Shown: one piece after another, positions 1-64,000 of the stretch
How the letters are laid out: each line of letters begins with the position of its first letter
How positions within the stretch are numbered: position 1 is the stretch's first letter
Source: an uncultured Anaerolineales bacterium
Lineage (GTDB): Bacteria; Chloroflexota; Anaerolineae; B4-G1
Assembly (NCBI GenBank): GCA_964530325.1
Contig: CAZHAX010000001.1
Coordinates: 186,128-250,127 of the forward strand
Length of the DNA stretch: 64,000 nucleotides
Direction of reading: 5' to 3'
The notes under the pieces: model-generated
Told to the model about the DNA's origin: nothing
Seen by the model: the letters and a program-made list of their open reading frames with translations, nothing else
Databases searched by the model: none
Translations under genes and position numbers: made by a program

Positions 1-650
1 TGGATCTCGCGGGCCAGCCTGTTCCGCTCCTCCACCACCGCCAGCGCCTCGACCTGGGTGGCGTATTCCTGCAGGCGGCGGTGCGCCTCCTCAAGCGCGG
101 CCAAGAGCTGCTCGGCACGCTCACGCTCACGTCCCTGCTGCATGAGCGCGGCACTGGCCGCGGCGAAGAAGAGGAGGCCGCCTGCGTACGGGGGGAGCAG
201 AGCAAGCGCCATCTGGACGCCACCCACGAGCAGGAAGCCGAGAAAGAGCAGGGCCAGGCAGAGGAGCGTGAAAGCGACGGCCCGGCGAAGCGGCAGGACG
301 AAGTAGGAATGAGGAACGATGATGAAGTAGAGTATAGGTATGAGGCCGATTGCTTCGCCCGCCAGGAGGAAGATGGCAGACACCAGTGCGGCCCGGACCA
401 GCATCAGGCTTCCGTGCTGCCAGGCTGGAGCCTCGGCCGGAGGGTCCCAGCTGGCGCCCAGGCCGAAGGCCACATACAGCAGTGTGTAGGGGATCAGGGC
501 GGGCAGCTGCCGGAGTTCGGGCAGGTACAGCAGCGAGGCACCGTAGACCCCCAGCGCAGTCACCTGCCCGGCCAAGATGAGAATGCGCTCGACGCCCCAG
601 GAAGTGCCGAAGTGCTCGGGGTCTTTCCTGCTCTGCTTCTCTCTTGGCAT
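1..650 (-). CDS. Sensor histidine kinase, N-terminal part (polytopic membrane domain plus start of HisKA_3 dimerisation/phosphoacceptor box); gene continues beyond window start
   Basis: Reverse-strand ATG at 650 (MPREKQSRKDPEHFG...) followed by about 5 hydrophobic helices. The last residues in the window translate ...QEYATQVEALAVVEERNRLAREI(H), the ERxRIARELHD-type H-box context of NarL-class (HisKA_3) kinases. It is absent from the ORF track because it runs off the edge. The long + strand ORF 81..2135 is antisense to this gene and to 678..1646 and is rejected. Confidence 0.6.
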   Translation of the reverse strand, partial: MPREKQSRKDPEHFGTSWGVERILILAGQVTALGVYGASLLYLPELRQLPALIPYTLLYVAFGLGASWDPPAEAPAWQHGSLMLVRAALVSAIFLLAGEAIGLIPILYFIIVPHSYFVLPLRRAVAFTLLCLALLFLGFLLVGGVQMALALLPPYAGGLLFFAAASAALMQQGRERERAEQLLAALEEAHRRLQEYATQVEALAVVEERNRLAREI

Positions 651-677
651 GGCTGCCCCGTTCGCTGTCAGCGGCTG

Positions 678-1646
678 CTAGAGAGGGATCTCAACCAGCG
701 CTCCTCCGCTCAACTCGTACTCCCAGATCACCTCGAGCGTGGGGCAGCAGAGAGGGTCGCCCGGCTTGTGGGCGATGCCCTCGATGGCGATCACGCCGTC
801 CGAAATACCCATCGTGTTCACTATCACCCGGTCGCCCAGGAAGGCGATGGCCTCCCCGTGCGGCACGCCGGAATCGTTGATCACAGCAGCCACGTAGTAG
901 AAGGTGCCCGTGCCGCCTGCCCGCTCCACCAGGATCACCGCCGCGTCCGCATCGCCGTCGTCGTCCAGGTCGCTGAAGGCGAGCGGCAGGCCGCGCAGAC
1001 GGACGGTATAGTCCTCGGGCGGCTCGCCTATAGGTGGCGTCAGCTGGTGGACGCCGTCGACGAGCGTGATCGTCTCCCCGCCTGTCCAGGCATACTCGCA
1101 GTTGCCGAGCTGCTGCATCGTGGGCAGCTCTGCGCTGAGCGGCGGGATGATCACCTCGAGTGTGTAGACGATGTTGCCTGCGGCGATCGACCTGACGTCG
1201 AACAAGTAGTCCTGGGAAACGGGTACCTGTCCCTGGAACTCGTGCGCGCCGGCGTGGTCGGTGATCAGCGGCACACCATCCTCTCCCCAGATGATGATGA
1301 TCACCTCTTGATTGTCGATCTGTTCCTGCGGCAGGCCGACCAGGGCGACGGACAAGGTCTGCCCCTCCGCCGCCCAAAGGACGTACTCGTCGGAGCCGAA
1401 TTGCTCGACGACGCCCTGCACCTGGGCAGAGATGGCACCTGGGGCGAACTGAATGCGCGTCCGCCCGCCTTCCTGCGTGGCCGTCGGTGCCGGAGTGGGG
1501 GACGAGGTGGGGGTGAGGGTCGCGCCCTGAAAGGGAGTGATCGTCGGGCTATTGTTCCCGCCGCCCTCTCCGAAGAGTGGGAAGTTGCAGGCCAGCAGCA
1601 GGCAACTGAAGACAAGCAGCAAATACGTCCTGCGCGAAGTGATCAC
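678..1646 (-). CDS. Secreted/lipoprotein-like hypothetical protein with PT-rich linker
   Basis: N-terminal signal peptide (MITSRRTYLLLVFSCLLLACNF), then a Pro/Thr-rich linker (SPTITP...TLTPTSSPTPAPTAT), then a globular domain rich in D/G/V. Sits immediately upstream (same strand) of the histidine kinase. Confidence 0.6.
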   Translation of the reverse strand: MITSRRTYLLLVFSCLLLACNFPLFGEGGGNNSPTITPFQGATLTPTSSPTPAPTATQEGGRTRIQFAPGAISAQVQGVVEQFGSDEYVLWAAEGQTLSVALVGLPQEQIDNQEVIIIIWGEDGVPLITDHAGAHEFQGQVPVSQDYLFDVRSIAAGNIVYTLEVIIPPLSAELPTMQQLGNCEYAWTGGETITLVDGVHQLTPPIGEPPEDYTVRLRGLPLAFSDLDDDGDADAAVILVERAGGTGTFYYVAAVINDSGVPHGEAIAFLGDRVIVNTMGISDGVIAIEGIAHKPGDPLCCPTLEVIWEYELSGGALVEIPL

Positions 1647-1736
1647 TTACGGATACTCCTCCCAATGCAATACAAAGCCCCGGCGGATAGATCCGGACTG
1701 GAATCCCGAGCTCTTCTCGAGGGCCGGCGCTCTGTC

Positions 1737-2447
1737 CTAGTACTGCCAGTAGGACTCCGCTATCTGCAGCAGCACGCCTTTGGTGGTGGCCAGGTAGTCG
1801 GCGTACGTGGAGATGCCGGAAGGGGCTGCTCCGTATTCGATCCGAGTGTCGTCCCCCAGGTGCACCACGTACGTCTCGTTGTGGCAGTTGAGCAGTTCCG
1901 AGGGCATGTCGTCGCAGACGAAGTCGAAGCCGTCGGCGTTACAGGAGACGCCCTGAATGTCCAAGGTCTCCGTGCCGTAGTTCAGCGTGCCCGTGCCGAC
2001 GCCGGTGCGGCCGCAGATGGCGTACTGGAACTGGCAGTTGGGCGGCGGCGATACGTTGACGTAGCCCAGGCCATAGTGGATGCTGATGCACAGCCGGTCC
2101 CCGTACTGCGCCTGGATCTGGTCCATGTAGTCTGAAGGTGTCATCCCAGCCGGTACCTCGTCGGTGGGCACGCCCATCACTCCGCTCTGCGTGAAGGTGG
2201 CGTCCGGCGGATAGCAGATGCGGTAGCTGAACATATCGTCCACGTACTCCAGCCACCCCGCCGGGCAAGGCGGGGCGACCGCCGCTTCCTCGGTGGGCGT
2301 CTGAGTGGGGGCAGTCGTGGCTGTGGGAGGCGAGTAGACCGTCGGCGTGGGAGGCGAGTAGCCCGTCGGTGTGGGCGAGGGGACGCAGGCCAAAACCGAT
2401 AGCGCGACTACGGCCGTGAACGTCATTGCCAGGTGTCTGCGGTTCAT
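1737..2447 (-). CDS. Secreted hypothetical protein with repeated YSPPTPT linker
   Basis: Signal peptide (MNRRHLAMTFTAVVALSVLACV), PT repeats (PSPTPTGYSPPTPTVYSPPTATTAPTQTPTEE), Cys-containing C-terminal domain. Confidence 0.6.
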   Translation of the reverse strand: MNRRHLAMTFTAVVALSVLACVPSPTPTGYSPPTPTVYSPPTATTAPTQTPTEEAAVAPPCPAGWLEYVDDMFSYRICYPPDATFTQSGVMGVPTDEVPAGMTPSDYMDQIQAQYGDRLCISIHYGLGYVNVSPPPNCQFQYAICGRTGVGTGTLNYGTETLDIQGVSCNADGFDFVCDDMPSELLNCHNETYVVHLGDDTRIEYGAAPSGISTYADYLATTKGVLLQIAESYWQY

Positions 2448-2691
2448 ATCCCTTTCACCTCTTACTCATCTCTGTCACTGCAGCGGCGGGAATGGCTGCT
2501 GTTTGTGCTCAACCAGGCGAGGCCAACCGGGTAGTCCGCCGCCGGCCTTTGCCTCGCCGCTGCTGTGCGCCATTATAGCATCGCCCGTGCACATGGGAAG
2601 CCCGCTCAGCCCGCCCCCGCCAGTGAGGCCTTGCGCGAAGCCCAGCGACGTGCTAGACTCCGGCCAGCGGTGACGGGCACAGGGAAGAGGG

Positions 2692-3900
2692 TTGTGTGTG
2701 ACCACCATAGAGAACCGGCAGATGGAAGGCGTTCAGCGGCGTTGGCGCTCCGGCGGTCGTATCTCGCGCCGCCGCTTTCTGCAGCAGGCAGGCATGGCCG
2801 CGGCTGGTCTGCTGCTCTCCGGCTGCGCTGAGGGGCCCGGTGGGGGCGATCTGCCGGCCGGCGATGGCGGTGTCCCCTTGGCCAGGGTGGGCACGGCGAG
2901 GGCCCCGAGCTACGACGAAGCGCTCGTCCGCCGGGAGCTGTCCACGATCTTTGACAACCTGGGTGGCCTGGGCGACGTCATAGGTTCGGGTGACAAGGTG
3001 GCCATCAAGACGAATCTTACCGGGGGCTCGTACCAGCGGCAGGTCGATGGTCTTCCCAATACCGAGACGTTCTTCACACACCCGGTTGTTGTGGAGGCCG
3101 TGGCGGAGCTGATGATCGACGCCGGCGCGGGCCAGGTGTGCATCGTCGAGGCGGTGTACGATTGGCCATCCTACACGCTGTTCGGCTTCGACGTGTTCGC
3201 CGAGAGGCTGGGTGCGACGCTCATCGATCTCAACGGCGCTGAGCCCTACAGCACTCTGTCACAGGACGAGGTCGGCGAGGGATGGTTCGTCTACGATCGC
3301 TTCTACTCCAACCGCATCCTGAATGAGGTGGACGTTCTGGTCTCTGTCTCCAAGATGAAGGGGCACGGGGAAGCGGGGGTGACTCACACGCTCAAGAACA
3401 TGGTCGGCTCTGTGCCCTGGCGCTTCTACGAGCTCGAGCTTCCCGGCCTGCGGGGGTACCGCTCGGAGTTCCACGGATTGGGCGACGAGACGAGGGCCCG
3501 CCTGCCGCGCGTGATAACGGACCTGAACCGCGCTCACCCTGTTGATATCGGCGTCGTCGATGGCATTAAGACGATGGAGGGGGGCGAGGGTCCCTGGATC
3601 GAGGGGGTGAGGTCGATCCAGCCGGGCGTGCTCATCGCCGGCAAGAGCGCGCTGGCAGTCGACGCGGTCGCCACGGGGGTGATGGGCTTCGACCCAACGG
3701 CCGAGTATCCTGACCCGCCGTTCCTGCACTGCGAAAACCACCTGAATCTGGCCCGCGAGCTGGGGCTGGGGACGAACAGGCTGGAGGTGATTGAAGTTGT
3801 CGGTCCCCCAATCGAGGAGCTGGTGACGCCGTTCAAGGTGGTACAGGCACCTCGCGCCGGCGCTGTGGCGGAAGCGATCTGCCCGTCAGTTGCGGGCTAG
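2692..3900 (+). CDS. DUF362-family protein with twin-arginine (Tat) signal and lipobox
   Basis: SRRRFLQQAGMAAAGLLLSGC is a Tat motif plus lipobox. Motifs KVAIKTNL, FTHP, VSVSKMKGHG are typical of DUF362. Start is ambiguous: TTG at 2692 or ATG at 2722. Confidence 0.6.
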   Translation: MCVTTIENRQMEGVQRRWRSGGRISRRRFLQQAGMAAAGLLLSGCAEGPGGGDLPAGDGGVPLARVGTARAPSYDEALVRRELSTIFDNLGGLGDVIGSGDKVAIKTNLTGGSYQRQVDGLPNTETFFTHPVVVEAVAELMIDAGAGQVCIVEAVYDWPSYTLFGFDVFAERLGATLIDLNGAEPYSTLSQDEVGEGWFVYDRFYSNRILNEVDVLVSVSKMKGHGEAGVTHTLKNMVGSVPWRFYELELPGLRGYRSEFHGLGDETRARLPRVITDLNRAHPVDIGVVDGIKTMEGGEGPWIEGVRSIQPGVLIAGKSALAVDAVATGVMGFDPTAEYPDPPFLHCENHLNLARELGLGTNRLEVIEVVGPPIEELVTPFKVVQAPRAGAVAEAICPSVAG

Positions 3901-4578
3901 TTGCGGTCGACCCTGCGCTGGAGCCGGGCGGCATCCTCCTCCTGGGGGACTGCGGGCGGGGATCTGCTTCACCATGTCCATGCCGCTGCCGATGCGTCTG
4001 CAAGAAGCTGAATTGCCTAGTCTCATGGCCTGCCGGGAGCCGGCGGAGCGCAAGGTCCAGACTGTGAGGCAGGCGCGGGTCGCGGCAAACTCACATAGCG
4101 CGGACGGTCGGATCTACGTCGTCTTGCAGTGCCCTCGATTGTCCAGCATACTCGTTATGTGATCGAGCCGCACAGACAGCGTGGCGTCTCATCGTGGGCG
4201 GCCGGGCGTACCATGGAACACCCGCAGTCGCAGAGATGCCAATCGGCAGACCGCGGCTCGGGAACATAAGCAGCCCTGTCTTTGCCGCCAATCCCGGCGG
4301 GACGCTGATCGGTCGCGTGACAGGAGCACTGGGCAGGTGCGATGCAACGACCTTACATTCCCGTGGACGCTACGCCGGTCGCCTGGAGCGAGGCCTGGTG
4401 CGCTTGCCCGGAGGGCTGCCGAGCTCTGGGCCCTGAGCCTCCGCTGCGTGCTTTCTACGCCCGAATCCCGAAGCTGGAACCGCAACCGTGGCTCTTGGCG
4501 TCTCCAGGAATCGGTCGACAAGGTGCTCGGCGGGCACGGCATTTCCGCTTCGGTCAGGCGAATCACCGCGTTGGCAAG

Positions 4579-5238
4579 ATGATGGACTCGAGCGTGGAAC
4601 GCATCCTACTCCATATCAATGCTGTGGCGGGCGTGACCGGCTGCTTCGTCTGCAACAAGAATGGAGAGATCGTGGCCTCCGCCCTACCCGGTATCTTTGA
4701 CCAAGTCATTCTGCGGGCCGTAGCGAAGGCTATCACCCAGACCTTTGCCGGGTTGGCGATCGCCCATCGGCGGAAGACAGCCGATATCGACCTGGTCTAC
4801 GCCGAGAACCGCCTGATCGCCAAGAGCCTGAAGGACATTTGTCTGTGCATGATCTGCGTGCGCAGCATCAACCTGCCACTCCTGAATCTGACAGCTGAGA
4901 CAGCGGCAAGAGAGCTGACGGCCGCTCTCAAAGGTGAGGTTGCGGAGAAGCCATTGCCAGGCCGTGAGGAAGGAGGGCCAGCGGCTGAGACGGTAGGGGC
5001 CGCCTTCCTCGGCCAGTTGGAGTGCGACCTGGCCAGAGCGATCGGCCCGATCGCCAATCTGGTTGTAAACGAGAAGATACAGGCCCTGGGTGAGAGTAGG
5101 GAGTCTTTCCCCTGGCGCGAGGCGAACCGCTTGATAGAAGAGGTCGGCGGCGAGATCACCGATGAGGGGAAGAGGACCCAGTTCAGCGGGGCCGCCCTGC
5201 GGGCACTGCGAGAGCAGACGAAGGGAAATGAAGCATGA
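4579..5238 (+). CDS. Roadblock/LC7 (MglB-like) domain protein, CxC/LNLTA subfamily
   Basis: MMDSSVERILLHINAVAGVTGCFVCNKNGEIVAS... is a Roadblock fold signature. The C-terminal CLCMICVRSINLPLLNLTAETAAREL is shared with paralogs at 48261, 48930 and 49845. The track ORF starts at 4342, but the upstream 79 codons are R/W-rich and non-protein-like. ATG ATG at 4579 is preferred. Confidence 0.65.
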   Translation: MMDSSVERILLHINAVAGVTGCFVCNKNGEIVASALPGIFDQVILRAVAKAITQTFAGLAIAHRRKTADIDLVYAENRLIAKSLKDICLCMICVRSINLPLLNLTAETAARELTAALKGEVAEKPLPGREEGGPAAETVGAAFLGQLECDLARAIGPIANLVVNEKIQALGESRESFPWREANRLIEEVGGEITDEGKRTQFSGAALRALREQTKGNEA

Positions 5239-6020
5239 AGATCACAATCGGTGCCAGGCTTGGATTCGGCTTTCTGGTCATGCTCCTGCTGGTCGCCACG
5301 GCTGGCTTGACTGCCGTCATCTCTTTCGATAGACTAGCCGACCTGACCGCCGCGCTGGCTGAGGAAGGCGACGAGCTGCGGACCATCACAGATATCAGGG
5401 TGGTCGTAGCGGAAGCCCACGCTGCCTTGGAGAGGGCGATGGTGACCGGCGAAGAAGAGGATGTCGCCGCAGCCGAATTGCGGCAATCGGAGTTGCAGGA
5501 GATGGTGACGGCCTACCTGGACAGCAAGGAAGCCGCGGGGGTCGAGAATGAAGCGTTTGAGGAGCTGGAACTCGCCCAACAGTTGTTGGACGACACCCTG
5601 GAGAGCTACCTGCATGCCTCGGATCTCAGTGCCAACCTACGCCTTACAGCCTTCTCCCGGCGGCAGGAGCTGGTCGATTTCTGCCTGACGATCTTGACCG
5701 AGATTGAGAGTGAGGCCAAGGACCGGATGGCAGACGCCCTGGAGGAAATCCAGAGCGCTCAGTCCTCGCTGCTGCTGATGATGAGTGGCGTTACCGTCGT
5801 CGCTGCCGTCATAGGGGCAGGACTGGCGGTGGGGATCACCCGTAGCGTGACCGTCCCTGTGGGGAAGCTCGTCAGCGCGGCTGACAAGATCAGCACAGGT
5901 GACCTAGACGCGCTCATGGAAGTGCGGTCGCAGGACGAGATCGGTGAGTTGGCCGACTCGATGGAGCGTATGCGCGTCAGCATGAAGGCGGCCTTGGGGA
6001 GACTCAAGAAGCAGCAATAG
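5235..6020 (+). CDS. Membrane sensor with periplasmic four-helix-bundle-like domain and HAMP domain, no output domain
   Basis: TM1 (FGFLVMLLLVATAGLTAVISF), about 150-aa helical region, TM2 (VTVVAAVIGAGLAVGI), HAMP (TRSVTVPVGKLVSAADKISTGDLDALMEVRSQDEIGELADSMERMRVSM). ATGA overlap with the upstream Roadblock gene. Confidence 0.65.
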   Translation: MKITIGARLGFGFLVMLLLVATAGLTAVISFDRLADLTAALAEEGDELRTITDIRVVVAEAHAALERAMVTGEEEDVAAAELRQSELQEMVTAYLDSKEAAGVENEAFEELELAQQLLDDTLESYLHASDLSANLRLTAFSRRQELVDFCLTILTEIESEAKDRMADALEEIQSAQSSLLLMMSGVTVVAAVIGAGLAVGITRSVTVPVGKLVSAADKISTGDLDALMEVRSQDEIGELADSMERMRVSMKAALGRLKKQQ

Positions 6021-6061
6021 CCAGATGCTCTCTGAGCGGGTCAAAGGGTTGGGGGCGGTGC

Positions 6062-6502
6062 TCAGGCCGGCACCGTATCGAGCGGATCGGGAGTTGCTGG
6101 ATCGAGGCCAAGCGTGGGGGCCATATCGCGCGTCGACTGGTCGGTGATGAACTCGACCCACAACGGGAAGTGGTCTGAGATGTGGTAGGACATCTGGCGG
6201 AGGGTGATCTCCTGGTAGACCGCGCCGGCGAAATCGATCACGCCGGTGCGCCCGGTTGATTCCAGATCTAAATCGCCCATGAACCAGGCGATGTGGTCGT
6301 GGAACTCCGGATCGCTGCCGTAGGTGGTCTTGAGCCCGTGCAGCTGGGCCGGGACGATCAGGCTGGCCAGCCCTGAAGGCCGCACCCGGCGCTGGTCGTA
6401 GATGAGGGCGAGCCGCTCGGCGCTGCCGGCGAAGCGCCCCTTTTCCTCTAGCTGATCCTCTCCAGCACGACTGCCTCTCTGCCTCGGGCAGCGACTCTCC
6501 AC
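6062..6502 (-). pseudogene. Truncated paralog of endonuclease/exonuclease/phosphatase (EEP) gene 9450..10496, lacking the N-terminal catalytic half and about 100 internal residues
   Basis: The C-terminal ~90 aa are about 85% identical to the C-terminus of the 9450..10496 product (LKTTYG..DHIAWFMGD..GVIDF.GAVYQEITLRQMSY..SDHFPLWVEFITD..MAPTLGLDPATPDPL). The upstream 25 codons and the N-terminal WNIR/IAIQEV catalytic region are absent. Confidence 0.5.
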
Positions 6503-6747
6503 CCCGGCCTCGAGAGCAGCAACTCTATCAGCGTCCCGTCGCCCCGCGGGCTAAGCACTGCGTACCGTACGTGACAGGCGTCGATTTCCATCGCCCAGTC
6601 ACCAGGGCTACCCGTACAAGTGCCAGCGGTGCTTTTGTCCGCCATCTGCTCACTCCTGATCTACGGACACTAGTGTAGCAGATGGAGGCAAGTCTGTCGC
6701 CACACGGACGTGTCAACTTGTGCGAATCGGGGAATGGCCCGAAGGTG

Positions 6748-9351
6748 CTACTCGGGCTGGGTAGAGGAGAGGAGTCCCAGCTCGCGCGCCCGCGCGACTG
6801 CCTGGGTGCGGCTCCGCACCGCCAGCTTGCCGTAGATGCTGCTGCAGTGCCGCTTCACCGTGTTCAGGGCGATCACCAGCTCGTCGGCGATCTCCTGATT
6901 GGAGTAGCCGCGGCCGATCAGGATGAGGACTTCGAACTCCCGGGGAGTCAGCTGCTCGACGAGGGAGTCAGCGACGGGCGACCCGGCTGAGGCTGGTCCG
7001 AACTCCGCCAGGAGCCTCTCCACGTAGTCCGGCTCGATCGAGCCCGACGCGGCCTCGCGAAGAAGCCGGGCCATCGCCGGCCCCTCGCTCACGAAGACGC
7101 GGATGAACCCCTCCGGTGCGGCCAGCGCCAGCGCGCGCTTCAGAGAATCGAGCGCCGCTTCTCTCTCGCCCTGCGCATCCAGGGCCAGTGCCATCAGGGC
7201 CCGTATCTCGATGACAAAGGTGTAGGCTCCGCTTGCTTCGTGCAGGCCCAGCAGTGATCTCAGCGATTCCAGCGCCCCTTCCGGCTCGCCTCGGGCAATC
7301 AGTGCGCGCGCCCGCAGCGTCTCCAGGGCCTGCATGAAGGCTGAGGGCAGCGTAACGCGGTCTTCGCCAGCGGCATCGTCGCCGGGGGCGAACACGGCCT
7401 TCGTCCCCTCCACCCACCGCAGCACCTTCTCCGGCTCGCCTGCGTCAAGCTGCAGGCGAGCCCGCTGGGCGGCCCATCTGAAGTTGGCCATCGAGTGCGA
7501 GCCTTCGACTGAACTGACCTCCGCTGCCTCGCGCAGTGCCTCCCAGGCACCCTCGCTGTCGCCCCGCGCCTGCCTCAGCCGGGACATTGCCGTGTAGGCT
7601 TCGTTGAGCGTCTGTGTGGCTCCTACGCCGAGCGAGAGCTCAACAGCGTTGTCCAGCAGACGTTCTGCCTCGTCCAGCTCGTGCCGCTCGATGTGGACAC
7701 CGGCCAGTTCTACGTGGCCCGCGGCAGCCAAGGGTGTCTGCTTGGCCAGATCGATCACGGCGCGGCAGGACGCGGCCGAGTCCTGCAGCTTGCCCCGATG
7801 GTACTGAGCCAATGCCAAGGCCTCCGTGGCCTCGACCGCCAGCAGGATGTGGCCGTCTGCCAGGGCCGTCTCGCGGGCCTGTGTCGCCGCCTCTACGGCC
7901 GCGCCTAGCTGGTTGTCGAACGCAGCGAAGAAGGCCCTGGCTGTCCTGTCGATCGTATCCAGCAGGCGGGTCAGCTCATCTCGCAGCGGTTTGCTGTCTG
8001 GGGCAGGGGGCAGGGCCTCAAGGGACTTCCTGCATTCCTGCAGTGCCTGCTGGGCTGGGCCCAGGTGGCCGTTCATGAACAGCGCCCAGGCCCGGTAGAC
8101 CTGCAGACGGGGGCGGGCGCCAAGCACGTCCTCAGGCAAAGTGTCCACCCAGCGCAGCAGCGTCGTCAGCCGGGCATCGAGCTGGCCTCCGGCAGCGGCC
8201 TGCTCGGCGATGCGGGCCACCCGATCGAAGTCCTCCGCCGTCCGGGCGTGCTTGACAGCCTCGTTGAGCAGCCCTGCCCGCTCGAGCCACTCGGCGGCGC
8301 GCCGGTGGAGATCCTGAATTTGATTGTGCTGCAGGGTCTGCCCAAGCCGCTTGCGAAGAAGGTCGCGGAAGAGATGATGGTAGCGATACCATCGTTGCTC
8401 GTCATCTAGCGGTATGACGAAGAGGTTATCCCGCTCGAGGAGAGCGAGCGTTTCTGCACGCTGGCGATCGCCTGAGACGGCGTCGCCAAGAGGCCCGCAG
8501 AGCCGATCCAGTATCGAGGTCCGGATCAGGAAGGACTCGACAGCCTCCGGCTGTTGGCTGAGCACCTCTTCGATGAGATACTCGATGACGTACTGATGGC
8601 TGCCGCCAAAGGCCTGCACCACCGCGTGGCGGTCCTCGCGTCCCTTCATCGACAGCGCGGCCAGAGAAAGGCCAGCAGCCCAACCCTCGGTGCGGGCTTC
8701 GAGCGCAGCGACGTCGTCGCCTGCCAGGCCCAGGCCACAGACATCGTTCAGGAAGGTTGCTGCTTCCTGAGCGTTGAAGCGAAGGTCGCTGGCGCGGAGC
8801 TCCGTCAATTGGCCGCCGGCCCGCAGCCGGGCAACAGGCAGCGGCGGATCGGCTCTGGAAGCGATGACCACGTGGAGCTGCTCCGGCATGTGTTCAAGCA
8901 GGAAGGCCAGGAGCTCGTGAATCGACGCCTCGGTGACCAGGTGGTAGTCATCGAGGATGAGGATGATCCGCCGGGGCAGCTCTGCCAGATCGTTGATCAG
9001 CCCGGTCAGCAACAGCCGCGCCGGCGGAATCTGGGCTGCCTGCAGCAAGGCGCTGGCGCCTTCACCGATGCCCGGTTGGGCCTTCTGCAGAGCGGCGATG
9101 ACGTAGGCCCAGAATCGCGGTGCATCGTTGTCGTCTTCGTCGAGTGATAGCCAGGCGATCAGCTCCTGCCGCCCGGCTGCCCACTCGGACAGCAGCGTCG
9201 TCTTGCCGGAACCGGCAGAGGCGGACACGAGCGTGATACGGTGGCCCAGGCGCATGCCCTCATCTAGTCGCTCGATGAGGCGCGGCCGGCTCACCAGGTC
9301 GCTCCGCGGGGGCGGGGCATACAGCTTTGTGGCCAGGAGTGGTGCGCTCAT
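6748..9351 (-). CDS. MalT-like LuxR-family transcriptional regulator (AAA+/STAND ATPase, TPR-like middle, C-terminal LuxR HTH)
   Basis: N-terminus MSAPLLATKLYAPPPRSDLVSRPRLIERL...LVSASAGSGKTTLL is the MalT/GerE-type Walker A. C-terminus LTPREFEVLILIGRGYSNQEIADELVIALNTVKRHCSSIYGKL is the LuxR HTH. The ATG at 9351 is the internal Met of the track ORF. Confidence 0.85.
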   Translation of the reverse strand: MSAPLLATKLYAPPPRSDLVSRPRLIERLDEGMRLGHRITLVSASAGSGKTTLLSEWAAGRQELIAWLSLDEDDNDAPRFWAYVIAALQKAQPGIGEGASALLQAAQIPPARLLLTGLINDLAELPRRIILILDDYHLVTEASIHELLAFLLEHMPEQLHVVIASRADPPLPVARLRAGGQLTELRASDLRFNAQEAATFLNDVCGLGLAGDDVAALEARTEGWAAGLSLAALSMKGREDRHAVVQAFGGSHQYVIEYLIEEVLSQQPEAVESFLIRTSILDRLCGPLGDAVSGDRQRAETLALLERDNLFVIPLDDEQRWYRYHHLFRDLLRKRLGQTLQHNQIQDLHRRAAEWLERAGLLNEAVKHARTAEDFDRVARIAEQAAAGGQLDARLTTLLRWVDTLPEDVLGARPRLQVYRAWALFMNGHLGPAQQALQECRKSLEALPPAPDSKPLRDELTRLLDTIDRTARAFFAAFDNQLGAAVEAATQARETALADGHILLAVEATEALALAQYHRGKLQDSAASCRAVIDLAKQTPLAAAGHVELAGVHIERHELDEAERLLDNAVELSLGVGATQTLNEAYTAMSRLRQARGDSEGAWEALREAAEVSSVEGSHSMANFRWAAQRARLQLDAGEPEKVLRWVEGTKAVFAPGDDAAGEDRVTLPSAFMQALETLRARALIARGEPEGALESLRSLLGLHEASGAYTFVIEIRALMALALDAQGEREAALDSLKRALALAAPEGFIRVFVSEGPAMARLLREAASGSIEPDYVERLLAEFGPASAGSPVADSLVEQLTPREFEVLILIGRGYSNQEIADELVIALNTVKRHCSSIYGKLAVRSRTQAVARARELGLLSSTQPE

Positions 9352-9449
9352 CCCGACCCATATTACCACGGTTCGCTTCTCGCCCCAAATGGCGGGCGCG
9401 GGGGGTCAGGCTATCGGGCTGCGGCCGCTTGTCGGGCCGGTGGCCGCTT

Positions 9450-10496
9450 TCAGTCCGGGACAGACTCAAGGGGATCTGGCGTGGCCGGGTCCAGGCCGAG
9501 CGTCGGGGCCATCGCCCGGGTCGAGCGATCGGTGATGAACTCGACCCAGAGGGGGAAGTGGTCGGAGACGCGATAGGACATCTGGCGAAGCGTGATCTCC
9601 TGGTACACGGCGCCTGAGAAGTCGATCACGCCGGCGCGCCCCGTGTAGTCCAGGTCGAAGTCGCCCATGAACCAGGCGATGTGGTCGTAGTACTTCGGCT
9701 CGGTCCCGTAGGTGGTCTTCAAGCCCAGTAGCTCTGAGGGGACGATGAGGCCGGTGGAGACGAAGGTCTGGAAGAGCGGGTTGTTGCCCCGCTTGTCTAT
9801 GTTGAAGTCGCCGAGGACGATGAGATTCGCCTCCTCCGCTTCGGCGATCCTGGCCCGATCGCGTATCTCGGCTGCGGCGTACCGGGCCAGTGCACGTAGC
9901 TCCGGGAGCCGCTCCTCTGGCACATCGCCGTACTTGATGTGGACGGTGAGCAGAACGAAGCGCTCATCACCGGAGACGAAACCGACGATGTAGGGTGTGC
10001 GGGCGAACTGGTCCGCCGCCAGCGGCGCCCTGTCCCGCCCCTCGAAGGGCGGCAGGACGATCTCGCCGGCCAGGCCGGATGGCTGCACCCGCCGCTGGTC
10101 GTAGATGAAGGCCAGGCGCTCTGCGTTGCCGGCTGAGCCGGCGGTGACGTCGCTGACGATCATGCCCCAGTTCGGTCCCAGGAAGTCGCTGAGGAGGGCC
10201 CGGATGCCGGACGTATCTCGCTTGACCTCCTGAATGGCGATGACGTCGAAGCGGCGGACAATCTCAGCAATCGAAGCGAGCGACCGCAGATTGCGCTTGG
10301 GCGTGCCGGGGTTCTCGTCCCATCCGGGGGAGTAGTCGCCGAGAGCTCTGATATTCCAGGTGCCCACCAGCAGGTTGCTGTCCGACCGCTTGTCGGGCAG
10401 GCCGGACTGGTCGATGCGCCGCCTGAGCCTGGCGATGTCCTCAACGACCGGGAGAGGGTAGTCCGCGTACCTCATGCTCGCACCTCCTGTGCGCAC
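9450..10496 (-). CDS. Endonuclease/exonuclease/phosphatase (EEP, DNase I-like) family protein
   Basis: LLVGTWNIRALG, FDVIAIQEV, LIVLGDFN, SDHFPLWVEF are canonical EEP motifs. Alternative start at 10475 (MRYADYP). Confidence 0.8.
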   Translation of the reverse strand: MRTGGASMRYADYPLPVVEDIARLRRRIDQSGLPDKRSDSNLLVGTWNIRALGDYSPGWDENPGTPKRNLRSLASIAEIVRRFDVIAIQEVKRDTSGIRALLSDFLGPNWGMIVSDVTAGSAGNAERLAFIYDQRRVQPSGLAGEIVLPPFEGRDRAPLAADQFARTPYIVGFVSGDERFVLLTVHIKYGDVPEERLPELRALARYAAAEIRDRARIAEAEEANLIVLGDFNIDKRGNNPLFQTFVSTGLIVPSELLGLKTTYGTEPKYYDHIAWFMGDFDLDYTGRAGVIDFSGAVYQEITLRQMSYRVSDHFPLWVEFITDRSTRAMAPTLGLDPATPDPLESVPD

Positions 10497-10670
10497 CTGT
10501 GGGCTAGGAGGGCAAGGGGGTGGCCGGCGGCTGGGCCAGGAAGCGAGCCGCCCCTGCGTGTGCCGCTTCCCCAGACTACGCTGTCCGGTGCCCCCGCCCT
10601 CCGTTGCACCGTGAGGCCGATCGATCCAGCCGGCCTGGTGGGCAGATTGTACTCCCGGACCAGGACAGTG

Positions 10671-11180
10671 TCAACGGCCAGACGGCCGGAGGAGGCGGGC
10701 AACTCCCGAGACCAGGTTCACGCGGGGCACCTTCTCGGCGTAGCGCCGATACTCGTCGCCAAAGCGGCTCAGGTTGAAGCGCTCCGCGTCCGGCAGGATT
10801 CCGAAGTATACCAAGGCAATGCCCACAGCGCCGAGGATGGCCACCAGCCAGTGCTGGACGATCAGAGCCAGACTGAGGTTGATCAACATGAAGGACAAGT
10901 ACTGGGGGTGGCGCACAATGGCGTAGGGGCCGGTGTCGACGAGCCTGGTCGTCTCCGTGTAGCTGGCGCCCTTGGCCACGCTGCCCCTTCTGCGCAGTTC
11001 GACTACCGGCCACCAGCCGAGTATGCACATGATGAACCAGGTGGCCCAGCCCAGAAACTGCACCGCTGGAAGGGTGGCCTGGCTGAAGAGGAACGGACTC
11101 AGCCCGAGCTGGATGACCAGTACGGCGATCCATGCGTACCAGCTTGCTGAAGCTCCGCGGCGCCAGCTGCTATCTGACAT
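10671..11180 (-). CDS. Isoprenylcysteine carboxyl methyltransferase (ICMT)/phospholipid methyltransferase family membrane protein
   Basis: Multiple TM helices. LVDTGPYAIVRHPQYLSFMLINLSLAL matches the ICMT/PEMT signature (GxY..VRHP.Y). Confidence 0.75.
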   Translation of the reverse strand: MSDSSWRRGASASWYAWIAVLVIQLGLSPFLFSQATLPAVQFLGWATWFIMCILGWWPVVELRRRGSVAKGASYTETTRLVDTGPYAIVRHPQYLSFMLINLSLALIVQHWLVAILGAVGIALVYFGILPDAERFNLSRFGDEYRRYAEKVPRVNLVSGVARLLRPSGR

Positions 11181-11243
11181 TGTGCGCTATTCCCTTCGTT
11201 GTCCCGAAGCGCCCGGCTCCGTGCCGGTGCGCCGGACGGTGAC

Positions 11244-11543
11244 CTAGCCAGGAATCCAGATCTGCTTCGCTTCGATCACTTCGCACAGTGGCGAAAGCGG
11301 CAGCGGCTCCCGCGACTTGGCGTAGAAGGCGAGGCCCTTGTAGGAGGTCAGATACCGGAAGGTGACTCCCAGGAACCGGCTCACGGAGACGACGACCAGG
11401 GGCCGGTCCTGGCGGCGCAGGATTTCCAGCAGCCCCTGTGGGTGAACGTGCACGATCGCCCCAGAGGCCTTTATCGCCTGGGCGATCGCGGCTCCACCCG
11501 CCGCGGCACTTGAAGCAGCACTCATTGCGTACCTCCTTGCCAT
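11244..11543 (-). CDS. Small hypothetical protein
   Basis: Protein-like composition (AIAQAIKASGAIVHVHPQGLLEILRRQDRPLVVVS...). No family recognised. Start could be the Met at 11525. A competing + ORF 11199..11513 is Arg-rich and less plausible. Confidence 0.35.
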   Translation of the reverse strand: MARRYAMSAASSAAAGGAAIAQAIKASGAIVHVHPQGLLEILRRQDRPLVVVSVSRFLGVTFRYLTSYKGLAFYAKSREPLPLSPLCEVIEAKQIWIPG

Positions 11544-11702
11544 CCGCTGGGCTGCCTTGTAGGTGGCCCTCGCTATCCCATTCTACATTCGAACGATGAG
11601 GCCGGCCAGCTCTGCCGCTGTCACTGAGATCTCCGCCTTGACAGAACCAGCCGTCCGCGCTATCCTTTCGGCCACTGGTCGTTCCCCTTCTGCCAGGATA
11701 CG

Positions 11703-12617
11703 ATGAGCACAGGCCGATGGTTGCGGACCGCAGGCATAGCTCGCGCACCGGCTCTCTTGGCCGTGTCCCTCGTGGCGCTGCTTGGCGCCACACTCTTCCT
11801 GCCCAGCCAGACGCCTGCGCAAGCATGCTGGGAGGTAGTCGAGACCCAAGACTGTCCGACGCTGCGGCCTGCCACGCCTTCGCCGGGGTGCAGTCCACTG
11901 CCCACTCCCAGCCCGACTCCTATCGATCTGCCTGTGCAGGCCCGCGTGCCTATCCTGATGTACCACTACGTCTCCGAGCTGCCGGCGGACGCGGATATCT
12001 ACCGGCGTGACCTCACGGTCTCTCCGGAGGGCTTCCGCGAGCAGCTTCAGTATATCGCAGACGCTGGCTATCACGCGGTTTCGCTTGTAGATATCCACCT
12101 CTACCTGACGCGCGGAATCCCTCTGCCGCACAAGCCCGTTGTCCTCAGCTTCGACGATGGCTACATCGATGCCTACGAGGTTGTATTCCCCTTGCTGCTG
12201 GAGTACGGCTTCACCGGAACCTTCTTCGTCCTGGCCACTCCCGCCCACCTGGCATCGCCCGCCTACCTGACCTGGGATCAGATGAAGGAGATGTCTGACG
12301 CAGGGATGGATATCCAGGGCCACGGTAGGGACCACATCGATCTGACCTACGAGTCGTACGACTCGCTCGTCTACCAAATCCTCGGCGTCCGGGAGGCGGT
12401 GGAGGCCCACACCGGTCGAGCCCCGCTCTACTTCTGCTACCCCTCCGGCCGGTACAACGATGATGTGATCGCCGTCGTGGAGGGCGCTGGCTACTGGGGC
12501 GCGGTGACGACGGAGTGGGGCAGGACTCACACCCTGGACGGGGCTTACGTGATGCCGCGCATCCGTATGCGCAGCAGCGACACGCTGGCTGATTTCGTAG
12601 ACAAGCTGGAGGGATAG
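11703..12617 (+). CDS. Secreted polysaccharide deacetylase (NodB/CE4 family)
   Basis: Signal/TM N-terminus. PILMYHYV, VVLSFDDGY, GHGRDHIDL are NodB catalytic motifs. The antisense ORF 11583..12785 is rejected. Confidence 0.8.
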   Translation: MSTGRWLRTAGIARAPALLAVSLVALLGATLFLPSQTPAQACWEVVETQDCPTLRPATPSPGCSPLPTPSPTPIDLPVQARVPILMYHYVSELPADADIYRRDLTVSPEGFREQLQYIADAGYHAVSLVDIHLYLTRGIPLPHKPVVLSFDDGYIDAYEVVFPLLLEYGFTGTFFVLATPAHLASPAYLTWDQMKEMSDAGMDIQGHGRDHIDLTYESYDSLVYQILGVREAVEAHTGRAPLYFCYPSGRYNDDVIAVVEGAGYWGAVTTEWGRTHTLDGAYVMPRIRMRSSDTLADFVDKLEG

Positions 12618-12632
12618 GTCGAGCGGAATGAA

Positions 12633-12672
12633 GGGGCGGGAGTCTACCCCGCCGCCCCTATCTTCAATCTGA
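12633..12672 (+). terminator. GC-rich hairpin plus U-rich tail downstream of deacetylase gene
   Basis: ggggcggg agtcta ccccgccgcccc followed by tatcttcaatctgatagctttt. Confidence 0.4.
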
Positions 12673-12678
12673 TAGCTT

Positions 12679-12702
12679 TTGACAGGGCCGCGGTGGTATA
12701 TT
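12679..12702 (+). promoter_or_regulatory. Candidate promoter for mevalonate operon: TTGACA then TGgTATATT extended -10
   Basis: ttgaca at 12679-12684. tggtatatt at 12694-12702 (TGn-extended -10). Spacing to the -35 is short (12 nt), so it probably functions as an extended -10 promoter. The track ORF 12679.. begins inside this element. Confidence 0.35.
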
Positions 12703-12804
12703 GATGCTGGACCGCCGGGGCCCGTCTGCGTACCGGCGGCTCCTATACGTCTGGAACCTATCTGTCTAATGGCAGGTGATAGCAACGGTGGCAGGTGTTC
12801 CCGT

Positions 12805-14079
12805 ATGGCCGGTTTCTACAGCCGGCCTCCGCAGGAGCGGATCGAGCTGGTCAGCCGTTGGGCAGCCCTGTCGCCAGAGGAAGCCAGCGTGCTAGGGAGC
12901 CGATGCGCGCTCGACTTGGCGCTGGCTAGTCGGCTGGTCGAGAACGTCGTCGGAGTGCACGGCCTGCCGCTCGCCATCGCGGTCAACTTCGTGGTTAATG
13001 GGCGAGACGTGTTGGTGCCCATGGCGGTGGAGGAGCCATCGGTGGTAGCCGGGGCCTCGGCCGCAGCCAAGCTGGCTCGCGAAGGCGGTGGCTTCAAGGC
13101 AGAGGCGACGGCACCGGAGATGATCGGCCAGCTGCAGGTACTGAACGTTGCCAATCCGGAACAGGCCCGCAGCCGCTTGCTGGAGTCGCGGGACGAGTTG
13201 CTGGCGCTGGCGGACGAGACGGATCCCGTGCTCGTCGGTCTGGGAGGAGGGGCGCGCGATCTGGAGGTGCGTCTCCTGGAGAATACGCCCGCCGGGCCGA
13301 TGCTCGTCGTCCACCTGATCGTCGACTGCCGGGATGCGATGGGAGCGAACGTAGTCAACACGGCGTGTGAAGCGCTGGCCGGTCCAGTAGAGCGGATCAC
13401 CGGTGGCAGGGTAGTGCTGCGGATCGTATCGAACCTGGCCGACAGGCGGTTGGCGAAGGCGCGCTGCTCGTTGCCTGAGGAGGGGCTGGCGCGAGACGAG
13501 TACTCGGGAGAAGAAGTGGCTCGGGGAATCGTCGATGCCTGGGCCCTGGCCGCGGCAGATCCGCACCGGGCTGCGACTCACAACAAGGGGATAATGAACG
13601 GCGTAGATGCAGTCGTTGTTGCCACAGGGAACGACTGGCGGGCCGTAGAGGCTGGGGCCCACGCCTATGCCGCTCGCACCGGGCGCTATGCCAGCCTGAC
13701 TACCTGGCAGCGCGATGGACAAGGCAATCTGGCCGGCGAGCTGGAGATGCCCCTGGCAGTGGGCACTGTGGGCGGAACGACGGGTGCCCATCCGACGGCG
13801 CAGGTCGCCCTCAAGATCCTGGGCGTGGAGACTGCAGGCGAGTTGGCAGAGGTGATCGCCTCGGTGGGCCTGGCTCAGAACCTGGCCGCGCTGCGGGCGC
13901 TGGCCACTGAGGGGATTCAGCGCGGCCACATGCGCTTGCATGCACGGCAGGTTGCGGCCGCCGCCGGTGCCCGCGGGGATGACATCGAGGAAGTTGCAGA
14001 GGGGATGCGGAGCGAAGGCACCATCCGGCCGGACCGGGCGGAAGCGATACTCGCACAGATCCGCAAACGGGACGTCTGA
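12805..14079 (+). CDS. Hydroxymethylglutaryl-CoA reductase, class II
   Basis: MAGFYSRPPQERIELV start with aggtg SD 7 nt upstream. ENVVG, DAMGANVVNT (class II signature, versus DAMGMN in class I) and GTVGG are present. About 425 aa, like P. mevalonii HMGR. Confidence 0.85.
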   Translation: MAGFYSRPPQERIELVSRWAALSPEEASVLGSRCALDLALASRLVENVVGVHGLPLAIAVNFVVNGRDVLVPMAVEEPSVVAGASAAAKLAREGGGFKAEATAPEMIGQLQVLNVANPEQARSRLLESRDELLALADETDPVLVGLGGGARDLEVRLLENTPAGPMLVVHLIVDCRDAMGANVVNTACEALAGPVERITGGRVVLRIVSNLADRRLAKARCSLPEEGLARDEYSGEEVARGIVDAWALAAADPHRAATHNKGIMNGVDAVVVATGNDWRAVEAGAHAYAARTGRYASLTTWQRDGQGNLAGELEMPLAVGTVGGTTGAHPTAQVALKILGVETAGELAEVIASVGLAQNLAALRALATEGIQRGHMRLHARQVAAAAGARGDDIEEVAEGMRSEGTIRPDRAEAILAQIRKRDV

Positions 14080-14105
14080 GCGGCGGCCCTTGTAGCTGTC
14101 ATCAC

Positions 14106-15179
14106 ATGAGTGGGAATACAGTCGGCAGCATATTGAAGCCTGATCGCGACGTCGGCATAGTGGGCTACGGAGCCTACCTGCCCAGGTACCGGCTGCCCGC
14201 CACTCAGGTGGCCCTGATCTGGACAGGCGAAGAGGGCGGGACGCCAGTGAAGGGCAAGGCCGTCGCCGGGCTGGACGAGGACGTGGTCACGATCTCGATC
14301 GAGGCGGCCCGCAACGCCGTCGCCCGGGCGGGTGAGCTGGACCCCGCTCTGATCCGGGCGGTGTGGGTGGGCAGCGAATCCCACCCTTATGCCGTGAAGC
14401 CGACCTCGACGATCGTGGCGGAAGCGATAGGCGCGACGCCTTTCACGCAGGCTGGCGACCTGGAGTTCGCCTGCAAGGCGGGGACGGAAGCGTTGCAGGC
14501 TGCCACTGGCTTCGTCGGCTCGAAGATGGCGGACTACGCTATGGCCGTAGGTGCCGATACGGCTCAGGCGAGGCCGGGCGATGCGCTTGAATACACAGCT
14601 GCCGCCGGCGGAGCGGCGTTTCTCGTGGGACCGGCTGGGGACAGCCTGGCCGTTTTCGAAGGCTCGCTCTCCTACGTAACAGACACCCCTGACTTCTGGC
14701 GCCGCGCGCACCAACCATATCCCTCCCACGGTGGCCGCTTCACTGGCGAGCCCGCCTACTTCAAACACGTGTTCGCCGCTGCAGCAGGCCTGATGGAGGG
14801 GATAGGGACGGGGCCGGGCGACTACGCCCACGTTGTATTCCACCAGCCCAACGTCAAGTTCCCTCAGACGGCGGCCAAGAAGCTGGGCTTCACCCAGGAG
14901 CAGTTCGAGGCCGGCCTTGTGGGCGGTGACATCGGGAACACCTACGCCGGGTCGTCGCTCATCGGGCTGACGGCTGTGCTTGACCTGGCGAAGCCGGACG
15001 AACGGGTGCTGCTCGTCAGCTACGGATCAGGCGCCGGGTCGGATGCCATATCTCTCCGGACGACGAAAGCTCTGGCCCAGCGCCGAGGCCGGGCGCTGCT
15101 CACGCGCGACTACATTGGCAGGCACACTGAAATCGACTACGGGACCTACGTCAGGTACAGCGGGAAGCTGCTCATATGA
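14106..15179 (+). CDS. Hydroxymethylglutaryl-CoA synthase, short archaeal-type (about 357 aa)
   Basis: VGIVGYGAYLPRYRL and SEAVGA..FTQAGDLEFACKAG are thiolase-fold condensing enzyme motifs. Length and N-terminus match the archaeal HMGCS that complexes with thiolase and DUF35. Confidence 0.8.
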   Translation: MSGNTVGSILKPDRDVGIVGYGAYLPRYRLPATQVALIWTGEEGGTPVKGKAVAGLDEDVVTISIEAARNAVARAGELDPALIRAVWVGSESHPYAVKPTSTIVAEAIGATPFTQAGDLEFACKAGTEALQAATGFVGSKMADYAMAVGADTAQARPGDALEYTAAAGGAAFLVGPAGDSLAVFEGSLSYVTDTPDFWRRAHQPYPSHGGRFTGEPAYFKHVFAAAAGLMEGIGTGPGDYAHVVFHQPNVKFPQTAAKKLGFTQEQFEAGLVGGDIGNTYAGSSLIGLTAVLDLAKPDERVLLVSYGSGAGSDAISLRTTKALAQRRGRALLTRDYIGRHTEIDYGTYVRYSGKLLI

Positions 15180-16336
15180 GAGAAGTCGCGGTCGTGGGCG
15201 TGGGGCAGACACCGGTGGCTGAGCACTGGGGTCTCTCGCTGCGTCATCTGGCCCTGCAGGCCGTTGAGGCTGCCGTGGCTGACGCCAGTGTGCCACAGAT
15301 CGACGCGCTCTACGTGGGGAACATGCTGTCCGGCGAGCTGGCCGGGCAGGAACATCTCGGCGCGCTGATCGCCGACTTCTCCGGTATGCGAGGGATCGAA
15401 GCGTTCAAGGTCGAGGCGGCTTGCGGCTCCGGCGCGGCGGCGCTTCGCCTGGGCTACCTGGCGGTAGGCAGCGGTGCAGCGGACACGGTCCTCGTCGTCG
15501 GCGTGGAGAAGATGACCGATGCGCTCGCCGAAGACACGACAGCGGCGCTTGCCCTTGCAGCCGATGGGGAGTACGAGGCTGCGCAGGGGGTCTCCTTTGT
15601 GGCCCTCAACGCCCTTCTGATGCGGCGTTACATGCACGAGTTCGGATACAGCCAGGCCGACTTCGCCGGCTTCGCGGTCAACGCCCACCGCAATGGGGCC
15701 AACAATCCGCAGGCAATGTTCCAGTTCGCGCTGAAGGCGGACAGGTTTGCCGCCGCCCGGATGATATGCGATCCGATCAACCTACTCGATAGCTCGCCGG
15801 TCTGTGATGGTGCCGCCGCCGTTGTGCTCGCGCCCGCGGAGCAGGCGGGCGATCTTTCAGCCGCGCCAGTGCGGATCGCCGCGTCCGCAGTGGGCACGGA
15901 TGCCCTGGCCGTGCACGATAGGAGCGACCCAATGGTGCTGGCCGGGGCCGCCATTGCCACACGGCGAGCCTACGATCAGGCCGGTGTCGGTCCCGATGAG
16001 ATCGACCTCTTTGAGTTGCACGGAGCCTTCGGCATAATGGCTGCGTTGAGCCTGGAGGCTGCGGGATTCGCGGAGAAGGGGAAGGGAGTCCGTCTGGCGA
16101 TGGAAGGCGAGATCGGGATTGAAGGGCGGGTGCCGATTGCCACAATGGGCGGGCTCAAGGCCCGCGGCCATCCAGTGGGTGCCACCGGCGTATATCAGGC
16201 AGTGGAGGTCGTGCAGCAGCTGCGCCAGCTGGCCGGAGCGAACCAGGTGGCGGACGCACGAGTGGGAATGGCCCAGAACATCGGCGGCAGTGGAGCGACG
16301 GCCTTCACCCATATCTTCGTCAGGATGGATGAGTGA
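15176..16336 (+). CDS. Acetyl-CoA C-acetyltransferase (thiolase), archaeal/SCP-x-like type
   Basis: MREVAVVGVGQTP...EAACGSGAAALRLGYLAVGSG is the thiolase active-site Cys context. ATGA overlap with HMGCS. Confidence 0.8.
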   Translation: MREVAVVGVGQTPVAEHWGLSLRHLALQAVEAAVADASVPQIDALYVGNMLSGELAGQEHLGALIADFSGMRGIEAFKVEAACGSGAAALRLGYLAVGSGAADTVLVVGVEKMTDALAEDTTAALALAADGEYEAAQGVSFVALNALLMRRYMHEFGYSQADFAGFAVNAHRNGANNPQAMFQFALKADRFAAARMICDPINLLDSSPVCDGAAAVVLAPAEQAGDLSAAPVRIAASAVGTDALAVHDRSDPMVLAGAAIATRRAYDQAGVGPDEIDLFELHGAFGIMAALSLEAAGFAEKGKGVRLAMEGEIGIEGRVPIATMGGLKARGHPVGATGVYQAVEVVQQLRQLAGANQVADARVGMAQNIGGSGATAFTHIFVRMDE

Positions 16337-16376
16337 AACGAAGCCTCCGGCCTGCTGTCGGCGCGGAGGCTGACCG

Positions 16377-16811
16377 ATGAGTAGAGAATTATGTGGGAGG
16401 ACTAGGATGAGTCTGGTTACGGATTGGAGAATCAACGCCCAGCGCTACCGGCTCGTTGGGGAGGTCTGCGAGGCGTGCGGCGCCAAGTTGTTCCCGCCGC
16501 GGGACGTCTGCCCCGAGTGCGAGGCAGCGGCCAAGACGCCTTTCGCATTCAGCGGCCGGGGAGAGGTCTATTCCTACAGCACGGTGCACCACGCCCCTCG
16601 TGGCTTCGAGGAGTTCGTGCCCTACACTGTGGCACTGGTCAAGCTCGAGGAGGGCCCACTGGTGACAGCGCAGCTCACTGACGTCGATGCCGACGACGTG
16701 AGCATCGGTATGCCGGTGGAGATGGTCACCCGCAAGATCCAGTCTGGGGACGAGCGGGACGTGATTGTCTACGGCTACAAGTTCCGGCCGGCGATGGCCG
16801 CCGCTGCGTAG
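16377..16811 (+). CDS. DUF35 OB-fold/zinc-ribbon protein (scaffold of thiolase/HMGCS complex)
   Basis: CxxC...CxxC zinc ribbon (CEACGAKLFPPRDVCPEC) followed by an OB-fold region. Alternative start at 16407. Confidence 0.7.
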   Translation: MSRELCGRTRMSLVTDWRINAQRYRLVGEVCEACGAKLFPPRDVCPECEAAAKTPFAFSGRGEVYSYSTVHHAPRGFEEFVPYTVALVKLEEGPLVTAQLTDVDADDVSIGMPVEMVTRKIQSGDERDVIVYGYKFRPAMAAAA

Positions 16812-16900
16812 CCCGCTCTACATAATCACAGTGTCCGGCCCAGTGTAGGGGCGACCCAAGCGTCGCCCCTATTGGTGTCCCACGGGCGGTAACAAACGCC

Positions 16901-18340
16901 ATGCGCCTGGCCCTGATCAACACGAACAGGATCAAACCCCCGATCGCTCCAATCGGCCTGGAATACGTCGCCGAGGCGGCGGACTCTGCCGGGCACGAGG
17001 TGCAGGTCCTCGACCTCTGCTGGGAGGAGGACGTCGATACCGCCATCGCCGGCTTCCTGCGCAGTTCTGCCTTCGATCTGATCGGCCTCACCCTCCGCAA
17101 CACCGACGATTGCTCCTTCGCCACCCGGGATTCGTTCGTCGGCGACCTGGCCGATCTGGTGACGTCGATACGGGCATCCGCCGAGGCGCCGACAGTCCTG
17201 GGGGGCGTTGGCTTCTCCGTGATGCCGGAACCGATCCTGGAACTGACCGGCGCCGACCTGGGCGTCTGGGGTGACGGCGAGTTCGCCATCGCCGCGCTCG
17301 CCGATTGTCTGCAAGCCGGGGCGGACTGGCGGGAGCAGGCGGCCCGGTCCCCGGCGAACCTCCCCGGAGTGGTCTGGAAGGCCGACGGAGAATGGCGCCG
17401 CAACCCCCCGTCCAAGCGGCCGCTGTCCGACCTGCCCCCGATGCGCAGGAACTGGGTCGACAACGCCCGCTACTTCCGGGAGGGCGGCCAGGCGGGGATC
17501 GAAACGAAGCGCGGCTGCCCGGGGAATTGCGTCTACTGCGCGGACCCGGTGGCGAAGGGACGAGAGGCCCGGCTGCGGCCCCCCGGGGCGGTAGTCGACG
17601 AGCTGGAGACGCTGCTGGCGCAGGGGGTCGATCACTTCCACACCTGTGACAGTGAGTTCAACATCCCCGAGACACACGCCCAGGCGGTCTGCGAGGAGAT
17701 CGTGGCCCGCGGGCTGGGGAGCCGGCTGCGCTGGTACGCCTACTGCGCTCCTGTCCCCTTCTGTGCCCAAACGGCTTCGCTGATGCGCCAGGCGGGCTGC
17801 GTGGGCATCAACTTCGGGGTCGACAGCGGCGACGCGGCCATGCTCAAGCGGCTTCGTCGAGCCTTCACCCCTGAGGCGATCCTCGAGGCAACACGCCTCT
17901 GTCGCGCACAGGGGATCACCGTGATGCTCGATCTGCTGCTCGGCTCGCCGGGCGAGACGAGGGACAGCCTGACCCGGACCGTAGAATTGATGAAGGCATC
18001 CGGCGCGGATCAGATCGGCGTGGCCCTCGGCGTACGTATCTACCCGGGCACGGAGCTCTGCAGCCGGCTGGAGCGGGATGGCCCGGCAGAGGGCCTTGTG
18101 GGCCGCGGGGACGCGTTGGAACCGCGCTTCTTCATCGAGCCGCAGGTGGAGCCCGGGGCCGGGAAGCTGCTGGACGAGCTGATCGCCGGGGACGAGCGCT
18201 TCCTCTTCTTCGATCCCTCCCGGCCGGAGAAGAACTACAACTACAACGCCAATCAGCGCCTGGTCGATGCGATCAGCGCAGGATACCGCGGCGCCTACTG
18301 GGACATCCTGCGCCGCTACAGGCCGGCTGCCGAGCCGTAG
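16901..18340 (+). CDS. B12-binding domain radical SAM protein
   Basis: N-terminal cobalamin-binding-like Rossmann (RLALINTN...DLIGLT). ETKRGCPGNCVYC is the CxxxCxxC radical SAM cluster motif. The antisense ORF 16826..19495 is rejected. Confidence 0.75.
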   Translation: MRLALINTNRIKPPIAPIGLEYVAEAADSAGHEVQVLDLCWEEDVDTAIAGFLRSSAFDLIGLTLRNTDDCSFATRDSFVGDLADLVTSIRASAEAPTVLGGVGFSVMPEPILELTGADLGVWGDGEFAIAALADCLQAGADWREQAARSPANLPGVVWKADGEWRRNPPSKRPLSDLPPMRRNWVDNARYFREGGQAGIETKRGCPGNCVYCADPVAKGREARLRPPGAVVDELETLLAQGVDHFHTCDSEFNIPETHAQAVCEEIVARGLGSRLRWYAYCAPVPFCAQTASLMRQAGCVGINFGVDSGDAAMLKRLRRAFTPEAILEATRLCRAQGITVMLDLLLGSPGETRDSLTRTVELMKASGADQIGVALGVRIYPGTELCSRLERDGPAEGLVGRGDALEPRFFIEPQVEPGAGKLLDELIAGDERFLFFDPSRPEKNYNYNANQRLVDAISAGYRGAYWDILRRYRPAAEP

Positions 18341-18384
18341 CTGGTCCAAGCGCCGATTCACCGCAGAGAGCTCATCCTGGAGAG

Positions 18385-18420
18385 GTGCCGGGCACTTGTC
18401 AGGTGCCCGGCACCTTCTTG
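18385..18420 (+). terminator. Rho-independent terminator after radical SAM gene
   Basis: Perfect stem ggtgccgggcac/gtgcccggcacc with loop ttgtcag, followed by ttctt. Confidence 0.6.
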
Positions 18421-18445
18421 ACACCCCTGCAGACCGTCCTATAAT
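18418..18445 (+). promoter_or_regulatory. Near-consensus sigma-70-type promoter for the pan/coa operon
   Basis: TTGACA (18418-18423), 16-nt spacer, TATAAT (18440-18445). Confidence 0.55.
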
Positions 18446-18564
18446 ACTCTTGCCGCGGACCGAGACGGCCGCGAGCCTGACGACAATCGCATAGACCGCA
18501 CCGCTTTGAGGTGCCGCTGGGATCGTGAAGGCGACCGAGACGGCAGGGTGAAGTGAGCGTCTCC

Positions 18565-18596
18565 CGACGGGGCCCCTGCTCCGTCGTTTCTTTTTC
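18565..18596 (+). promoter_or_regulatory. Leader hairpin plus U-tract (candidate attenuator or riboswitch expression platform) in the about 200-nt panB 5' UTR
   Basis: cgacgg ggcccctgct ccgtcg followed by tttcttttt, located 48 nt upstream of the panB ATG and about 120 nt downstream of the predicted -10. Confidence 0.4.
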
Positions 18597-18643
18597 CCTC
18601 GCTGTCGTCTTTCGCCGATCCGCACGAGAGACTGGAGGTCCTC

Positions 18644-37372: not shown

Positions 37373-38719
37373 ATGAGCGAAGGGCGCACTAGCGTGGAAC
37401 AAGAGCGAATCAAGGTACTGATAGTCGACGACATCGGGGAGACCCGGGAGAACCTGCGTAAACTGCTGTCGTTCGATCCCGGCATCGAAGTGGTCGGTGC
37501 GGCGGCGTCCGGGCCTGAAGGCATCGAGATGGCCAAGGAGTTCCTGCCGCATATCGTGCTGATGGACATTAATATGCCGGACATGGACGGCATAGCGGCC
37601 ACGGAGGCGCTGCTGCAGGAAGTGCCCAACGCCCAGGTGGTTATCGTCTCCGTTCAGGGCGAGACGGACTACGTGCGCCGGGCCATGCTCGCCGGTGCGC
37701 GCGATTTTCTGACGAAGCCGCCCAGCGGTGACGAGCTCATGAGCACCATCCGGCGCGTGCACGAGAAGGGCCGCTCGCGGCGGGAGATGGTTCCTGCCGA
37801 AGCTACTGCCGATGGCCAGCGCAAGCAGAAGGCGGCGCCGAAGGAGGATGCGCGCGGCGACGTGATCGCTGTATTCGGTCCCAAGGGCGGCGTGGGCTGC
37901 ACCACAATCGCCGTCAATCTGGCGATCGCAATGCAGGAGATGGCCGGAGATGGCGGGAAGGTCGCGCTGATAGACACCAGCCTTCAGTTTGGAGACGTGG
38001 GGGTAATGCTCAACCTGAGGGCGAATCGCAGCATAGCTGATCTGGCTGACGAGATACTAGAGGTGGACAGCGACTTGCTCAGCAGCGTCATGACCGCCCA
38101 CGGCTCCGGGATCAAGGTCTTGCTCGCCCCGCCTCACCCGGAGGCTGCGGAGAGCCTAATCTCAGGCACTGCCGGCGAGCGTGCGGGAGGAGACCGCAAG
38201 CTGAAGCGAATACTGGAGGTGGCGAAGCGCGAGTTCAACACTGTGGTCGTGGACACCTGGAGCTGGCTTGACGACAACGCCCTGACCGTCTTCGACGTAG
38301 CCTCGCTGATCGTTCTGGTTGTGGATCCGTCGATACCGGCGATCAAGAGCGCCCGCCTCCTGCTGGAGGTGGCCGGCAAGCTCGACTACCCCATGGCCAA
38401 GATCGCGCTGATCGTCAACGGAGCGGGCAAACGCTCGTTGGTTCGCCGTGAGCAGATAGAGCAGGCCTTGATCCCGGTGATGGCAGAAATACCTGTGGAC
38501 GAGCAGGCTGCCGAGGAGGCGGCGAACCGCGGTGTTCCGCTGCTGATGCGCGATAGGAGCCGGCCCATCTGTCAGAGCCTAATGGAACTGGCGTCTAAGA
38601 TCCAAGAGCGGCTCGCGGTGCCGGAGGAAGCCGAAGATACCGAAGAGGCGATTCCGTCGGCGCTGAAGGGGTCTGGAGGCACAGGCCTGCTCCGGTTGAG
38701 AAAGGTCTTCGAGAAGTAG
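37373..38719 (+). CDS. cpaE: CpaE/TadZ pilus assembly ATPase (N-terminal receiver domain + MinD/ParA-like P-loop ATPase)
   Basis: IKVLIVDDIGETRENLRKLL...IVLMDINMPDMDG is the REC domain. VIAVFGPKGGVGCTTIAVNLA is the deviant Walker A of MinD/ParA/CpaE. Confidence 0.85.
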   Translation: MSEGRTSVEQERIKVLIVDDIGETRENLRKLLSFDPGIEVVGAAASGPEGIEMAKEFLPHIVLMDINMPDMDGIAATEALLQEVPNAQVVIVSVQGETDYVRRAMLAGARDFLTKPPSGDELMSTIRRVHEKGRSRREMVPAEATADGQRKQKAAPKEDARGDVIAVFGPKGGVGCTTIAVNLAIAMQEMAGDGGKVALIDTSLQFGDVGVMLNLRANRSIADLADEILEVDSDLLSSVMTAHGSGIKVLLAPPHPEAAESLISGTAGERAGGDRKLKRILEVAKREFNTVVVDTWSWLDDNALTVFDVASLIVLVVDPSIPAIKSARLLLEVAGKLDYPMAKIALIVNGAGKRSLVRREQIEQALIPVMAEIPVDEQAAEEAANRGVPLLMRDRSRPICQSLMELASKIQERLAVPEEAEDTEEAIPSALKGSGGTGLLRLRKVFEK

Positions 38720-38849
38720 CCTTGCTGCACAGGCGAAGCGCTGGGCGTGTACGAAGTGCAGGAAGACGATGAACTGGATCCGACCCGGTCGGACCAATGC
38801 TTGGTTGGTAGATCAGCACTGAGTACGCCCGGGGTGGAGAGGTGAGTGG

Positions 38850-40223
<1,374 letters not shown>

Positions 40224-40306
40224 GCGGCGGGCGGCGTTGAGGCGTGTGCGCACATAGCGCGTGAGAAGCGAGAGACAGACGGCTGGGGTTAGGCAGTAGA
40301 CTGAAC

Positions 40307-41251
40307 ATGTCGATCGTGTACTTCGTTCCGTTGGGTCTCGGTTTCCTTCTGCTTGTCGTCGGCTTTGTGATGTCGCGGCGCTCGTCGAGCTCGCTTATTG
40401 AGGAGCGGCTCGGCATTAGCGATGAGCCGGTCGAGGTCACAGAGGGCGTCAGCAAGCGCAAGTCCCCCGTGGGAGAGGCGCTCACACGCGTGCTAGCCCA
40501 GCGGGGCGTGGGAGCCGGGTTGAGCACGCAGCTCGCACAGGCGGATCTCAAGCTTACCGTCGGCGAGTTCATAGCCGCCACAGTAGTCCTCGTCATTGTC
40601 GCTTCAGCTCTGGCCTTCGTCTTGGCCGGGGACGTTCTGATAGTGGGCGTGGTTGTCCTGGCCGGAATCTTCTTGCCACGCTTCTATCTGAAGAGGTTGC
40701 GTGGCCAACGGCTCAAGAACTTCAACGACCAGTTGGGCGATGCCTTGAACCTGATCGTCAACTCCCTGCGAGCCGGCTACAGCGTCCTGCAGGCCATGGA
40801 ATCGGTGGCCCAGGAGATGGGCCCGCCCATGTCTGTAGAGTTCGGACGGGTGCATCAGGAAGTGCAGCTGGGTCTGACTCTCGAGGATGCGCTGGCACAC
40901 ATGACGCGGCGAATCACCAGTGAAGACCTGGACATGACGGTCACCGCCATAAACGTTCAGCGCGAGGTCGGCGGCAACCTGGCGGAGGTGCTGGACTCGA
41001 TCAGCCATACGATTCGCGAGCGTGTGCGCATTCGGGGTGAGATCCGGGCCCTGACGTCCTACGGTCGCGGAGCGGGTACGATGCTCAGCGCCATACCCAT
41101 CATCCTGTCCGGGTGTATATACACCATTCAGCCGGATTTCATGTCCGCGATGTTCACCCACACATGCGGCTATATCCTCACAGCAGCCGCCGTGTCGGGC
41201 ATCGTCCTTGGCTATGTCATCATCCGCAAGATCGTGAACATCGATATCTAG
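40307..41251 (+). CDS. tadB: Flp pilus assembly membrane protein TadB (GspF-like)
   Basis: Polytopic with T2SSF-like cytoplasmic domain (FNDQLGDALNLIVNSLRAGYSVLQAMESVAQEM). Confidence 0.8.
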   Translation: MSIVYFVPLGLGFLLLVVGFVMSRRSSSSLIEERLGISDEPVEVTEGVSKRKSPVGEALTRVLAQRGVGAGLSTQLAQADLKLTVGEFIAATVVLVIVASALAFVLAGDVLIVGVVVLAGIFLPRFYLKRLRGQRLKNFNDQLGDALNLIVNSLRAGYSVLQAMESVAQEMGPPMSVEFGRVHQEVQLGLTLEDALAHMTRRITSEDLDMTVTAINVQREVGGNLAEVLDSISHTIRERVRIRGEIRALTSYGRGAGTMLSAIPIILSGCIYTIQPDFMSAMFTHTCGYILTAAAVSGIVLGYVIIRKIVNIDI

Positions 41252-41271
41252 CGGGTCGGGGGAATGCTACG

Positions 41272-42222
41272 ATGACTGGTGTGCTGATTGTGGCTGCTCT
41301 AGTCTTGCTGGGCGGCGGCATCGCGGTCGCGGTTGGTCTGTCCCGCTCCCGCGAGCCGGTGACCATAGAGGACCGTATCGCTGAATTCGCCACTCTGGAG
41401 CGGCCGCCCACCTTGGAGGAGCTGGAGCTCTCTGCGCCCTTCTTCGAGCGGGTGCTCATTCCGATGCTCCGATCGATCTCTGAGCTGGTCGGGCGACTCA
41501 CGCCGAGGCAGCAGATCGAGGCGACACAGCACAGTCTGGAACTGGCCGGGTATCCGTACGGGTGGGGCTCCGCTGAGTTTGTCGGCGTTCGGCTGCTGGC
41601 CACGCTGCTGCTGGGCGCGATGGGCGTGGCGCTGTCTGTCCTCGGCCAGGACCTGCAGTTCCTTGTGCGGATCCTGCTGGCCGTGGGTGGTGTCGTGGGC
41701 GGATACTATCTGCCGTCGCTATGGCTCAAGAGCAAGATTAGCCAGCGGCAGCGAGCAGTGATCAGGGCCCTGCCGGATGCGCTCGACCTCCTCACCATCT
41801 GCGTTGAGGCCGGCCTGGGCTTCGATGCTGCCATGGCCAAGGTGGCTGAGAAGTGGGACAATGAGCTGAGTCAGGCCTTCTCACGTGTGATCCAGGAGCT
41901 CCAGTTAGGCAAGCTCAGACGTGAGGCCTTGCGCGATATGGCCGACGGCATGGAAGTGCCGGACATCTCGTCGTTCGTGGCAGCCATCATCCAAGCGGAC
42001 CAGCTTGGCGTCAGCATCGCCCGGGTGCTGCGGATTCAGTCTGACCAGATGCGGGTACGGCGGCGGCAGAGAGCCGAGGAGATGGCTCGTGCAGCGACGC
42101 TCAGGATCCTTCCCCCGGTGGCATTCTTCATCTTCCCTTCGATCTTTGTCGTGCTGCTTGGGCCGCCGATGATCCAGATGTTGACCTCGGACGTAGGTCT
42201 CTTCTCTTTCGGGGGTTTCTAG
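41272..42222 (+). CDS. tadC: Flp pilus assembly membrane protein TadC (GspF-like)
   Basis: T2SSF-like (ALPDALDLLTICVEAGLGFDAAMAKVAE...). ATG at 41272 is the internal Met of the track ORF 41113. Confidence 0.8.
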   Translation: MTGVLIVAALVLLGGGIAVAVGLSRSREPVTIEDRIAEFATLERPPTLEELELSAPFFERVLIPMLRSISELVGRLTPRQQIEATQHSLELAGYPYGWGSAEFVGVRLLATLLLGAMGVALSVLGQDLQFLVRILLAVGGVVGGYYLPSLWLKSKISQRQRAVIRALPDALDLLTICVEAGLGFDAAMAKVAEKWDNELSQAFSRVIQELQLGKLRREALRDMADGMEVPDISSFVAAIIQADQLGVSIARVLRIQSDQMRVRRRQRAEEMARAATLRILPPVAFFIFPSIFVVLLGPPMIQMLTSDVGLFSFGGF

Positions 42223-42257
42223 CTGGGCGTAGCAGCGGGCTATCGGATTTTCCTCAT

Positions 42258-42974
42258 GTGAGCATTCGCTCATCAGGTCCCGCGGGTGGCCGGCAGGCTT
42301 GGAGACGGCTTCTCGATCTGCTGTTTCCCCCTCGCTGTGTGGGTTGCCGGCGTGAAGGCTCTTGGCTCTGTCCCTCCTGCTTGGCACGTATCCCTCGCCT
42401 CGTGCCTCCGCTGTGCACGAGATGCGGCTGTGCGATCGCTGCTCCTGGACTGTGCAGCCGCTGCGCGAGCGATCCCCCGACGATCGAGCGCCTCCGGTCC
42501 GTGTTCTACTTCGAACGGGAGCTGCGCGGGGCGATGCACAGACTGAAGTACAGAGGCCAGACCGCTCTGGCCGTGCCGTTGGGCAAGGAGATGGCTGCGT
42601 ACTGGCTGGGTGATCCTCTCCCGGTCGACGTGATCGTGCCGGTACCCCTGCATGCCTCGCGCCTTCGTGAGCGCGGGCACAATCAGGCCAGCCTCCTGGC
42701 CCGCGAAATGGCCCGTGCAGCGCGAATGCATGTGGATGAACACATACTCGTCCGTACTAGGGCAACCGTTTCGCAGGTGGGTTTGAATGCCAGCGAGCGC
42801 AAGGACAACGTCGACGGTGCCTTTCGCTGCTGCGACGGCGGACTGGCCGGCATGCATGTACTGCTCATCGATGACGTCTGCACTACGGGCGCCACGATGG
42901 ACGCGGCCGCGAAAGCGCTCGTCAACGGCGGCGTAGCCAGGGTGCAGGGCCTGACGCTGGCCCGCGCCCGCTAG
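42258..42974 (+). CDS. comFC: ComF-family protein (ComFC: N-terminal 4-Cys zinc finger + phosphoribosyltransferase domain)
   Basis: CVGCRREGSWLCPSC...CTRCGC...CSRC, then PRTase motif VLLIDDVCTTGATM. Confidence 0.8.
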   Translation: MSIRSSGPAGGRQAWRRLLDLLFPPRCVGCRREGSWLCPSCLARIPRLVPPLCTRCGCAIAAPGLCSRCASDPPTIERLRSVFYFERELRGAMHRLKYRGQTALAVPLGKEMAAYWLGDPLPVDVIVPVPLHASRLRERGHNQASLLAREMARAARMHVDEHILVRTRATVSQVGLNASERKDNVDGAFRCCDGGLAGMHVLLIDDVCTTGATMDAAAKALVNGGVARVQGLTLARAR

Positions 42975-43020
42975 CAGCGTTGATATGAAACTCGCTGATA
43001 GGATGCAATGAGGAGGTGTC

Positions 43021-43557
43021 ATGGAGGTCTCGATATCTGCCCGCAACTTGGAGATCACCCCCCGGCTGCGAGAATACGTCGAGAGCAAGGTCAGCAAGCT
43101 TGATCGCTACCTGCCCTACATAGATGATGCTCGAGTGGATCTGAGAGTCGAGAATACCCGCAGCGCGGAAGATCGGCAGGTGGCTCAGCTCACCGTCCGC
43201 GCCCGGGGCACGATTCTGAGGGCTGAAGAGCGCTCCGGCGATATGTTCGCTTCGATCGATGCAGTGCTGGACAAGACCTACCGCCAGATCGCACGCTACA
43301 AGGGCAAGCAGCACGATCGCTGGCACGGTGTGGGAGAAGAGCCGCCGGTCGACGAATCGGTCGAGGAGGCCGCAGGGGAGATCGTACGGGTCAAGCGTTT
43401 CGAGGTTCGGCCCATGTCGCCCGCCGAGGCGATTGAACAGATGGAGCTGCTCGGCCACGTGTTCTTCCTGTTCCTCAATTCGGAGGAGGAGGCCGTCAGC
43501 GTGGTCTACAAGAGACGTGATGGAGACTATGGTCTACTGGTACCGGAGATGGCCTGA
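43021..43557 (+). CDS. hpf: Ribosome hibernation-promoting factor, long form
   Basis: MEVSISARNLEITPRLREYVESKVSKLDRY (RaiA/HPF N-domain) plus C-terminal dimerisation domain (VRVKRFEVRPMSPAEAIEQMELLGHVFFLF). Confidence 0.85.
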   Translation: MEVSISARNLEITPRLREYVESKVSKLDRYLPYIDDARVDLRVENTRSAEDRQVAQLTVRARGTILRAEERSGDMFASIDAVLDKTYRQIARYKGKQHDRWHGVGEEPPVDESVEEAAGEIVRVKRFEVRPMSPAEAIEQMELLGHVFFLFLNSEEEAVSVVYKRRDGDYGLLVPEMA

Positions 43558-43606
43558 CCAATCCTGGGGCGCGGCGCTCTTGGCAGCAGTGTAGCTGAGG
43601 GATCTG

Positions 43607-44713
43607 GTGGCCGGGCAGGTTACAGCATTCGTCTTCGCCGGGGGATGGGGGCCCAGCGAGCCGGAGCAGGGTTTGCGGCAGGCGCATCAGGCGGCTGGCT
43701 GCGATCTGGTCTGCACCCTGCTCGGGACCGGGCTCGTCGGGCGAGTCATAGTCGCCACTGACAGGGCCTGGGACTGCGCCTGCGGCGACTCTCCTGCGGA
43801 GATCGACATCGACCTCTCCGGCACTCCCTTCCACTTCGGCCGGAGACTCGCAGCGTTGATCGAGCGGTATGGGGGCGAGCGAGTGCTCTACGCCGGGGCG
43901 GGATCAGCGCCGCTCTTGGGCGCGGATCAGTGGCAGGATGTTCTGTTCAGGCTGACCGAGGCGGACGGGATCGTGCTGGCCAACAATCTCCACTCCTGCG
44001 ACTGGGCCGGGTTCACAGCGGGAGCGGCAGCTGTCAGCCGGCTGGGAACACTGGGTACCGACAACGGGCTGGCCTGGACACTTGTACACGACGCAGATCT
44101 CAAGGGAGAGGATCTGCCCGCGTCCGCCGCCACCAGATTCGACCTGGACACCCCTGCCGATCTCCTCGTGGCGCGCTTCCACAATGGGGTGGGCGCAGAA
44201 CTGCGTGCCTACCTGGACCAGCTGGAATGGGACGGCTCGACCGTACAGCGCCTGGCGGCGGCGATGAAGCGGGAGGGCGGCGGGCTGGCGGTAGTCGGAC
44301 GTACGTCGTCCGCGGCCTGGGCAGCGCTGGAACGGGCGACCCGGTGCTGGGTGCGCGTATTCGCTGAGGAGCGTGGGATGCGGGCCAGCGGCAGGCAAGA
44401 GCGTGGGGAGGTCGGTTCACTCGTCTCTGACTACCTTGCGCTGGTTGGCCCCGAGCGGTTGTTCGGCCGCTTGTCTGTACTGGCTGATGGAGTGATAATG
44501 GATAGCCGCGTAGTGCTCGCTGCACAGGGGCTGTGGCCTTCGACCTGCGACCGCTTCAATTCTGATCTACTCAGGTGGCAGGAGGTCGTTGAGCCTCTTC
44601 TACGCCGGTTCACACAGGCGGCAGCGCAGGCGCAGGTACCGGTGCTGCTTGGCGGGCAGACCGTGGTCTCTGGCGGACTGATGGCCTTGGCCGAGGCTGT
44701 CGGTCCATCCTAG
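43607..44713 (+). CDS. Hypothetical protein
   Basis: Long ORF with protein-like composition. N-terminus AFVFAGGWG is vaguely nucleotidyltransferase-like. No confident family. Confidence 0.45.
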   Translation: MAGQVTAFVFAGGWGPSEPEQGLRQAHQAAGCDLVCTLLGTGLVGRVIVATDRAWDCACGDSPAEIDIDLSGTPFHFGRRLAALIERYGGERVLYAGAGSAPLLGADQWQDVLFRLTEADGIVLANNLHSCDWAGFTAGAAAVSRLGTLGTDNGLAWTLVHDADLKGEDLPASAATRFDLDTPADLLVARFHNGVGAELRAYLDQLEWDGSTVQRLAAAMKREGGGLAVVGRTSSAAWAALERATRCWVRVFAEERGMRASGRQERGEVGSLVSDYLALVGPERLFGRLSVLADGVIMDSRVVLAAQGLWPSTCDRFNSDLLRWQEVVEPLLRRFTQAAAQAQVPVLLGGQTVVSGGLMALAEAVGPS

Positions 44714-44864
44714 CCGGCAGGTCGCGCAGATCGTCGGGCTCCGCAGACGCCAGCTTATGGCCTGGCTCGTTGGCCTGTTGCAGTACGCCCGGGAGCGGGC
44801 CAGCGGGGTGCGGCGGATGGTGGGAAGCCGTTCGCTCTCTGGCCGTCACATCAAGCGTGTATTC

Positions 44865-45632
44865 ATGAAGAACCGGGACATGCTAGAGACGGCAGTTGCC
44901 GCAGCCCGGAAGGGGGGCCTGCGGCTGGCCGAGCTGTTGCCGGGCAGGCGGGACATTCGCTTGAAGGGAGCCCGCGACGTGGTCACGGACGCGGATCTGG
45001 AGGCGGAGGAAACTGTCCTTGAGGTGATTCGCCGCGATTTCCCCGACCACGCCATCGTATCAGAGGAAGGGGGTTCTGGCGGCGATGGATCGCGCTACAC
45101 CTGGCTGGTGGACCCGCTGGATGGAACGAGGAACTACGCTCACCGGCTACCGTTCTTTGCAGCTTCCGTCGCCGCTCTCGAGGCGCAGGAGCCGATCGCA
45201 GGCGCTGTGTTCGATCCTCTTCGTGATCACATGTTCTCCGCCCTCCGAGATGGGGGGGCACGGCTCAATGGTGGGCCACTCCAGGTCAGCAGCGTAGAGG
45301 CTCTGGGTGATGCCCTGGTGGGTGTGGACTGGGGCCGTCGCGACCGCGATCGCGACACAGCGTTCGACATGGTGGGCCGCCTGTTGCCACGCTGCGCGTC
45401 GCTGCGGGCGATGGGGTCGGCGGCGCTCGCGCTGGCCTACGTTGCTGCCGGGTGGCTCGATGCCTACATCGGCCTGAGCGTCAAACCCTGGGATGTCGCT
45501 GCCGGCTCGCTTGTTGTTGTCGAGGCCGGGGGAGAGTGTACTACGCAGAGCGGCAACCCGTATCAGCCCGCTCTGGGCGGCTGCGTGGCAAGCAACGGCC
45601 GCGTCCACCGCGAGCTGCTGGACCTGCTGTGA
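44865..45632 (+). CDS. Inositol monophosphatase family protein
   Basis: WLVDPLDGTRNY and VDWGRRD-like motifs (IMPase/FIG). Start at the internal Met (MKNRDMLETAVAAARKGG). Confidence 0.8.
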   Translation: MKNRDMLETAVAAARKGGLRLAELLPGRRDIRLKGARDVVTDADLEAEETVLEVIRRDFPDHAIVSEEGGSGGDGSRYTWLVDPLDGTRNYAHRLPFFAASVAALEAQEPIAGAVFDPLRDHMFSALRDGGARLNGGPLQVSSVEALGDALVGVDWGRRDRDRDTAFDMVGRLLPRCASLRAMGSAALALAYVAAGWLDAYIGLSVKPWDVAAGSLVVVEAGGECTTQSGNPYQPALGGCVASNGRVHRELLDLL

Positions 45633-45745
45633 AGTTGGCCATCTGAGTCTGGGCTGGCGCGACTTGCTCGCCACGGAGCCTTGGAGTATAATCGCCACAC
45701 TCCTGCAGCCGGTCTGAGCACCACTGATCACGGAGAAGAGCACAT

Positions 45746-46447
45746 TTGGCCCCAGTCCACACCATCTTGCTCGTGGAAGGCAGAAAGCCGACTTCAGCTC
45801 AGCAGGCACCGCTTCTCAACGACCGCGGGGTGCGAGTGGCGACGGCCTGCACCAGGAGGGAGGCGTGGGCCAGGGCCCTCAAAGGGAAGCCTTCCGTGAT
45901 CGTGCTGGACTCCCCGTCTCTGCGCTTCGACTGCCCTCGCTTCTGTGAGTCGCTCCGCAAGGAGGGTATTGAGATCCCCGTGCTGATGCTTCTGCCAGCG
46001 GGGCAGAAGGCTGACCGCAGTCTTGGCGCTCGGGCGTATCTCTCGTACCCTTTCTCTCCGAGGCGGCTCGTGAACAAGATAGTGCGCCTGCTCCCGTCGC
46101 CTGATGACGAGATGATTCAGCTGGGCGACATAGCGCTGAATCTCAAGAAGAGGAACGTCGTCCGGGGTAGGCGAGAGACACATCTGACGCCCAGACAGGC
46201 TAGTCTGCTGGAGGTCTTCATGAAGCACCCCGGGGACGTGCTTACCAGGGCCTACCTCATGAAGCATGTCTGGGATACCGACTACGTAGAAGATACGCGC
46301 ACTCTGGACGTACACGTCCACTGGGTGCGCAAGGCGATCGAAGACGATCCCCGAGCCCCCAAGTGCCTGCGCACGGTGCGCGGGGTGGGCTATCGGCTGG
46401 CAGTTGAAGAAGGGAAAGAGAAGCGGAGGCGTACCAAGAGCAGCTGA
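45746..46447 (+). CDS. OmpR/PhoB-family winged-helix regulator with degenerate receiver domain
   Basis: C-terminal LTPRQASLLEVFMKHPGDVLTRAYLMKHVW...LDVHVHWVRKAI...LRTVRGVGYRL is the trans_reg_C domain. The N-terminal REC-like region is poorly conserved. Confidence 0.65.
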   Translation: MAPVHTILLVEGRKPTSAQQAPLLNDRGVRVATACTRREAWARALKGKPSVIVLDSPSLRFDCPRFCESLRKEGIEIPVLMLLPAGQKADRSLGARAYLSYPFSPRRLVNKIVRLLPSPDDEMIQLGDIALNLKKRNVVRGRRETHLTPRQASLLEVFMKHPGDVLTRAYLMKHVWDTDYVEDTRTLDVHVHWVRKAIEDDPRAPKCLRTVRGVGYRLAVEEGKEKRRRTKSS

Positions 46448-46530
46448 CGGCCCCGGTCTTCTGTGTCTACGGCGCTGACCCCAAGTCGGCCGCGGTGTGG
46501 TCACAGCGGGAGATGCTCGGCAAAACAGAG

Positions 46531-46558
46531 GCCCGTCCTGTAGCCAGGACGGGCTTTG
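46531..46558. terminator. Bidirectional rho-independent terminator between convergent genes
   Basis: aaaacagag gcccgtcctg tagc caggacgggc tttgta: perfect 10-bp stem flanked by an A-tract and a T-tract. Confidence 0.6.
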
Positions 46559-46605
46559 TACTCAGTTCGCGAGCCTTGGCGGGCAAGCCAGGGGGGCGAA
46601 CGAAC

Positions 46606-47037
46606 TCAGCACAGGGTTGCTCTTATCAATGCCACCGCCCGGCTCGTCACCCGGCGGTACGATGTTCCTGGTGGGATGCTGGCGATCAGGATCAAGTTCT
46701 CACCGTCCAGGCTGATCTCGCGGCAGACCAGTCGCGCGCCATCGCTGGTGCGTAGCGTCACTTCGTCCACGTCGGCCAGCCCCAACTGCTTCTGTGCCTC
46801 GCTGCCGGCCTTCCGCAGAACTGCTATTAGAGCCGCCGTCGTGTCGCTGCTGTACTCGGCGGGAACGGTGGCTATCGGCAGGCCCTTGGAGGAGGCCAGC
46901 ACCACGGCGCGGAAACCGCCTTCCGCGTAAGCGGCGGCCAGGGCCTCGTCCAGGGAAACTGGCTGCGACCTCTTGCCTTTCGTTCTCCTAGCGCTCATTT
47001 GCAGGACCTCCTGTGGTGTCACGTCGCTCTGTCGCAC
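46606..47037 (-). CDS. Roadblock/LC7 domain protein (MglB-like), immediately downstream of mglA
   Basis: GFRAVVLASSKGLPIATVPAEYSSDTTAALIAVL...ENLILIASIP is the Roadblock signature. 5-nt gap to mglA. Confidence 0.7.
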   Translation of the reverse strand: MRQSDVTPQEVLQMSARRTKGKRSQPVSLDEALAAAYAEGGFRAVVLASSKGLPIATVPAEYSSDTTAALIAVLRKAGSEAQKQLGLADVDEVTLRTSDGARLVCREISLDGENLILIASIPPGTSYRRVTSRAVALIRATLC

Positions 47038-47041
47038 CTGA

Positions 47042-47626
47042 CTACAGCTGCCTCTGAGCCTTGGCCACGACCAGGTTGATGATCGCCTTCAAGGTCTCGA
47101 AGACGCCCGTGCCCTCCGTAGCCACCGATTCCAAGCACGGCACTCCGTTGAAGCTGAGCTGCTGCTGCATCACGTGGACGGGCACGATGTCCAGCAGATC
47201 CCGCTTGTTGCACTGCAGCACGAGGGGCATGGTTCTGGAATCGCAGCCCAGATCCATCAGGTTCTCGTCCATATTGCGGCGCATATCGACATTGGCCCGC
47301 TCCCGATCCTGCTGGGAGTCGGCGACGAACACAATCCCGTCTGCCCCTTGCAGTACCAGCTTCCGGCTGCCTACGTAGTAGACCTGCCCTGGCACTGTGT
47401 ACAGATTGAAGCGCGGCTTGAGCCCGGCGATCTGGCCCAGCTCCAGCTGCAGAAAGTCGAAGTAGATGGTACGGTCGCCGCGCGTCTTGAGCGACACCAA
47501 CTCGCCCCGGATCTTGGGGCTTGTCTTCAGGTGGATGTACTGCAGGTTCGTCGTCTTGCCGCTGAGTGCGGGCCCGTAGTACACGATCTTGAGGTTGATC
47601 TCACGCAGCTTCCAGTTGATGAACAT
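47042..47626 (-). CDS. mglA: MglA-family Ras-like small GTPase
   Basis: [32 protein letters not shown]...[13 protein letters not shown]...YTVPGQVYY...QCNKRDL is near-collinear with M. xanthus MglA ([49 protein letters not shown]). Confidence 0.9.
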   Translation of the reverse strand: [194 protein letters not shown]

Positions 47627-47641
47627 TGGCCGTGTCCGGTT

Positions 47642-48130
47642 CTAGAGCCCGCCGAATTCCTCTTCCAGCGCGCTGGCCAGAGCTGCGCCGAAGTCCGCAC
47701 CTGGCCCATCCTGCGTGGAGACCAACATCTGCTCGAATCCCTCTGTCAACTCGTGCAGCTCGGTTGCCGCCCGTCCGGCGAAGAGCCTGACCAGGCCCAC
47801 CAACGTATCCGAGCTGAAGATAACAACCAGTATGAAGGTCCCTCCCACGTTGTACAAGTAGATGTTGTGCTTCTCTCCTTCGTGGAGAAAGGCCCCGCTG
47901 GGCTGCTCTTCTCCGATCAGCCTGTTCAGCTCGGCCGTTGCCGCCAGATCACCGGCCGCCAGGGCGGCGACAAGCGTTGGATCGGTCTCCAGTCTGCCCT
48001 GGGCGGCGACCAGCCGGCCTGTGATGTCCGCGAGCAGGACGCATTCGGCGCTCGTCTTCTCGCGCAGATGCGCCATTACTCGCTCAATCCGATCTGACAT
48101 CTCCTCTGGCAGCGCGAAGTCGCTCGTCAC
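47642..48130 (-). CDS. Roadblock/LC7 domain protein
   Basis: ECVLLADITGRLVAAQG...HNIYLYNVGGTFILVVIFS is the Roadblock fold pattern. Confidence 0.65.
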   Translation of the reverse strand: MTSDFALPEEMSDRIERVMAHLREKTSAECVLLADITGRLVAAQGRLETDPTLVAALAAGDLAATAELNRLIGEEQPSGAFLHEGEKHNIYLYNVGGTFILVVIFSSDTLVGLVRLFAGRAATELHELTEGFEQMLVSTQDGPGADFGAALASALEEEFGGL

Positions 48131-48260
48131 GTGAGTACCTCGATTCTCGGTGCTGTACCGGTGGGTTGTGCGACGCGCGGCGGCAGTTGGGCAGTTCGTT
48201 ACCGCCTCCAGCGCGGCCGTTCACTAGCGTCGCTCAGGTGTCAGGGTGCCTAGGCGATCG

Positions 48261-48752
48261 TCAGCGTCTCAGTGTCGACGCCATCATCTCGGCGCGGGTC
48301 ATCCGCCTGCCGTCTTCAGGCCCGGAGCCGTCGTCCTGCTCCGCCTTCGCGGCTGCTGCAGCCGGCGCCGGCGTCGCAGCTACTGGAGCTCCGCTCAGGT
48401 CGATCTCCTTGATGCGCTGGCGCAGCTTGCCCACAGCCACGTCCGCCGTGAGGTTCAGCAGCGGCACGTTGATGCGCCGAACGCATATAATCCCGAGCAC
48501 GCCGCCTTCGGACCCAAGCCCTTTGACGATCAGGCGGCTGTCGGCGTACAGCAGGTCGATGTCGCCAACCTTTCTGCGCCGGGCAGTGTGCAGCCCGGCA
48601 ACGGTCTGCGCCATCGTGCGCGCCACAGGCGATAGGACGGCGTCGTCAAAGACCTCCGGGAGGGCCCTGGCGAGCATTTCCCCATCGCTGTCGCAGACGA
48701 ACGAGCCGGTCACTCCGACAACGGCATTGACGTCCTGCAGTATTTCTTCCAT
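48261..48752 (-). CDS. Roadblock/LC7 domain protein, CxC/LNLTA subfamily (paralog of 4579..5238)
   Basis: MEEILQDVNAVVGVTGSFVCDSDGEMLARALP...GIICVRRINVPLLNLTADVAVGKL. Start at the internal Met (48752). Confidence 0.65.
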   Translation of the reverse strand: MEEILQDVNAVVGVTGSFVCDSDGEMLARALPEVFDDAVLSPVARTMAQTVAGLHTARRRKVGDIDLLYADSRLIVKGLGSEGGVLGIICVRRINVPLLNLTADVAVGKLRQRIKEIDLSGAPVAATPAPAAAAAKAEQDDGSGPEDGRRMTRAEMMASTLRR

Positions 48753-48929
48753 CACACTAACCTCCACTGCCAACTCGTGAGACCTGCACGCCACCGGACG
48801 CTACGTTGTGGGCGGATGCCCTCCAGGCGACACGGGTCCCAGCAGTATCCGCCTGGCTCGATCCTCGCGGTCGGTCCTGAACCTGCTCGACGCTCCACGT
48901 CCGTTCTCTGCGCTGACAACTGCACGCTG

Positions 48930-49424
48930 CTACTGTGCATCCTTTCTAGAGCTCCTGCCTGTCGACGTGCGACTGAGAACCGCCAGCATTTCTGTCTTGG
49001 TCATTGGCTCGGGAGCCGCTTTCGTGCCCGCTTGCTCACGCGGTTGTGTCTGCAGCAGGGCTCCTGCTGCTTTCATCTCCGCGATCATCTGCTCCAGCTT
49101 CCTGGCGGCGAGGTTTGCCGTGACGTTCAGAAGTGCCACGTTGATTTGGGCTATGCAGACCAGACATAGGCAGCCCTCTGTGCCCAGGGGTTTGAGTATG
49201 AGCCGGCCACCATCGTACATCAGGTCGATGTCCCCCATCTTGCTCTTCCCGTTCGTCTTGGCAGCAGCAACGATCTTCGCTACTGCCTCCATGACGGCTT
49301 GGGGGGGAGATGCCTGGCTCACGCCTGGCGACATCACGTGCTCCAAGAGCTTCCCGCCATCGGAGACGACAAAGGCGCCGATCACTCCATTAACTGCGCT
49401 GATGTCCATCAGGATGTTTCGCAT
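48930..49424 (-). CDS. Roadblock/LC7 domain protein, CxC/LNLTA subfamily
   Basis: MRNILMDISAVNGVIGAFVVSDGGKLLEH...CLCLVCIAQINVALLNVTANLAARKL. Confidence 0.65.
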   Translation of the reverse strand: MRNILMDISAVNGVIGAFVVSDGGKLLEHVMSPGVSQASPPQAVMEAVAKIVAAAKTNGKSKMGDIDLMYDGGRLILKPLGTEGCLCLVCIAQINVALLNVTANLAARKLEQMIAEMKAAGALLQTQPREQAGTKAAPEPMTKTEMLAVLSRTSTGRSSRKDAQ

Positions 49425-49448
49425 CTTGCACCGTCCTGCCTGCTGCGT

Positions 49449-49772
49449 CTAGCCAAGAGCTTCCCGCGCGCTCGAGGCGACTATCGCTGGTGAGGCTCTG
49501 TCCGCCAGGAGCAGACCTACGTAGTAGTCTGGCTGCTCCATTACGAGCACAACCTCGTTGCCAATCGTCACCGTGCCCCAGTCGAAGGGGCCGAGGGCGA
49601 GCGATTCGCTCGCCTGGCTCGCCGCGTTGCCAACGAAGACGGCGACAGCCCCTTCCTTGTCCGGACTGGCATCGTTGAGCTCGTGGGCCAGCACTATTCC
49701 ATCACGTGCAGCTATCACCACCCCGTCCACTCCATCGATCTTGCTCAACTTGGCGGCCAATTCCTGTATCAT
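49449..49772 (-). CDS. Roadblock/LC7 domain protein (minimal, 107 aa)
   Basis: KIDGVDGVVIAARDGIVLAHEL...WGTVTIGNEVVLVMEQPDYYVGLLL. Confidence 0.7.
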   Translation of the reverse strand: MIQELAAKLSKIDGVDGVVIAARDGIVLAHELNDASPDKEGAVAVFVGNAASQASESLALGPFDWGTVTIGNEVVLVMEQPDYYVGLLLADRASPAIVASSAREALG

Positions 49773-49844
49773 TCCGATGCCTCCCTTCAGCCTCCCGAGC
49801 CGTCTTGTCTGGACCGGCGCCGCCTGCCCGGATAGCGCGCTTAC

Positions 49845-50315
49845 CTAGGTCCAGAGATCGAGCACCTTCTCCAGGATGCCCTCGGTGCTCTGGGCCATGG
49901 CGGGCTCCCGCCCTGGCCCCTGCTCAGGGGATGATTGCTCTGGTATTGTCTTCCTCTTGGGTAGTTTCTTGATCATTCGTCCCAGCTTTCGGGCGGCCAC
50001 GTTGGCCGTCAGATTCACCTGCGACACGTCGGCGTGGGGAGCACACAGTATGCACAGGCAGCCCGAGCCGGAGACCTTGACGACCAGCCGTCCGTTGCTG
50101 CAGTGGAGGTCGACTTCGCCGACGTCAGACAAGCTCACGCTCTTCAAGCCGGTGACGATTTGGGCCACGCTGGACGCCGCGCACCCCTGTGCTGTACCGT
50201 TGCCGCTTCCGGGGGGCACCGCGACCGCGAGTAGCGCGCCATCCCCATCGCAGACGAATGAGCCAATCACTCCGTATATCGCGTTGATGTCACTCAGTAT
50301 GCTGTCCATCGCCAC
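49845..50315 (-). CDS. Roadblock/LC7 domain protein, CxC/LNLTA subfamily
   Basis: MAMDSILSDINAIYGVIGSFVCDGDGALLA...CLCILCAPHADVSQVNLTANVAARKL. Confidence 0.65.
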   Translation of the reverse strand: MAMDSILSDINAIYGVIGSFVCDGDGALLAVAVPPGSGNGTAQGCAASSVAQIVTGLKSVSLSDVGEVDLHCSNGRLVVKVSGSGCLCILCAPHADVSQVNLTANVAARKLGRMIKKLPKRKTIPEQSSPEQGPGREPAMAQSTEGILEKVLDLWT

Positions 50316-50328
50316 TCGTTCTGAGCTT

Positions 50329-51396
50329 CTAGTGCAAGGCTTGCTTGGCGCTGGCCGCTACGTTGGCGGCCGATGCCCTCTGGTTGAGCAGCATCCCTAC
50401 GAAGTAGTCTGGCCGCTCCATCAGCAGCATCTTCTCCTTGCCGAGCGCCACCGTGCCCCAACTGAAGCTGCCAAGAGACAGCGGCTTTCCCAGTTGGCCG
50501 GCGGCACCCAGCACGAGAACGGCTATGGAGCCCCTGTTTCCGGGCGCGTCATCCAACTCGTGGGCGACCACGGACCCGTCGTGCGCAACGACGACGACCC
50601 CTGTGACACCCTGTATATCCTTGAGAGCGCTGGCCAGGTTCGCGGCTACCTGGTCACCGTCGACTTCGGTCTCATCAGTGAGGAGCTCCAGGTCGACCAA
50701 GCCGGCCATCCCCTCGTCCATGCGGCGGGCGCCTTCCAGCAGCAGTCCGGACCAGCTGCCCTCGATCGTCCTCTTGGGAGCGGAGACGCCCATCTGCAAC
50801 TCGAATTCCCCCTCTTCCCAGGTCAGGAGCTCATAGACGGCATCCGCGCCTGTTTTCTTACCCAGGGCGGCGTGGACGACGTTGCCTTCGGCGAAGTAGA
50901 CCTTGCCTTCTTGGCCGGCCTGCCGGATCCGGAGTAGCGCCTCGTTCCGCTCTGCGCAGTTGATCTGCACGATGTTGGGCAGACTCAGGCTGCGCAGGTT
51001 GCCCTGAACGACCGCGCCACCCTTCGACTCCAGGATACGGCGCACCGCCGCCACCAGGGTCTTGGCATCGAGGGGCTTCTCCAGGAACTCGCAGGCGCCA
51101 AGCTGCAGGGCCTCGACTACGTTCTCCTTCGTGCCGTAGGCCGTGAGGATTGCGACTGAGGCCCGTGGGTTGTGCTCTCTGATCGCGGCCAGAAGCTTGA
51201 GGCCGTCCATGCCGGGCATCTTCAGGTCTGTGACCACGAGGTCGAAGTCCTCGCTCCGGTACAGCTTGATCGCGCTGGCGCCGTCCGAGGCTCCCTCGAC
51301 GGAGAAGCCTTCCAGCTGGAGTATCCTCTTGCACGTCTTGACCACGTTGGGTTCGTCGTCTACCACTAGAACGCGTTTCTGAGCCATTGCCACCAC
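50329..51396 (-). CDS. Response regulator receiver + DUF4388 (PATAN-like) + C-terminal Roadblock/LC7 domain
   Basis: REC (RVLVVDDEPNVV...LVVTDLKMPGMDG...KPL). The middle region LPNIVQINCAERNEALLRIRQAGQEGKVYFAEGNVVHAALGKKTGADAVYELLTWEEGEFEL matches the DUF4388 consensus as I recall it. The C-terminus IQGVTGVVVVAHDGSVVAHEL...WGTVALGKEKMLLMERPDYFVGMLL is a Roadblock domain closely related to 49449..49772. Confidence 0.75.
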   Translation of the reverse strand: MVAMAQKRVLVVDDEPNVVKTCKRILQLEGFSVEGASDGASAIKLYRSEDFDLVVTDLKMPGMDGLKLLAAIREHNPRASVAILTAYGTKENVVEALQLGACEFLEKPLDAKTLVAAVRRILESKGGAVVQGNLRSLSLPNIVQINCAERNEALLRIRQAGQEGKVYFAEGNVVHAALGKKTGADAVYELLTWEEGEFELQMGVSAPKRTIEGSWSGLLLEGARRMDEGMAGLVDLELLTDETEVDGDQVAANLASALKDIQGVTGVVVVAHDGSVVAHELDDAPGNRGSIAVLVLGAAGQLGKPLSLGSFSWGTVALGKEKMLLMERPDYFVGMLLNQRASAANVAASAKQALH

Positions 51397-51425
51397 TCCC
51401 TCATTCAGTCAGCTAACGCCTGCTC

Positions 51426-52455
51426 CTAGCCGTCAAGCTCCGGCGGAATGATTCCCTTTGCCACTGCCGATTCATAGTCCAGCAGCTCTCTGTCCTCCTC
51501 GTCTCCGTAGAGGTCCTGTGCCTCGAGTTCCTTCCGGCTGGGGCCCGGAGCCGGCGCGGCGGCGGGCCTGGCCTCACCTGATGCCTCAGACAGCACCGCA
51601 TCAAGCTCTGCCATCAGCGAGGAGCCGAACTCCGCGTCCAGTACCTGAGCGGGCACGCTGGCCGTGCTGTCAGCCAGCGTGTTCATCAGGCTCTCGACCG
51701 CTCTCCTGGTGTAGAGCCACACAAGCCCAATCCGGCTTGCCTGGGCCTTCCGATCGTAGACGATGGCCAGGAAGAAGTCCTCCCCCACGTTGGCGGAGTA
51801 GATCTCGTAGCGCGCACCCTCGTGGAAATTGAGGTTGATCGCATTGCCACTGCCGAAGTACTCGGCCAGCCCTCTGGCGGTAGCGAAGCCGCCTGCCAAC
51901 AGCGAAAGCAGGGCAGAGGGATCCGGCCCCAGCTGGCCCCCGGCCTGTGCCAGGCGCTGGCCCAGCATGTCCGCCAGATGTATCGACTGGGCGCCGATCT
52001 CACGCCGCAGCTCCTCCAGGTGCTTGGTGATCTCCTCAAAGGTCTGATCCGAGAGGATGACCAGGCCCGGTTGGCTCATCGCCTCGTCCGGAAGAGCCCT
52101 CTGGACCGCCTTCATGAGCACGTCCACCTTGAGGGGCTTGGAGATGTATCCGGCTACACCCAGGCTGCGGGCCTCTTCCTCGATCGCGCTGCTGCCGTAT
52201 GCGGTCACCAGAATCGAGCGCGTCTCCGGGCTGGAGGTCTTCACCTGCCGAATCAGCTCCAGGCCGCTGATCCCCGGCATTCTCAGGTCCGTGACCATCA
52301 GGTCCACGTCTTCCTTCGAGATGGCTTGCAGCGCCTCCTCGCCGGACTCGACTACCGTGACCCTGTAGGTCTGGTTCGAGCGCTCCAGCACCTTCTTCAG
52401 AAAGGCCGCTACCGACGGCTCGTCGTGCGCAATGAGGATGTGTTTCTGGGCCATT
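51426..52455 (-). CDS. Response regulator receiver + Roadblock-like C-terminal domain
   Basis: REC (HILIAHDEPSVAAFL...LMVTDLRMPGISG...KPL). C-terminal FHEGARYEIYSANVGEDFFLAIVY is Roadblock-like. ATG at 52455 is the internal Met of the track ORF. Confidence 0.7.
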
Positions 52456-52608
52456 TGCCTATATCTGCTCTCGCGGAAGCAGTACCGAGCCGTTTGGCCC
52501 TGGCTTCCGTCAGCATCTCTATCAACAATATAGCACAAGGGGCACGGTTTGTGGGTTCCGAGAACCTCCCACACAGGGTGCAGTTACGTTCCGGCAGGCG
52601 TAGCCTGC

Positions 52609-53457
52609 CTACTGCTTCTGATGGCTCTCGGGGGGAGGGGACGGGGCGCAGACAGCGTAGCCGCTGCCGCGCACCGTAAGGACCACGGGGGGGTCGTCCG
52701 GGCGGGGCTCCAGCTTCTGCCGCAGACGATGGATGTGCGTCCGCAGCAAGACCCGCGCATCGCGCTCGTCGAGTTCGTAGCCTCGAATGTGCAGGACGAG
52801 CTCCCGGCAAGAGATGACCCTGTCCCGGTGGCGGATGAGATACGCCAGGATGTCGAACTCGGTTGGCGTCAGCTCGACAGGCTGGCCACGCAGCACCACG
52901 AGGCGCCTCAGGCTGTCCACAGTCACATCCGCCACTTGGAGGAAACGCTCGACCGGAGCCTGAGCATCCGGCCGCTGGGGGCTATCCCTGAGAGTGACGA
53001 GGACTCTCTCCAGGAGCTTCACCGGCTCATCGTCGTGCAACCTGCGGCTGCGCTCCGCCAGGCCGGCCTCTACGGCTCTGGCGATTTCATCTGTGGAAGA
53101 CGGCTTGAGCAGATAGTCGAAGGCGCCGTGCCGGATGGCAACGATGGCCGAATCGAGCGAGCCGTAGCCTGTGAGGATGACAAAGACCGTGTCCGGGGCC
53201 ATCCTGCAGGCCCGCTGAAGAACGTCGGTCCCCTCCATGTGCGGCAGCTTGAGGTCGAGGACGACGAGATCGAAGATCTCAGATTCGATCTGATCCAACG
53301 CCGCCTTGCCTGTGGCCGCCTCACTAGCGTCGTACCCCATGTGGCGGAAGAGCCCGGTCAGCGTCCGGCGTATAGCCTGGTCGTCGTCCACCACCAGGAT
53401 TCGCGGTCGGGCCGTGGTCGAGCGCTCTAGACTCTCGGCCTGTCTTGAGGTGACCAT
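52609..53457 (-). CDS. OmpR-family response regulator
   Basis: REC (RILVVDDDQAIRRTL...LVVLDLKLPHMEG...KP) + trans_reg_C (LTPTEFDILAYLIRHRDRVISCRELV...LRTHIHRLRQKL...VLTVRGSGY). Confidence 0.85.
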   Translation of the reverse strand: MVTSRQAESLERSTTARPRILVVDDDQAIRRTLTGLFRHMGYDASEAATGKAALDQIESEIFDLVVLDLKLPHMEGTDVLQRACRMAPDTVFVILTGYGSLDSAIVAIRHGAFDYLLKPSSTDEIARAVEAGLAERSRRLHDDEPVKLLERVLVTLRDSPQRPDAQAPVERFLQVADVTVDSLRRLVVLRGQPVELTPTEFDILAYLIRHRDRVISCRELVLHIRGYELDERDARVLLRTHIHRLRQKLEPRPDDPPVVLTVRGSGYAVCAPSPPPESHQKQ

Positions 53458-53503
53458 CGCTACATCTTCCAGTCGAGCGTCCGGCCTTGCTGCGGGTATG
53501 GGT

Positions 53504-55117
53504 TCACGTCCGACCCGCAGGGATCTCAGCCTCTGCCTTCACAGGAAGCAGCACGGTGAACTCGGCTCCCTTGTCGAGTTCGCTCTCGACGGTGATCTCG
53601 CCCCCATGGCGCTCGACCACGTTGCGGCTGATGGCGAGGCCCAGCCCTGTGCCCTTCTCACGCGTGGAGAAGAACGGCTCGAAGATGCGTTCCAGATGTG
53701 CCTCTTCGATGCCGTGCCCCGTGTCTCGGAACTTCAGCGCTACACGCCCGTCGTCCGCAACGGCGCTGGAGACGGATACCGCGCCCCCGTCCGGCATGGC
53801 ATCGACGGCGTTCAGCACCAGGTTGATGACCACCTGCTCCAGCTCATCGGGCGCTGCCACTATGCTGGGCAGGTCGGGCGCCAGGTCTCGGTGTACAGAC
53901 ACGTCACGATGCTGCAAGTACTTGGCAGCGAGCGTGAGGACTCGGTCGATGATGGAGTTCACGTCCGTGGGCTCCATCTCCCGCCGAGGAGGACGCGCAA
54001 ACTCAAGTATGCTGGTCACCATGCCCATCAGCCGCTGGATCTCCTCATCGGCTATCTGCAGGTACTCCCTCTGCTCCTTGATCTCCAGGGGGAAGTCGAG
54101 CATCAGCTGCAGGCTGTTGTGGATGGCCTGGAGAGGGTTGTTGATCTCGTGGGCGAGCGAGGCGGCCAGGCGACCGGTGGCTGCCAGCTTGTCGCTCTGC
54201 ACCAGTTGGAGGCGGGACTGCTCGAGCAGGCTGCGCAGCTCTCGCTCCGCCTGATACAGTCGGGCGTTGGTGATGCCAATGGCGGCGGATCCGGCCAGCG
54301 TGGCCAGCAGCTCGATGTCGTGGTGGTCGAACTCGCCGGCAGCCTTGTTGACGGCCAGGATGGCACCGATCGTGCTGTCTTTGTACGACAACGGCACCGC
54401 CAACAGGGAACGGGTGGCCTCACCTGCCAGGGCGTCTGTTCTGTCCGAGAAGCGGTCGTCGCTCCGCGCGTCCGGCACCAATGCTGGTTCGCCGCTGGAC
54501 ACCACCGAGCCGGCGATTCCCTCATTGGAGGCGGCGGTAGACCCGATCGAAGGGCCGGCATCGGCCCCGGCCGCGGCGGCAACCCTCAGTTCGTCCGTGC
54601 CTCTCTCGAGGAGAATCACAGCGGTCGCCTCCGCGCCCAACATGTCCCTGGCTTCCGCCATGGCCAGGTTCAACACCTCATCCGGATCGAGAGTGGCAAT
54701 CATCGCCTGAGTGGCCCGACTGAGCGCGGTGAGACGCTTGCGGAATCGGCGCCCCTCCATCGCCCGCTGCACTGTCGACCGGATGACGTCGGCGTGGAAT
54801 GGCTTGGTGACGTAGTCGCAGGCACCCAAGCGGAGAGCATCTATCGCGTTCTCCACCGATGCGTAGGCTGTGAGGACTATGATCGCCACCTGAGGCGACC
54901 GGTCACGGATCTGCTTCAACACCTCCATGCCGTCCATATCGGGCAGCATCATGTCGAGGACCGCCACGCCGAACCGCCCAGCCTCCATTGCCTTCAAGGC
55001 GTCCTTCCCGCTGGTGGCCAAGACGATCTCGTAGCCCAGGGGCGAGAGGCATTCTCTCACCAGATCGCACATCCCCCGGTCGTCGTCCAGAATGAGGACC
55101 CTGTCTTGGCTGGCCAT
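53504..55117 (-). CDS. Hybrid sensor kinase: N-terminal receiver + GAF + HisKA + HATPase_c
   Basis: REC (RVLILDDDRGMCDL...VAVLDMMLPDMDG...KPF). GAF-like (DPDEVLNLAMAEARDMLGAEATAVILL...LLAVPLSYKDSTIGAILAVN). H-box LAASLAHEINNPLQAI. N/G boxes (VINLVLNAVDAM, RDTGHGI, GTGLGLAISRNVVERHGGEI). The antisense ORF 53306..55141 is rejected. Confidence 0.85.
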   Translation of the reverse strand: MASQDRVLILDDDRGMCDLVRECLSPLGYEIVLATSGKDALKAMEAGRFGVAVLDMMLPDMDGMEVLKQIRDRSPQVAIIVLTAYASVENAIDALRLGACDYVTKPFHADVIRSTVQRAMEGRRFRKRLTALSRATQAMIATLDPDEVLNLAMAEARDMLGAEATAVILLERGTDELRVAAAAGADAGPSIGSTAASNEGIAGSVVSSGEPALVPDARSDDRFSDRTDALAGEATRSLLAVPLSYKDSTIGAILAVNKAAGEFDHHDIELLATLAGSAAIGITNARLYQAERELRSLLEQSRLQLVQSDKLAATGRLAASLAHEINNPLQAIHNSLQLMLDFPLEIKEQREYLQIADEEIQRLMGMVTSILEFARPPRREMEPTDVNSIIDRVLTLAAKYLQHRDVSVHRDLAPDLPSIVAAPDELEQVVINLVLNAVDAMPDGGAVSVSSAVADDGRVALKFRDTGHGIEEAHLERIFEPFFSTREKGTGLGLAISRNVVERHGGEITVESELDKGAEFTVLLPVKAEAEIPAGRT

Positions 55118-55151
55118 TCACGCTCTCCTGGTTGGCAATGATCTCAGATCT

Positions 55152-56480
55152 CTACTGCTGCTGACTTACAGGTACGTATATGCGGAAAGGCAGCGGCTCG
55201 TAGGCCTGGTTGGTTCCCAGTTCACCGCTCTCCGAGCCTCCGCCAATTGCGTAGACCGTTCCCTCCAGCACCGCCAGCCCGGGGCCGCGCCACTCGCCTA
55301 CGAGAGGCGTCTCGATGGGACTCCAGGAACCATCAGATGGGCTGTACCGCTCGTTGAAGCCAAGGTAGGTTGTCTCCCCTGCCGCACCGATGGCGTAGAG
55401 CTGACCTGCCAGAGGCGCCAGACCGAGCCCCGCTCGCCCAACGGCCATGGAGGGGCAGGAACCCCAAGTTTCGGATGCGGGGTCAAATACGGAGCAGGTC
55501 CTGAGCTCCTGGCTGCCATCGTAGCCGCCGACTACGTAGATGAGGTTTCCCAGCGCGGCGGCGGAGGCGAAGGCGCGCCCGGAGTCCATAGGCACCGAAC
55601 TGGACCACCGGTCGGCGTCCGGATCGTATACGTAGGTGTCCGCTGTATAGCGGCTGCCGTCCCACCCGCCGAATAGGTATATGCGCCGATCGTAGACCGC
55701 GAGCGCGGATGCGCAGCGGGCCTCGGGCATAGCGCTGGCCTGCCGCCAGGAATCGGTCACTGGGTCGTAGACCTCGACCGAGCCCACGGGATTGGAGTCC
55801 TGGTCGCAGCCACCGGGCAAGAACACTTCCCCCTCCAGAATGGCGGCCGACACTCCGAAGACGGGCGTCGGCTTGTCGCGGCCGCGCGTCCACAGGTCGT
55901 TTGCTGGGTCGTACCGCTCGACTACGGCGGTCGGTCCGTCTTCCGTCAGACCAGCGATGGCCAGGACCTGGTGCTCCAAGCCGACTGCGGCAAGGTAGGA
56001 GCGCCTGGTGGGCATCTGGGCACGCTCCGACCAGCTCGAATCCTGCGCTACGGCCATTCCGGGCTGGGACAGGCCGCCCTGCTGCCCAAGCGGGAGCTCC
56101 GCTGCATCGTCCCCGTTCGCGCCGTTGGAGGGCCCAGTGGCCGCAAAGGATGCAGCCACCAGCAGTGCTGCAGCCACGAGCGTCACCCGTCTCCAGCCTG
56201 GCAGGGGCGCCGCGATAGACGCGGGCCGGCCGGGCCCAACCTTCCCTGCCTCCTCCGGAAGGGCCCCCTTCAGGCGGACTATGCCTTCCCGCACCGCTAT
56301 GACGGTAGCCTCTGTGCGCGATTCGGCGTTCAGCTTGCCGAACACGTTGCGCAGGTGCACTTTCACCGTGTTAGCGCTGATTCCGAGGCGGTAAGCGATC
56401 TCCCGGTTGGTGACGCCTGTGGCCACCATCTCCAGGATCTCGATCTCGCGCTGGGTCAGGGATTCGCGCAGCTCGTCCAT
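55152..56480 (-). CDS. LuxR-family HTH + single TM + extracytoplasmic Kelch-repeat beta-propeller protein
   Basis: Start MDELRESLTQREIEILEMVATGVTNREIAYRLGISANTVKVHLRNVFGKL (LuxR HTH). TM (VTLVAAALLVAASFAA). Five or more Kelch-like repeats (AAVGLEHQVLAIAGL, AAILEGEVFLPGG, ALAVYDRRIYLFGGWDG, AAALGNLIYVVGGYDG, LAPLAGQLYAIGA). Confidence 0.7.
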   Translation of the reverse strand: MDELRESLTQREIEILEMVATGVTNREIAYRLGISANTVKVHLRNVFGKLNAESRTEATVIAVREGIVRLKGALPEEAGKVGPGRPASIAAPLPGWRRVTLVAAALLVAASFAATGPSNGANGDDAAELPLGQQGGLSQPGMAVAQDSSWSERAQMPTRRSYLAAVGLEHQVLAIAGLTEDGPTAVVERYDPANDLWTRGRDKPTPVFGVSAAILEGEVFLPGGCDQDSNPVGSVEVYDPVTDSWRQASAMPEARCASALAVYDRRIYLFGGWDGSRYTADTYVYDPDADRWSSSVPMDSGRAFASAAALGNLIYVVGGYDGSQELRTCSVFDPASETWGSCPSMAVGRAGLGLAPLAGQLYAIGAAGETTYLGFNERYSPSDGSWSPIETPLVGEWRGPGLAVLEGTVYAIGGGSESGELGTNQAYEPLPFRIYVPVSQQQ

Positions 56481-56594
56481 GCCTTCATGCGGTCCGCCTA
56501 GCGGGGCTCGGGAAGAGTGCCATCCCGTGTGGCGCCGGCGGGCACTGCCGGGCTCCCCATAAAGACGGGCAGGAAACGGGTTCTTGCGAGAGCG

Positions 56595-56604
56595 ATTATA
56601 GCAC
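56595..56604 (-). promoter_or_regulatory. Extended -10 promoter GTGCTATAAT for the LuxR-Kelch gene (minus strand)
   Basis: Reverse complement of gattatagcac. Same 10-mer as at 27226 and 27257. Confidence 0.35.
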
Positions 56605-56801
56605 ACGGGTCGCTGCGGGCAAGAGCCTGGCTGCTTCTGCCCCGCGAGTTGCCGCCGACGGCCCTCCCGGCGGCCACCAGCCGTCTTGCGCCTGTCAGTT
56701 GCGCTCGACCACAGAGTGGGACCTCGCCCGGCGCACGGCCAGCGGTGCACACAGGGCAGGCCTGTCCTGGCACTCCATGCTATGATCGTGCGCGCGGCCG
56801 G

Positions 56802-57653
56802 TCAGTCGAGATGGACCGGAGTCGCGCAAGCGTTGTCAAACCAAGCCCCTGGTCCTTGCGCAGATGCCTCGCCGCGACGCCCTGGCCTGTCAGGCGGCCC
56901 CAGGCTCTCCTGCAGCAGCGCCCTCAGCACTTGAGGTAGGTTCGTTATGATGCCGTTGACGCCCAATCCGATCAGGCGGCGCATCTCGGCTGGCTCATCC
57001 ACGGTCCAGGCCTGCACTTGCATCCTGCGGCGCCGGGCCCGGCTGATGTACAACCGGTCGATGACCGTATGCTCAGGGTGGATAGCCGATACCGCGAGCA
57101 GCGACCCGAGCAGCATGAGTAGCCGCTGGCAGGGGAAGGCGTGGCTGGCCAGCATCCCGAGCTGGAGGTGCGGCGCCAGCCTCTTGGTCTGCAGCAGCGC
57201 GAACGGGTTGAAGGAGGAGATGAGTACGGAGCTGCCCAATCTGAGCCTCTCTACCTCTGCCACGGCAGCGGCGGGCAGCCGGGTGTCGAGCGCGGAGGTG
57301 CTCTTGAGCTCGAGGTTCAGCAGCAGGCGATCCTTGGCCCACGTCAGCAGCTCCTCCAGCGTGGGTATCTGCTCGCGGCGATAAGCAGCGTCGAACTGGC
57401 TGCCCACGTCGATTGCCTTCAATTGCTCCAGAGTCAAGTCTGCGACGCGAGGGTTGCTGCCGTCAGGCAGCAAGACGGTGGAGTCGTGAATCACCACGGG
57501 AACGCCATCGCCGGAGAGGCGCACGTCGAACTCGACTCCGTCCGCGCCGAGCTCGTACGCCTTGCGCACGGCAGACAGGGTGTTGGGTGGGGCGACGCTG
57601 CTGGCACCGCGGTGCGCGATGTTGAGCACCCGCCCGTCGCCAACGGCGCCCAT
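56802..57653 (-). CDS. Glycerophosphodiester phosphodiesterase (GDPD) family
   Basis: LNIAHRGASSVAPPNTLSAVRKAYELGADGVEFDVRLSGDGVPVVIHD is the GDPD HR(G)/E/D motif set. Start ATG 57653 overlaps the stop of the upstream AAA gene by 1 nt. Confidence 0.75.
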   Translation of the reverse strand: MGAVGDGRVLNIAHRGASSVAPPNTLSAVRKAYELGADGVEFDVRLSGDGVPVVIHDSTVLLPDGSNPRVADLTLEQLKAIDVGSQFDAAYRREQIPTLEELLTWAKDRLLLNLELKSTSALDTRLPAAAVAEVERLRLGSSVLISSFNPFALLQTKRLAPHLQLGMLASHAFPCQRLLMLLGSLLAVSAIHPEHTVIDRLYISRARRRRMQVQAWTVDEPAEMRRLIGLGVNGIITNLPQVLRALLQESLGPPDRPGRRGEASAQGPGAWFDNACATPVHLD

Positions 57654-59002
57654 CAGATCTCGACGAAGTAGGCCTCGCAGGCGCGATCGACCAGCTCCTT
57701 GCTCAACGTAGGTTCGACGCTGAGGTAGCGAGCGATATCGATGAGCTGGTCGATTATGTCGCGTGGGTGACACGACCTCTTAGACCGGTCCGGCTTGATG
57801 TAGTGTTCCTGGATCAGATAGGCAAGGCCCTCGTCATTGTAGGGGATACCCTTGGACTGGCAGGCTCGGCGGAAGATCTCTCTGTACTCGTCCCAGTTCG
57901 GATCCTTGATCTCGATCTTGTGACGGATGCGGCGCAGGAATGCCTCGTCGACCAGGTCGCGCGGCGCCAGGTTGGTGGCGAAGACAATCAAGAGGTCGAA
58001 TGGGATCTCGATCTTGCGCCCAGTGTGGAGCGTGAGGTAGTCGACCCGCTTTTCCAGAGGGACGATCCAGCGGTTGAGCAGGTCGCGAGGGCGGGCCTGC
58101 TGCCGGCCGAAGTCATCGATGAGCAGCATGCCGCCGTTCGCCCGAACCTGGAAGGGAGCCTCGTAGTACTTGTTGTGCTCGTCGTAGACCAGATCGAGTG
58201 ACTCCAGAGTGAGTTCACCGCCGGTAATGATGACCGGCCTGCGGATGCGTACCCACCTCGGATCGTGTGTCCTCTCCGTAGTGTCCGTACCGTTCGCCCG
58301 TTGGTGATTGACGTAGTCGAAGATCCTGATCACCTGGCCGCCGACCTCGATGGCGTACGGGATGTACAGCGAATCCTTCAGTATCATGTCTCCGATCGCC
58401 TCGGCGATCGCCGTCTTCCCGTTTCCGGGGTAGCCGAACAGGAAGACGGAGCGACCGGAGTTGACCGCTGGTCCCAGGCGGGCGAATGTGTCCTCGCCGA
58501 CGACCAGGTGGCCCAATGCCTTGCGCATTGTCCGCTGGCGAATAGTGACCTTGCTCAAAGGCTGCTTGTCGATCGCGCTGATGTACGCTTCCAGCGTGGC
58601 CGGTGCCGGGCCGGTGTACTGGCCGCGCTCCATGGCCTCGCGGGCCATGCCCCGCCCTTTGTCTGCGATGGCGTACTGATAGGCCGCCTCGGCGAACCCT
58701 GCTGCGCCTTTCACTTCGCACAGCTGTTCCCGCTTCATCGCCTCCAGGATCTGATCCACGACGCCGGAATAGGGGAGCCGCAGCCGCTCGGCGAGCTCGT
58801 AGCCGGAGAGGCTGCTCTCCACGTACAGCGTCTTGATGGCTAGTTCCGTCAGGAAGGTCAGGCTCAGCCCGGTGTCCTTGATGGACTTGGGCATCGGAGG
58901 TACGTACATAGGCGGGGCGACAGGTAGCGAGTCATCCGTGCCTACCTCCACCTCCTCCTGCCTCTCCTTCTCAGCAACCATAACTTGGCTTCCTGCCCAC
59001 AC
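57653..59002 (-). CDS. AAA+ family ATPase of unknown function with N-terminal winged-helix-like region
   Basis: Walker A VFLFGYPGNGKTAIAEA. Walker B MLLIDDFGRQ. Sensor region LIVFATNLAP. Arg finger region AFLRRIRHKIEI. No specific subfamily recognised. Confidence 0.6.
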   Translation of the reverse strand: MWAGSQVMVAEKERQEEVEVGTDDSLPVAPPMYVPPMPKSIKDTGLSLTFLTELAIKTLYVESSLSGYELAERLRLPYSGVVDQILEAMKREQLCEVKGAAGFAEAAYQYAIADKGRGMAREAMERGQYTGPAPATLEAYISAIDKQPLSKVTIRQRTMRKALGHLVVGEDTFARLGPAVNSGRSVFLFGYPGNGKTAIAEAIGDMILKDSLYIPYAIEVGGQVIRIFDYVNHQRANGTDTTERTHDPRWVRIRRPVIITGGELTLESLDLVYDEHNKYYEAPFQVRANGGMLLIDDFGRQQARPRDLLNRWIVPLEKRVDYLTLHTGRKIEIPFDLLIVFATNLAPRDLVDEAFLRRIRHKIEIKDPNWDEYREIFRRACQSKGIPYNDEGLAYLIQEHYIKPDRSKRSCHPRDIIDQLIDIARYLSVEPTLSKELVDRACEAYFVEI

Positions 59003-59237
59003 GGGCCCTCCTCCCTACGCCTCTGCGCAGGCTACGAAGGCGACGGCGGTACGGAGTGACGAGCAGCGGCGTGTGCCAGGTCGAACCAGAACATGCTTGT
59101 CGACGAGGGAATGCCTGGCGACACCCAGGGTCACGCCGTTCCTGTCTTCTCCACCAGCACTGCATGAGGTGAGAGCGCTGCTGATCGGCGTACCCCTCGG
59201 TACAGCTCCATAGTACTTGGATGCCGCCGAGCGTAGG

Positions 59238-59265
59238 GTTACAGGCCCGTTACAGCCTGGTTACT
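59238..59265 (-). promoter_or_regulatory. Three GTAAC direct repeats with exact 11-bp periodicity upstream of the AAA ATPase gene (read on minus strand)
   Basis: Plus strand ggGTTACAGgcccGTTACAGcctgGTTACtc. Co-oriented with the downstream minus-strand gene, as the triple at 27180-27208 is with its gene. Confidence 0.4.
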
Positions 59266-59307
59266 CGGACTGCTGATTTCGCTCTCGTATCAGCAGCCAC
59301 CATTTGC

Positions 59308-59673
59308 CTAGACCCCGATCTCTCTCAGGCGTTCCTCGCCGATACCGAAATGGTGGGCCAGCTCGTGCCGGACAACCCTCTTCACGAGAGCGCGCATCTG
59401 CTCCTCGGTGTGGGAGTGGAGCTCAATGGGTCCCTGGTAGATGCTGATCTTGTCCGGCAGAACGAGCACGTAGCCCTGCGTTCGATCCGTCTGGGGGATG
59501 CCGCGATAGAAGCCCAGAACGTGAGCCCGGCTGTGAGTACCTGCAAGCCGCACTGTCTCTGGGTCCGGCCAATCCTCGACGACGATGTCTACGTTGGCCA
59601 GCTTATCCAGGAACGCCTTCGGCAGCTCCGCGATCGCATCGACGACGAGGCGCTCGAAAGATGCCCGGTCCAT
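59308..59673 (-). CDS. Zincin-like metallopeptidase (DUF1025-like) family protein
   Basis: C-terminal VVRHELAHHFGIGEERLREIG matches the family HExxHHFG motif. Start at the internal Met MDRASFERL. Confidence 0.65.
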   Translation of the reverse strand: MDRASFERLVVDAIAELPKAFLDKLANVDIVVEDWPDPETVRLAGTHSRAHVLGFYRGIPQTDRTQGYVLVLPDKISIYQGPIELHSHTEEQMRALVKRVVRHELAHHFGIGEERLREIGV

Positions 59674-59812
59674 ACTGGTGATTATACAATGGGAGCGCCA
59701 TTCGGGCACGATCGGTCCGCGCAGCCGTTCCTGCTTCTCCCCATGTCCGCGCTTTGTAGGTATAATGTAGCTACCCTCCAGGCTCGCCCCGGAGCCGGCT
59801 GGCGAGGGTTAT

Positions 59813-59838
59813 GTAACATCTGCCGCGTCACAAACGTT
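59813..59838 (+). promoter_or_regulatory. ECF-sigma-type autoregulatory promoter GTAAC-N17-CGTT upstream of sigma/anti-sigma fusion gene
   Basis: atGTAACatctgccgcgtcacaaaCGTTacaggagcagaaccgaagcgATG. SD aggag. GGTATAAT at 59759-59766 lies further upstream. Confidence 0.45.
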
Positions 59839-59858
59839 ACAGGAGCAGAACCGAAGCG

Positions 59859-61526
59859 ATGAGCGGTTCGCCGGACACCCGGCTCGTCCGCCAGGCGCAA
59901 GGCGGCGACAAAGCTGCCTTCACAGAGCTCTTCACCCGCTATGAGAGCCGCATCTTCGGCTACGTGTACCGGATGGTGGGTGACCGAGCCTGGGCCGAGG
60001 ACATAGCCCAGGAGGCGTTCATCCGGGCACATCAGAAGCTGGGGCGGTTGGGGCCGCCATATGACTTCAAGTCTTGGGTGTACCGGATCGCAGGCAATGT
60101 GGCCATCGACGAGCTCCGTCGCCGCCGGCAGGAAGTGCCTCTTCCGGATTGGGACGCCGGAGAGGCCACGGCGCCTGAGCCTGCCGATCAGCATCGAGAA
60201 GGTGACCCCGAGCAGCAGGCCGAGCTGGCCGACGTGCGCGCTTCGGTGTGGCGAGCGCTTCATCAGCTTCCGGATAGCTACCGCCAGGTTCTGTTGCTGC
60301 GGGAACTGGAAGGGCTGTCCTACTCAGAGATCGCGGCCGCGGCGGCGATATCGCTGGACAACGTTCGGGTCACCCTCCACCGGGCCAGGCTCCAGTTCCG
60401 TGAGCTCTATGGACTGCAGGTGATGGTCGAGGAAGGAAGAGGCGAGTGCCACGAGCTGGACGAGCTGCTCTCTGCATTCACCGATGGAGAGCTGGACCGC
60501 TCGACGCGCAAGCGAGTCAAGGATCACATCGCCTCCTGCCCTGAGTGCCAGGAGAAGCAGCGCGACCTGCTCCGCGTCGCCGCCCTGCTGGGCGCACTTG
60601 TGCCGCTATTGCCGCCCGCAACGCTGGGGCCTTCATTCCAGGCCCGCCTGGCCGACGCCCCTGCTCCGGAGAGCCTGCCGGCAGGGCAAGGCGGGGGCGG
60701 GGCGGCTGGCGGCGTAGGAGGAGTGGCCGGCAAGGGTTCGATGCCTCCGTGGGGCTGGGCTCTGGCCGCTGGCGGTGCCGTAGTGGTCGTCGGCGTGATC
60801 GTCCTCGGCGTCCTGATCGCTATTCGCTCAGGCATCTTCGGTGGGGCTGCGCAGCCACTCAGCCCTACCCCCACTTCCTACGCAGAGCCCCGACCGACTA
60901 CGCCGACCCCCTCCCCGTGGGAGCCAGCACCGAGCGCCACCCCTTCGCCGCTGCCCGGTCCCCAGGTTGACTTCGGGGCCAGCGCGCAGTCGATCCAGGC
61001 TGGCGATTGCCTTGTGGTCCAGTGGCATACTTGCGGCGTGGATGGCGTCTACTTCGACGGCCAGCCCGTTTCCGGTTCCGGCTCTCTATACGTCTGCCTC
61101 TGCACCGCTCGGACCTTCACGCTCGACGTCGTGTTGCCCGGAGGCGCGCACGACATCCGGGAGCTTACCATAGATGTGCAGGGCGAGTGTGCCACGGATA
61201 CTCCGACTCCAGATCAGCAACCTCCGCCCGCTCCTGTGCTGATTGAGCCGATAGACAGGGAGCCGCTGTCGTGCCGTTCCACGGCGACGCTGGTGTGGGA
61301 GGCGATCAGTGACCCCTCCGGAATAGCTGGCTACTACGTACGACTCGAGGTAGACCTCTATACGGCGCCGGGCGAATCGTGGGATTGGGGGCCCACGAGT
61401 GGAACGCAGCAGGAAGTGCCGGTTGTCTGCGGCATCCCCTACCGCTGGGCAGTGCGCGCCGTCGACGGAGCGGGAAACCCCGGTCCCTGGTCGGAGTTCG
61501 GGCAGTTCTCTGTACAGCGCCAGTAG
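59859..61526 (+). CDS. ECF sigma factor fused in one polypeptide to zinc-finger anti-sigma (zf-HC2), a TM helix and a Pro/Thr-rich + Ig-like extracytoplasmic domain
   Basis: Sigma70_r2 (FTELFTRYESRIFGYVYRMVGDRAWAEDIAQEAFIRAHQKL). Sigma70_r4 (LPDSYRQVLLLRELEGLSYSEIAAAAAISLDNVRVTLHRARLQFRE). ZAS motif HIASCPECQ. TM (GWALAAGGAVVVVGVIVLGVLIAI). PT linker and Cys-containing beta domains. Confidence 0.8.
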   Translation: MSGSPDTRLVRQAQGGDKAAFTELFTRYESRIFGYVYRMVGDRAWAEDIAQEAFIRAHQKLGRLGPPYDFKSWVYRIAGNVAIDELRRRRQEVPLPDWDAGEATAPEPADQHREGDPEQQAELADVRASVWRALHQLPDSYRQVLLLRELEGLSYSEIAAAAAISLDNVRVTLHRARLQFRELYGLQVMVEEGRGECHELDELLSAFTDGELDRSTRKRVKDHIASCPECQEKQRDLLRVAALLGALVPLLPPATLGPSFQARLADAPAPESLPAGQGGGGAAGGVGGVAGKGSMPPWGWALAAGGAVVVVGVIVLGVLIAIRSGIFGGAAQPLSPTPTSYAEPRPTTPTPSPWEPAPSATPSPLPGPQVDFGASAQSIQAGDCLVVQWHTCGVDGVYFDGQPVSGSGSLYVCLCTARTFTLDVVLPGGAHDIRELTIDVQGECATDTPTPDQQPPPAPVLIEPIDREPLSCRSTATLVWEAISDPSGIAGYYVRLEVDLYTAPGESWDWGPTSGTQQEVPVVCGIPYRWAVRAVDGAGNPGPWSEFGQFSVQRQ

Positions 61527-61552
61527 GCTCTGTGACTTGAAGGAGGCAAGGA

Positions 61553-62644
61553 ATGGCGAACAAGGAGCAACGGACAAGGATCGCCGCGCTGGCAGTCATT
61601 CTTCTCTCGATCGTGGCCTGCAACTTGCCGGGTCAGGATACTCCTGAGCCCACGCCCACGGACTACGCGCCAACCGGCACGGCAACGCCGTCGCCGGAGC
61701 CGGAGCCCTCTGCCACGCCCACGGAGGATGCGTGCGTGCCGAATGCGGCCTTTGTCACCGACGTGACTATCCCCGACGGCACCACGCTGGCGCCCTCCGC
61801 TTCTTTCATCAAGACGTGGCGGGTGGAGAACAGCGGCTCCTGTGCCTGGGAGCCGGGGACGGTGCTAGCTTTCGTCTCTGGTGATCAGATGGGAGGGCCG
61901 GCTTCCTTGACTGCCGGCGCCGTCGCTGTCGGGGCGGACACAGATCTGAGCGTGGAGCTGGTGGCGCCGTCTGCACCCGGGAGCTACCAGGGCCGGTGGC
62001 GACTGGAATCGTCAGACGGCCCGTTCGGCCCGACGCTGCTGGTGAGCATAGTCGTCGGTACGCCGACCTCTACTTCAACGCCGGCCTGCGTCGCGCCCGA
62101 CAGCGCCCTGGCATCGATACTCACTATCGCCCAGGACGCGGGCCACAACCCGGGCTGCCCCATAGGCCCTGCCTTCACCGTCGACGGGGCCATACAGCTG
62201 TTCGAGACGAACCCGGAGAACGCCAACCCGCACGCAAGAATGAGGGGCTTCATGATCTGGCGTTCCGATGAGGCCGTGATCTACGCGCTGGGAAGTGGAT
62301 GGGCGTCCTACATGCCGTCCCACGATGGGGATGTGCTCCACGTCTACGAGGATGACTGGGCGGAGGGGATGCCCGCCATCCATCCTGACTGCGCCTCGAT
62401 GAGCGTGCCGACTGGATATGTCCTGCCCCAGCGAGGCTTTGGGCGGGCGTGGTGCGTGCACTCGCTTGGCGACAGCACCGAAGTTGGCTGGCCCACGCAT
62501 CCGGAGACTGGAGTGATTCTGCAGGTCCAGCCTACACGGAACGGGGCGCTAATCAGGGTTATGGCCCACCCTTGGGGTATTACCTGGTACTTCTCACTCG
62601 ATATCCTGGGCGGTCGGTGGTATTCAATCAGCACTACGCCGTAG
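61553..62644 (+). CDS. Lipoprotein with NBR1-like Ig domain and C-terminal globular domain
   Basis: Lipobox LLSIVAC. PT linker. FVTDVTIPDGTTLAPSASFIKTWRVENSGSCAWEPGTVLAFVSGDQMGGP resembles the Nbr1 FW/Ig-like domain. Confidence 0.55.
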   Translation: MANKEQRTRIAALAVILLSIVACNLPGQDTPEPTPTDYAPTGTATPSPEPEPSATPTEDACVPNAAFVTDVTIPDGTTLAPSASFIKTWRVENSGSCAWEPGTVLAFVSGDQMGGPASLTAGAVAVGADTDLSVELVAPSAPGSYQGRWRLESSDGPFGPTLLVSIVVGTPTSTSTPACVAPDSALASILTIAQDAGHNPGCPIGPAFTVDGAIQLFETNPENANPHARMRGFMIWRSDEAVIYALGSGWASYMPSHDGDVLHVYEDDWAEGMPAIHPDCASMSVPTGYVLPQRGFGRAWCVHSLGDSTEVGWPTHPETGVILQVQPTRNGALIRVMAHPWGITWYFSLDILGGRWYSISTTP

Positions 62645-62664
62645 CGGACGGGGGCGGGAACAGA

Positions 62665-63672
62665 CTAGAGTGCCAGCTCGACGTCGAGGGCGGACAGCAC
62701 CTCGTCTATGGGGTTGATCACGGTGGCTGCCTCGGACCCGGCGAAAAGCAGCCCGACGACGCGGCGATCCGTATCCAGGATGGCGGCGCCGGAGTCGCCT
62801 GGCTGGCTCATCGGTCCCGCCAGCATCTGGCCGGAGAACATAGCGGCTGGGCCGTGGTAGTCTATGCGGACGGTAGCGTCGATCTGCGTAATGGTGCCGC
62901 GTGTGTGCCCCGTGGTTCGACCCGTCTTCTGGACGTGGGTGCCGAGTGTGGCGAGGCCGATGCCGGACGGACGGCCGATAGACAAGATCTGGTCGCCGAG
63001 CAGGCCCTCCGAGATGGGGCGGGCCAGCGCGGCGTCAACGCTGTTCAAACCGGGCGTGCAGCGCACAGCTTCGAGTCTGTGGCTTGATTTGAAGGCCCCG
63101 GCGACGTAGTTAAGCAGCTTCGCGGCCCAGCTGGCTATTGGGCACTGAGCCTCCGCGGTGCCGAAGTCGAGCGGAACGTAGTCAGCCAGGTAGGCGACGA
63201 CGTCGCGCGCTGTGCCGCCATCTACCGGCCCGGGTTGCAGGATCGGGTCGCCCTCATGCCCCTTGTTGGAGTCGGCCAGCACGTGGTTGTTCGAAAGCAT
63301 GAAGTGCTCGCCTCCCCGCCGGACCAGGCAGCCGAACGTTCCGGTCGTGGTTCGGTAGTGGCCCACCGATACACCAGGCGGCACTACCGGCCGCCACGAG
63401 TCCCGCGGGCCCGGCCGGAAGGCGCGTAGATTTCCGATTTCGACGACGTCCGTCCGGATACCGCCAACCGTCTGGGGAACGAGGTCAGCCGGCGACAGCG
63501 CAGATATGGCCAACTTGCGCGTCACGGAAACGACAAGGCTTAGCTCGTCAGTCGTGGCGCCATTCGTAACCTTGTAGCCGAGACCAACTCCCACGACATT
63601 GCGCTTCGCCAGAAGCTGGCGAACGTGTGATCTGAGGGCCTGCCTGGCCTGTGTCACGATCAGCTTAGCCAT
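62665..63672 (-). CDS. Chymotrypsin-fold (S1-like) serine peptidase with about 90-aa N-terminal accessory domain
   Basis: His context FMLSNNHVL. Ser context MSQPGDSGAAIL (GDSGx). N-terminal domain NVVGVGLGYKV...ELSLVVSVTRKL. Confidence 0.6.
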   Translation of the reverse strand: MAKLIVTQARQALRSHVRQLLAKRNVVGVGLGYKVTNGATTDELSLVVSVTRKLAISALSPADLVPQTVGGIRTDVVEIGNLRAFRPGPRDSWRPVVPPGVSVGHYRTTTGTFGCLVRRGGEHFMLSNNHVLADSNKGHEGDPILQPGPVDGGTARDVVAYLADYVPLDFGTAEAQCPIASWAAKLLNYVAGAFKSSHRLEAVRCTPGLNSVDAALARPISEGLLGDQILSIGRPSGIGLATLGTHVQKTGRTTGHTRGTITQIDATVRIDYHGPAAMFSGQMLAGPMSQPGDSGAAILDTDRRVVGLLFAGSEAATVINPIDEVLSALDVELAL

Positions 63673-63726
63673 CAGTCATCCAGCGGGCTCTGGCTCCCGG
63701 TCCGGGGGCCGGTTTCAACAGGCCTT

Positions 63727-63990
63727 CTAGCCTGCGGCAAGCTCGCCCACCGCGCGGACGTCGACCGGGACCCCGTCCAACTCTTGGGGCAAGATGTCGT
63801 CCGGGTCCAGCGCGCAGGCAGGCAGCTTGTCAGTCACCGAAACGACGATCGCCAGCTCGCCCGTCGACTGCCCGTCTTGCTCCTGCACTCCGATGCCAAC
63901 TCCGACGACGTTAGCCTTGTCCAACAACTCGCTCTCGTGTGCTTCTTTCACCGAGCGCACGAGATCCAGCCTTTCGTCTCGCTTGGTCAT
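63727..63990 (-). CDS. Small protein homologous to the N-terminal accessory domain of the adjacent S1-like peptidase
   Basis: NVVGVGIGVQEQDGQSTGELAIVVSVTDKL parallels NVVGVGLGYKVTNGATTDELSLVVSVTRKL of 62665..63672. Complete 87-aa ORF with ATG at 63990. Confidence 0.5.
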   Translation of the reverse strand: MTKRDERLDLVRSVKEAHESELLDKANVVGVGIGVQEQDGQSTGELAIVVSVTDKLPACALDPDDILPQELDGVPVDVRAVGELAAG

Positions 63991-64000
63991 CCGGGTCCTC

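Follow-up and report, generated by a model that had tools for sequence, protein, structure and literature searches.

The question raised by this locus is whether a two-component system encoded next to a Roadblock/MglA gene block controls that block, and by which route. To our knowledge, the understanding of polarity control by MglA and MglB is almost confined to Myxococcus, in which sensory kinases reach the GTPase through several separate, unlinked proteins in a manner that is still debated. In the stretch of 64,000 nucleotides analysed here (the window), a putative kinase input, an OmpR-type output with a predicted operator, MglB-type regulators fused to receivers, and the GTPase itself are encoded together, an arrangement that many uncultured Anaerolineae have conserved. 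The first-pass annotation had proposed a phosphorelay, in which a hybrid kinase feeds the REC-Roadblock proteins and the OmpR regulator provides transcriptional output, possibly through GTAAC repeats. Its conserved neighbourhood, intact receivers and GTAAC idea are retained below, but the phosphorelay and the hybrid kinase are not, and the MglA block proves to be facultative. The explanation that best fits our observations, with the chances for and against it evenly balanced, is that a cognate kinase–OmpR pair controls the MglA module transcriptionally.

The kinase gene (53504–55117) and the OmpR gene (52609–53457) are both open reading frames of the minus strand, at the positions first assigned to them. 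Pfam and motif analysis identify the kinase (537 aa) as a soluble REC-GAF-HisKA-HATPase histidine kinase, with Response_reg at residues 7–116 (E = 2.8e-29), GAF at 144–282 (E = 1.6e-19), HisKA at 315–375 (E = 1.9e-13) and HATPase_c at 423–527 (E = 3.1e-28). The H-box, LAHEINNP, provides His323 as the phospho-accepting histidine expected of a HisKA-type (class I) kinase, the N-box (NLVLNA, 432), G1 (DTGHG, 465) and G2 (GTGLG, 489) motifs of a catalytic ATP-binding domain are all present, and the receiver has its phospho-acceptor, Asp55. Since there are no hydrophobic segments beyond the receiver core, the kinase is a cytoplasmic protein. These features are general among 122 kinase homologues, with the H-box in 119 and an N-terminal receiver in 101; in each of the 101 the receiver is N-terminal to GAF and HisKA, with D57 retained in 99 and K109 in all. 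A point against an OmpR-type partner is that the core most resembles those of AtoS/ZraS-type kinases, which customarily partner NtrC-type regulators.

The receiver of the kinase is N-terminal, as befits an input or regulatory domain, whereas that of a classical hybrid kinase is C-terminal, and no Hpt domain is encoded in the cluster; the term hybrid kinase and the proposed phosphorelay are therefore both abandoned. Pfam matches of all genes from 45746 to 61526 include none to the Hpt families, and an HPTransfase match (E = 0.0029), which falls within the kinase HATPase_c domain, is below the cut-off. A phmmer search of the window open reading frames with the kinase core returned this kinase as the only one in the window, which is wrong, as Pfam shows a HisKA_3 kinase at 25663–26709 that adjoins its own NarL-type regulator; nevertheless, no kinase other than the REC-GAF protein is encoded less than 25 kb from the cluster. 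The prevalence of the N-terminal receiver, with its acceptor pocket intact, would also suit a kinase that is itself an intermediate, phosphorylated on its receiver by another kinase so that the pair relays an upstream pathway and the GAF domain is only a modulator. In two related loci (L084 and L092), the genes directly upstream, on the same strand, include further REC-kinases or a cluster with CheB, and their Che-like or PAS kinases exemplify possible donors. However, there is no second HisKA-type kinase near the cluster in the window. We consider this arrangement improbable, and it is in any case compatible with, rather than exclusive of, control of the MglA module by the cognate pair.

The product of the second gene is an OmpR/PhoB-family response regulator of 282 aa, with Pfam matches to Response_reg (E = 2.8e-26) and, over profile positions 1–76 of 77, to Trans_reg_C (E = 1.4e-20). 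Its receiver contains DDD at residues 24–26, Asp68, and a threonine and a lysine, aligned with D57, T87 and K109 of CheY, and its C-terminal winged helix aligns with that of Escherichia coli OmpR. The linker between receiver and DNA-binding domain is long (∼45 aa). Its top-scoring NCBIfam models, RpaB and MtrA, do not reach their cut-offs. A hairpin 3′ of the stop codon (−17.4 kcal/mol) was considered as a terminator and found unconvincing, with a z-score of −1.76 and no T-run. On the other side of the pair, 34 bp 5′ of the kinase gene and likewise on the minus strand, lies a gene (55152–56480) for a protein with a LuxR(GerE) HTH, one TM segment and a Kelch propeller by Pfam, preceded by a sigma70-like promoter of its own (56595–56622). 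This LuxR-Kelch gene is syntenic in L082, L086, L089, L090 and L091.

Downstream of the pair, and co-directional with it on the minus strand as the first-pass annotation described, are genes for REC-MglB, REC-PATAN-Roadblock, five Roadblock proteins (one of which is MglB), MglA and a final Roadblock protein. The REC-MglB fusion (51426–52454, minus strand; Pfam, NCBIfam and PDB matches) has Asp56 as acceptor and His10 at the position of CheY D12, and its start, MAQKH, is established by an identical 342-aa database protein. Its residues 128–288 match positions 3–160 of 161 of the NCBIfam MglB model (E = 1.8e-16, under the equivalog cut-off) and it also matches MglB in the PDB (6izw_B, E = 7e-13). 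The next gene (50329–51396, minus strand) encodes a REC-PATAN(DUF4388)-Roadblock fusion with Asp57, assigned by Pfam; its PATAN domain occupies residues 131–228 (PF14332, E = 1.6e-22; PatA_N in the precomputed annotation), over its last 106 aa it shares 55% identity with the separate Roadblock protein encoded at 49449–49772, and PF03259 is present in its orthologues. Four small Roadblock-type genes follow on the same strand (49845–50315, 49449–49772, 48930–49424 and 48261–48794), recognized by weak Robl_LC7 matches, mutual similarity and matches in relatives, where there is one such gene instead of four. The MglB orthologue (47642–48130, minus strand) matches Robl_LC7 (E = 2.5e-10) and PDB MglB 6h5b_B (E = 3.9e-20). 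Both it and REC-MglB show full-length similarity to MglB, from which a GAP role is predicted. The GTPase itself (47042–47626, minus strand; PDB 3t12_A, E = 1.3e-63) is 64–85% identical to MglA in the relatives, and its YTVPGQV and GDRT motifs align with Thermus thermophilus MglA, which places it in group 1, whose hallmarks are TVPGQ as the G3 motif and, beside the G2 threonine, an intrinsic arginine (PMC4316618). The operon ends with a Roadblock gene identified by Pfam (46606–47037, minus strand), 3′ of which a terminator scan found a terminator-like hairpin (46531–46554).

With four receivers and one transmitter in the cluster, it is conceivable that the coupling is post-translational, one kinase phosphorylating OmpR, REC-MglB and REC-PATAN-Roadblock in a branched pathway while the GnAAC repeats discussed below are not an OmpR operator. 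The absence of the conserved Asp, Lys and Thr from the REC-Roadblock receivers had been named as a ground for rejecting phosphotransfer to them; these residues are kept in the window and across 118 homologues, with D57 of REC-MglB in 117 of 118 and T87 and K109 in 118 of 118. The strong conservation of the acceptor residues and of α1 in REC-MglB suggests a conserved kinase partner, and the REC-GAF kinase, the only one nearby, precedes REC-MglB in a gene order kept in six of nine loci. However, the α1 helix, the usual carrier of partner specificity, differs between REC-MglB (DDEP[RK]VAFFL...) and OmpR (DDDQAIRRTL...), which counts against one kinase serving both equally. Our comparison of specificity residues is descriptive only and does not support a common kinase for the receivers. 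In addition, REC-MglB is not accompanied by this kinase in L001, L087 and L088, which have other kinases close by, and L091 and L092 have the kinase–OmpR pair but no REC-MglB. The lack of an Hpt domain means that there is no relay, and a purely post-translational route leaves the motif found on both sides of the kinase–OmpR unit unexplained. As the whole explanation, we therefore regard the branched pathway as unlikely.

Conservation of gene order supports a lasting association of the pair with the block. Each of the nine loci with a kinase orthologue (the window, L004, L082, L084, L086, L089, L090, L091 and L092) has the OmpR gene after it, including those in which a GNAT gene or IS200 element has come between the two, and the OmpR orthologues that follow the kinase in L082, L084, L086, L089, L090 and L091 are 54–78% identical to that of the window. 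Six of nine independently sampled REC-MglB loci have the pair directly 5′ of the REC-MglB gene, with identities across the pair-plus-REC-MglB loci of 45–64% for the kinase and 38–64% for OmpR; in L087, an OmpR orthologue of 64% identity lies at a distance of 7.5 kb. A scan of the genome collection with REC-PATAN-Roadblock gave 80 loci, 75 of which matched through the receiver only, so that its informative loci are L001–L004 and L021. The pair and the Roadblock/MglA block thus form a supported conserved neighbourhood in Anaerolineae/Chloroflexota, in which the MglA block is a facultative companion of the pair: REC-MglB, REC-PATAN and MglA are lacking beside the pair in L091 and L092, and L001 and L088 have the MglA block and lack the pair.

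That each can be found alone would also be expected if the two were uncoupled neighbours, with the pair, together with LuxR-Kelch, controlling something else, the synteny reflecting shared descent in one Anaerolineae lineage and the GnAAC repeats being bound by another regulator. Candidates for the latter would be the membrane-anchored LuxR-Kelch protein, the degenerate OmpR2 (45746–46447) or a factor encoded elsewhere. LuxR-Kelch equals OmpR in its synteny with motif-bearing promoters, and L088 keeps the REC-MglB promoter element with no OmpR gene within 10 kb. Against this, the gene order persists to protein identities of 38–64%, with intergenic DNA otherwise diverged, and across insertions (GNAT, IS200 and an extra REC gene), and OmpR2 has a syntenic counterpart in none of the related loci. 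The form of the motif is also more easily reconciled with an OmpR/PhoB protein: winged-helix regulators of this family bind head-to-tail to direct repeats with a characteristic phasing of 10–11 bp, as in the pho box, the CpxR site GTAAA-N5-GTAAA and the GxxAC half-sites of OmpR, whereas the sites of GerE-type HTH proteins are usually inverted repeats. We give mere adjacency a low probability, and return to the cognate pair as a transcriptional regulator of the block.

The OmpR and REC-MglB genes are separated by 154 bp containing a conserved promoter- or operator-like element (52527–52592, minus strand), delineated from the sequence and an alignment with five relatives. This gap and its element correct the first-pass annotation in one respect, in that the pair and the block are probably separate transcription units. 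The element reads GGAAC-GTAAC, N17, GGAGG, N6, GGAAC(CC), N22 and an extended −10, TGcTATATT; in the window its middle repeat is degenerate (GGAGG) and a single GTAAC is perfect. In 10 of 11 loci, the REC-MglB promoter has GnAAC direct repeats ∼11 bp apart that end 21–22 nt before the −10 hexamer, and the element is also found in L087, L088, L090 and L091. Three GTAAC repeats with 11-bp spacing, N22 and TACTAT occur at 59210–59264 (minus strand), upstream of an AAA-like gene (57653–59002) and a GDPD gene; they are kept in L086 and L090, and two of them in L091. A third site (27180–27235, plus strand), with three GTAAC repeats, N21 and TGCTATAAT, precedes the Tad/Flp pilus operon (27241–42222).

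As a simple pentamer GTAAC is not enriched in the window (27 found, 31 expected), and significance is limited to phased double or triple repeats in front of a −10 hexamer. The pattern G[TAG]AAC-N5-7-G[TAG]AAC-N20-23-TAnnnT has 13 matches where 0.12 are expected in 290 kb (the window plus 11 loci), and triple GTAAC has two in the window where 0.0 are expected. Alignment of the promoters by their −10 hexamer puts the proximal repeat 21–22 nt upstream of it in 13 promoters belonging to four unrelated promoter families. The suggestion of an output through GTAAC repeats thus gains support that was not expected, from phased GnAAC repeats that are conserved at the REC-MglB promoter of relatives and are found at the AAA-like and Tad promoters as well. 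A metagenome scan with GTAAC-N6-8-GTAAC-N6-GTAAC-N20-23-TAnnnT gave at least 120 stretches, and none of the matches listed encodes a relative, at ≥35% identity, of any protein of the window; they are attributed to chance and carry no regulon information.

Two further observations link the motif to the OmpR regulator. Across loci with a clear motif the recognition helix is near-invariant (DERDARxLLRxHIHRLRxKL), and in L004 and L092, where the helix deviates, the motif is weak or absent. Furthermore, matches occur on both sides of the kinase–OmpR unit, at the REC-MglB promoter and at that of the AAA-like gene (in the window, L086, L090 and L091), and in L091 the motif is directly 5′ of the kinase (9883–9926), a placement that would fit autoregulation. 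Solely from position and co-conservation, we infer that the GnAAC repeats are a candidate operator of this regulator. The repeated motif suggests that the pair turns on the MglA switch and the nearby pilus operon.

In the mechanism we propose, the kinase and regulator would be a cognate pair, probably co-transcribed with LuxR-Kelch from a constitutive-looking promoter. The GAF domain would read a cytoplasmic signal and phosphorylation of the kinase's own receiver would modulate autophosphorylation of His323, from which phosphate would pass to Asp68 of the regulator. The phosphorylated regulator would bind the tandem GnAAC repeats, ∼11 bp apart, in the −35 region, where the target promoters have these repeats in place of a good −35 hexamer, and would activate transcription in the manner of a pho box. 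The units switched on may comprise the operon from REC-MglB to MglB-MglA, the AAA-like/GDPD unit at the head of the genes 5′ of the kinase and, as far as this genome is concerned, the neighbouring Tad pilus operon. As an optional branch, the kinase might also phosphorylate REC-MglB and REC-PATAN-Roadblock, turning their Roadblock domains into phosphorylation-gated, GAP-type regulators of MglA; this is a candidate whose prospects fall a little short of even. Still more tentative is the view of the locus as a signalling island specific to Chloroflexota, with a single two-component system governing a Ras-like polarity switch both transcriptionally, by OmpR acting through GnAAC repeats that also head the Tad operon, and post-translationally, by the kinase phosphorylating receiver-bearing MglB and PATAN-Roadblock proteins; GAP-type regulation of MglA would then be gated directly by phosphorylation. 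If the proposal is correct, the locus offers a compact and directly testable case of a bacterial small GTPase under two-component control, and a first handle on the regulation of motility or polarity (Tad pili) in filamentous Chloroflexota; if it fails, this is an ordinary two-component system that is a mere neighbour of a GTPase block.

REC-MglB-type (Response_reg plus MglB-like) fusions and PATAN-domain genes near group 1/5 mglA were recorded in the survey of Wuichet and Søgaard-Andersen (2014; PMC4316618); there and in Makarova et al. (2006) such fusions and neighbourhoods are treated at catalogue level, and our literature search found no description of a conserved kinase–OmpR partner, operon order or promoter motif for them. 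The Myxococcus xanthus module (MglA/MglB with RomR, FrzX/FrzZ and the CheA-type Frz kinase) likewise has a group-1 MglA (TVPGQ, intrinsic arginine), a Roadblock partner, MglB, whose gene immediately precedes mglA, and signalling by phosphorylation of proteins with receiver domains (PMC4316618; PMC3441718), but its signalling partners are encoded elsewhere, not adjacent to mglA (PMC4316618). Here, in contrast, MglB-like and PATAN-Roadblock domains carry directly fused receivers, a soluble REC-GAF kinase of HisKA type takes the adjacent place instead of a CheA, and an OmpR-type transcription factor is included. The Streptomyces conservon (CvnA, the Roadblock protein CvnB, the DUF742 protein CvnC and the GTPase CvnD) also has a histidine-kinase gene beside Roadblock and small-GTPase genes (PMC4316618); CvnA, however, is a HAMP kinase of the membrane and lacks a response regulator, and CvnD is a group-2 MglA, whereas this locus has a group-1 MglA. 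Membership of the actinobacterial conservons is ruled out by the soluble kinase, the four receivers and the lack of any DUF742 or HAMP match. With PhoR-PhoB and its pho box, CpxA-CpxR, EnvZ-OmpR and RpaB with HLR1, the locus shares a winged-helix regulator adjoined by a kinase, tandem direct repeats with ∼10–11 bp phasing over the −35 region and sites 5′ of the unit's own genes that look autoregulatory. It departs from these classical OmpR/PhoB systems in its soluble kinase with N-terminal receiver and GAF domain, in the ∼45-aa linker of its regulator and, if the predicted binding holds, in a regulon made up of a GTPase polarity module and Tad pili.

The kinase, OmpR and Roadblock/MglA genes lie in the order proposed by the first-pass annotation, with a REC-GAF kinase and an OmpR gene upstream of the Roadblock/MglA block on the same strand, as confirmed by the open reading frames, their Pfam domains and the positions of the downstream genes. 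The kinase (53504..55117, minus strand; 537 aa) comprises four Pfam domains: Response_reg (residues 7-116, E=2.8e-29), GAF (144-282, E=1.6e-19), HisKA (315-375, E=1.9e-13) and HATPase_c (423-527, E=3.1e-28). It carries an H-box, LAHEINNP (His323), the N, G1 and G2 boxes and receiver Asp55, and a search of its sequence for a membrane segment found none. After 46 bp follows the OmpR/PhoB-family regulator (52609..53457, minus strand; 282 aa; Response_reg E=2.8e-26, Trans_reg_C E=1.4e-20). Its orthologues share an unusually long linker between receiver and DNA-binding domain (∼45 aa, residues ∼130-185 in the window protein), which contains a conserved EPVxLLERAL segment.

The minus-strand block downstream begins with a REC-Roadblock fusion (51426..52454), the MAQKH start of which is fixed by an identical 342-aa database protein. 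We call it REC-MglB because its Roadblock part is a full-length MglB homologue (positions 3-160 of 161 in the NCBIfam MglB model, E=1.8e-16; 6izw_B, E=7e-13). REC-PATAN(DUF4388)-Roadblock (50329..51396) lies 3' of it, followed by four small Roadblock-type genes (48261-50315) where relatives have one, an MglB orthologue (47642..48130; 6h5b_B, E=3.9e-20), a group-1 MglA with TVPGQ and the DRT arginine (47042..47626; 3t12_A, E=1.3e-63) and a last Roadblock gene (46606..47037) with a terminator-like hairpin after it. The 107-aa small Roadblock gene duplicates the C-terminal domain of REC-PATAN-Roadblock at 55% identity; those of 156, 164 and 177 aa are paralogues of a type labelled PF27323 'RdxA_C' by precomputed annotations in relatives.

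Related metagenome loci were sampled through REC-PATAN and REC-MglB and scored by tblastn and Pfam, and reverse sampling through kinase homologues added three (L090, L091 and L092); named sources of the REC-MglB and kinase homologues are Chloroflexota, Anaerolineae, Anaerolineales and Thermoflexia. The kinase-OmpR pair lies directly 5' of REC-MglB, on the same strand, in six of nine independent loci (the window, L004, L082, L084, L086 and L089), and the two genes adjoin in nine of the nine loci where a kinase orthologue is present, despite a GNAT gene or IS200 element inserted between them, although these counts are not independent trials because the loci are phylogenetically related metagenome contigs of unknown completeness. 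The kinases of the six loci all have N-terminal REC, GAF(-PAS) and HisKA domains. In L087 an OmpR orthologue (64% identity) lies 7.5 kb away beside a different kinase, and in L001 and L088 neither gene was found within 10 kb. Among the loci reached from the kinase, L090 (83% identity) has the gene order of the window; L091 (59%) keeps the LuxR-Kelch, kinase and OmpR genes, the promoter element, an MglB-like gene and a REC-GAF gene, with no REC-MglB, REC-PATAN or MglA; and L092 (48%) has kinase-OmpR without the GTPase block. From this sampling in both directions, kinase-OmpR adjacency is invariant, and the MglA block accompanies the pair often, though not obligatorily. In L001, L004 and L088 REC-MglB is immediately 5' of mglA, the canonical mglB position, which supports a putative role as a receiver-controlled MglB.

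L086, L089, L090 and L091 also share a more extended gene order: Zincin, a ∼430-aa AAA-like gene, GDPD, in some cases Metallophos, LuxR-Kelch, kinase and OmpR, and further on REC-GAF and a XerC-like gene. The ∼420-aa REC-GAF protein closes the cluster in L082 (17559-18788), L084 (16562-17809), L086 (14265-15533), L087 (14275-15558), L089 (14446-15726) and L091 (14128-15456); it is about 30% identical to the kinase N-terminal half and has no recognised output domain. In relatives the XerC-like integrase gene comes next, on the opposite strand; the window has neither.

The pentamer GTAAC is not enriched in the window (27 found versus 31 expected). However, three copies at 11-bp spacing occur twice versus 0.0 expected, at 59238-59264 (minus strand), 5' of the AAA-like gene heading the upstream block, and at 27180-27208 (plus strand), 5' of TGCTATAAT and a Tad/Flp pilus operon; both end 21-22 nt 5' of a -10 hexamer. 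The 154-bp gap between OmpR and REC-MglB is alignable across relatives amid otherwise diverged DNA. It contains an extended -10 (TGnTAnAnT), G(G/A)AAC(CC) exactly 22 nt 5' of it, a second GnAAC 11 nt further upstream and a third, about 17 nt from the second, an architecture seen in the window, L082, L086, L089, L090 and L091, also in L087 and L088, with weaker versions in L004 and L084. The pattern G[TAG]AAC-N5-7-G[TAG]AAC-N20-23-TAnnnT has 13 matches in 290 kb (window plus 11 related loci) versus 0.12 expected. Eleven are in promoters flanking the kinase-OmpR unit, one directly 5' of the kinase in L091, or in the window's Tad promoter; L001 holds the remaining two, which lie on the opposite strand and coincide with no identifiable promoter. 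A metagenome scan for the motif gave, among the matches listed, chance matches only. The recognition helix is near-invariant among OmpR orthologues of motif-bearing loci; in L004 and L092 it differs and the motif is weak or absent. Repeat-bearing promoters have no TTGACA-like -35. The classical OmpR/PhoB site consists of direct repeats in tandem, phased by 10-11 bp, that overlap the -35, and the fit makes the passing suggestion in the first-pass annotation of an OmpR output via GTAAC repeats, here a predicted operator, the best-supported part of the model.

The kinase and regulator are most likely a cognate pair, the phosphorylated regulator being predicted to activate the REC-MglB...MglA operon, the AAA-like/GDPD unit and the Tad operon. 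The last is complete (27180-42222, plus strand), lies a short distance (4 kb) from the MglA cluster, and encodes a 1274-aa TadE-like protein, TadE, TadG-VWA, RcpC/CpaB, CpaE with an N-terminal receiver, CpaF, TadB and TadC; at its head, the three GTAAC copies and TGCTATAAT, with two tandem -10 copies, reproduce the architecture around the kinase-OmpR unit. A second two-component system, a NarL-type regulator and HisKA_3 kinase pair (24892-26709, plus strand), lies immediately 5' of this promoter and could control the pilus operon as well. The AAA-like gene (57653-59002, minus strand; 449 aa) has a weak P-loop/AAA signal with no family above cut-off. It comes first after its repeats and has about 200 nt of 5' leader; its stop codon and the likely GDPD start share 1 nt, and its product, 73-90% identical in relatives, is the most conserved of the neighbourhood after MglA. 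The gene at 59859-61526 (plus strand), which points away from the zincin gene, encodes an ECF sigma factor that continues into a zf-HC2 anti-sigma domain and a long Pro/Thr-rich extracytoplasmic tail.

The gene 34 bp 5' of the kinase (55152..56480, minus strand) encodes a LuxR(GerE) HTH, one predicted membrane segment (residues 99-117) and a Kelch beta-propeller (Pfam), and looks like a membrane-anchored one-component regulator. Its promoter is a good sigma70-like one (TTGCCC-N17-TGCTATAAT), with a TTGACA-like -35 and no repeats. Since it is always directly 5' of the kinase in relatives (52-74% identity), its product may act as a further sensor or be the protein that binds the repeats instead of the regulator.

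In an alignment with CheY and PhoB, D57, T87 and K109 (CheY numbering) are retained in the receivers of the kinase, OmpR, REC-MglB and REC-PATAN alike. Among 118 REC-MglB homologues (44-82% identity), D57 is kept in 117, T87 and K109 in all and D13 in 114; thus the loss of Asp, Lys or Thr from the REC-Roadblock receivers, named in the first-pass annotation as counting against its phosphate transfer, is not observed. Of 122 kinase homologues, 101 have the N-terminal receiver, with D57 in 99 and K109 in 101. Residue 10 of REC-MglB is His at the CheY-Asp12 acidic-pocket position, as in two close relatives (3/118 in all), with a possible effect on metal binding or on the kinetics of phosphorylation. 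A divergently transcribed OmpR-family gene at the end of the MglA operon (45746..46447, plus strand), with no counterpart in related loci, has an intact winged helix; its receiver is degenerate, with EG in place of DD and neither Thr87 nor Lys109, and by alignment is a pseudo-receiver.

The term phosphorelay, used in the first-pass annotation, is not apt: Pfam finds no Hpt domain in the cluster, and the kinase receiver is N-terminal, therefore an input or regulatory domain, whose phosphate may come from the same protein or from a different kinase. The kinase may also serve the REC-MglB and REC-PATAN receivers. In favour of this, no other kinase lies within 25 kb of the cluster, the second one in the window (HisKA_3, 25663..26709) sitting beside its own NarL-type regulator; there are four receivers per one transmitter, gene order is conserved, and so, strongly, is the REC-MglB alpha1 helix. 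Against it, that helix (DDEP[RK]VAFFL) is unlike that of OmpR (DDDQAIRRTL), and the kinase-OmpR pair and the MglA block each occur without the other.

Our literature search found no description of a Chloroflexota kinase-OmpR/REC-MglB/MglA island or of the promoter motif. A 2014 survey (PMC4316618) lists both REC-MglB fusions and PATAN genes in the vicinity of mglA. We regard the island as a clearly framed hypothesis that can be put to the test, and not as a surprise. Conservon identity was considered and rejected, as the cluster fails the conservon tests (Pfam). The Streptomyces conservon combines a membrane kinase, a Roadblock protein, DUF742 and a group-2 GTPase without a response regulator. 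The Myxococcus module has unlinked receiver proteins and a CheA-type kinase.

Follow-up and report, generated by a model that had tools for sequence, protein, structure and literature searches.

Fused ECF Sigma/Anti-Sigma Proteins: Known Systems and the Locus from Chloroflexota

In the literature consulted, sigma/anti-sigma fusions of the ZAS type are described as occurring only in Actinobacteria, in the groups ECF48, ECF52, and ECF53. ECF52 (e.g., SCO4117 of Streptomyces coelicolor) is defined by the fusion of a sigma factor with a ZAS domain, a transmembrane (TM) part, and a Pro-rich region with a binding domain (PMC5826349); ECF48 and ECF53 are related fused actinobacterial groups with the same kind of architecture (PMC8999054). 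When truncated, SCO4117 switches on its own expression (PMC5826349), and proteolytic activation similar to that of IutY has been predicted for all three groups (PMC8999054). So far, experiments have demonstrated regulated proteolytic release, by Prc and then by RseP, for one fused protein alone: IutY from Pseudomonas putida (ECF243, FecI/FecR type), which unites an N-terminal ECF sigma factor and a C-terminal single-pass anti-sigma factor in one polypeptide (PMC8999054).

The locus considered here is situated in a 64,000-nucleotide stretch of DNA from an uncultured Anaerolineales bacterium, the whole of which is called the window below. In this locus, one protein with its own promoter combines a stress-type sigma factor, a zinc-binding anti-sigma factor, a membrane helix, and a putative extracellular sensor. 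It shares with ECF52 the ECF core, the zf-HC2/ZAS domain, the TM helix or helices, the long Pro-rich stalk, and the C-terminal binding domain, all in the same order (PMC5826349), as well as two promoters, one of them autoregulated (in the Chloroflexota gene, this is a prediction), and both are predicted to become active when the extension is proteolyzed (PMC5826349, PMC8999054). At the same time, ECF52 is said to be confined to Actinobacteria, while the family of the window belongs to Chloroflexota (Anaerolineae MAGs); ECF52 carries an NPCBM carbohydrate-binding module, whereas the ectodomain found here is a tandem Ig/FN3 unit and that of a sister clade is Nbr1-FW; and the motif proposed for SCO4117, CSGYN-17-SRHA, differs from the GTAAC-N17-CGTT of this locus.

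IutY resembles the protein in its arrangement of the sigma and single-pass anti-sigma parts but differs in its FecR-type anti-sigma domain and in the signal, which comes from a TonB-dependent outer-membrane receptor; the protein of the window is of ZAS class I with no FecR domain by Pfam, and neither a FecR domain nor a TonB-dependent receptor was detected by Pfam among the scanned neighbors. For the sigma part, the best structural match is SigW in the SigW–RsiW pair of Bacillus subtilis (5wuq), which also ranks among the top hits by sequence and in NCBIfam. RsiW, an anti-sigma factor of the ZAS type that spans the membrane once, has a structural zinc site and is removed by site-1/site-2 proteolysis; in contrast to the fusion described here, SigW and RsiW are distinct polypeptides, and the ectodomains are unrelated.

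Reading Frame and Cytoplasmic Part

The gene and the parts of the protein predicted to reside in the cytoplasm are as follows:

59859..61526, + strand: whole fused gene, 555 aa plus stop; ATG start, uninterrupted ORF
59928..60128, + strand: sigma region 2, residues 24–90; Pfam PF04542 Sigma70_r2, E 3.7e-18; AF2 helices 18–88
60135..60200, + strand: disordered sigma2–sigma4 linker, residues 93–114; pLDDT <50
60243..60392, + strand: sigma region 4, residues 129–178; Pfam PF08281 Sigma70_r4_2, E 1.4e-14
60411..60434, + strand: fusion junction, residues 185–192, LQVM189VEEG
60447..60656, + strand: class I anti-sigma domain with ZAS motif, residues 197–266; zinc ligands C197, H223, C227, C230
60657..60752, + strand: Gly/Ala-rich low-complexity cytoplasmic linker, residues ~267–298; variable length; pLDDT <50

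A search for internal stops in the ORF 59859..61526 found none, and its GC3 (0.75) is typical for the genes of the window. The stop or frameshift between the sigma and ZAS parts that the original prediction had allowed for is absent: the ORF is uninterrupted and the junction is conserved in the orthologues. Sequence records also include P0001, a 555-aa protein 100% identical to this one, from a single 5,755-bp JGI contig, possibly not independent of the source of the window, along with a 560-aa relative displaying 78% identity.

The matches to Sigma70_r2, Sigma70_r4_2, and zf-HC2 (residues 197–231, E 5.9e-11) each exceed the respective Pfam gathering score, and the NCBIfam model TIGR02937 (sigma70-ECF) scores 109 bits vs. 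a cut-off of 42.9. Pfam recognizes only regions 2 and 4, with no sigma1.1 or sigma3, as expected of an ECF (group 4) sigma factor, and the best PDB matches are ECF sigmas throughout. The anti-sigma part has the signature of the ZAS subtype, namely H223-IAS-C227-PE-C230 (H-x3-C-x2-C) plus an upstream Cys, C197, which probably completes the zinc site as its fourth ligand; none of the four varies among 30 orthologues. In class I anti-sigma domains of the ZAS subtype, the motif spans helices 2 and 3 of a bundle whose helix 1 touches sigma4, with a fourth helix touching sigma2, which covers the surfaces that bind RNAP. According to the AF2 model, the anti-sigma helices are located at 198–205, 214–226, 228–237, 240–247, and 256–266, and the preceding helix 166–196 runs directly into the first of them, with no linker in between.

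The sigma core is SigW/AlgU/RpoE-like. In the AF2 model of the whole protein (mean pLDDT 74, pTM 0.43), the sigma part superposes best on the closed, RsiW-bound SigW (5wuq, TM 0.84), while RNAP-bound ECF sigmas as well as the RpoE and AlgU complexes reach TM 0.37–0.50; the sigma part as modeled hence appears to adopt the compact conformation of the SigW–RsiW complex. Still, the protein is not SigW, since its score of 127.6 bits falls short of the equivalog cut-off of 209 (PRK09641/TIGR02948; likewise, 119.9 vs. 243.1). Nor does it belong to ECF52, because the core is of the type just named and only 25–27% identical to that of the ECF52-like actinobacterial fused proteins P0096, P0112, and P0115, an assignment based on the sigma core; unfused sigmas of other phyla display 36–48% identity to it.

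Membrane Helix and Ectodomain

The remainder of the protein comprises the following:

60753..60827, + strand: single TM helix, residues 299–323; Kyte–Doolittle peak 2.86; AF2 helix
60834..60962, + strand: extracytoplasmic Pro/Thr-rich linker, residues 326–368
60963..61181, + strand: ectodomain 1, Ig-like beta sandwich, residues 369–441; AF2 pLDDT >90; invariant Cys 384, 413, 415, 444
61239..61514, + strand: ectodomain 2, FN3/Big_7-like, residues 461–552; invariant Cys 472, 524

There is one strong hydrophobic segment in the protein (~298–326), where, in the alignment of the orthologues, W298 is invariant and G305-G306 is near-invariant. The C-terminal ~230 aa consist of the Pro/Thr linker and two beta-sandwich domains (pLDDT >90) with six invariant Cys residues. 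Overall, the in-frame ECF sigma/ZAS/TM/ectodomain fusion put forward in the original prediction is borne out by Pfam, NCBIfam, hydrophobicity, AF2, and conservation, the last three of which also confirm the predicted single TM helix and the ~230-aa Pro/Thr-rich, Cys-containing outer region.

Relatives and Origin of the Fusion

The question of whether relatives possess the same fusion, raised by the original prediction, was answered in the affirmative: it is common to ~70 database relatives from Anaerolineae MAGs, and ~130 of the best 150 cluster representatives (50% identity) match across the junction in one stretch. In the 30 aligned full-length orthologues the fusion is conserved, with both the zinc ligands and the junction invariant. 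Those relatives that bear a name are all MAGs of Anaerolineae, Chloroflexi, or Dehalococcoidia, and the same architecture abounds in uncultured Chloroflexota. Despite their strong conservation, the ectodomains have been exchanged between clades; a match to PF22233 in relatives, considered as an extra sensor domain, turned out to be a PhyR sigma-like model matching sigma4.

Relatives at 28–38% identity possess a separate sigma ORF followed directly by a ZAS anti-sigma ORF, the two overlapping by up to 26 nt (e.g., ATGA) or standing up to 22 nt apart. These unfused pairs are collinear with the fused protein: the sigma factors align with residues 1–184, and the anti-sigma factors, from their residues 3–8 onward, with residues 193–198 onward. 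M189 of the junction, present in 30 of 30 orthologues, occupies the position of the start Met of the unfused anti-sigma factors. Judging from this alignment, the origin of the fused gene from adjacent sigma and anti-sigma genes seems the best explanation. In a rough neighbor-joining tree without bootstrap, the actinobacterial fused clade is the outgroup; apparently, the Chloroflexota family was fused independently of the actinobacterial groups. The novelty of the fusion was overstated in the original prediction, as ECF52, ECF48, ECF53, and IutY were already known. As to membership in an already well-characterized group of fusions, the architecture is indeed a known one (ECF52, IutY), but the sigma core is not that of ECF52.

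Promoters

Two putative promoter elements were recognized upstream of the gene:

59813..59838, + strand: ECF-type promoter; -35 GTAAC (59813–59817), 17-nt spacer, -10 CGTT (59835–59838); 20 nt before ATG
59761..59766, + strand: possible housekeeping-type -10, TATAAT within GGTATAAT; 52 nt upstream of the ECF -35

The window contains a single exact GTAAC-N17-CGTT, at 59813..59838. Taken alone, the pattern is weak evidence: 0.21 matches per window are expected by chance, and at least one was found in 21 of 100 shuffles. Its conservation is a different matter, since the exact motif is retained upstream of 23 of 24 orthologues with divergent spacers (the 24th has ATAAC), far beyond chance. The conserved sites combine the AAC-containing -35 and CGT-containing -10 elements of ECF promoters, and the consensus across the related loci reads tGTAAC-N17-CGTTacAGGAGTa. 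Across 183 kb of related loci, all 38 matches share the strand of the sigma gene and lie either just upstream of it or further downstream, mostly in the gap before the FW-lipoprotein gene. For comparison, the SigW promoter, TGAAAC-N16-CGTA, resembles tGTAAC-N17-CGTTa. The motif claimed in the original prediction is thus upheld by its conservation in 23 of 24 loci, and the autoregulation read from it is probable.

The TATAAT at 59761..59766 may represent a second, basal promoter. The sequence G/TGTATAAT occurs 28–55 nt upstream of the -35 in 10 of the 20 related loci examined, these ten being loci with a full-length tandem-Ig match or, in the case of the truncated L034, with the same promoter spacer. 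A promoter scan of 59200–63800 found no full sigma-70 -35/-10 pair. The site in the window reads GTAAC...GTTAC, one mismatch from its own reverse complement; its interpretation as an inverted-repeat operator of a dimeric regulator was rejected, because the bases after CGTT vary among relatives (CGTTAT, CGTTTC, CGTTCC) and only CGTT is conserved. Allowing one mismatch yields 7 matches in the window vs. 3.75 expected, and a shortened pattern yields 4 vs. 1.6; since none of the relaxed matches is convincingly placed, no further regulon members are claimed in the window.

The FW Lipoprotein and Neighboring Genes

The gene downstream is predicted to be co-transcribed with the fused gene:

61553..62644, + strand: lipoprotein; lipobox IVAC, Pro/Thr linker, Nbr1-FW domain 72–168, ~180-aa C-terminal domain

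It begins 26 nt past the stop of the sigma gene and has an AGGAGG ribosome-binding site. The Nbr1-FW domain is recognized by Pfam (PF16158, E 5.4e-27), and its PDB matches are the FW domains of ILRUN and NBR1. The FW lipoprotein is conserved downstream of the sigma gene in relatives, where GTAAC-N17-CGTT recurs upstream of its homologues, so the FW-lipoprotein genes are predicted to be members of the regulon; in a sister clade, the entire FW protein has become part of the fusion, as its ectodomain. The early hint that this lipoprotein is a partner of the sigma factor therefore gained substance as a functional link from synteny, the promoter copy of its own in relatives, and the sister-clade fusion.

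These features make the FW lipoprotein a possible sensory partner as well. Tentatively, it could be an extracellular co-sensor docking on, or competing with, the tandem-Ig ectodomain to control cleavage, the same protein being the fused ectodomain in the sister clade; we regard this as a minority possibility worth stating. In SigI–RsgI, involved in biomass sensing by Clostridium thermocellum, the ectodomain of the anti-sigma factor is homologous to modules of the sigma-regulated proteins. The logic of a protein being either a target gene product or a fused sensor is alike in both cases; unlike in the window protein, SigI is not an ECF sigma factor, RsgI is separate, and the sensor modules are CBMs.

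The other neighbors proved to be less suitable as partners. The convergent serine proteases, originally thought of as S1-like signal or processing partners, are NAL1-like (NAL1_N plus a weak Trypsin_2 match, 28.1 bits vs. a cut-off of 27.6) and look cytoplasmic: an N-terminal signal peptide was sought in them and not found. Lacking it and being syntenic in only two (L002, L044) of the ~9 loci that have sufficient flanking sequence, they hardly suit the role of an extracytoplasmic site-1 protease and were downgraded. The divergent Zincin_1 gene and the AAA-like ATPase gene upstream are conserved beside the sigma gene of no relative and were likewise rejected as partners. Among the 27 ORFs of the window that were scanned with Pfam, no gene for a site-1 or site-2 protease was found; this and the cytoplasmic look of the adjacent serine proteases count against the mechanism put forward below.

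Putative Mechanism and Its Alternatives

Taken together, the protein is probably a one-polypeptide transmembrane transducer composed of an ECF sigma factor and a class I (ZAS) anti-sigma factor, whose intramolecular inhibition is most likely relieved by regulated proteolysis. The cytoplasmic sigma2–sigma4 module would be kept inactive in cis by the adjoining zinc-binding domain and tethered to the membrane by the Gly-rich linker and the single TM helix, while the Pro/Thr stalk would display two disulfide-stabilized Ig/FN3-like domains outside the cell. A signal from outside, possibly perceived with the co-expressed Nbr1-FW lipoprotein, would trigger the proteolysis: the ectodomain would be trimmed, the Gly-containing TM helix cut within the membrane, and the anti-sigma remnant removed, freeing the sigma factor. 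The latter would then direct RNA polymerase to GTAAC-N17-CGTT, i.e., to its own promoter (positive feedback) and to the promoters of the FW lipoproteins.

The closed conformation that the sigma part takes in the AF2 model (pTM 0.43) would fit intramolecular inhibition, with the reservation that it comes from a model. Site-2 protease substrates (RseP/RasP) require helix-destabilizing residues in the TM helix, and the near-invariant GG appears to be of this kind, which speaks for proteolysis, as does the precedent of IutY (PMC8999054). It counts against this model that, with sigma4 and the anti-sigma domain covalently joined, degradation of the latter would need to stop precisely.

The complete Cys/His ligand set is also compatible with a switch responding to redox state or zinc, in which the anti-sigma domain of the intact protein would collapse in the manner of RsrA/ChrR once C197/H223/C227/C230 are oxidized or lose their zinc, exposing the sigma surfaces, the ectodomain being only an anchor or modulator. 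All four potential ligands are invariant, and the spacing of C197 and H223, 26 residues, is the same as that of C11 and H37 in RsrA. [quoted passage not shown] Moreover, strong conservation of ectodomains that are nevertheless swapped between clades argues for sensing outside the cell, and a sigma factor left tethered would have to work at the membrane. Hence, we consider this switch unlikely.

Somewhat less likely still is a sigma factor active in the tethered state, akin to ToxR/CadC, where a conformational change or dimerization of the ectodomain frees sigma2/sigma4 and RNAP is recruited to the membrane; we know of no sigma factor acting in this way. The long flexible Gly-rich linker (~267–298, pLDDT <50, variable length) could provide the sigma factor with the necessary reach, and FW domains are joined to other DNA-binding modules in the bacterial XRE-FW regulators (PMC3357945). 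On the other hand, IutY needs cleavage by RseP (PMC8999054), and the linker-free sigma4/anti-sigma junction of the AF2 model would hinder simultaneous binding of RNAP.

It is very improbable that an internal start at M189 additionally yields a free membrane anti-sigma factor, turning the locus into a partly two-protein system. Although M189 is invariant and located exactly where the unfused anti-sigma genes start, it is not preceded by a well-spaced Shine–Dalgarno sequence, its invariance may merely reflect the packing of the junction, and the upkeep of the fusion in so many lineages would be left unexplained.

Finally, since unfused relatives often overlap at ATGA, a one-nucleotide error (a missed stop or sequencing frameshift) could have merged two ordinary genes, one for a sigma factor and one for an anti-sigma factor, and frameshifts do occur in the GC-rich linker of this gene family (L041–L043), but this artefact is effectively refuted by dozens of orthologues at 49–78% identity that share the in-frame junction and the invariant residues spanning it, as well as by the identical protein on record (possibly of the same source) and the ordinary GC3.

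Significance

The protein represents a new Chloroflexi family of a known fusion type and not a new principle, and the general understanding of sigma/anti-sigma regulation is unchanged by the finding. What it brings to light is a large fused family in uncultured Chloroflexota with a clean predicted promoter and a small predicted FW-lipoprotein regulon, in which sensor domains are swapped on a conserved cytoplasmic module. As a compact and testable one-protein transmembrane switch, it could serve as an orthogonal part in synthetic biology. To our knowledge, bacterial FW domains have no known function, and the family offers the first functional handle on bacterial Nbr1-FW domains. If the FW lipoprotein does act as a co-sensor, the system would be a self-monitoring circuit with an interchangeable sensor and regulated surface protein, comparable to the CBM sensing by RsgI/SigI, and bacterial FW domains would gain their first role, that of ligand-sensing modules of transcription regulators.

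Architecture of the fused gene and its occurrence in relatives

The fused sigma gene is a single open frame, running without interruption from the ATG at 59859 to the TAG at 61524-61526 (555 codons; ORF list and raw sequence) in a window of 64.7% G+C. The domains of its product, all three above the Pfam gathering score, and the fusion junction, located by BLASTP against unfused ORFs, are as follows (+ strand).

Residues 24-90, +, Sigma70_r2
Residues 129-178, +, Sigma70_r4_2
Residues 185-192 (LQVMVEEG), +, fusion junction
Residues 197-231, +, zf-HC2, "putative zinc finger"

The protein scores 109 bits with the NCBIfam ECF superfamily model TIGR02937 (cut-off 42.9) and reaches none of the NCBIfam equivalog cut-offs, the top one being SigW (127.6 vs. 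209). The ZAS signature reads H223-IAS-C227-PE-C230, with C197, 26 residues N-terminal of H223, as the likely fourth zinc ligand. A Kyte–Doolittle scan reveals one strong hydrophobic segment (~298-326), preceded by a cytoplasmic Gly/Ala-rich linker and followed by a Pro/Thr-rich stalk (326-368) and ~190 residues containing seven Cys. The covalent fusion originally read from the sequence is borne out by this unbroken frame, with both sigma domains, the zinc finger and the single hydrophobic segment.

The sigma/anti-sigma fusion is genuine, since it recurs throughout the relatives. The database protein P0001 (555 aa) is 100% identical, being encoded on a single 5,755-bp JGI contig that may share its source with the window. 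Length and Pfam set are unchanged in the relatives at 78%, 70% and 66% identity and in dozens at 49-55%. Aligning 30 full-length orthologues shows an in-frame junction throughout, with C197, H223, C227, C230, M189, W298 and six Cys of the ectodomain (384, 413, 415, 444, 472, 524) invariant. With residues 1-270 as query, HMMER retrieved 213 clusters (50% identity) at E<=1e-30 in an exhaustive search; in ~130 of the best 150, proteins of 320-1363 aa, a single-stretch match extends through residue ~250-265 and spans the junction, so the question whether relatives share the fusion is answered in the affirmative. The few named cluster members are Anaerolineales and Dehalococcoidia MAGs, and the named close relatives and genome loci all belong to Anaerolineae, Thermoflexia or Chloroflexi MAGs.

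Origin of the fusion

In more distant relatives (28-38% identity; loci L046, L049, L052, L058, L082, L096, L099 and others), the sigma ORF is unfused and ~155-200 aa long. A second ORF begins from 26 nt before to 22 nt after the sigma stop, with several ATGA overlaps, and carries H-x3-C-x2-C near its residue 30 in 14 of the 16 loci examined. The window protein is collinear with such an ordinary sigma/anti-sigma gene pair, because BLASTP places the unfused sigma ORFs on residues 1-184 of the query and the separate anti-sigma ORFs, from their own residues 3-8, on residues 193-198 onward. M189 (codon at 60423-60425), a Met in 30/30 orthologues, occupies the position of the anti-sigma start codon in the unfused pairs; it is probably a fossil start codon of the fusion event, use as an internal initiation site being the less likely reading.

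Promoter elements

The bare pattern GTAAC-N17-CGTT, originally proposed as an ECF-type promoter, is weak: 0.21 matches are expected per window, and at least one match was found in 21 of 100 shuffles. Its sole exact match within the window lies at 59813..59838. It is the conserved placement in relatives that settles it as a predicted promoter motif. The exact motif, with divergent spacers, is present in 23 of 24 fused-orthologue loci (ATAAC in the remaining one), 39-59 nt before the start of the tblastn match, which is the start codon or lies within a few codons of it. Related loci totalling 183 kb contain 38 exact matches, every one on the strand of the sigma gene, vs. ~0.6 expected by the window's rate on both strands together. 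Each match either closely precedes the sigma gene or lies farther downstream, in the latter case mostly in the gap between the sigma stop and the next gene. The consensus of 17 distinct sigma-proximal sites is tGTAAC-N17-CGTTacAGGAGTa, and that of 11 distinct downstream sites is GTAACAA-N15-CGTTnCAG. The window motif happens to be a near-palindrome (GTAAC...GTTAC); the promoter reading is preferred over that of an operator, since relatives conserve only CGTT.

Upstream of the ECF -35, GTATAAT (59760-59766; TATAAT hexamer from 59761) may represent a second, basal housekeeping-type promoter. Of 20 related loci examined, 10 (L001, L002, L026-L030, L033, L034, L044) conserve it 28-55 nt ahead of their -35; all of these have a full-length tandem-Ig match except the truncated L034, which has the same promoter spacer. 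SCO4117 likewise has two promoters (PMC5826349). L001 and L002 share a conserved CTGGAAC-N5-TTGCAAC ~140 nt before the sigma start, probably within upstream coding sequence; it resembles a sigma-54 -24/-12 element with a GG-GC spacing one base short, and is absent from the window.

The FW lipoprotein and sensor exchange

The genes flanking the fused gene are as follows.

57653..59002, -, 449-aa AAA-like ATPase, divergent; marginal AAA matches, weak match to the anti-phage ATPase IteA
59308..59709, -, Zincin_1 (PF06262) metallopeptidase-like small protein, divergent from the sigma gene
61553..62644, +, FW lipoprotein, 26 nt after the sigma stop, behind an AGGAGG ribosome-binding site
62665..63672, -, NAL1-like serine protease (GDSG; Trypsin_2 barely above the cut-off; NAL1_N domain)
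63727..63990, -, small stand-alone NAL1_N protein (domain match)

The FW lipoprotein comprises a lipobox (IVAC), a Pro/Thr linker, an Nbr1-FW domain (PF16158, E 5.4e-27; PDB matches ILRUN and NBR1 FW) and a ~180-aa domain (62090..62641) without a Pfam match even at E<=5. The latter is conserved both among FW paralogues and where the sister clade carries FW as a fused ectodomain. Ten loci carry one to three FW homologues downstream of the sigma gene; these loci are of the window type with a tandem Ig/FN3 ectodomain (L001, L002, L026, L027, L029, L031-L033, L044) or of the FW-fused type (L038); none was found in ~3 kb of downstream flank in L028. The promoter motif stands directly 5' of several of these homologues.

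In the sister clade (L036-L043; P0049, P0051, P0054, P0057), ~70% identical to the window protein over residues 1-264, the entire mature FW protein forms the ectodomain of the fused sigma/anti-sigma, corresponding to residues ~53-353 of the window's lipoprotein. In a third clade (P0005, P0012, P0037, P0040 and others), the C-terminal part is different again. Judging from these differing C-terminal parts, the cytoplasmic module is conserved and the sensor has been exchanged at least three times, and the FW protein is tied to the system twice, as predicted target and as alternative sensor.

In three metagenome contigs (L041, L042, L043; ~5950-6130), two successive frameshifts (frame 0 -> 1 -> 2) break the FW-type gene in the TM/Pro-rich linker, the comparator being the intact 689-aa gene of L038. 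The frameshifts could stem from misassembly of the GC-rich, low-complexity DNA, or the gene could truly be split there; a comparable gene split has been reported for S. clavuligerus (PMC5826349).

Neither convergent gene product has a signal peptide, and synteny of this NAL1 pair is limited to L002 and L044, where it is kept as a pair; the protease resembles the plant NARROW LEAF 1 type. The Zincin_1 and ATPase genes are not conserved beside the sigma gene in relatives.

Further away, a signaling cluster (46606..55117, -) harbors an MglA-like small GTPase between two Roadblock/LC7 (MglB-like) genes, a response regulator–Roadblock fusion, a response regulator with DUF4388, an OmpR-type regulator and a hybrid REC-GAF-histidine kinase. 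The 532-aa product of 55152..56750 (-) shows an unusual regulator architecture, a LuxR/GerE helix-turn-helix fused to a multi-blade Kelch beta-propeller. The stretch 27241..35925 (+) looks like a Tad/Flp pilus locus, encoding very large TadE/TadG-like pilus-associated proteins, one of 1274 aa (TadE, Big_1 and CARDB) and one of 702 aa (Tad and VWA).

Structure model and possible mechanism

AlphaFold2, run on the 30-sequence alignment (mean pLDDT 74, pTM 0.43), yielded the following model.

Residues 7-88, sigma2 helices
Residues 93-114, disordered linker
Residues 117-196, sigma4; the long helix 166-196 passes straight into the anti-sigma helices
Residues 198-266, anti-sigma helices
Residues 275-307, Gly-rich linker, disordered (pLDDT <50)
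Residues 299-323, TM helix
Residues 323-365, stalk, disordered (pLDDT <50)
Residues 369-441, beta domain 1
Residues 461-552, beta domain 2

The top Foldseek matches in the PDB are SigW of the SigW-RsiW complex (5wuq, 5wur; TM-score 0.83-0.84 over the entire SigW chain), vs. 0.37-0.50 for RNAP-bound ECF sigmas and the RpoE-RseA and AlgU-MucA complexes. Since the SigW-RsiW matches outscore the RNAP-bound sigmas, the modelled sigma2 and sigma4 are seen as compactly arranged, as in SigW bound by its anti-sigma RsiW; this favors, short of proof, inhibition in cis.

The evidence best supports a transmembrane ECF switch made of one polypeptide, whose anti-sigma domain would hold the sigma module inactive in cis. 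An outside signal, sensed by the Ig/FN3 ectodomain, possibly together with the FW lipoprotein, would lead to regulated proteolysis of the fused protein, and the freed sigma would switch on its own promoter and the FW-lipoprotein genes. Of this, the data show the anatomy and how it is conserved, where the motif lies and the tie to the FW proteins. A GG is near-invariant within the TM helix, and site-2 protease substrates require such residues. From the precedents of IutY (Prc/RseP) and RsiW, and from what is predicted for ECF48, ECF52 and ECF53, we infer inhibition in cis, cleavage, the kind of signal and the use of the promoter (PMC8999054, PMC5826349, PMC7406223).

Among the rival explanations, the ZAS domain might act as a redox or zinc switch. 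The sigma might also be active while membrane-tethered, or translation might also start internally at M189. That the fused gene is an artefact is at odds with its recurrence in the relatives.

Place among known systems

The window protein has the architecture that defines ECF52, i.e., ECF core, zinc finger, TM, Pro-rich extension and binding domain (PMC5826349). However, ECF52 was described as exclusive to Actinobacteria (PMC5826349), whereas the present family comes from Chloroflexota. Its sigma core is 25-27% identical to ECF52-like actinobacterial proteins and 36-48% identical to unfused sigmas of other phyla; the closest solved relatives are AlgU, SigW and RpoE. A rough NJ tree (without bootstrap) has the fused proteins from Actinobacteria as its outgroup and mixes fused with unfused sequences. 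Common ancestry of the Chloroflexota and actinobacterial fusions is possible, because the junction sequence (Y-LQV/A) looks alike in the actinobacterial P0096 and P0112.

Overall, the original prediction stands as to the fusion and the ECF-type promoter but not as to novelty, ZAS sigma/anti-sigma hybrids of the ECF52 architecture having been described already. The locus represents a new, large Chloroflexota family of this known regulator type. Its predicted promoter and regulon are well defined, and the way in which domains pass between sensor and target is of interest.
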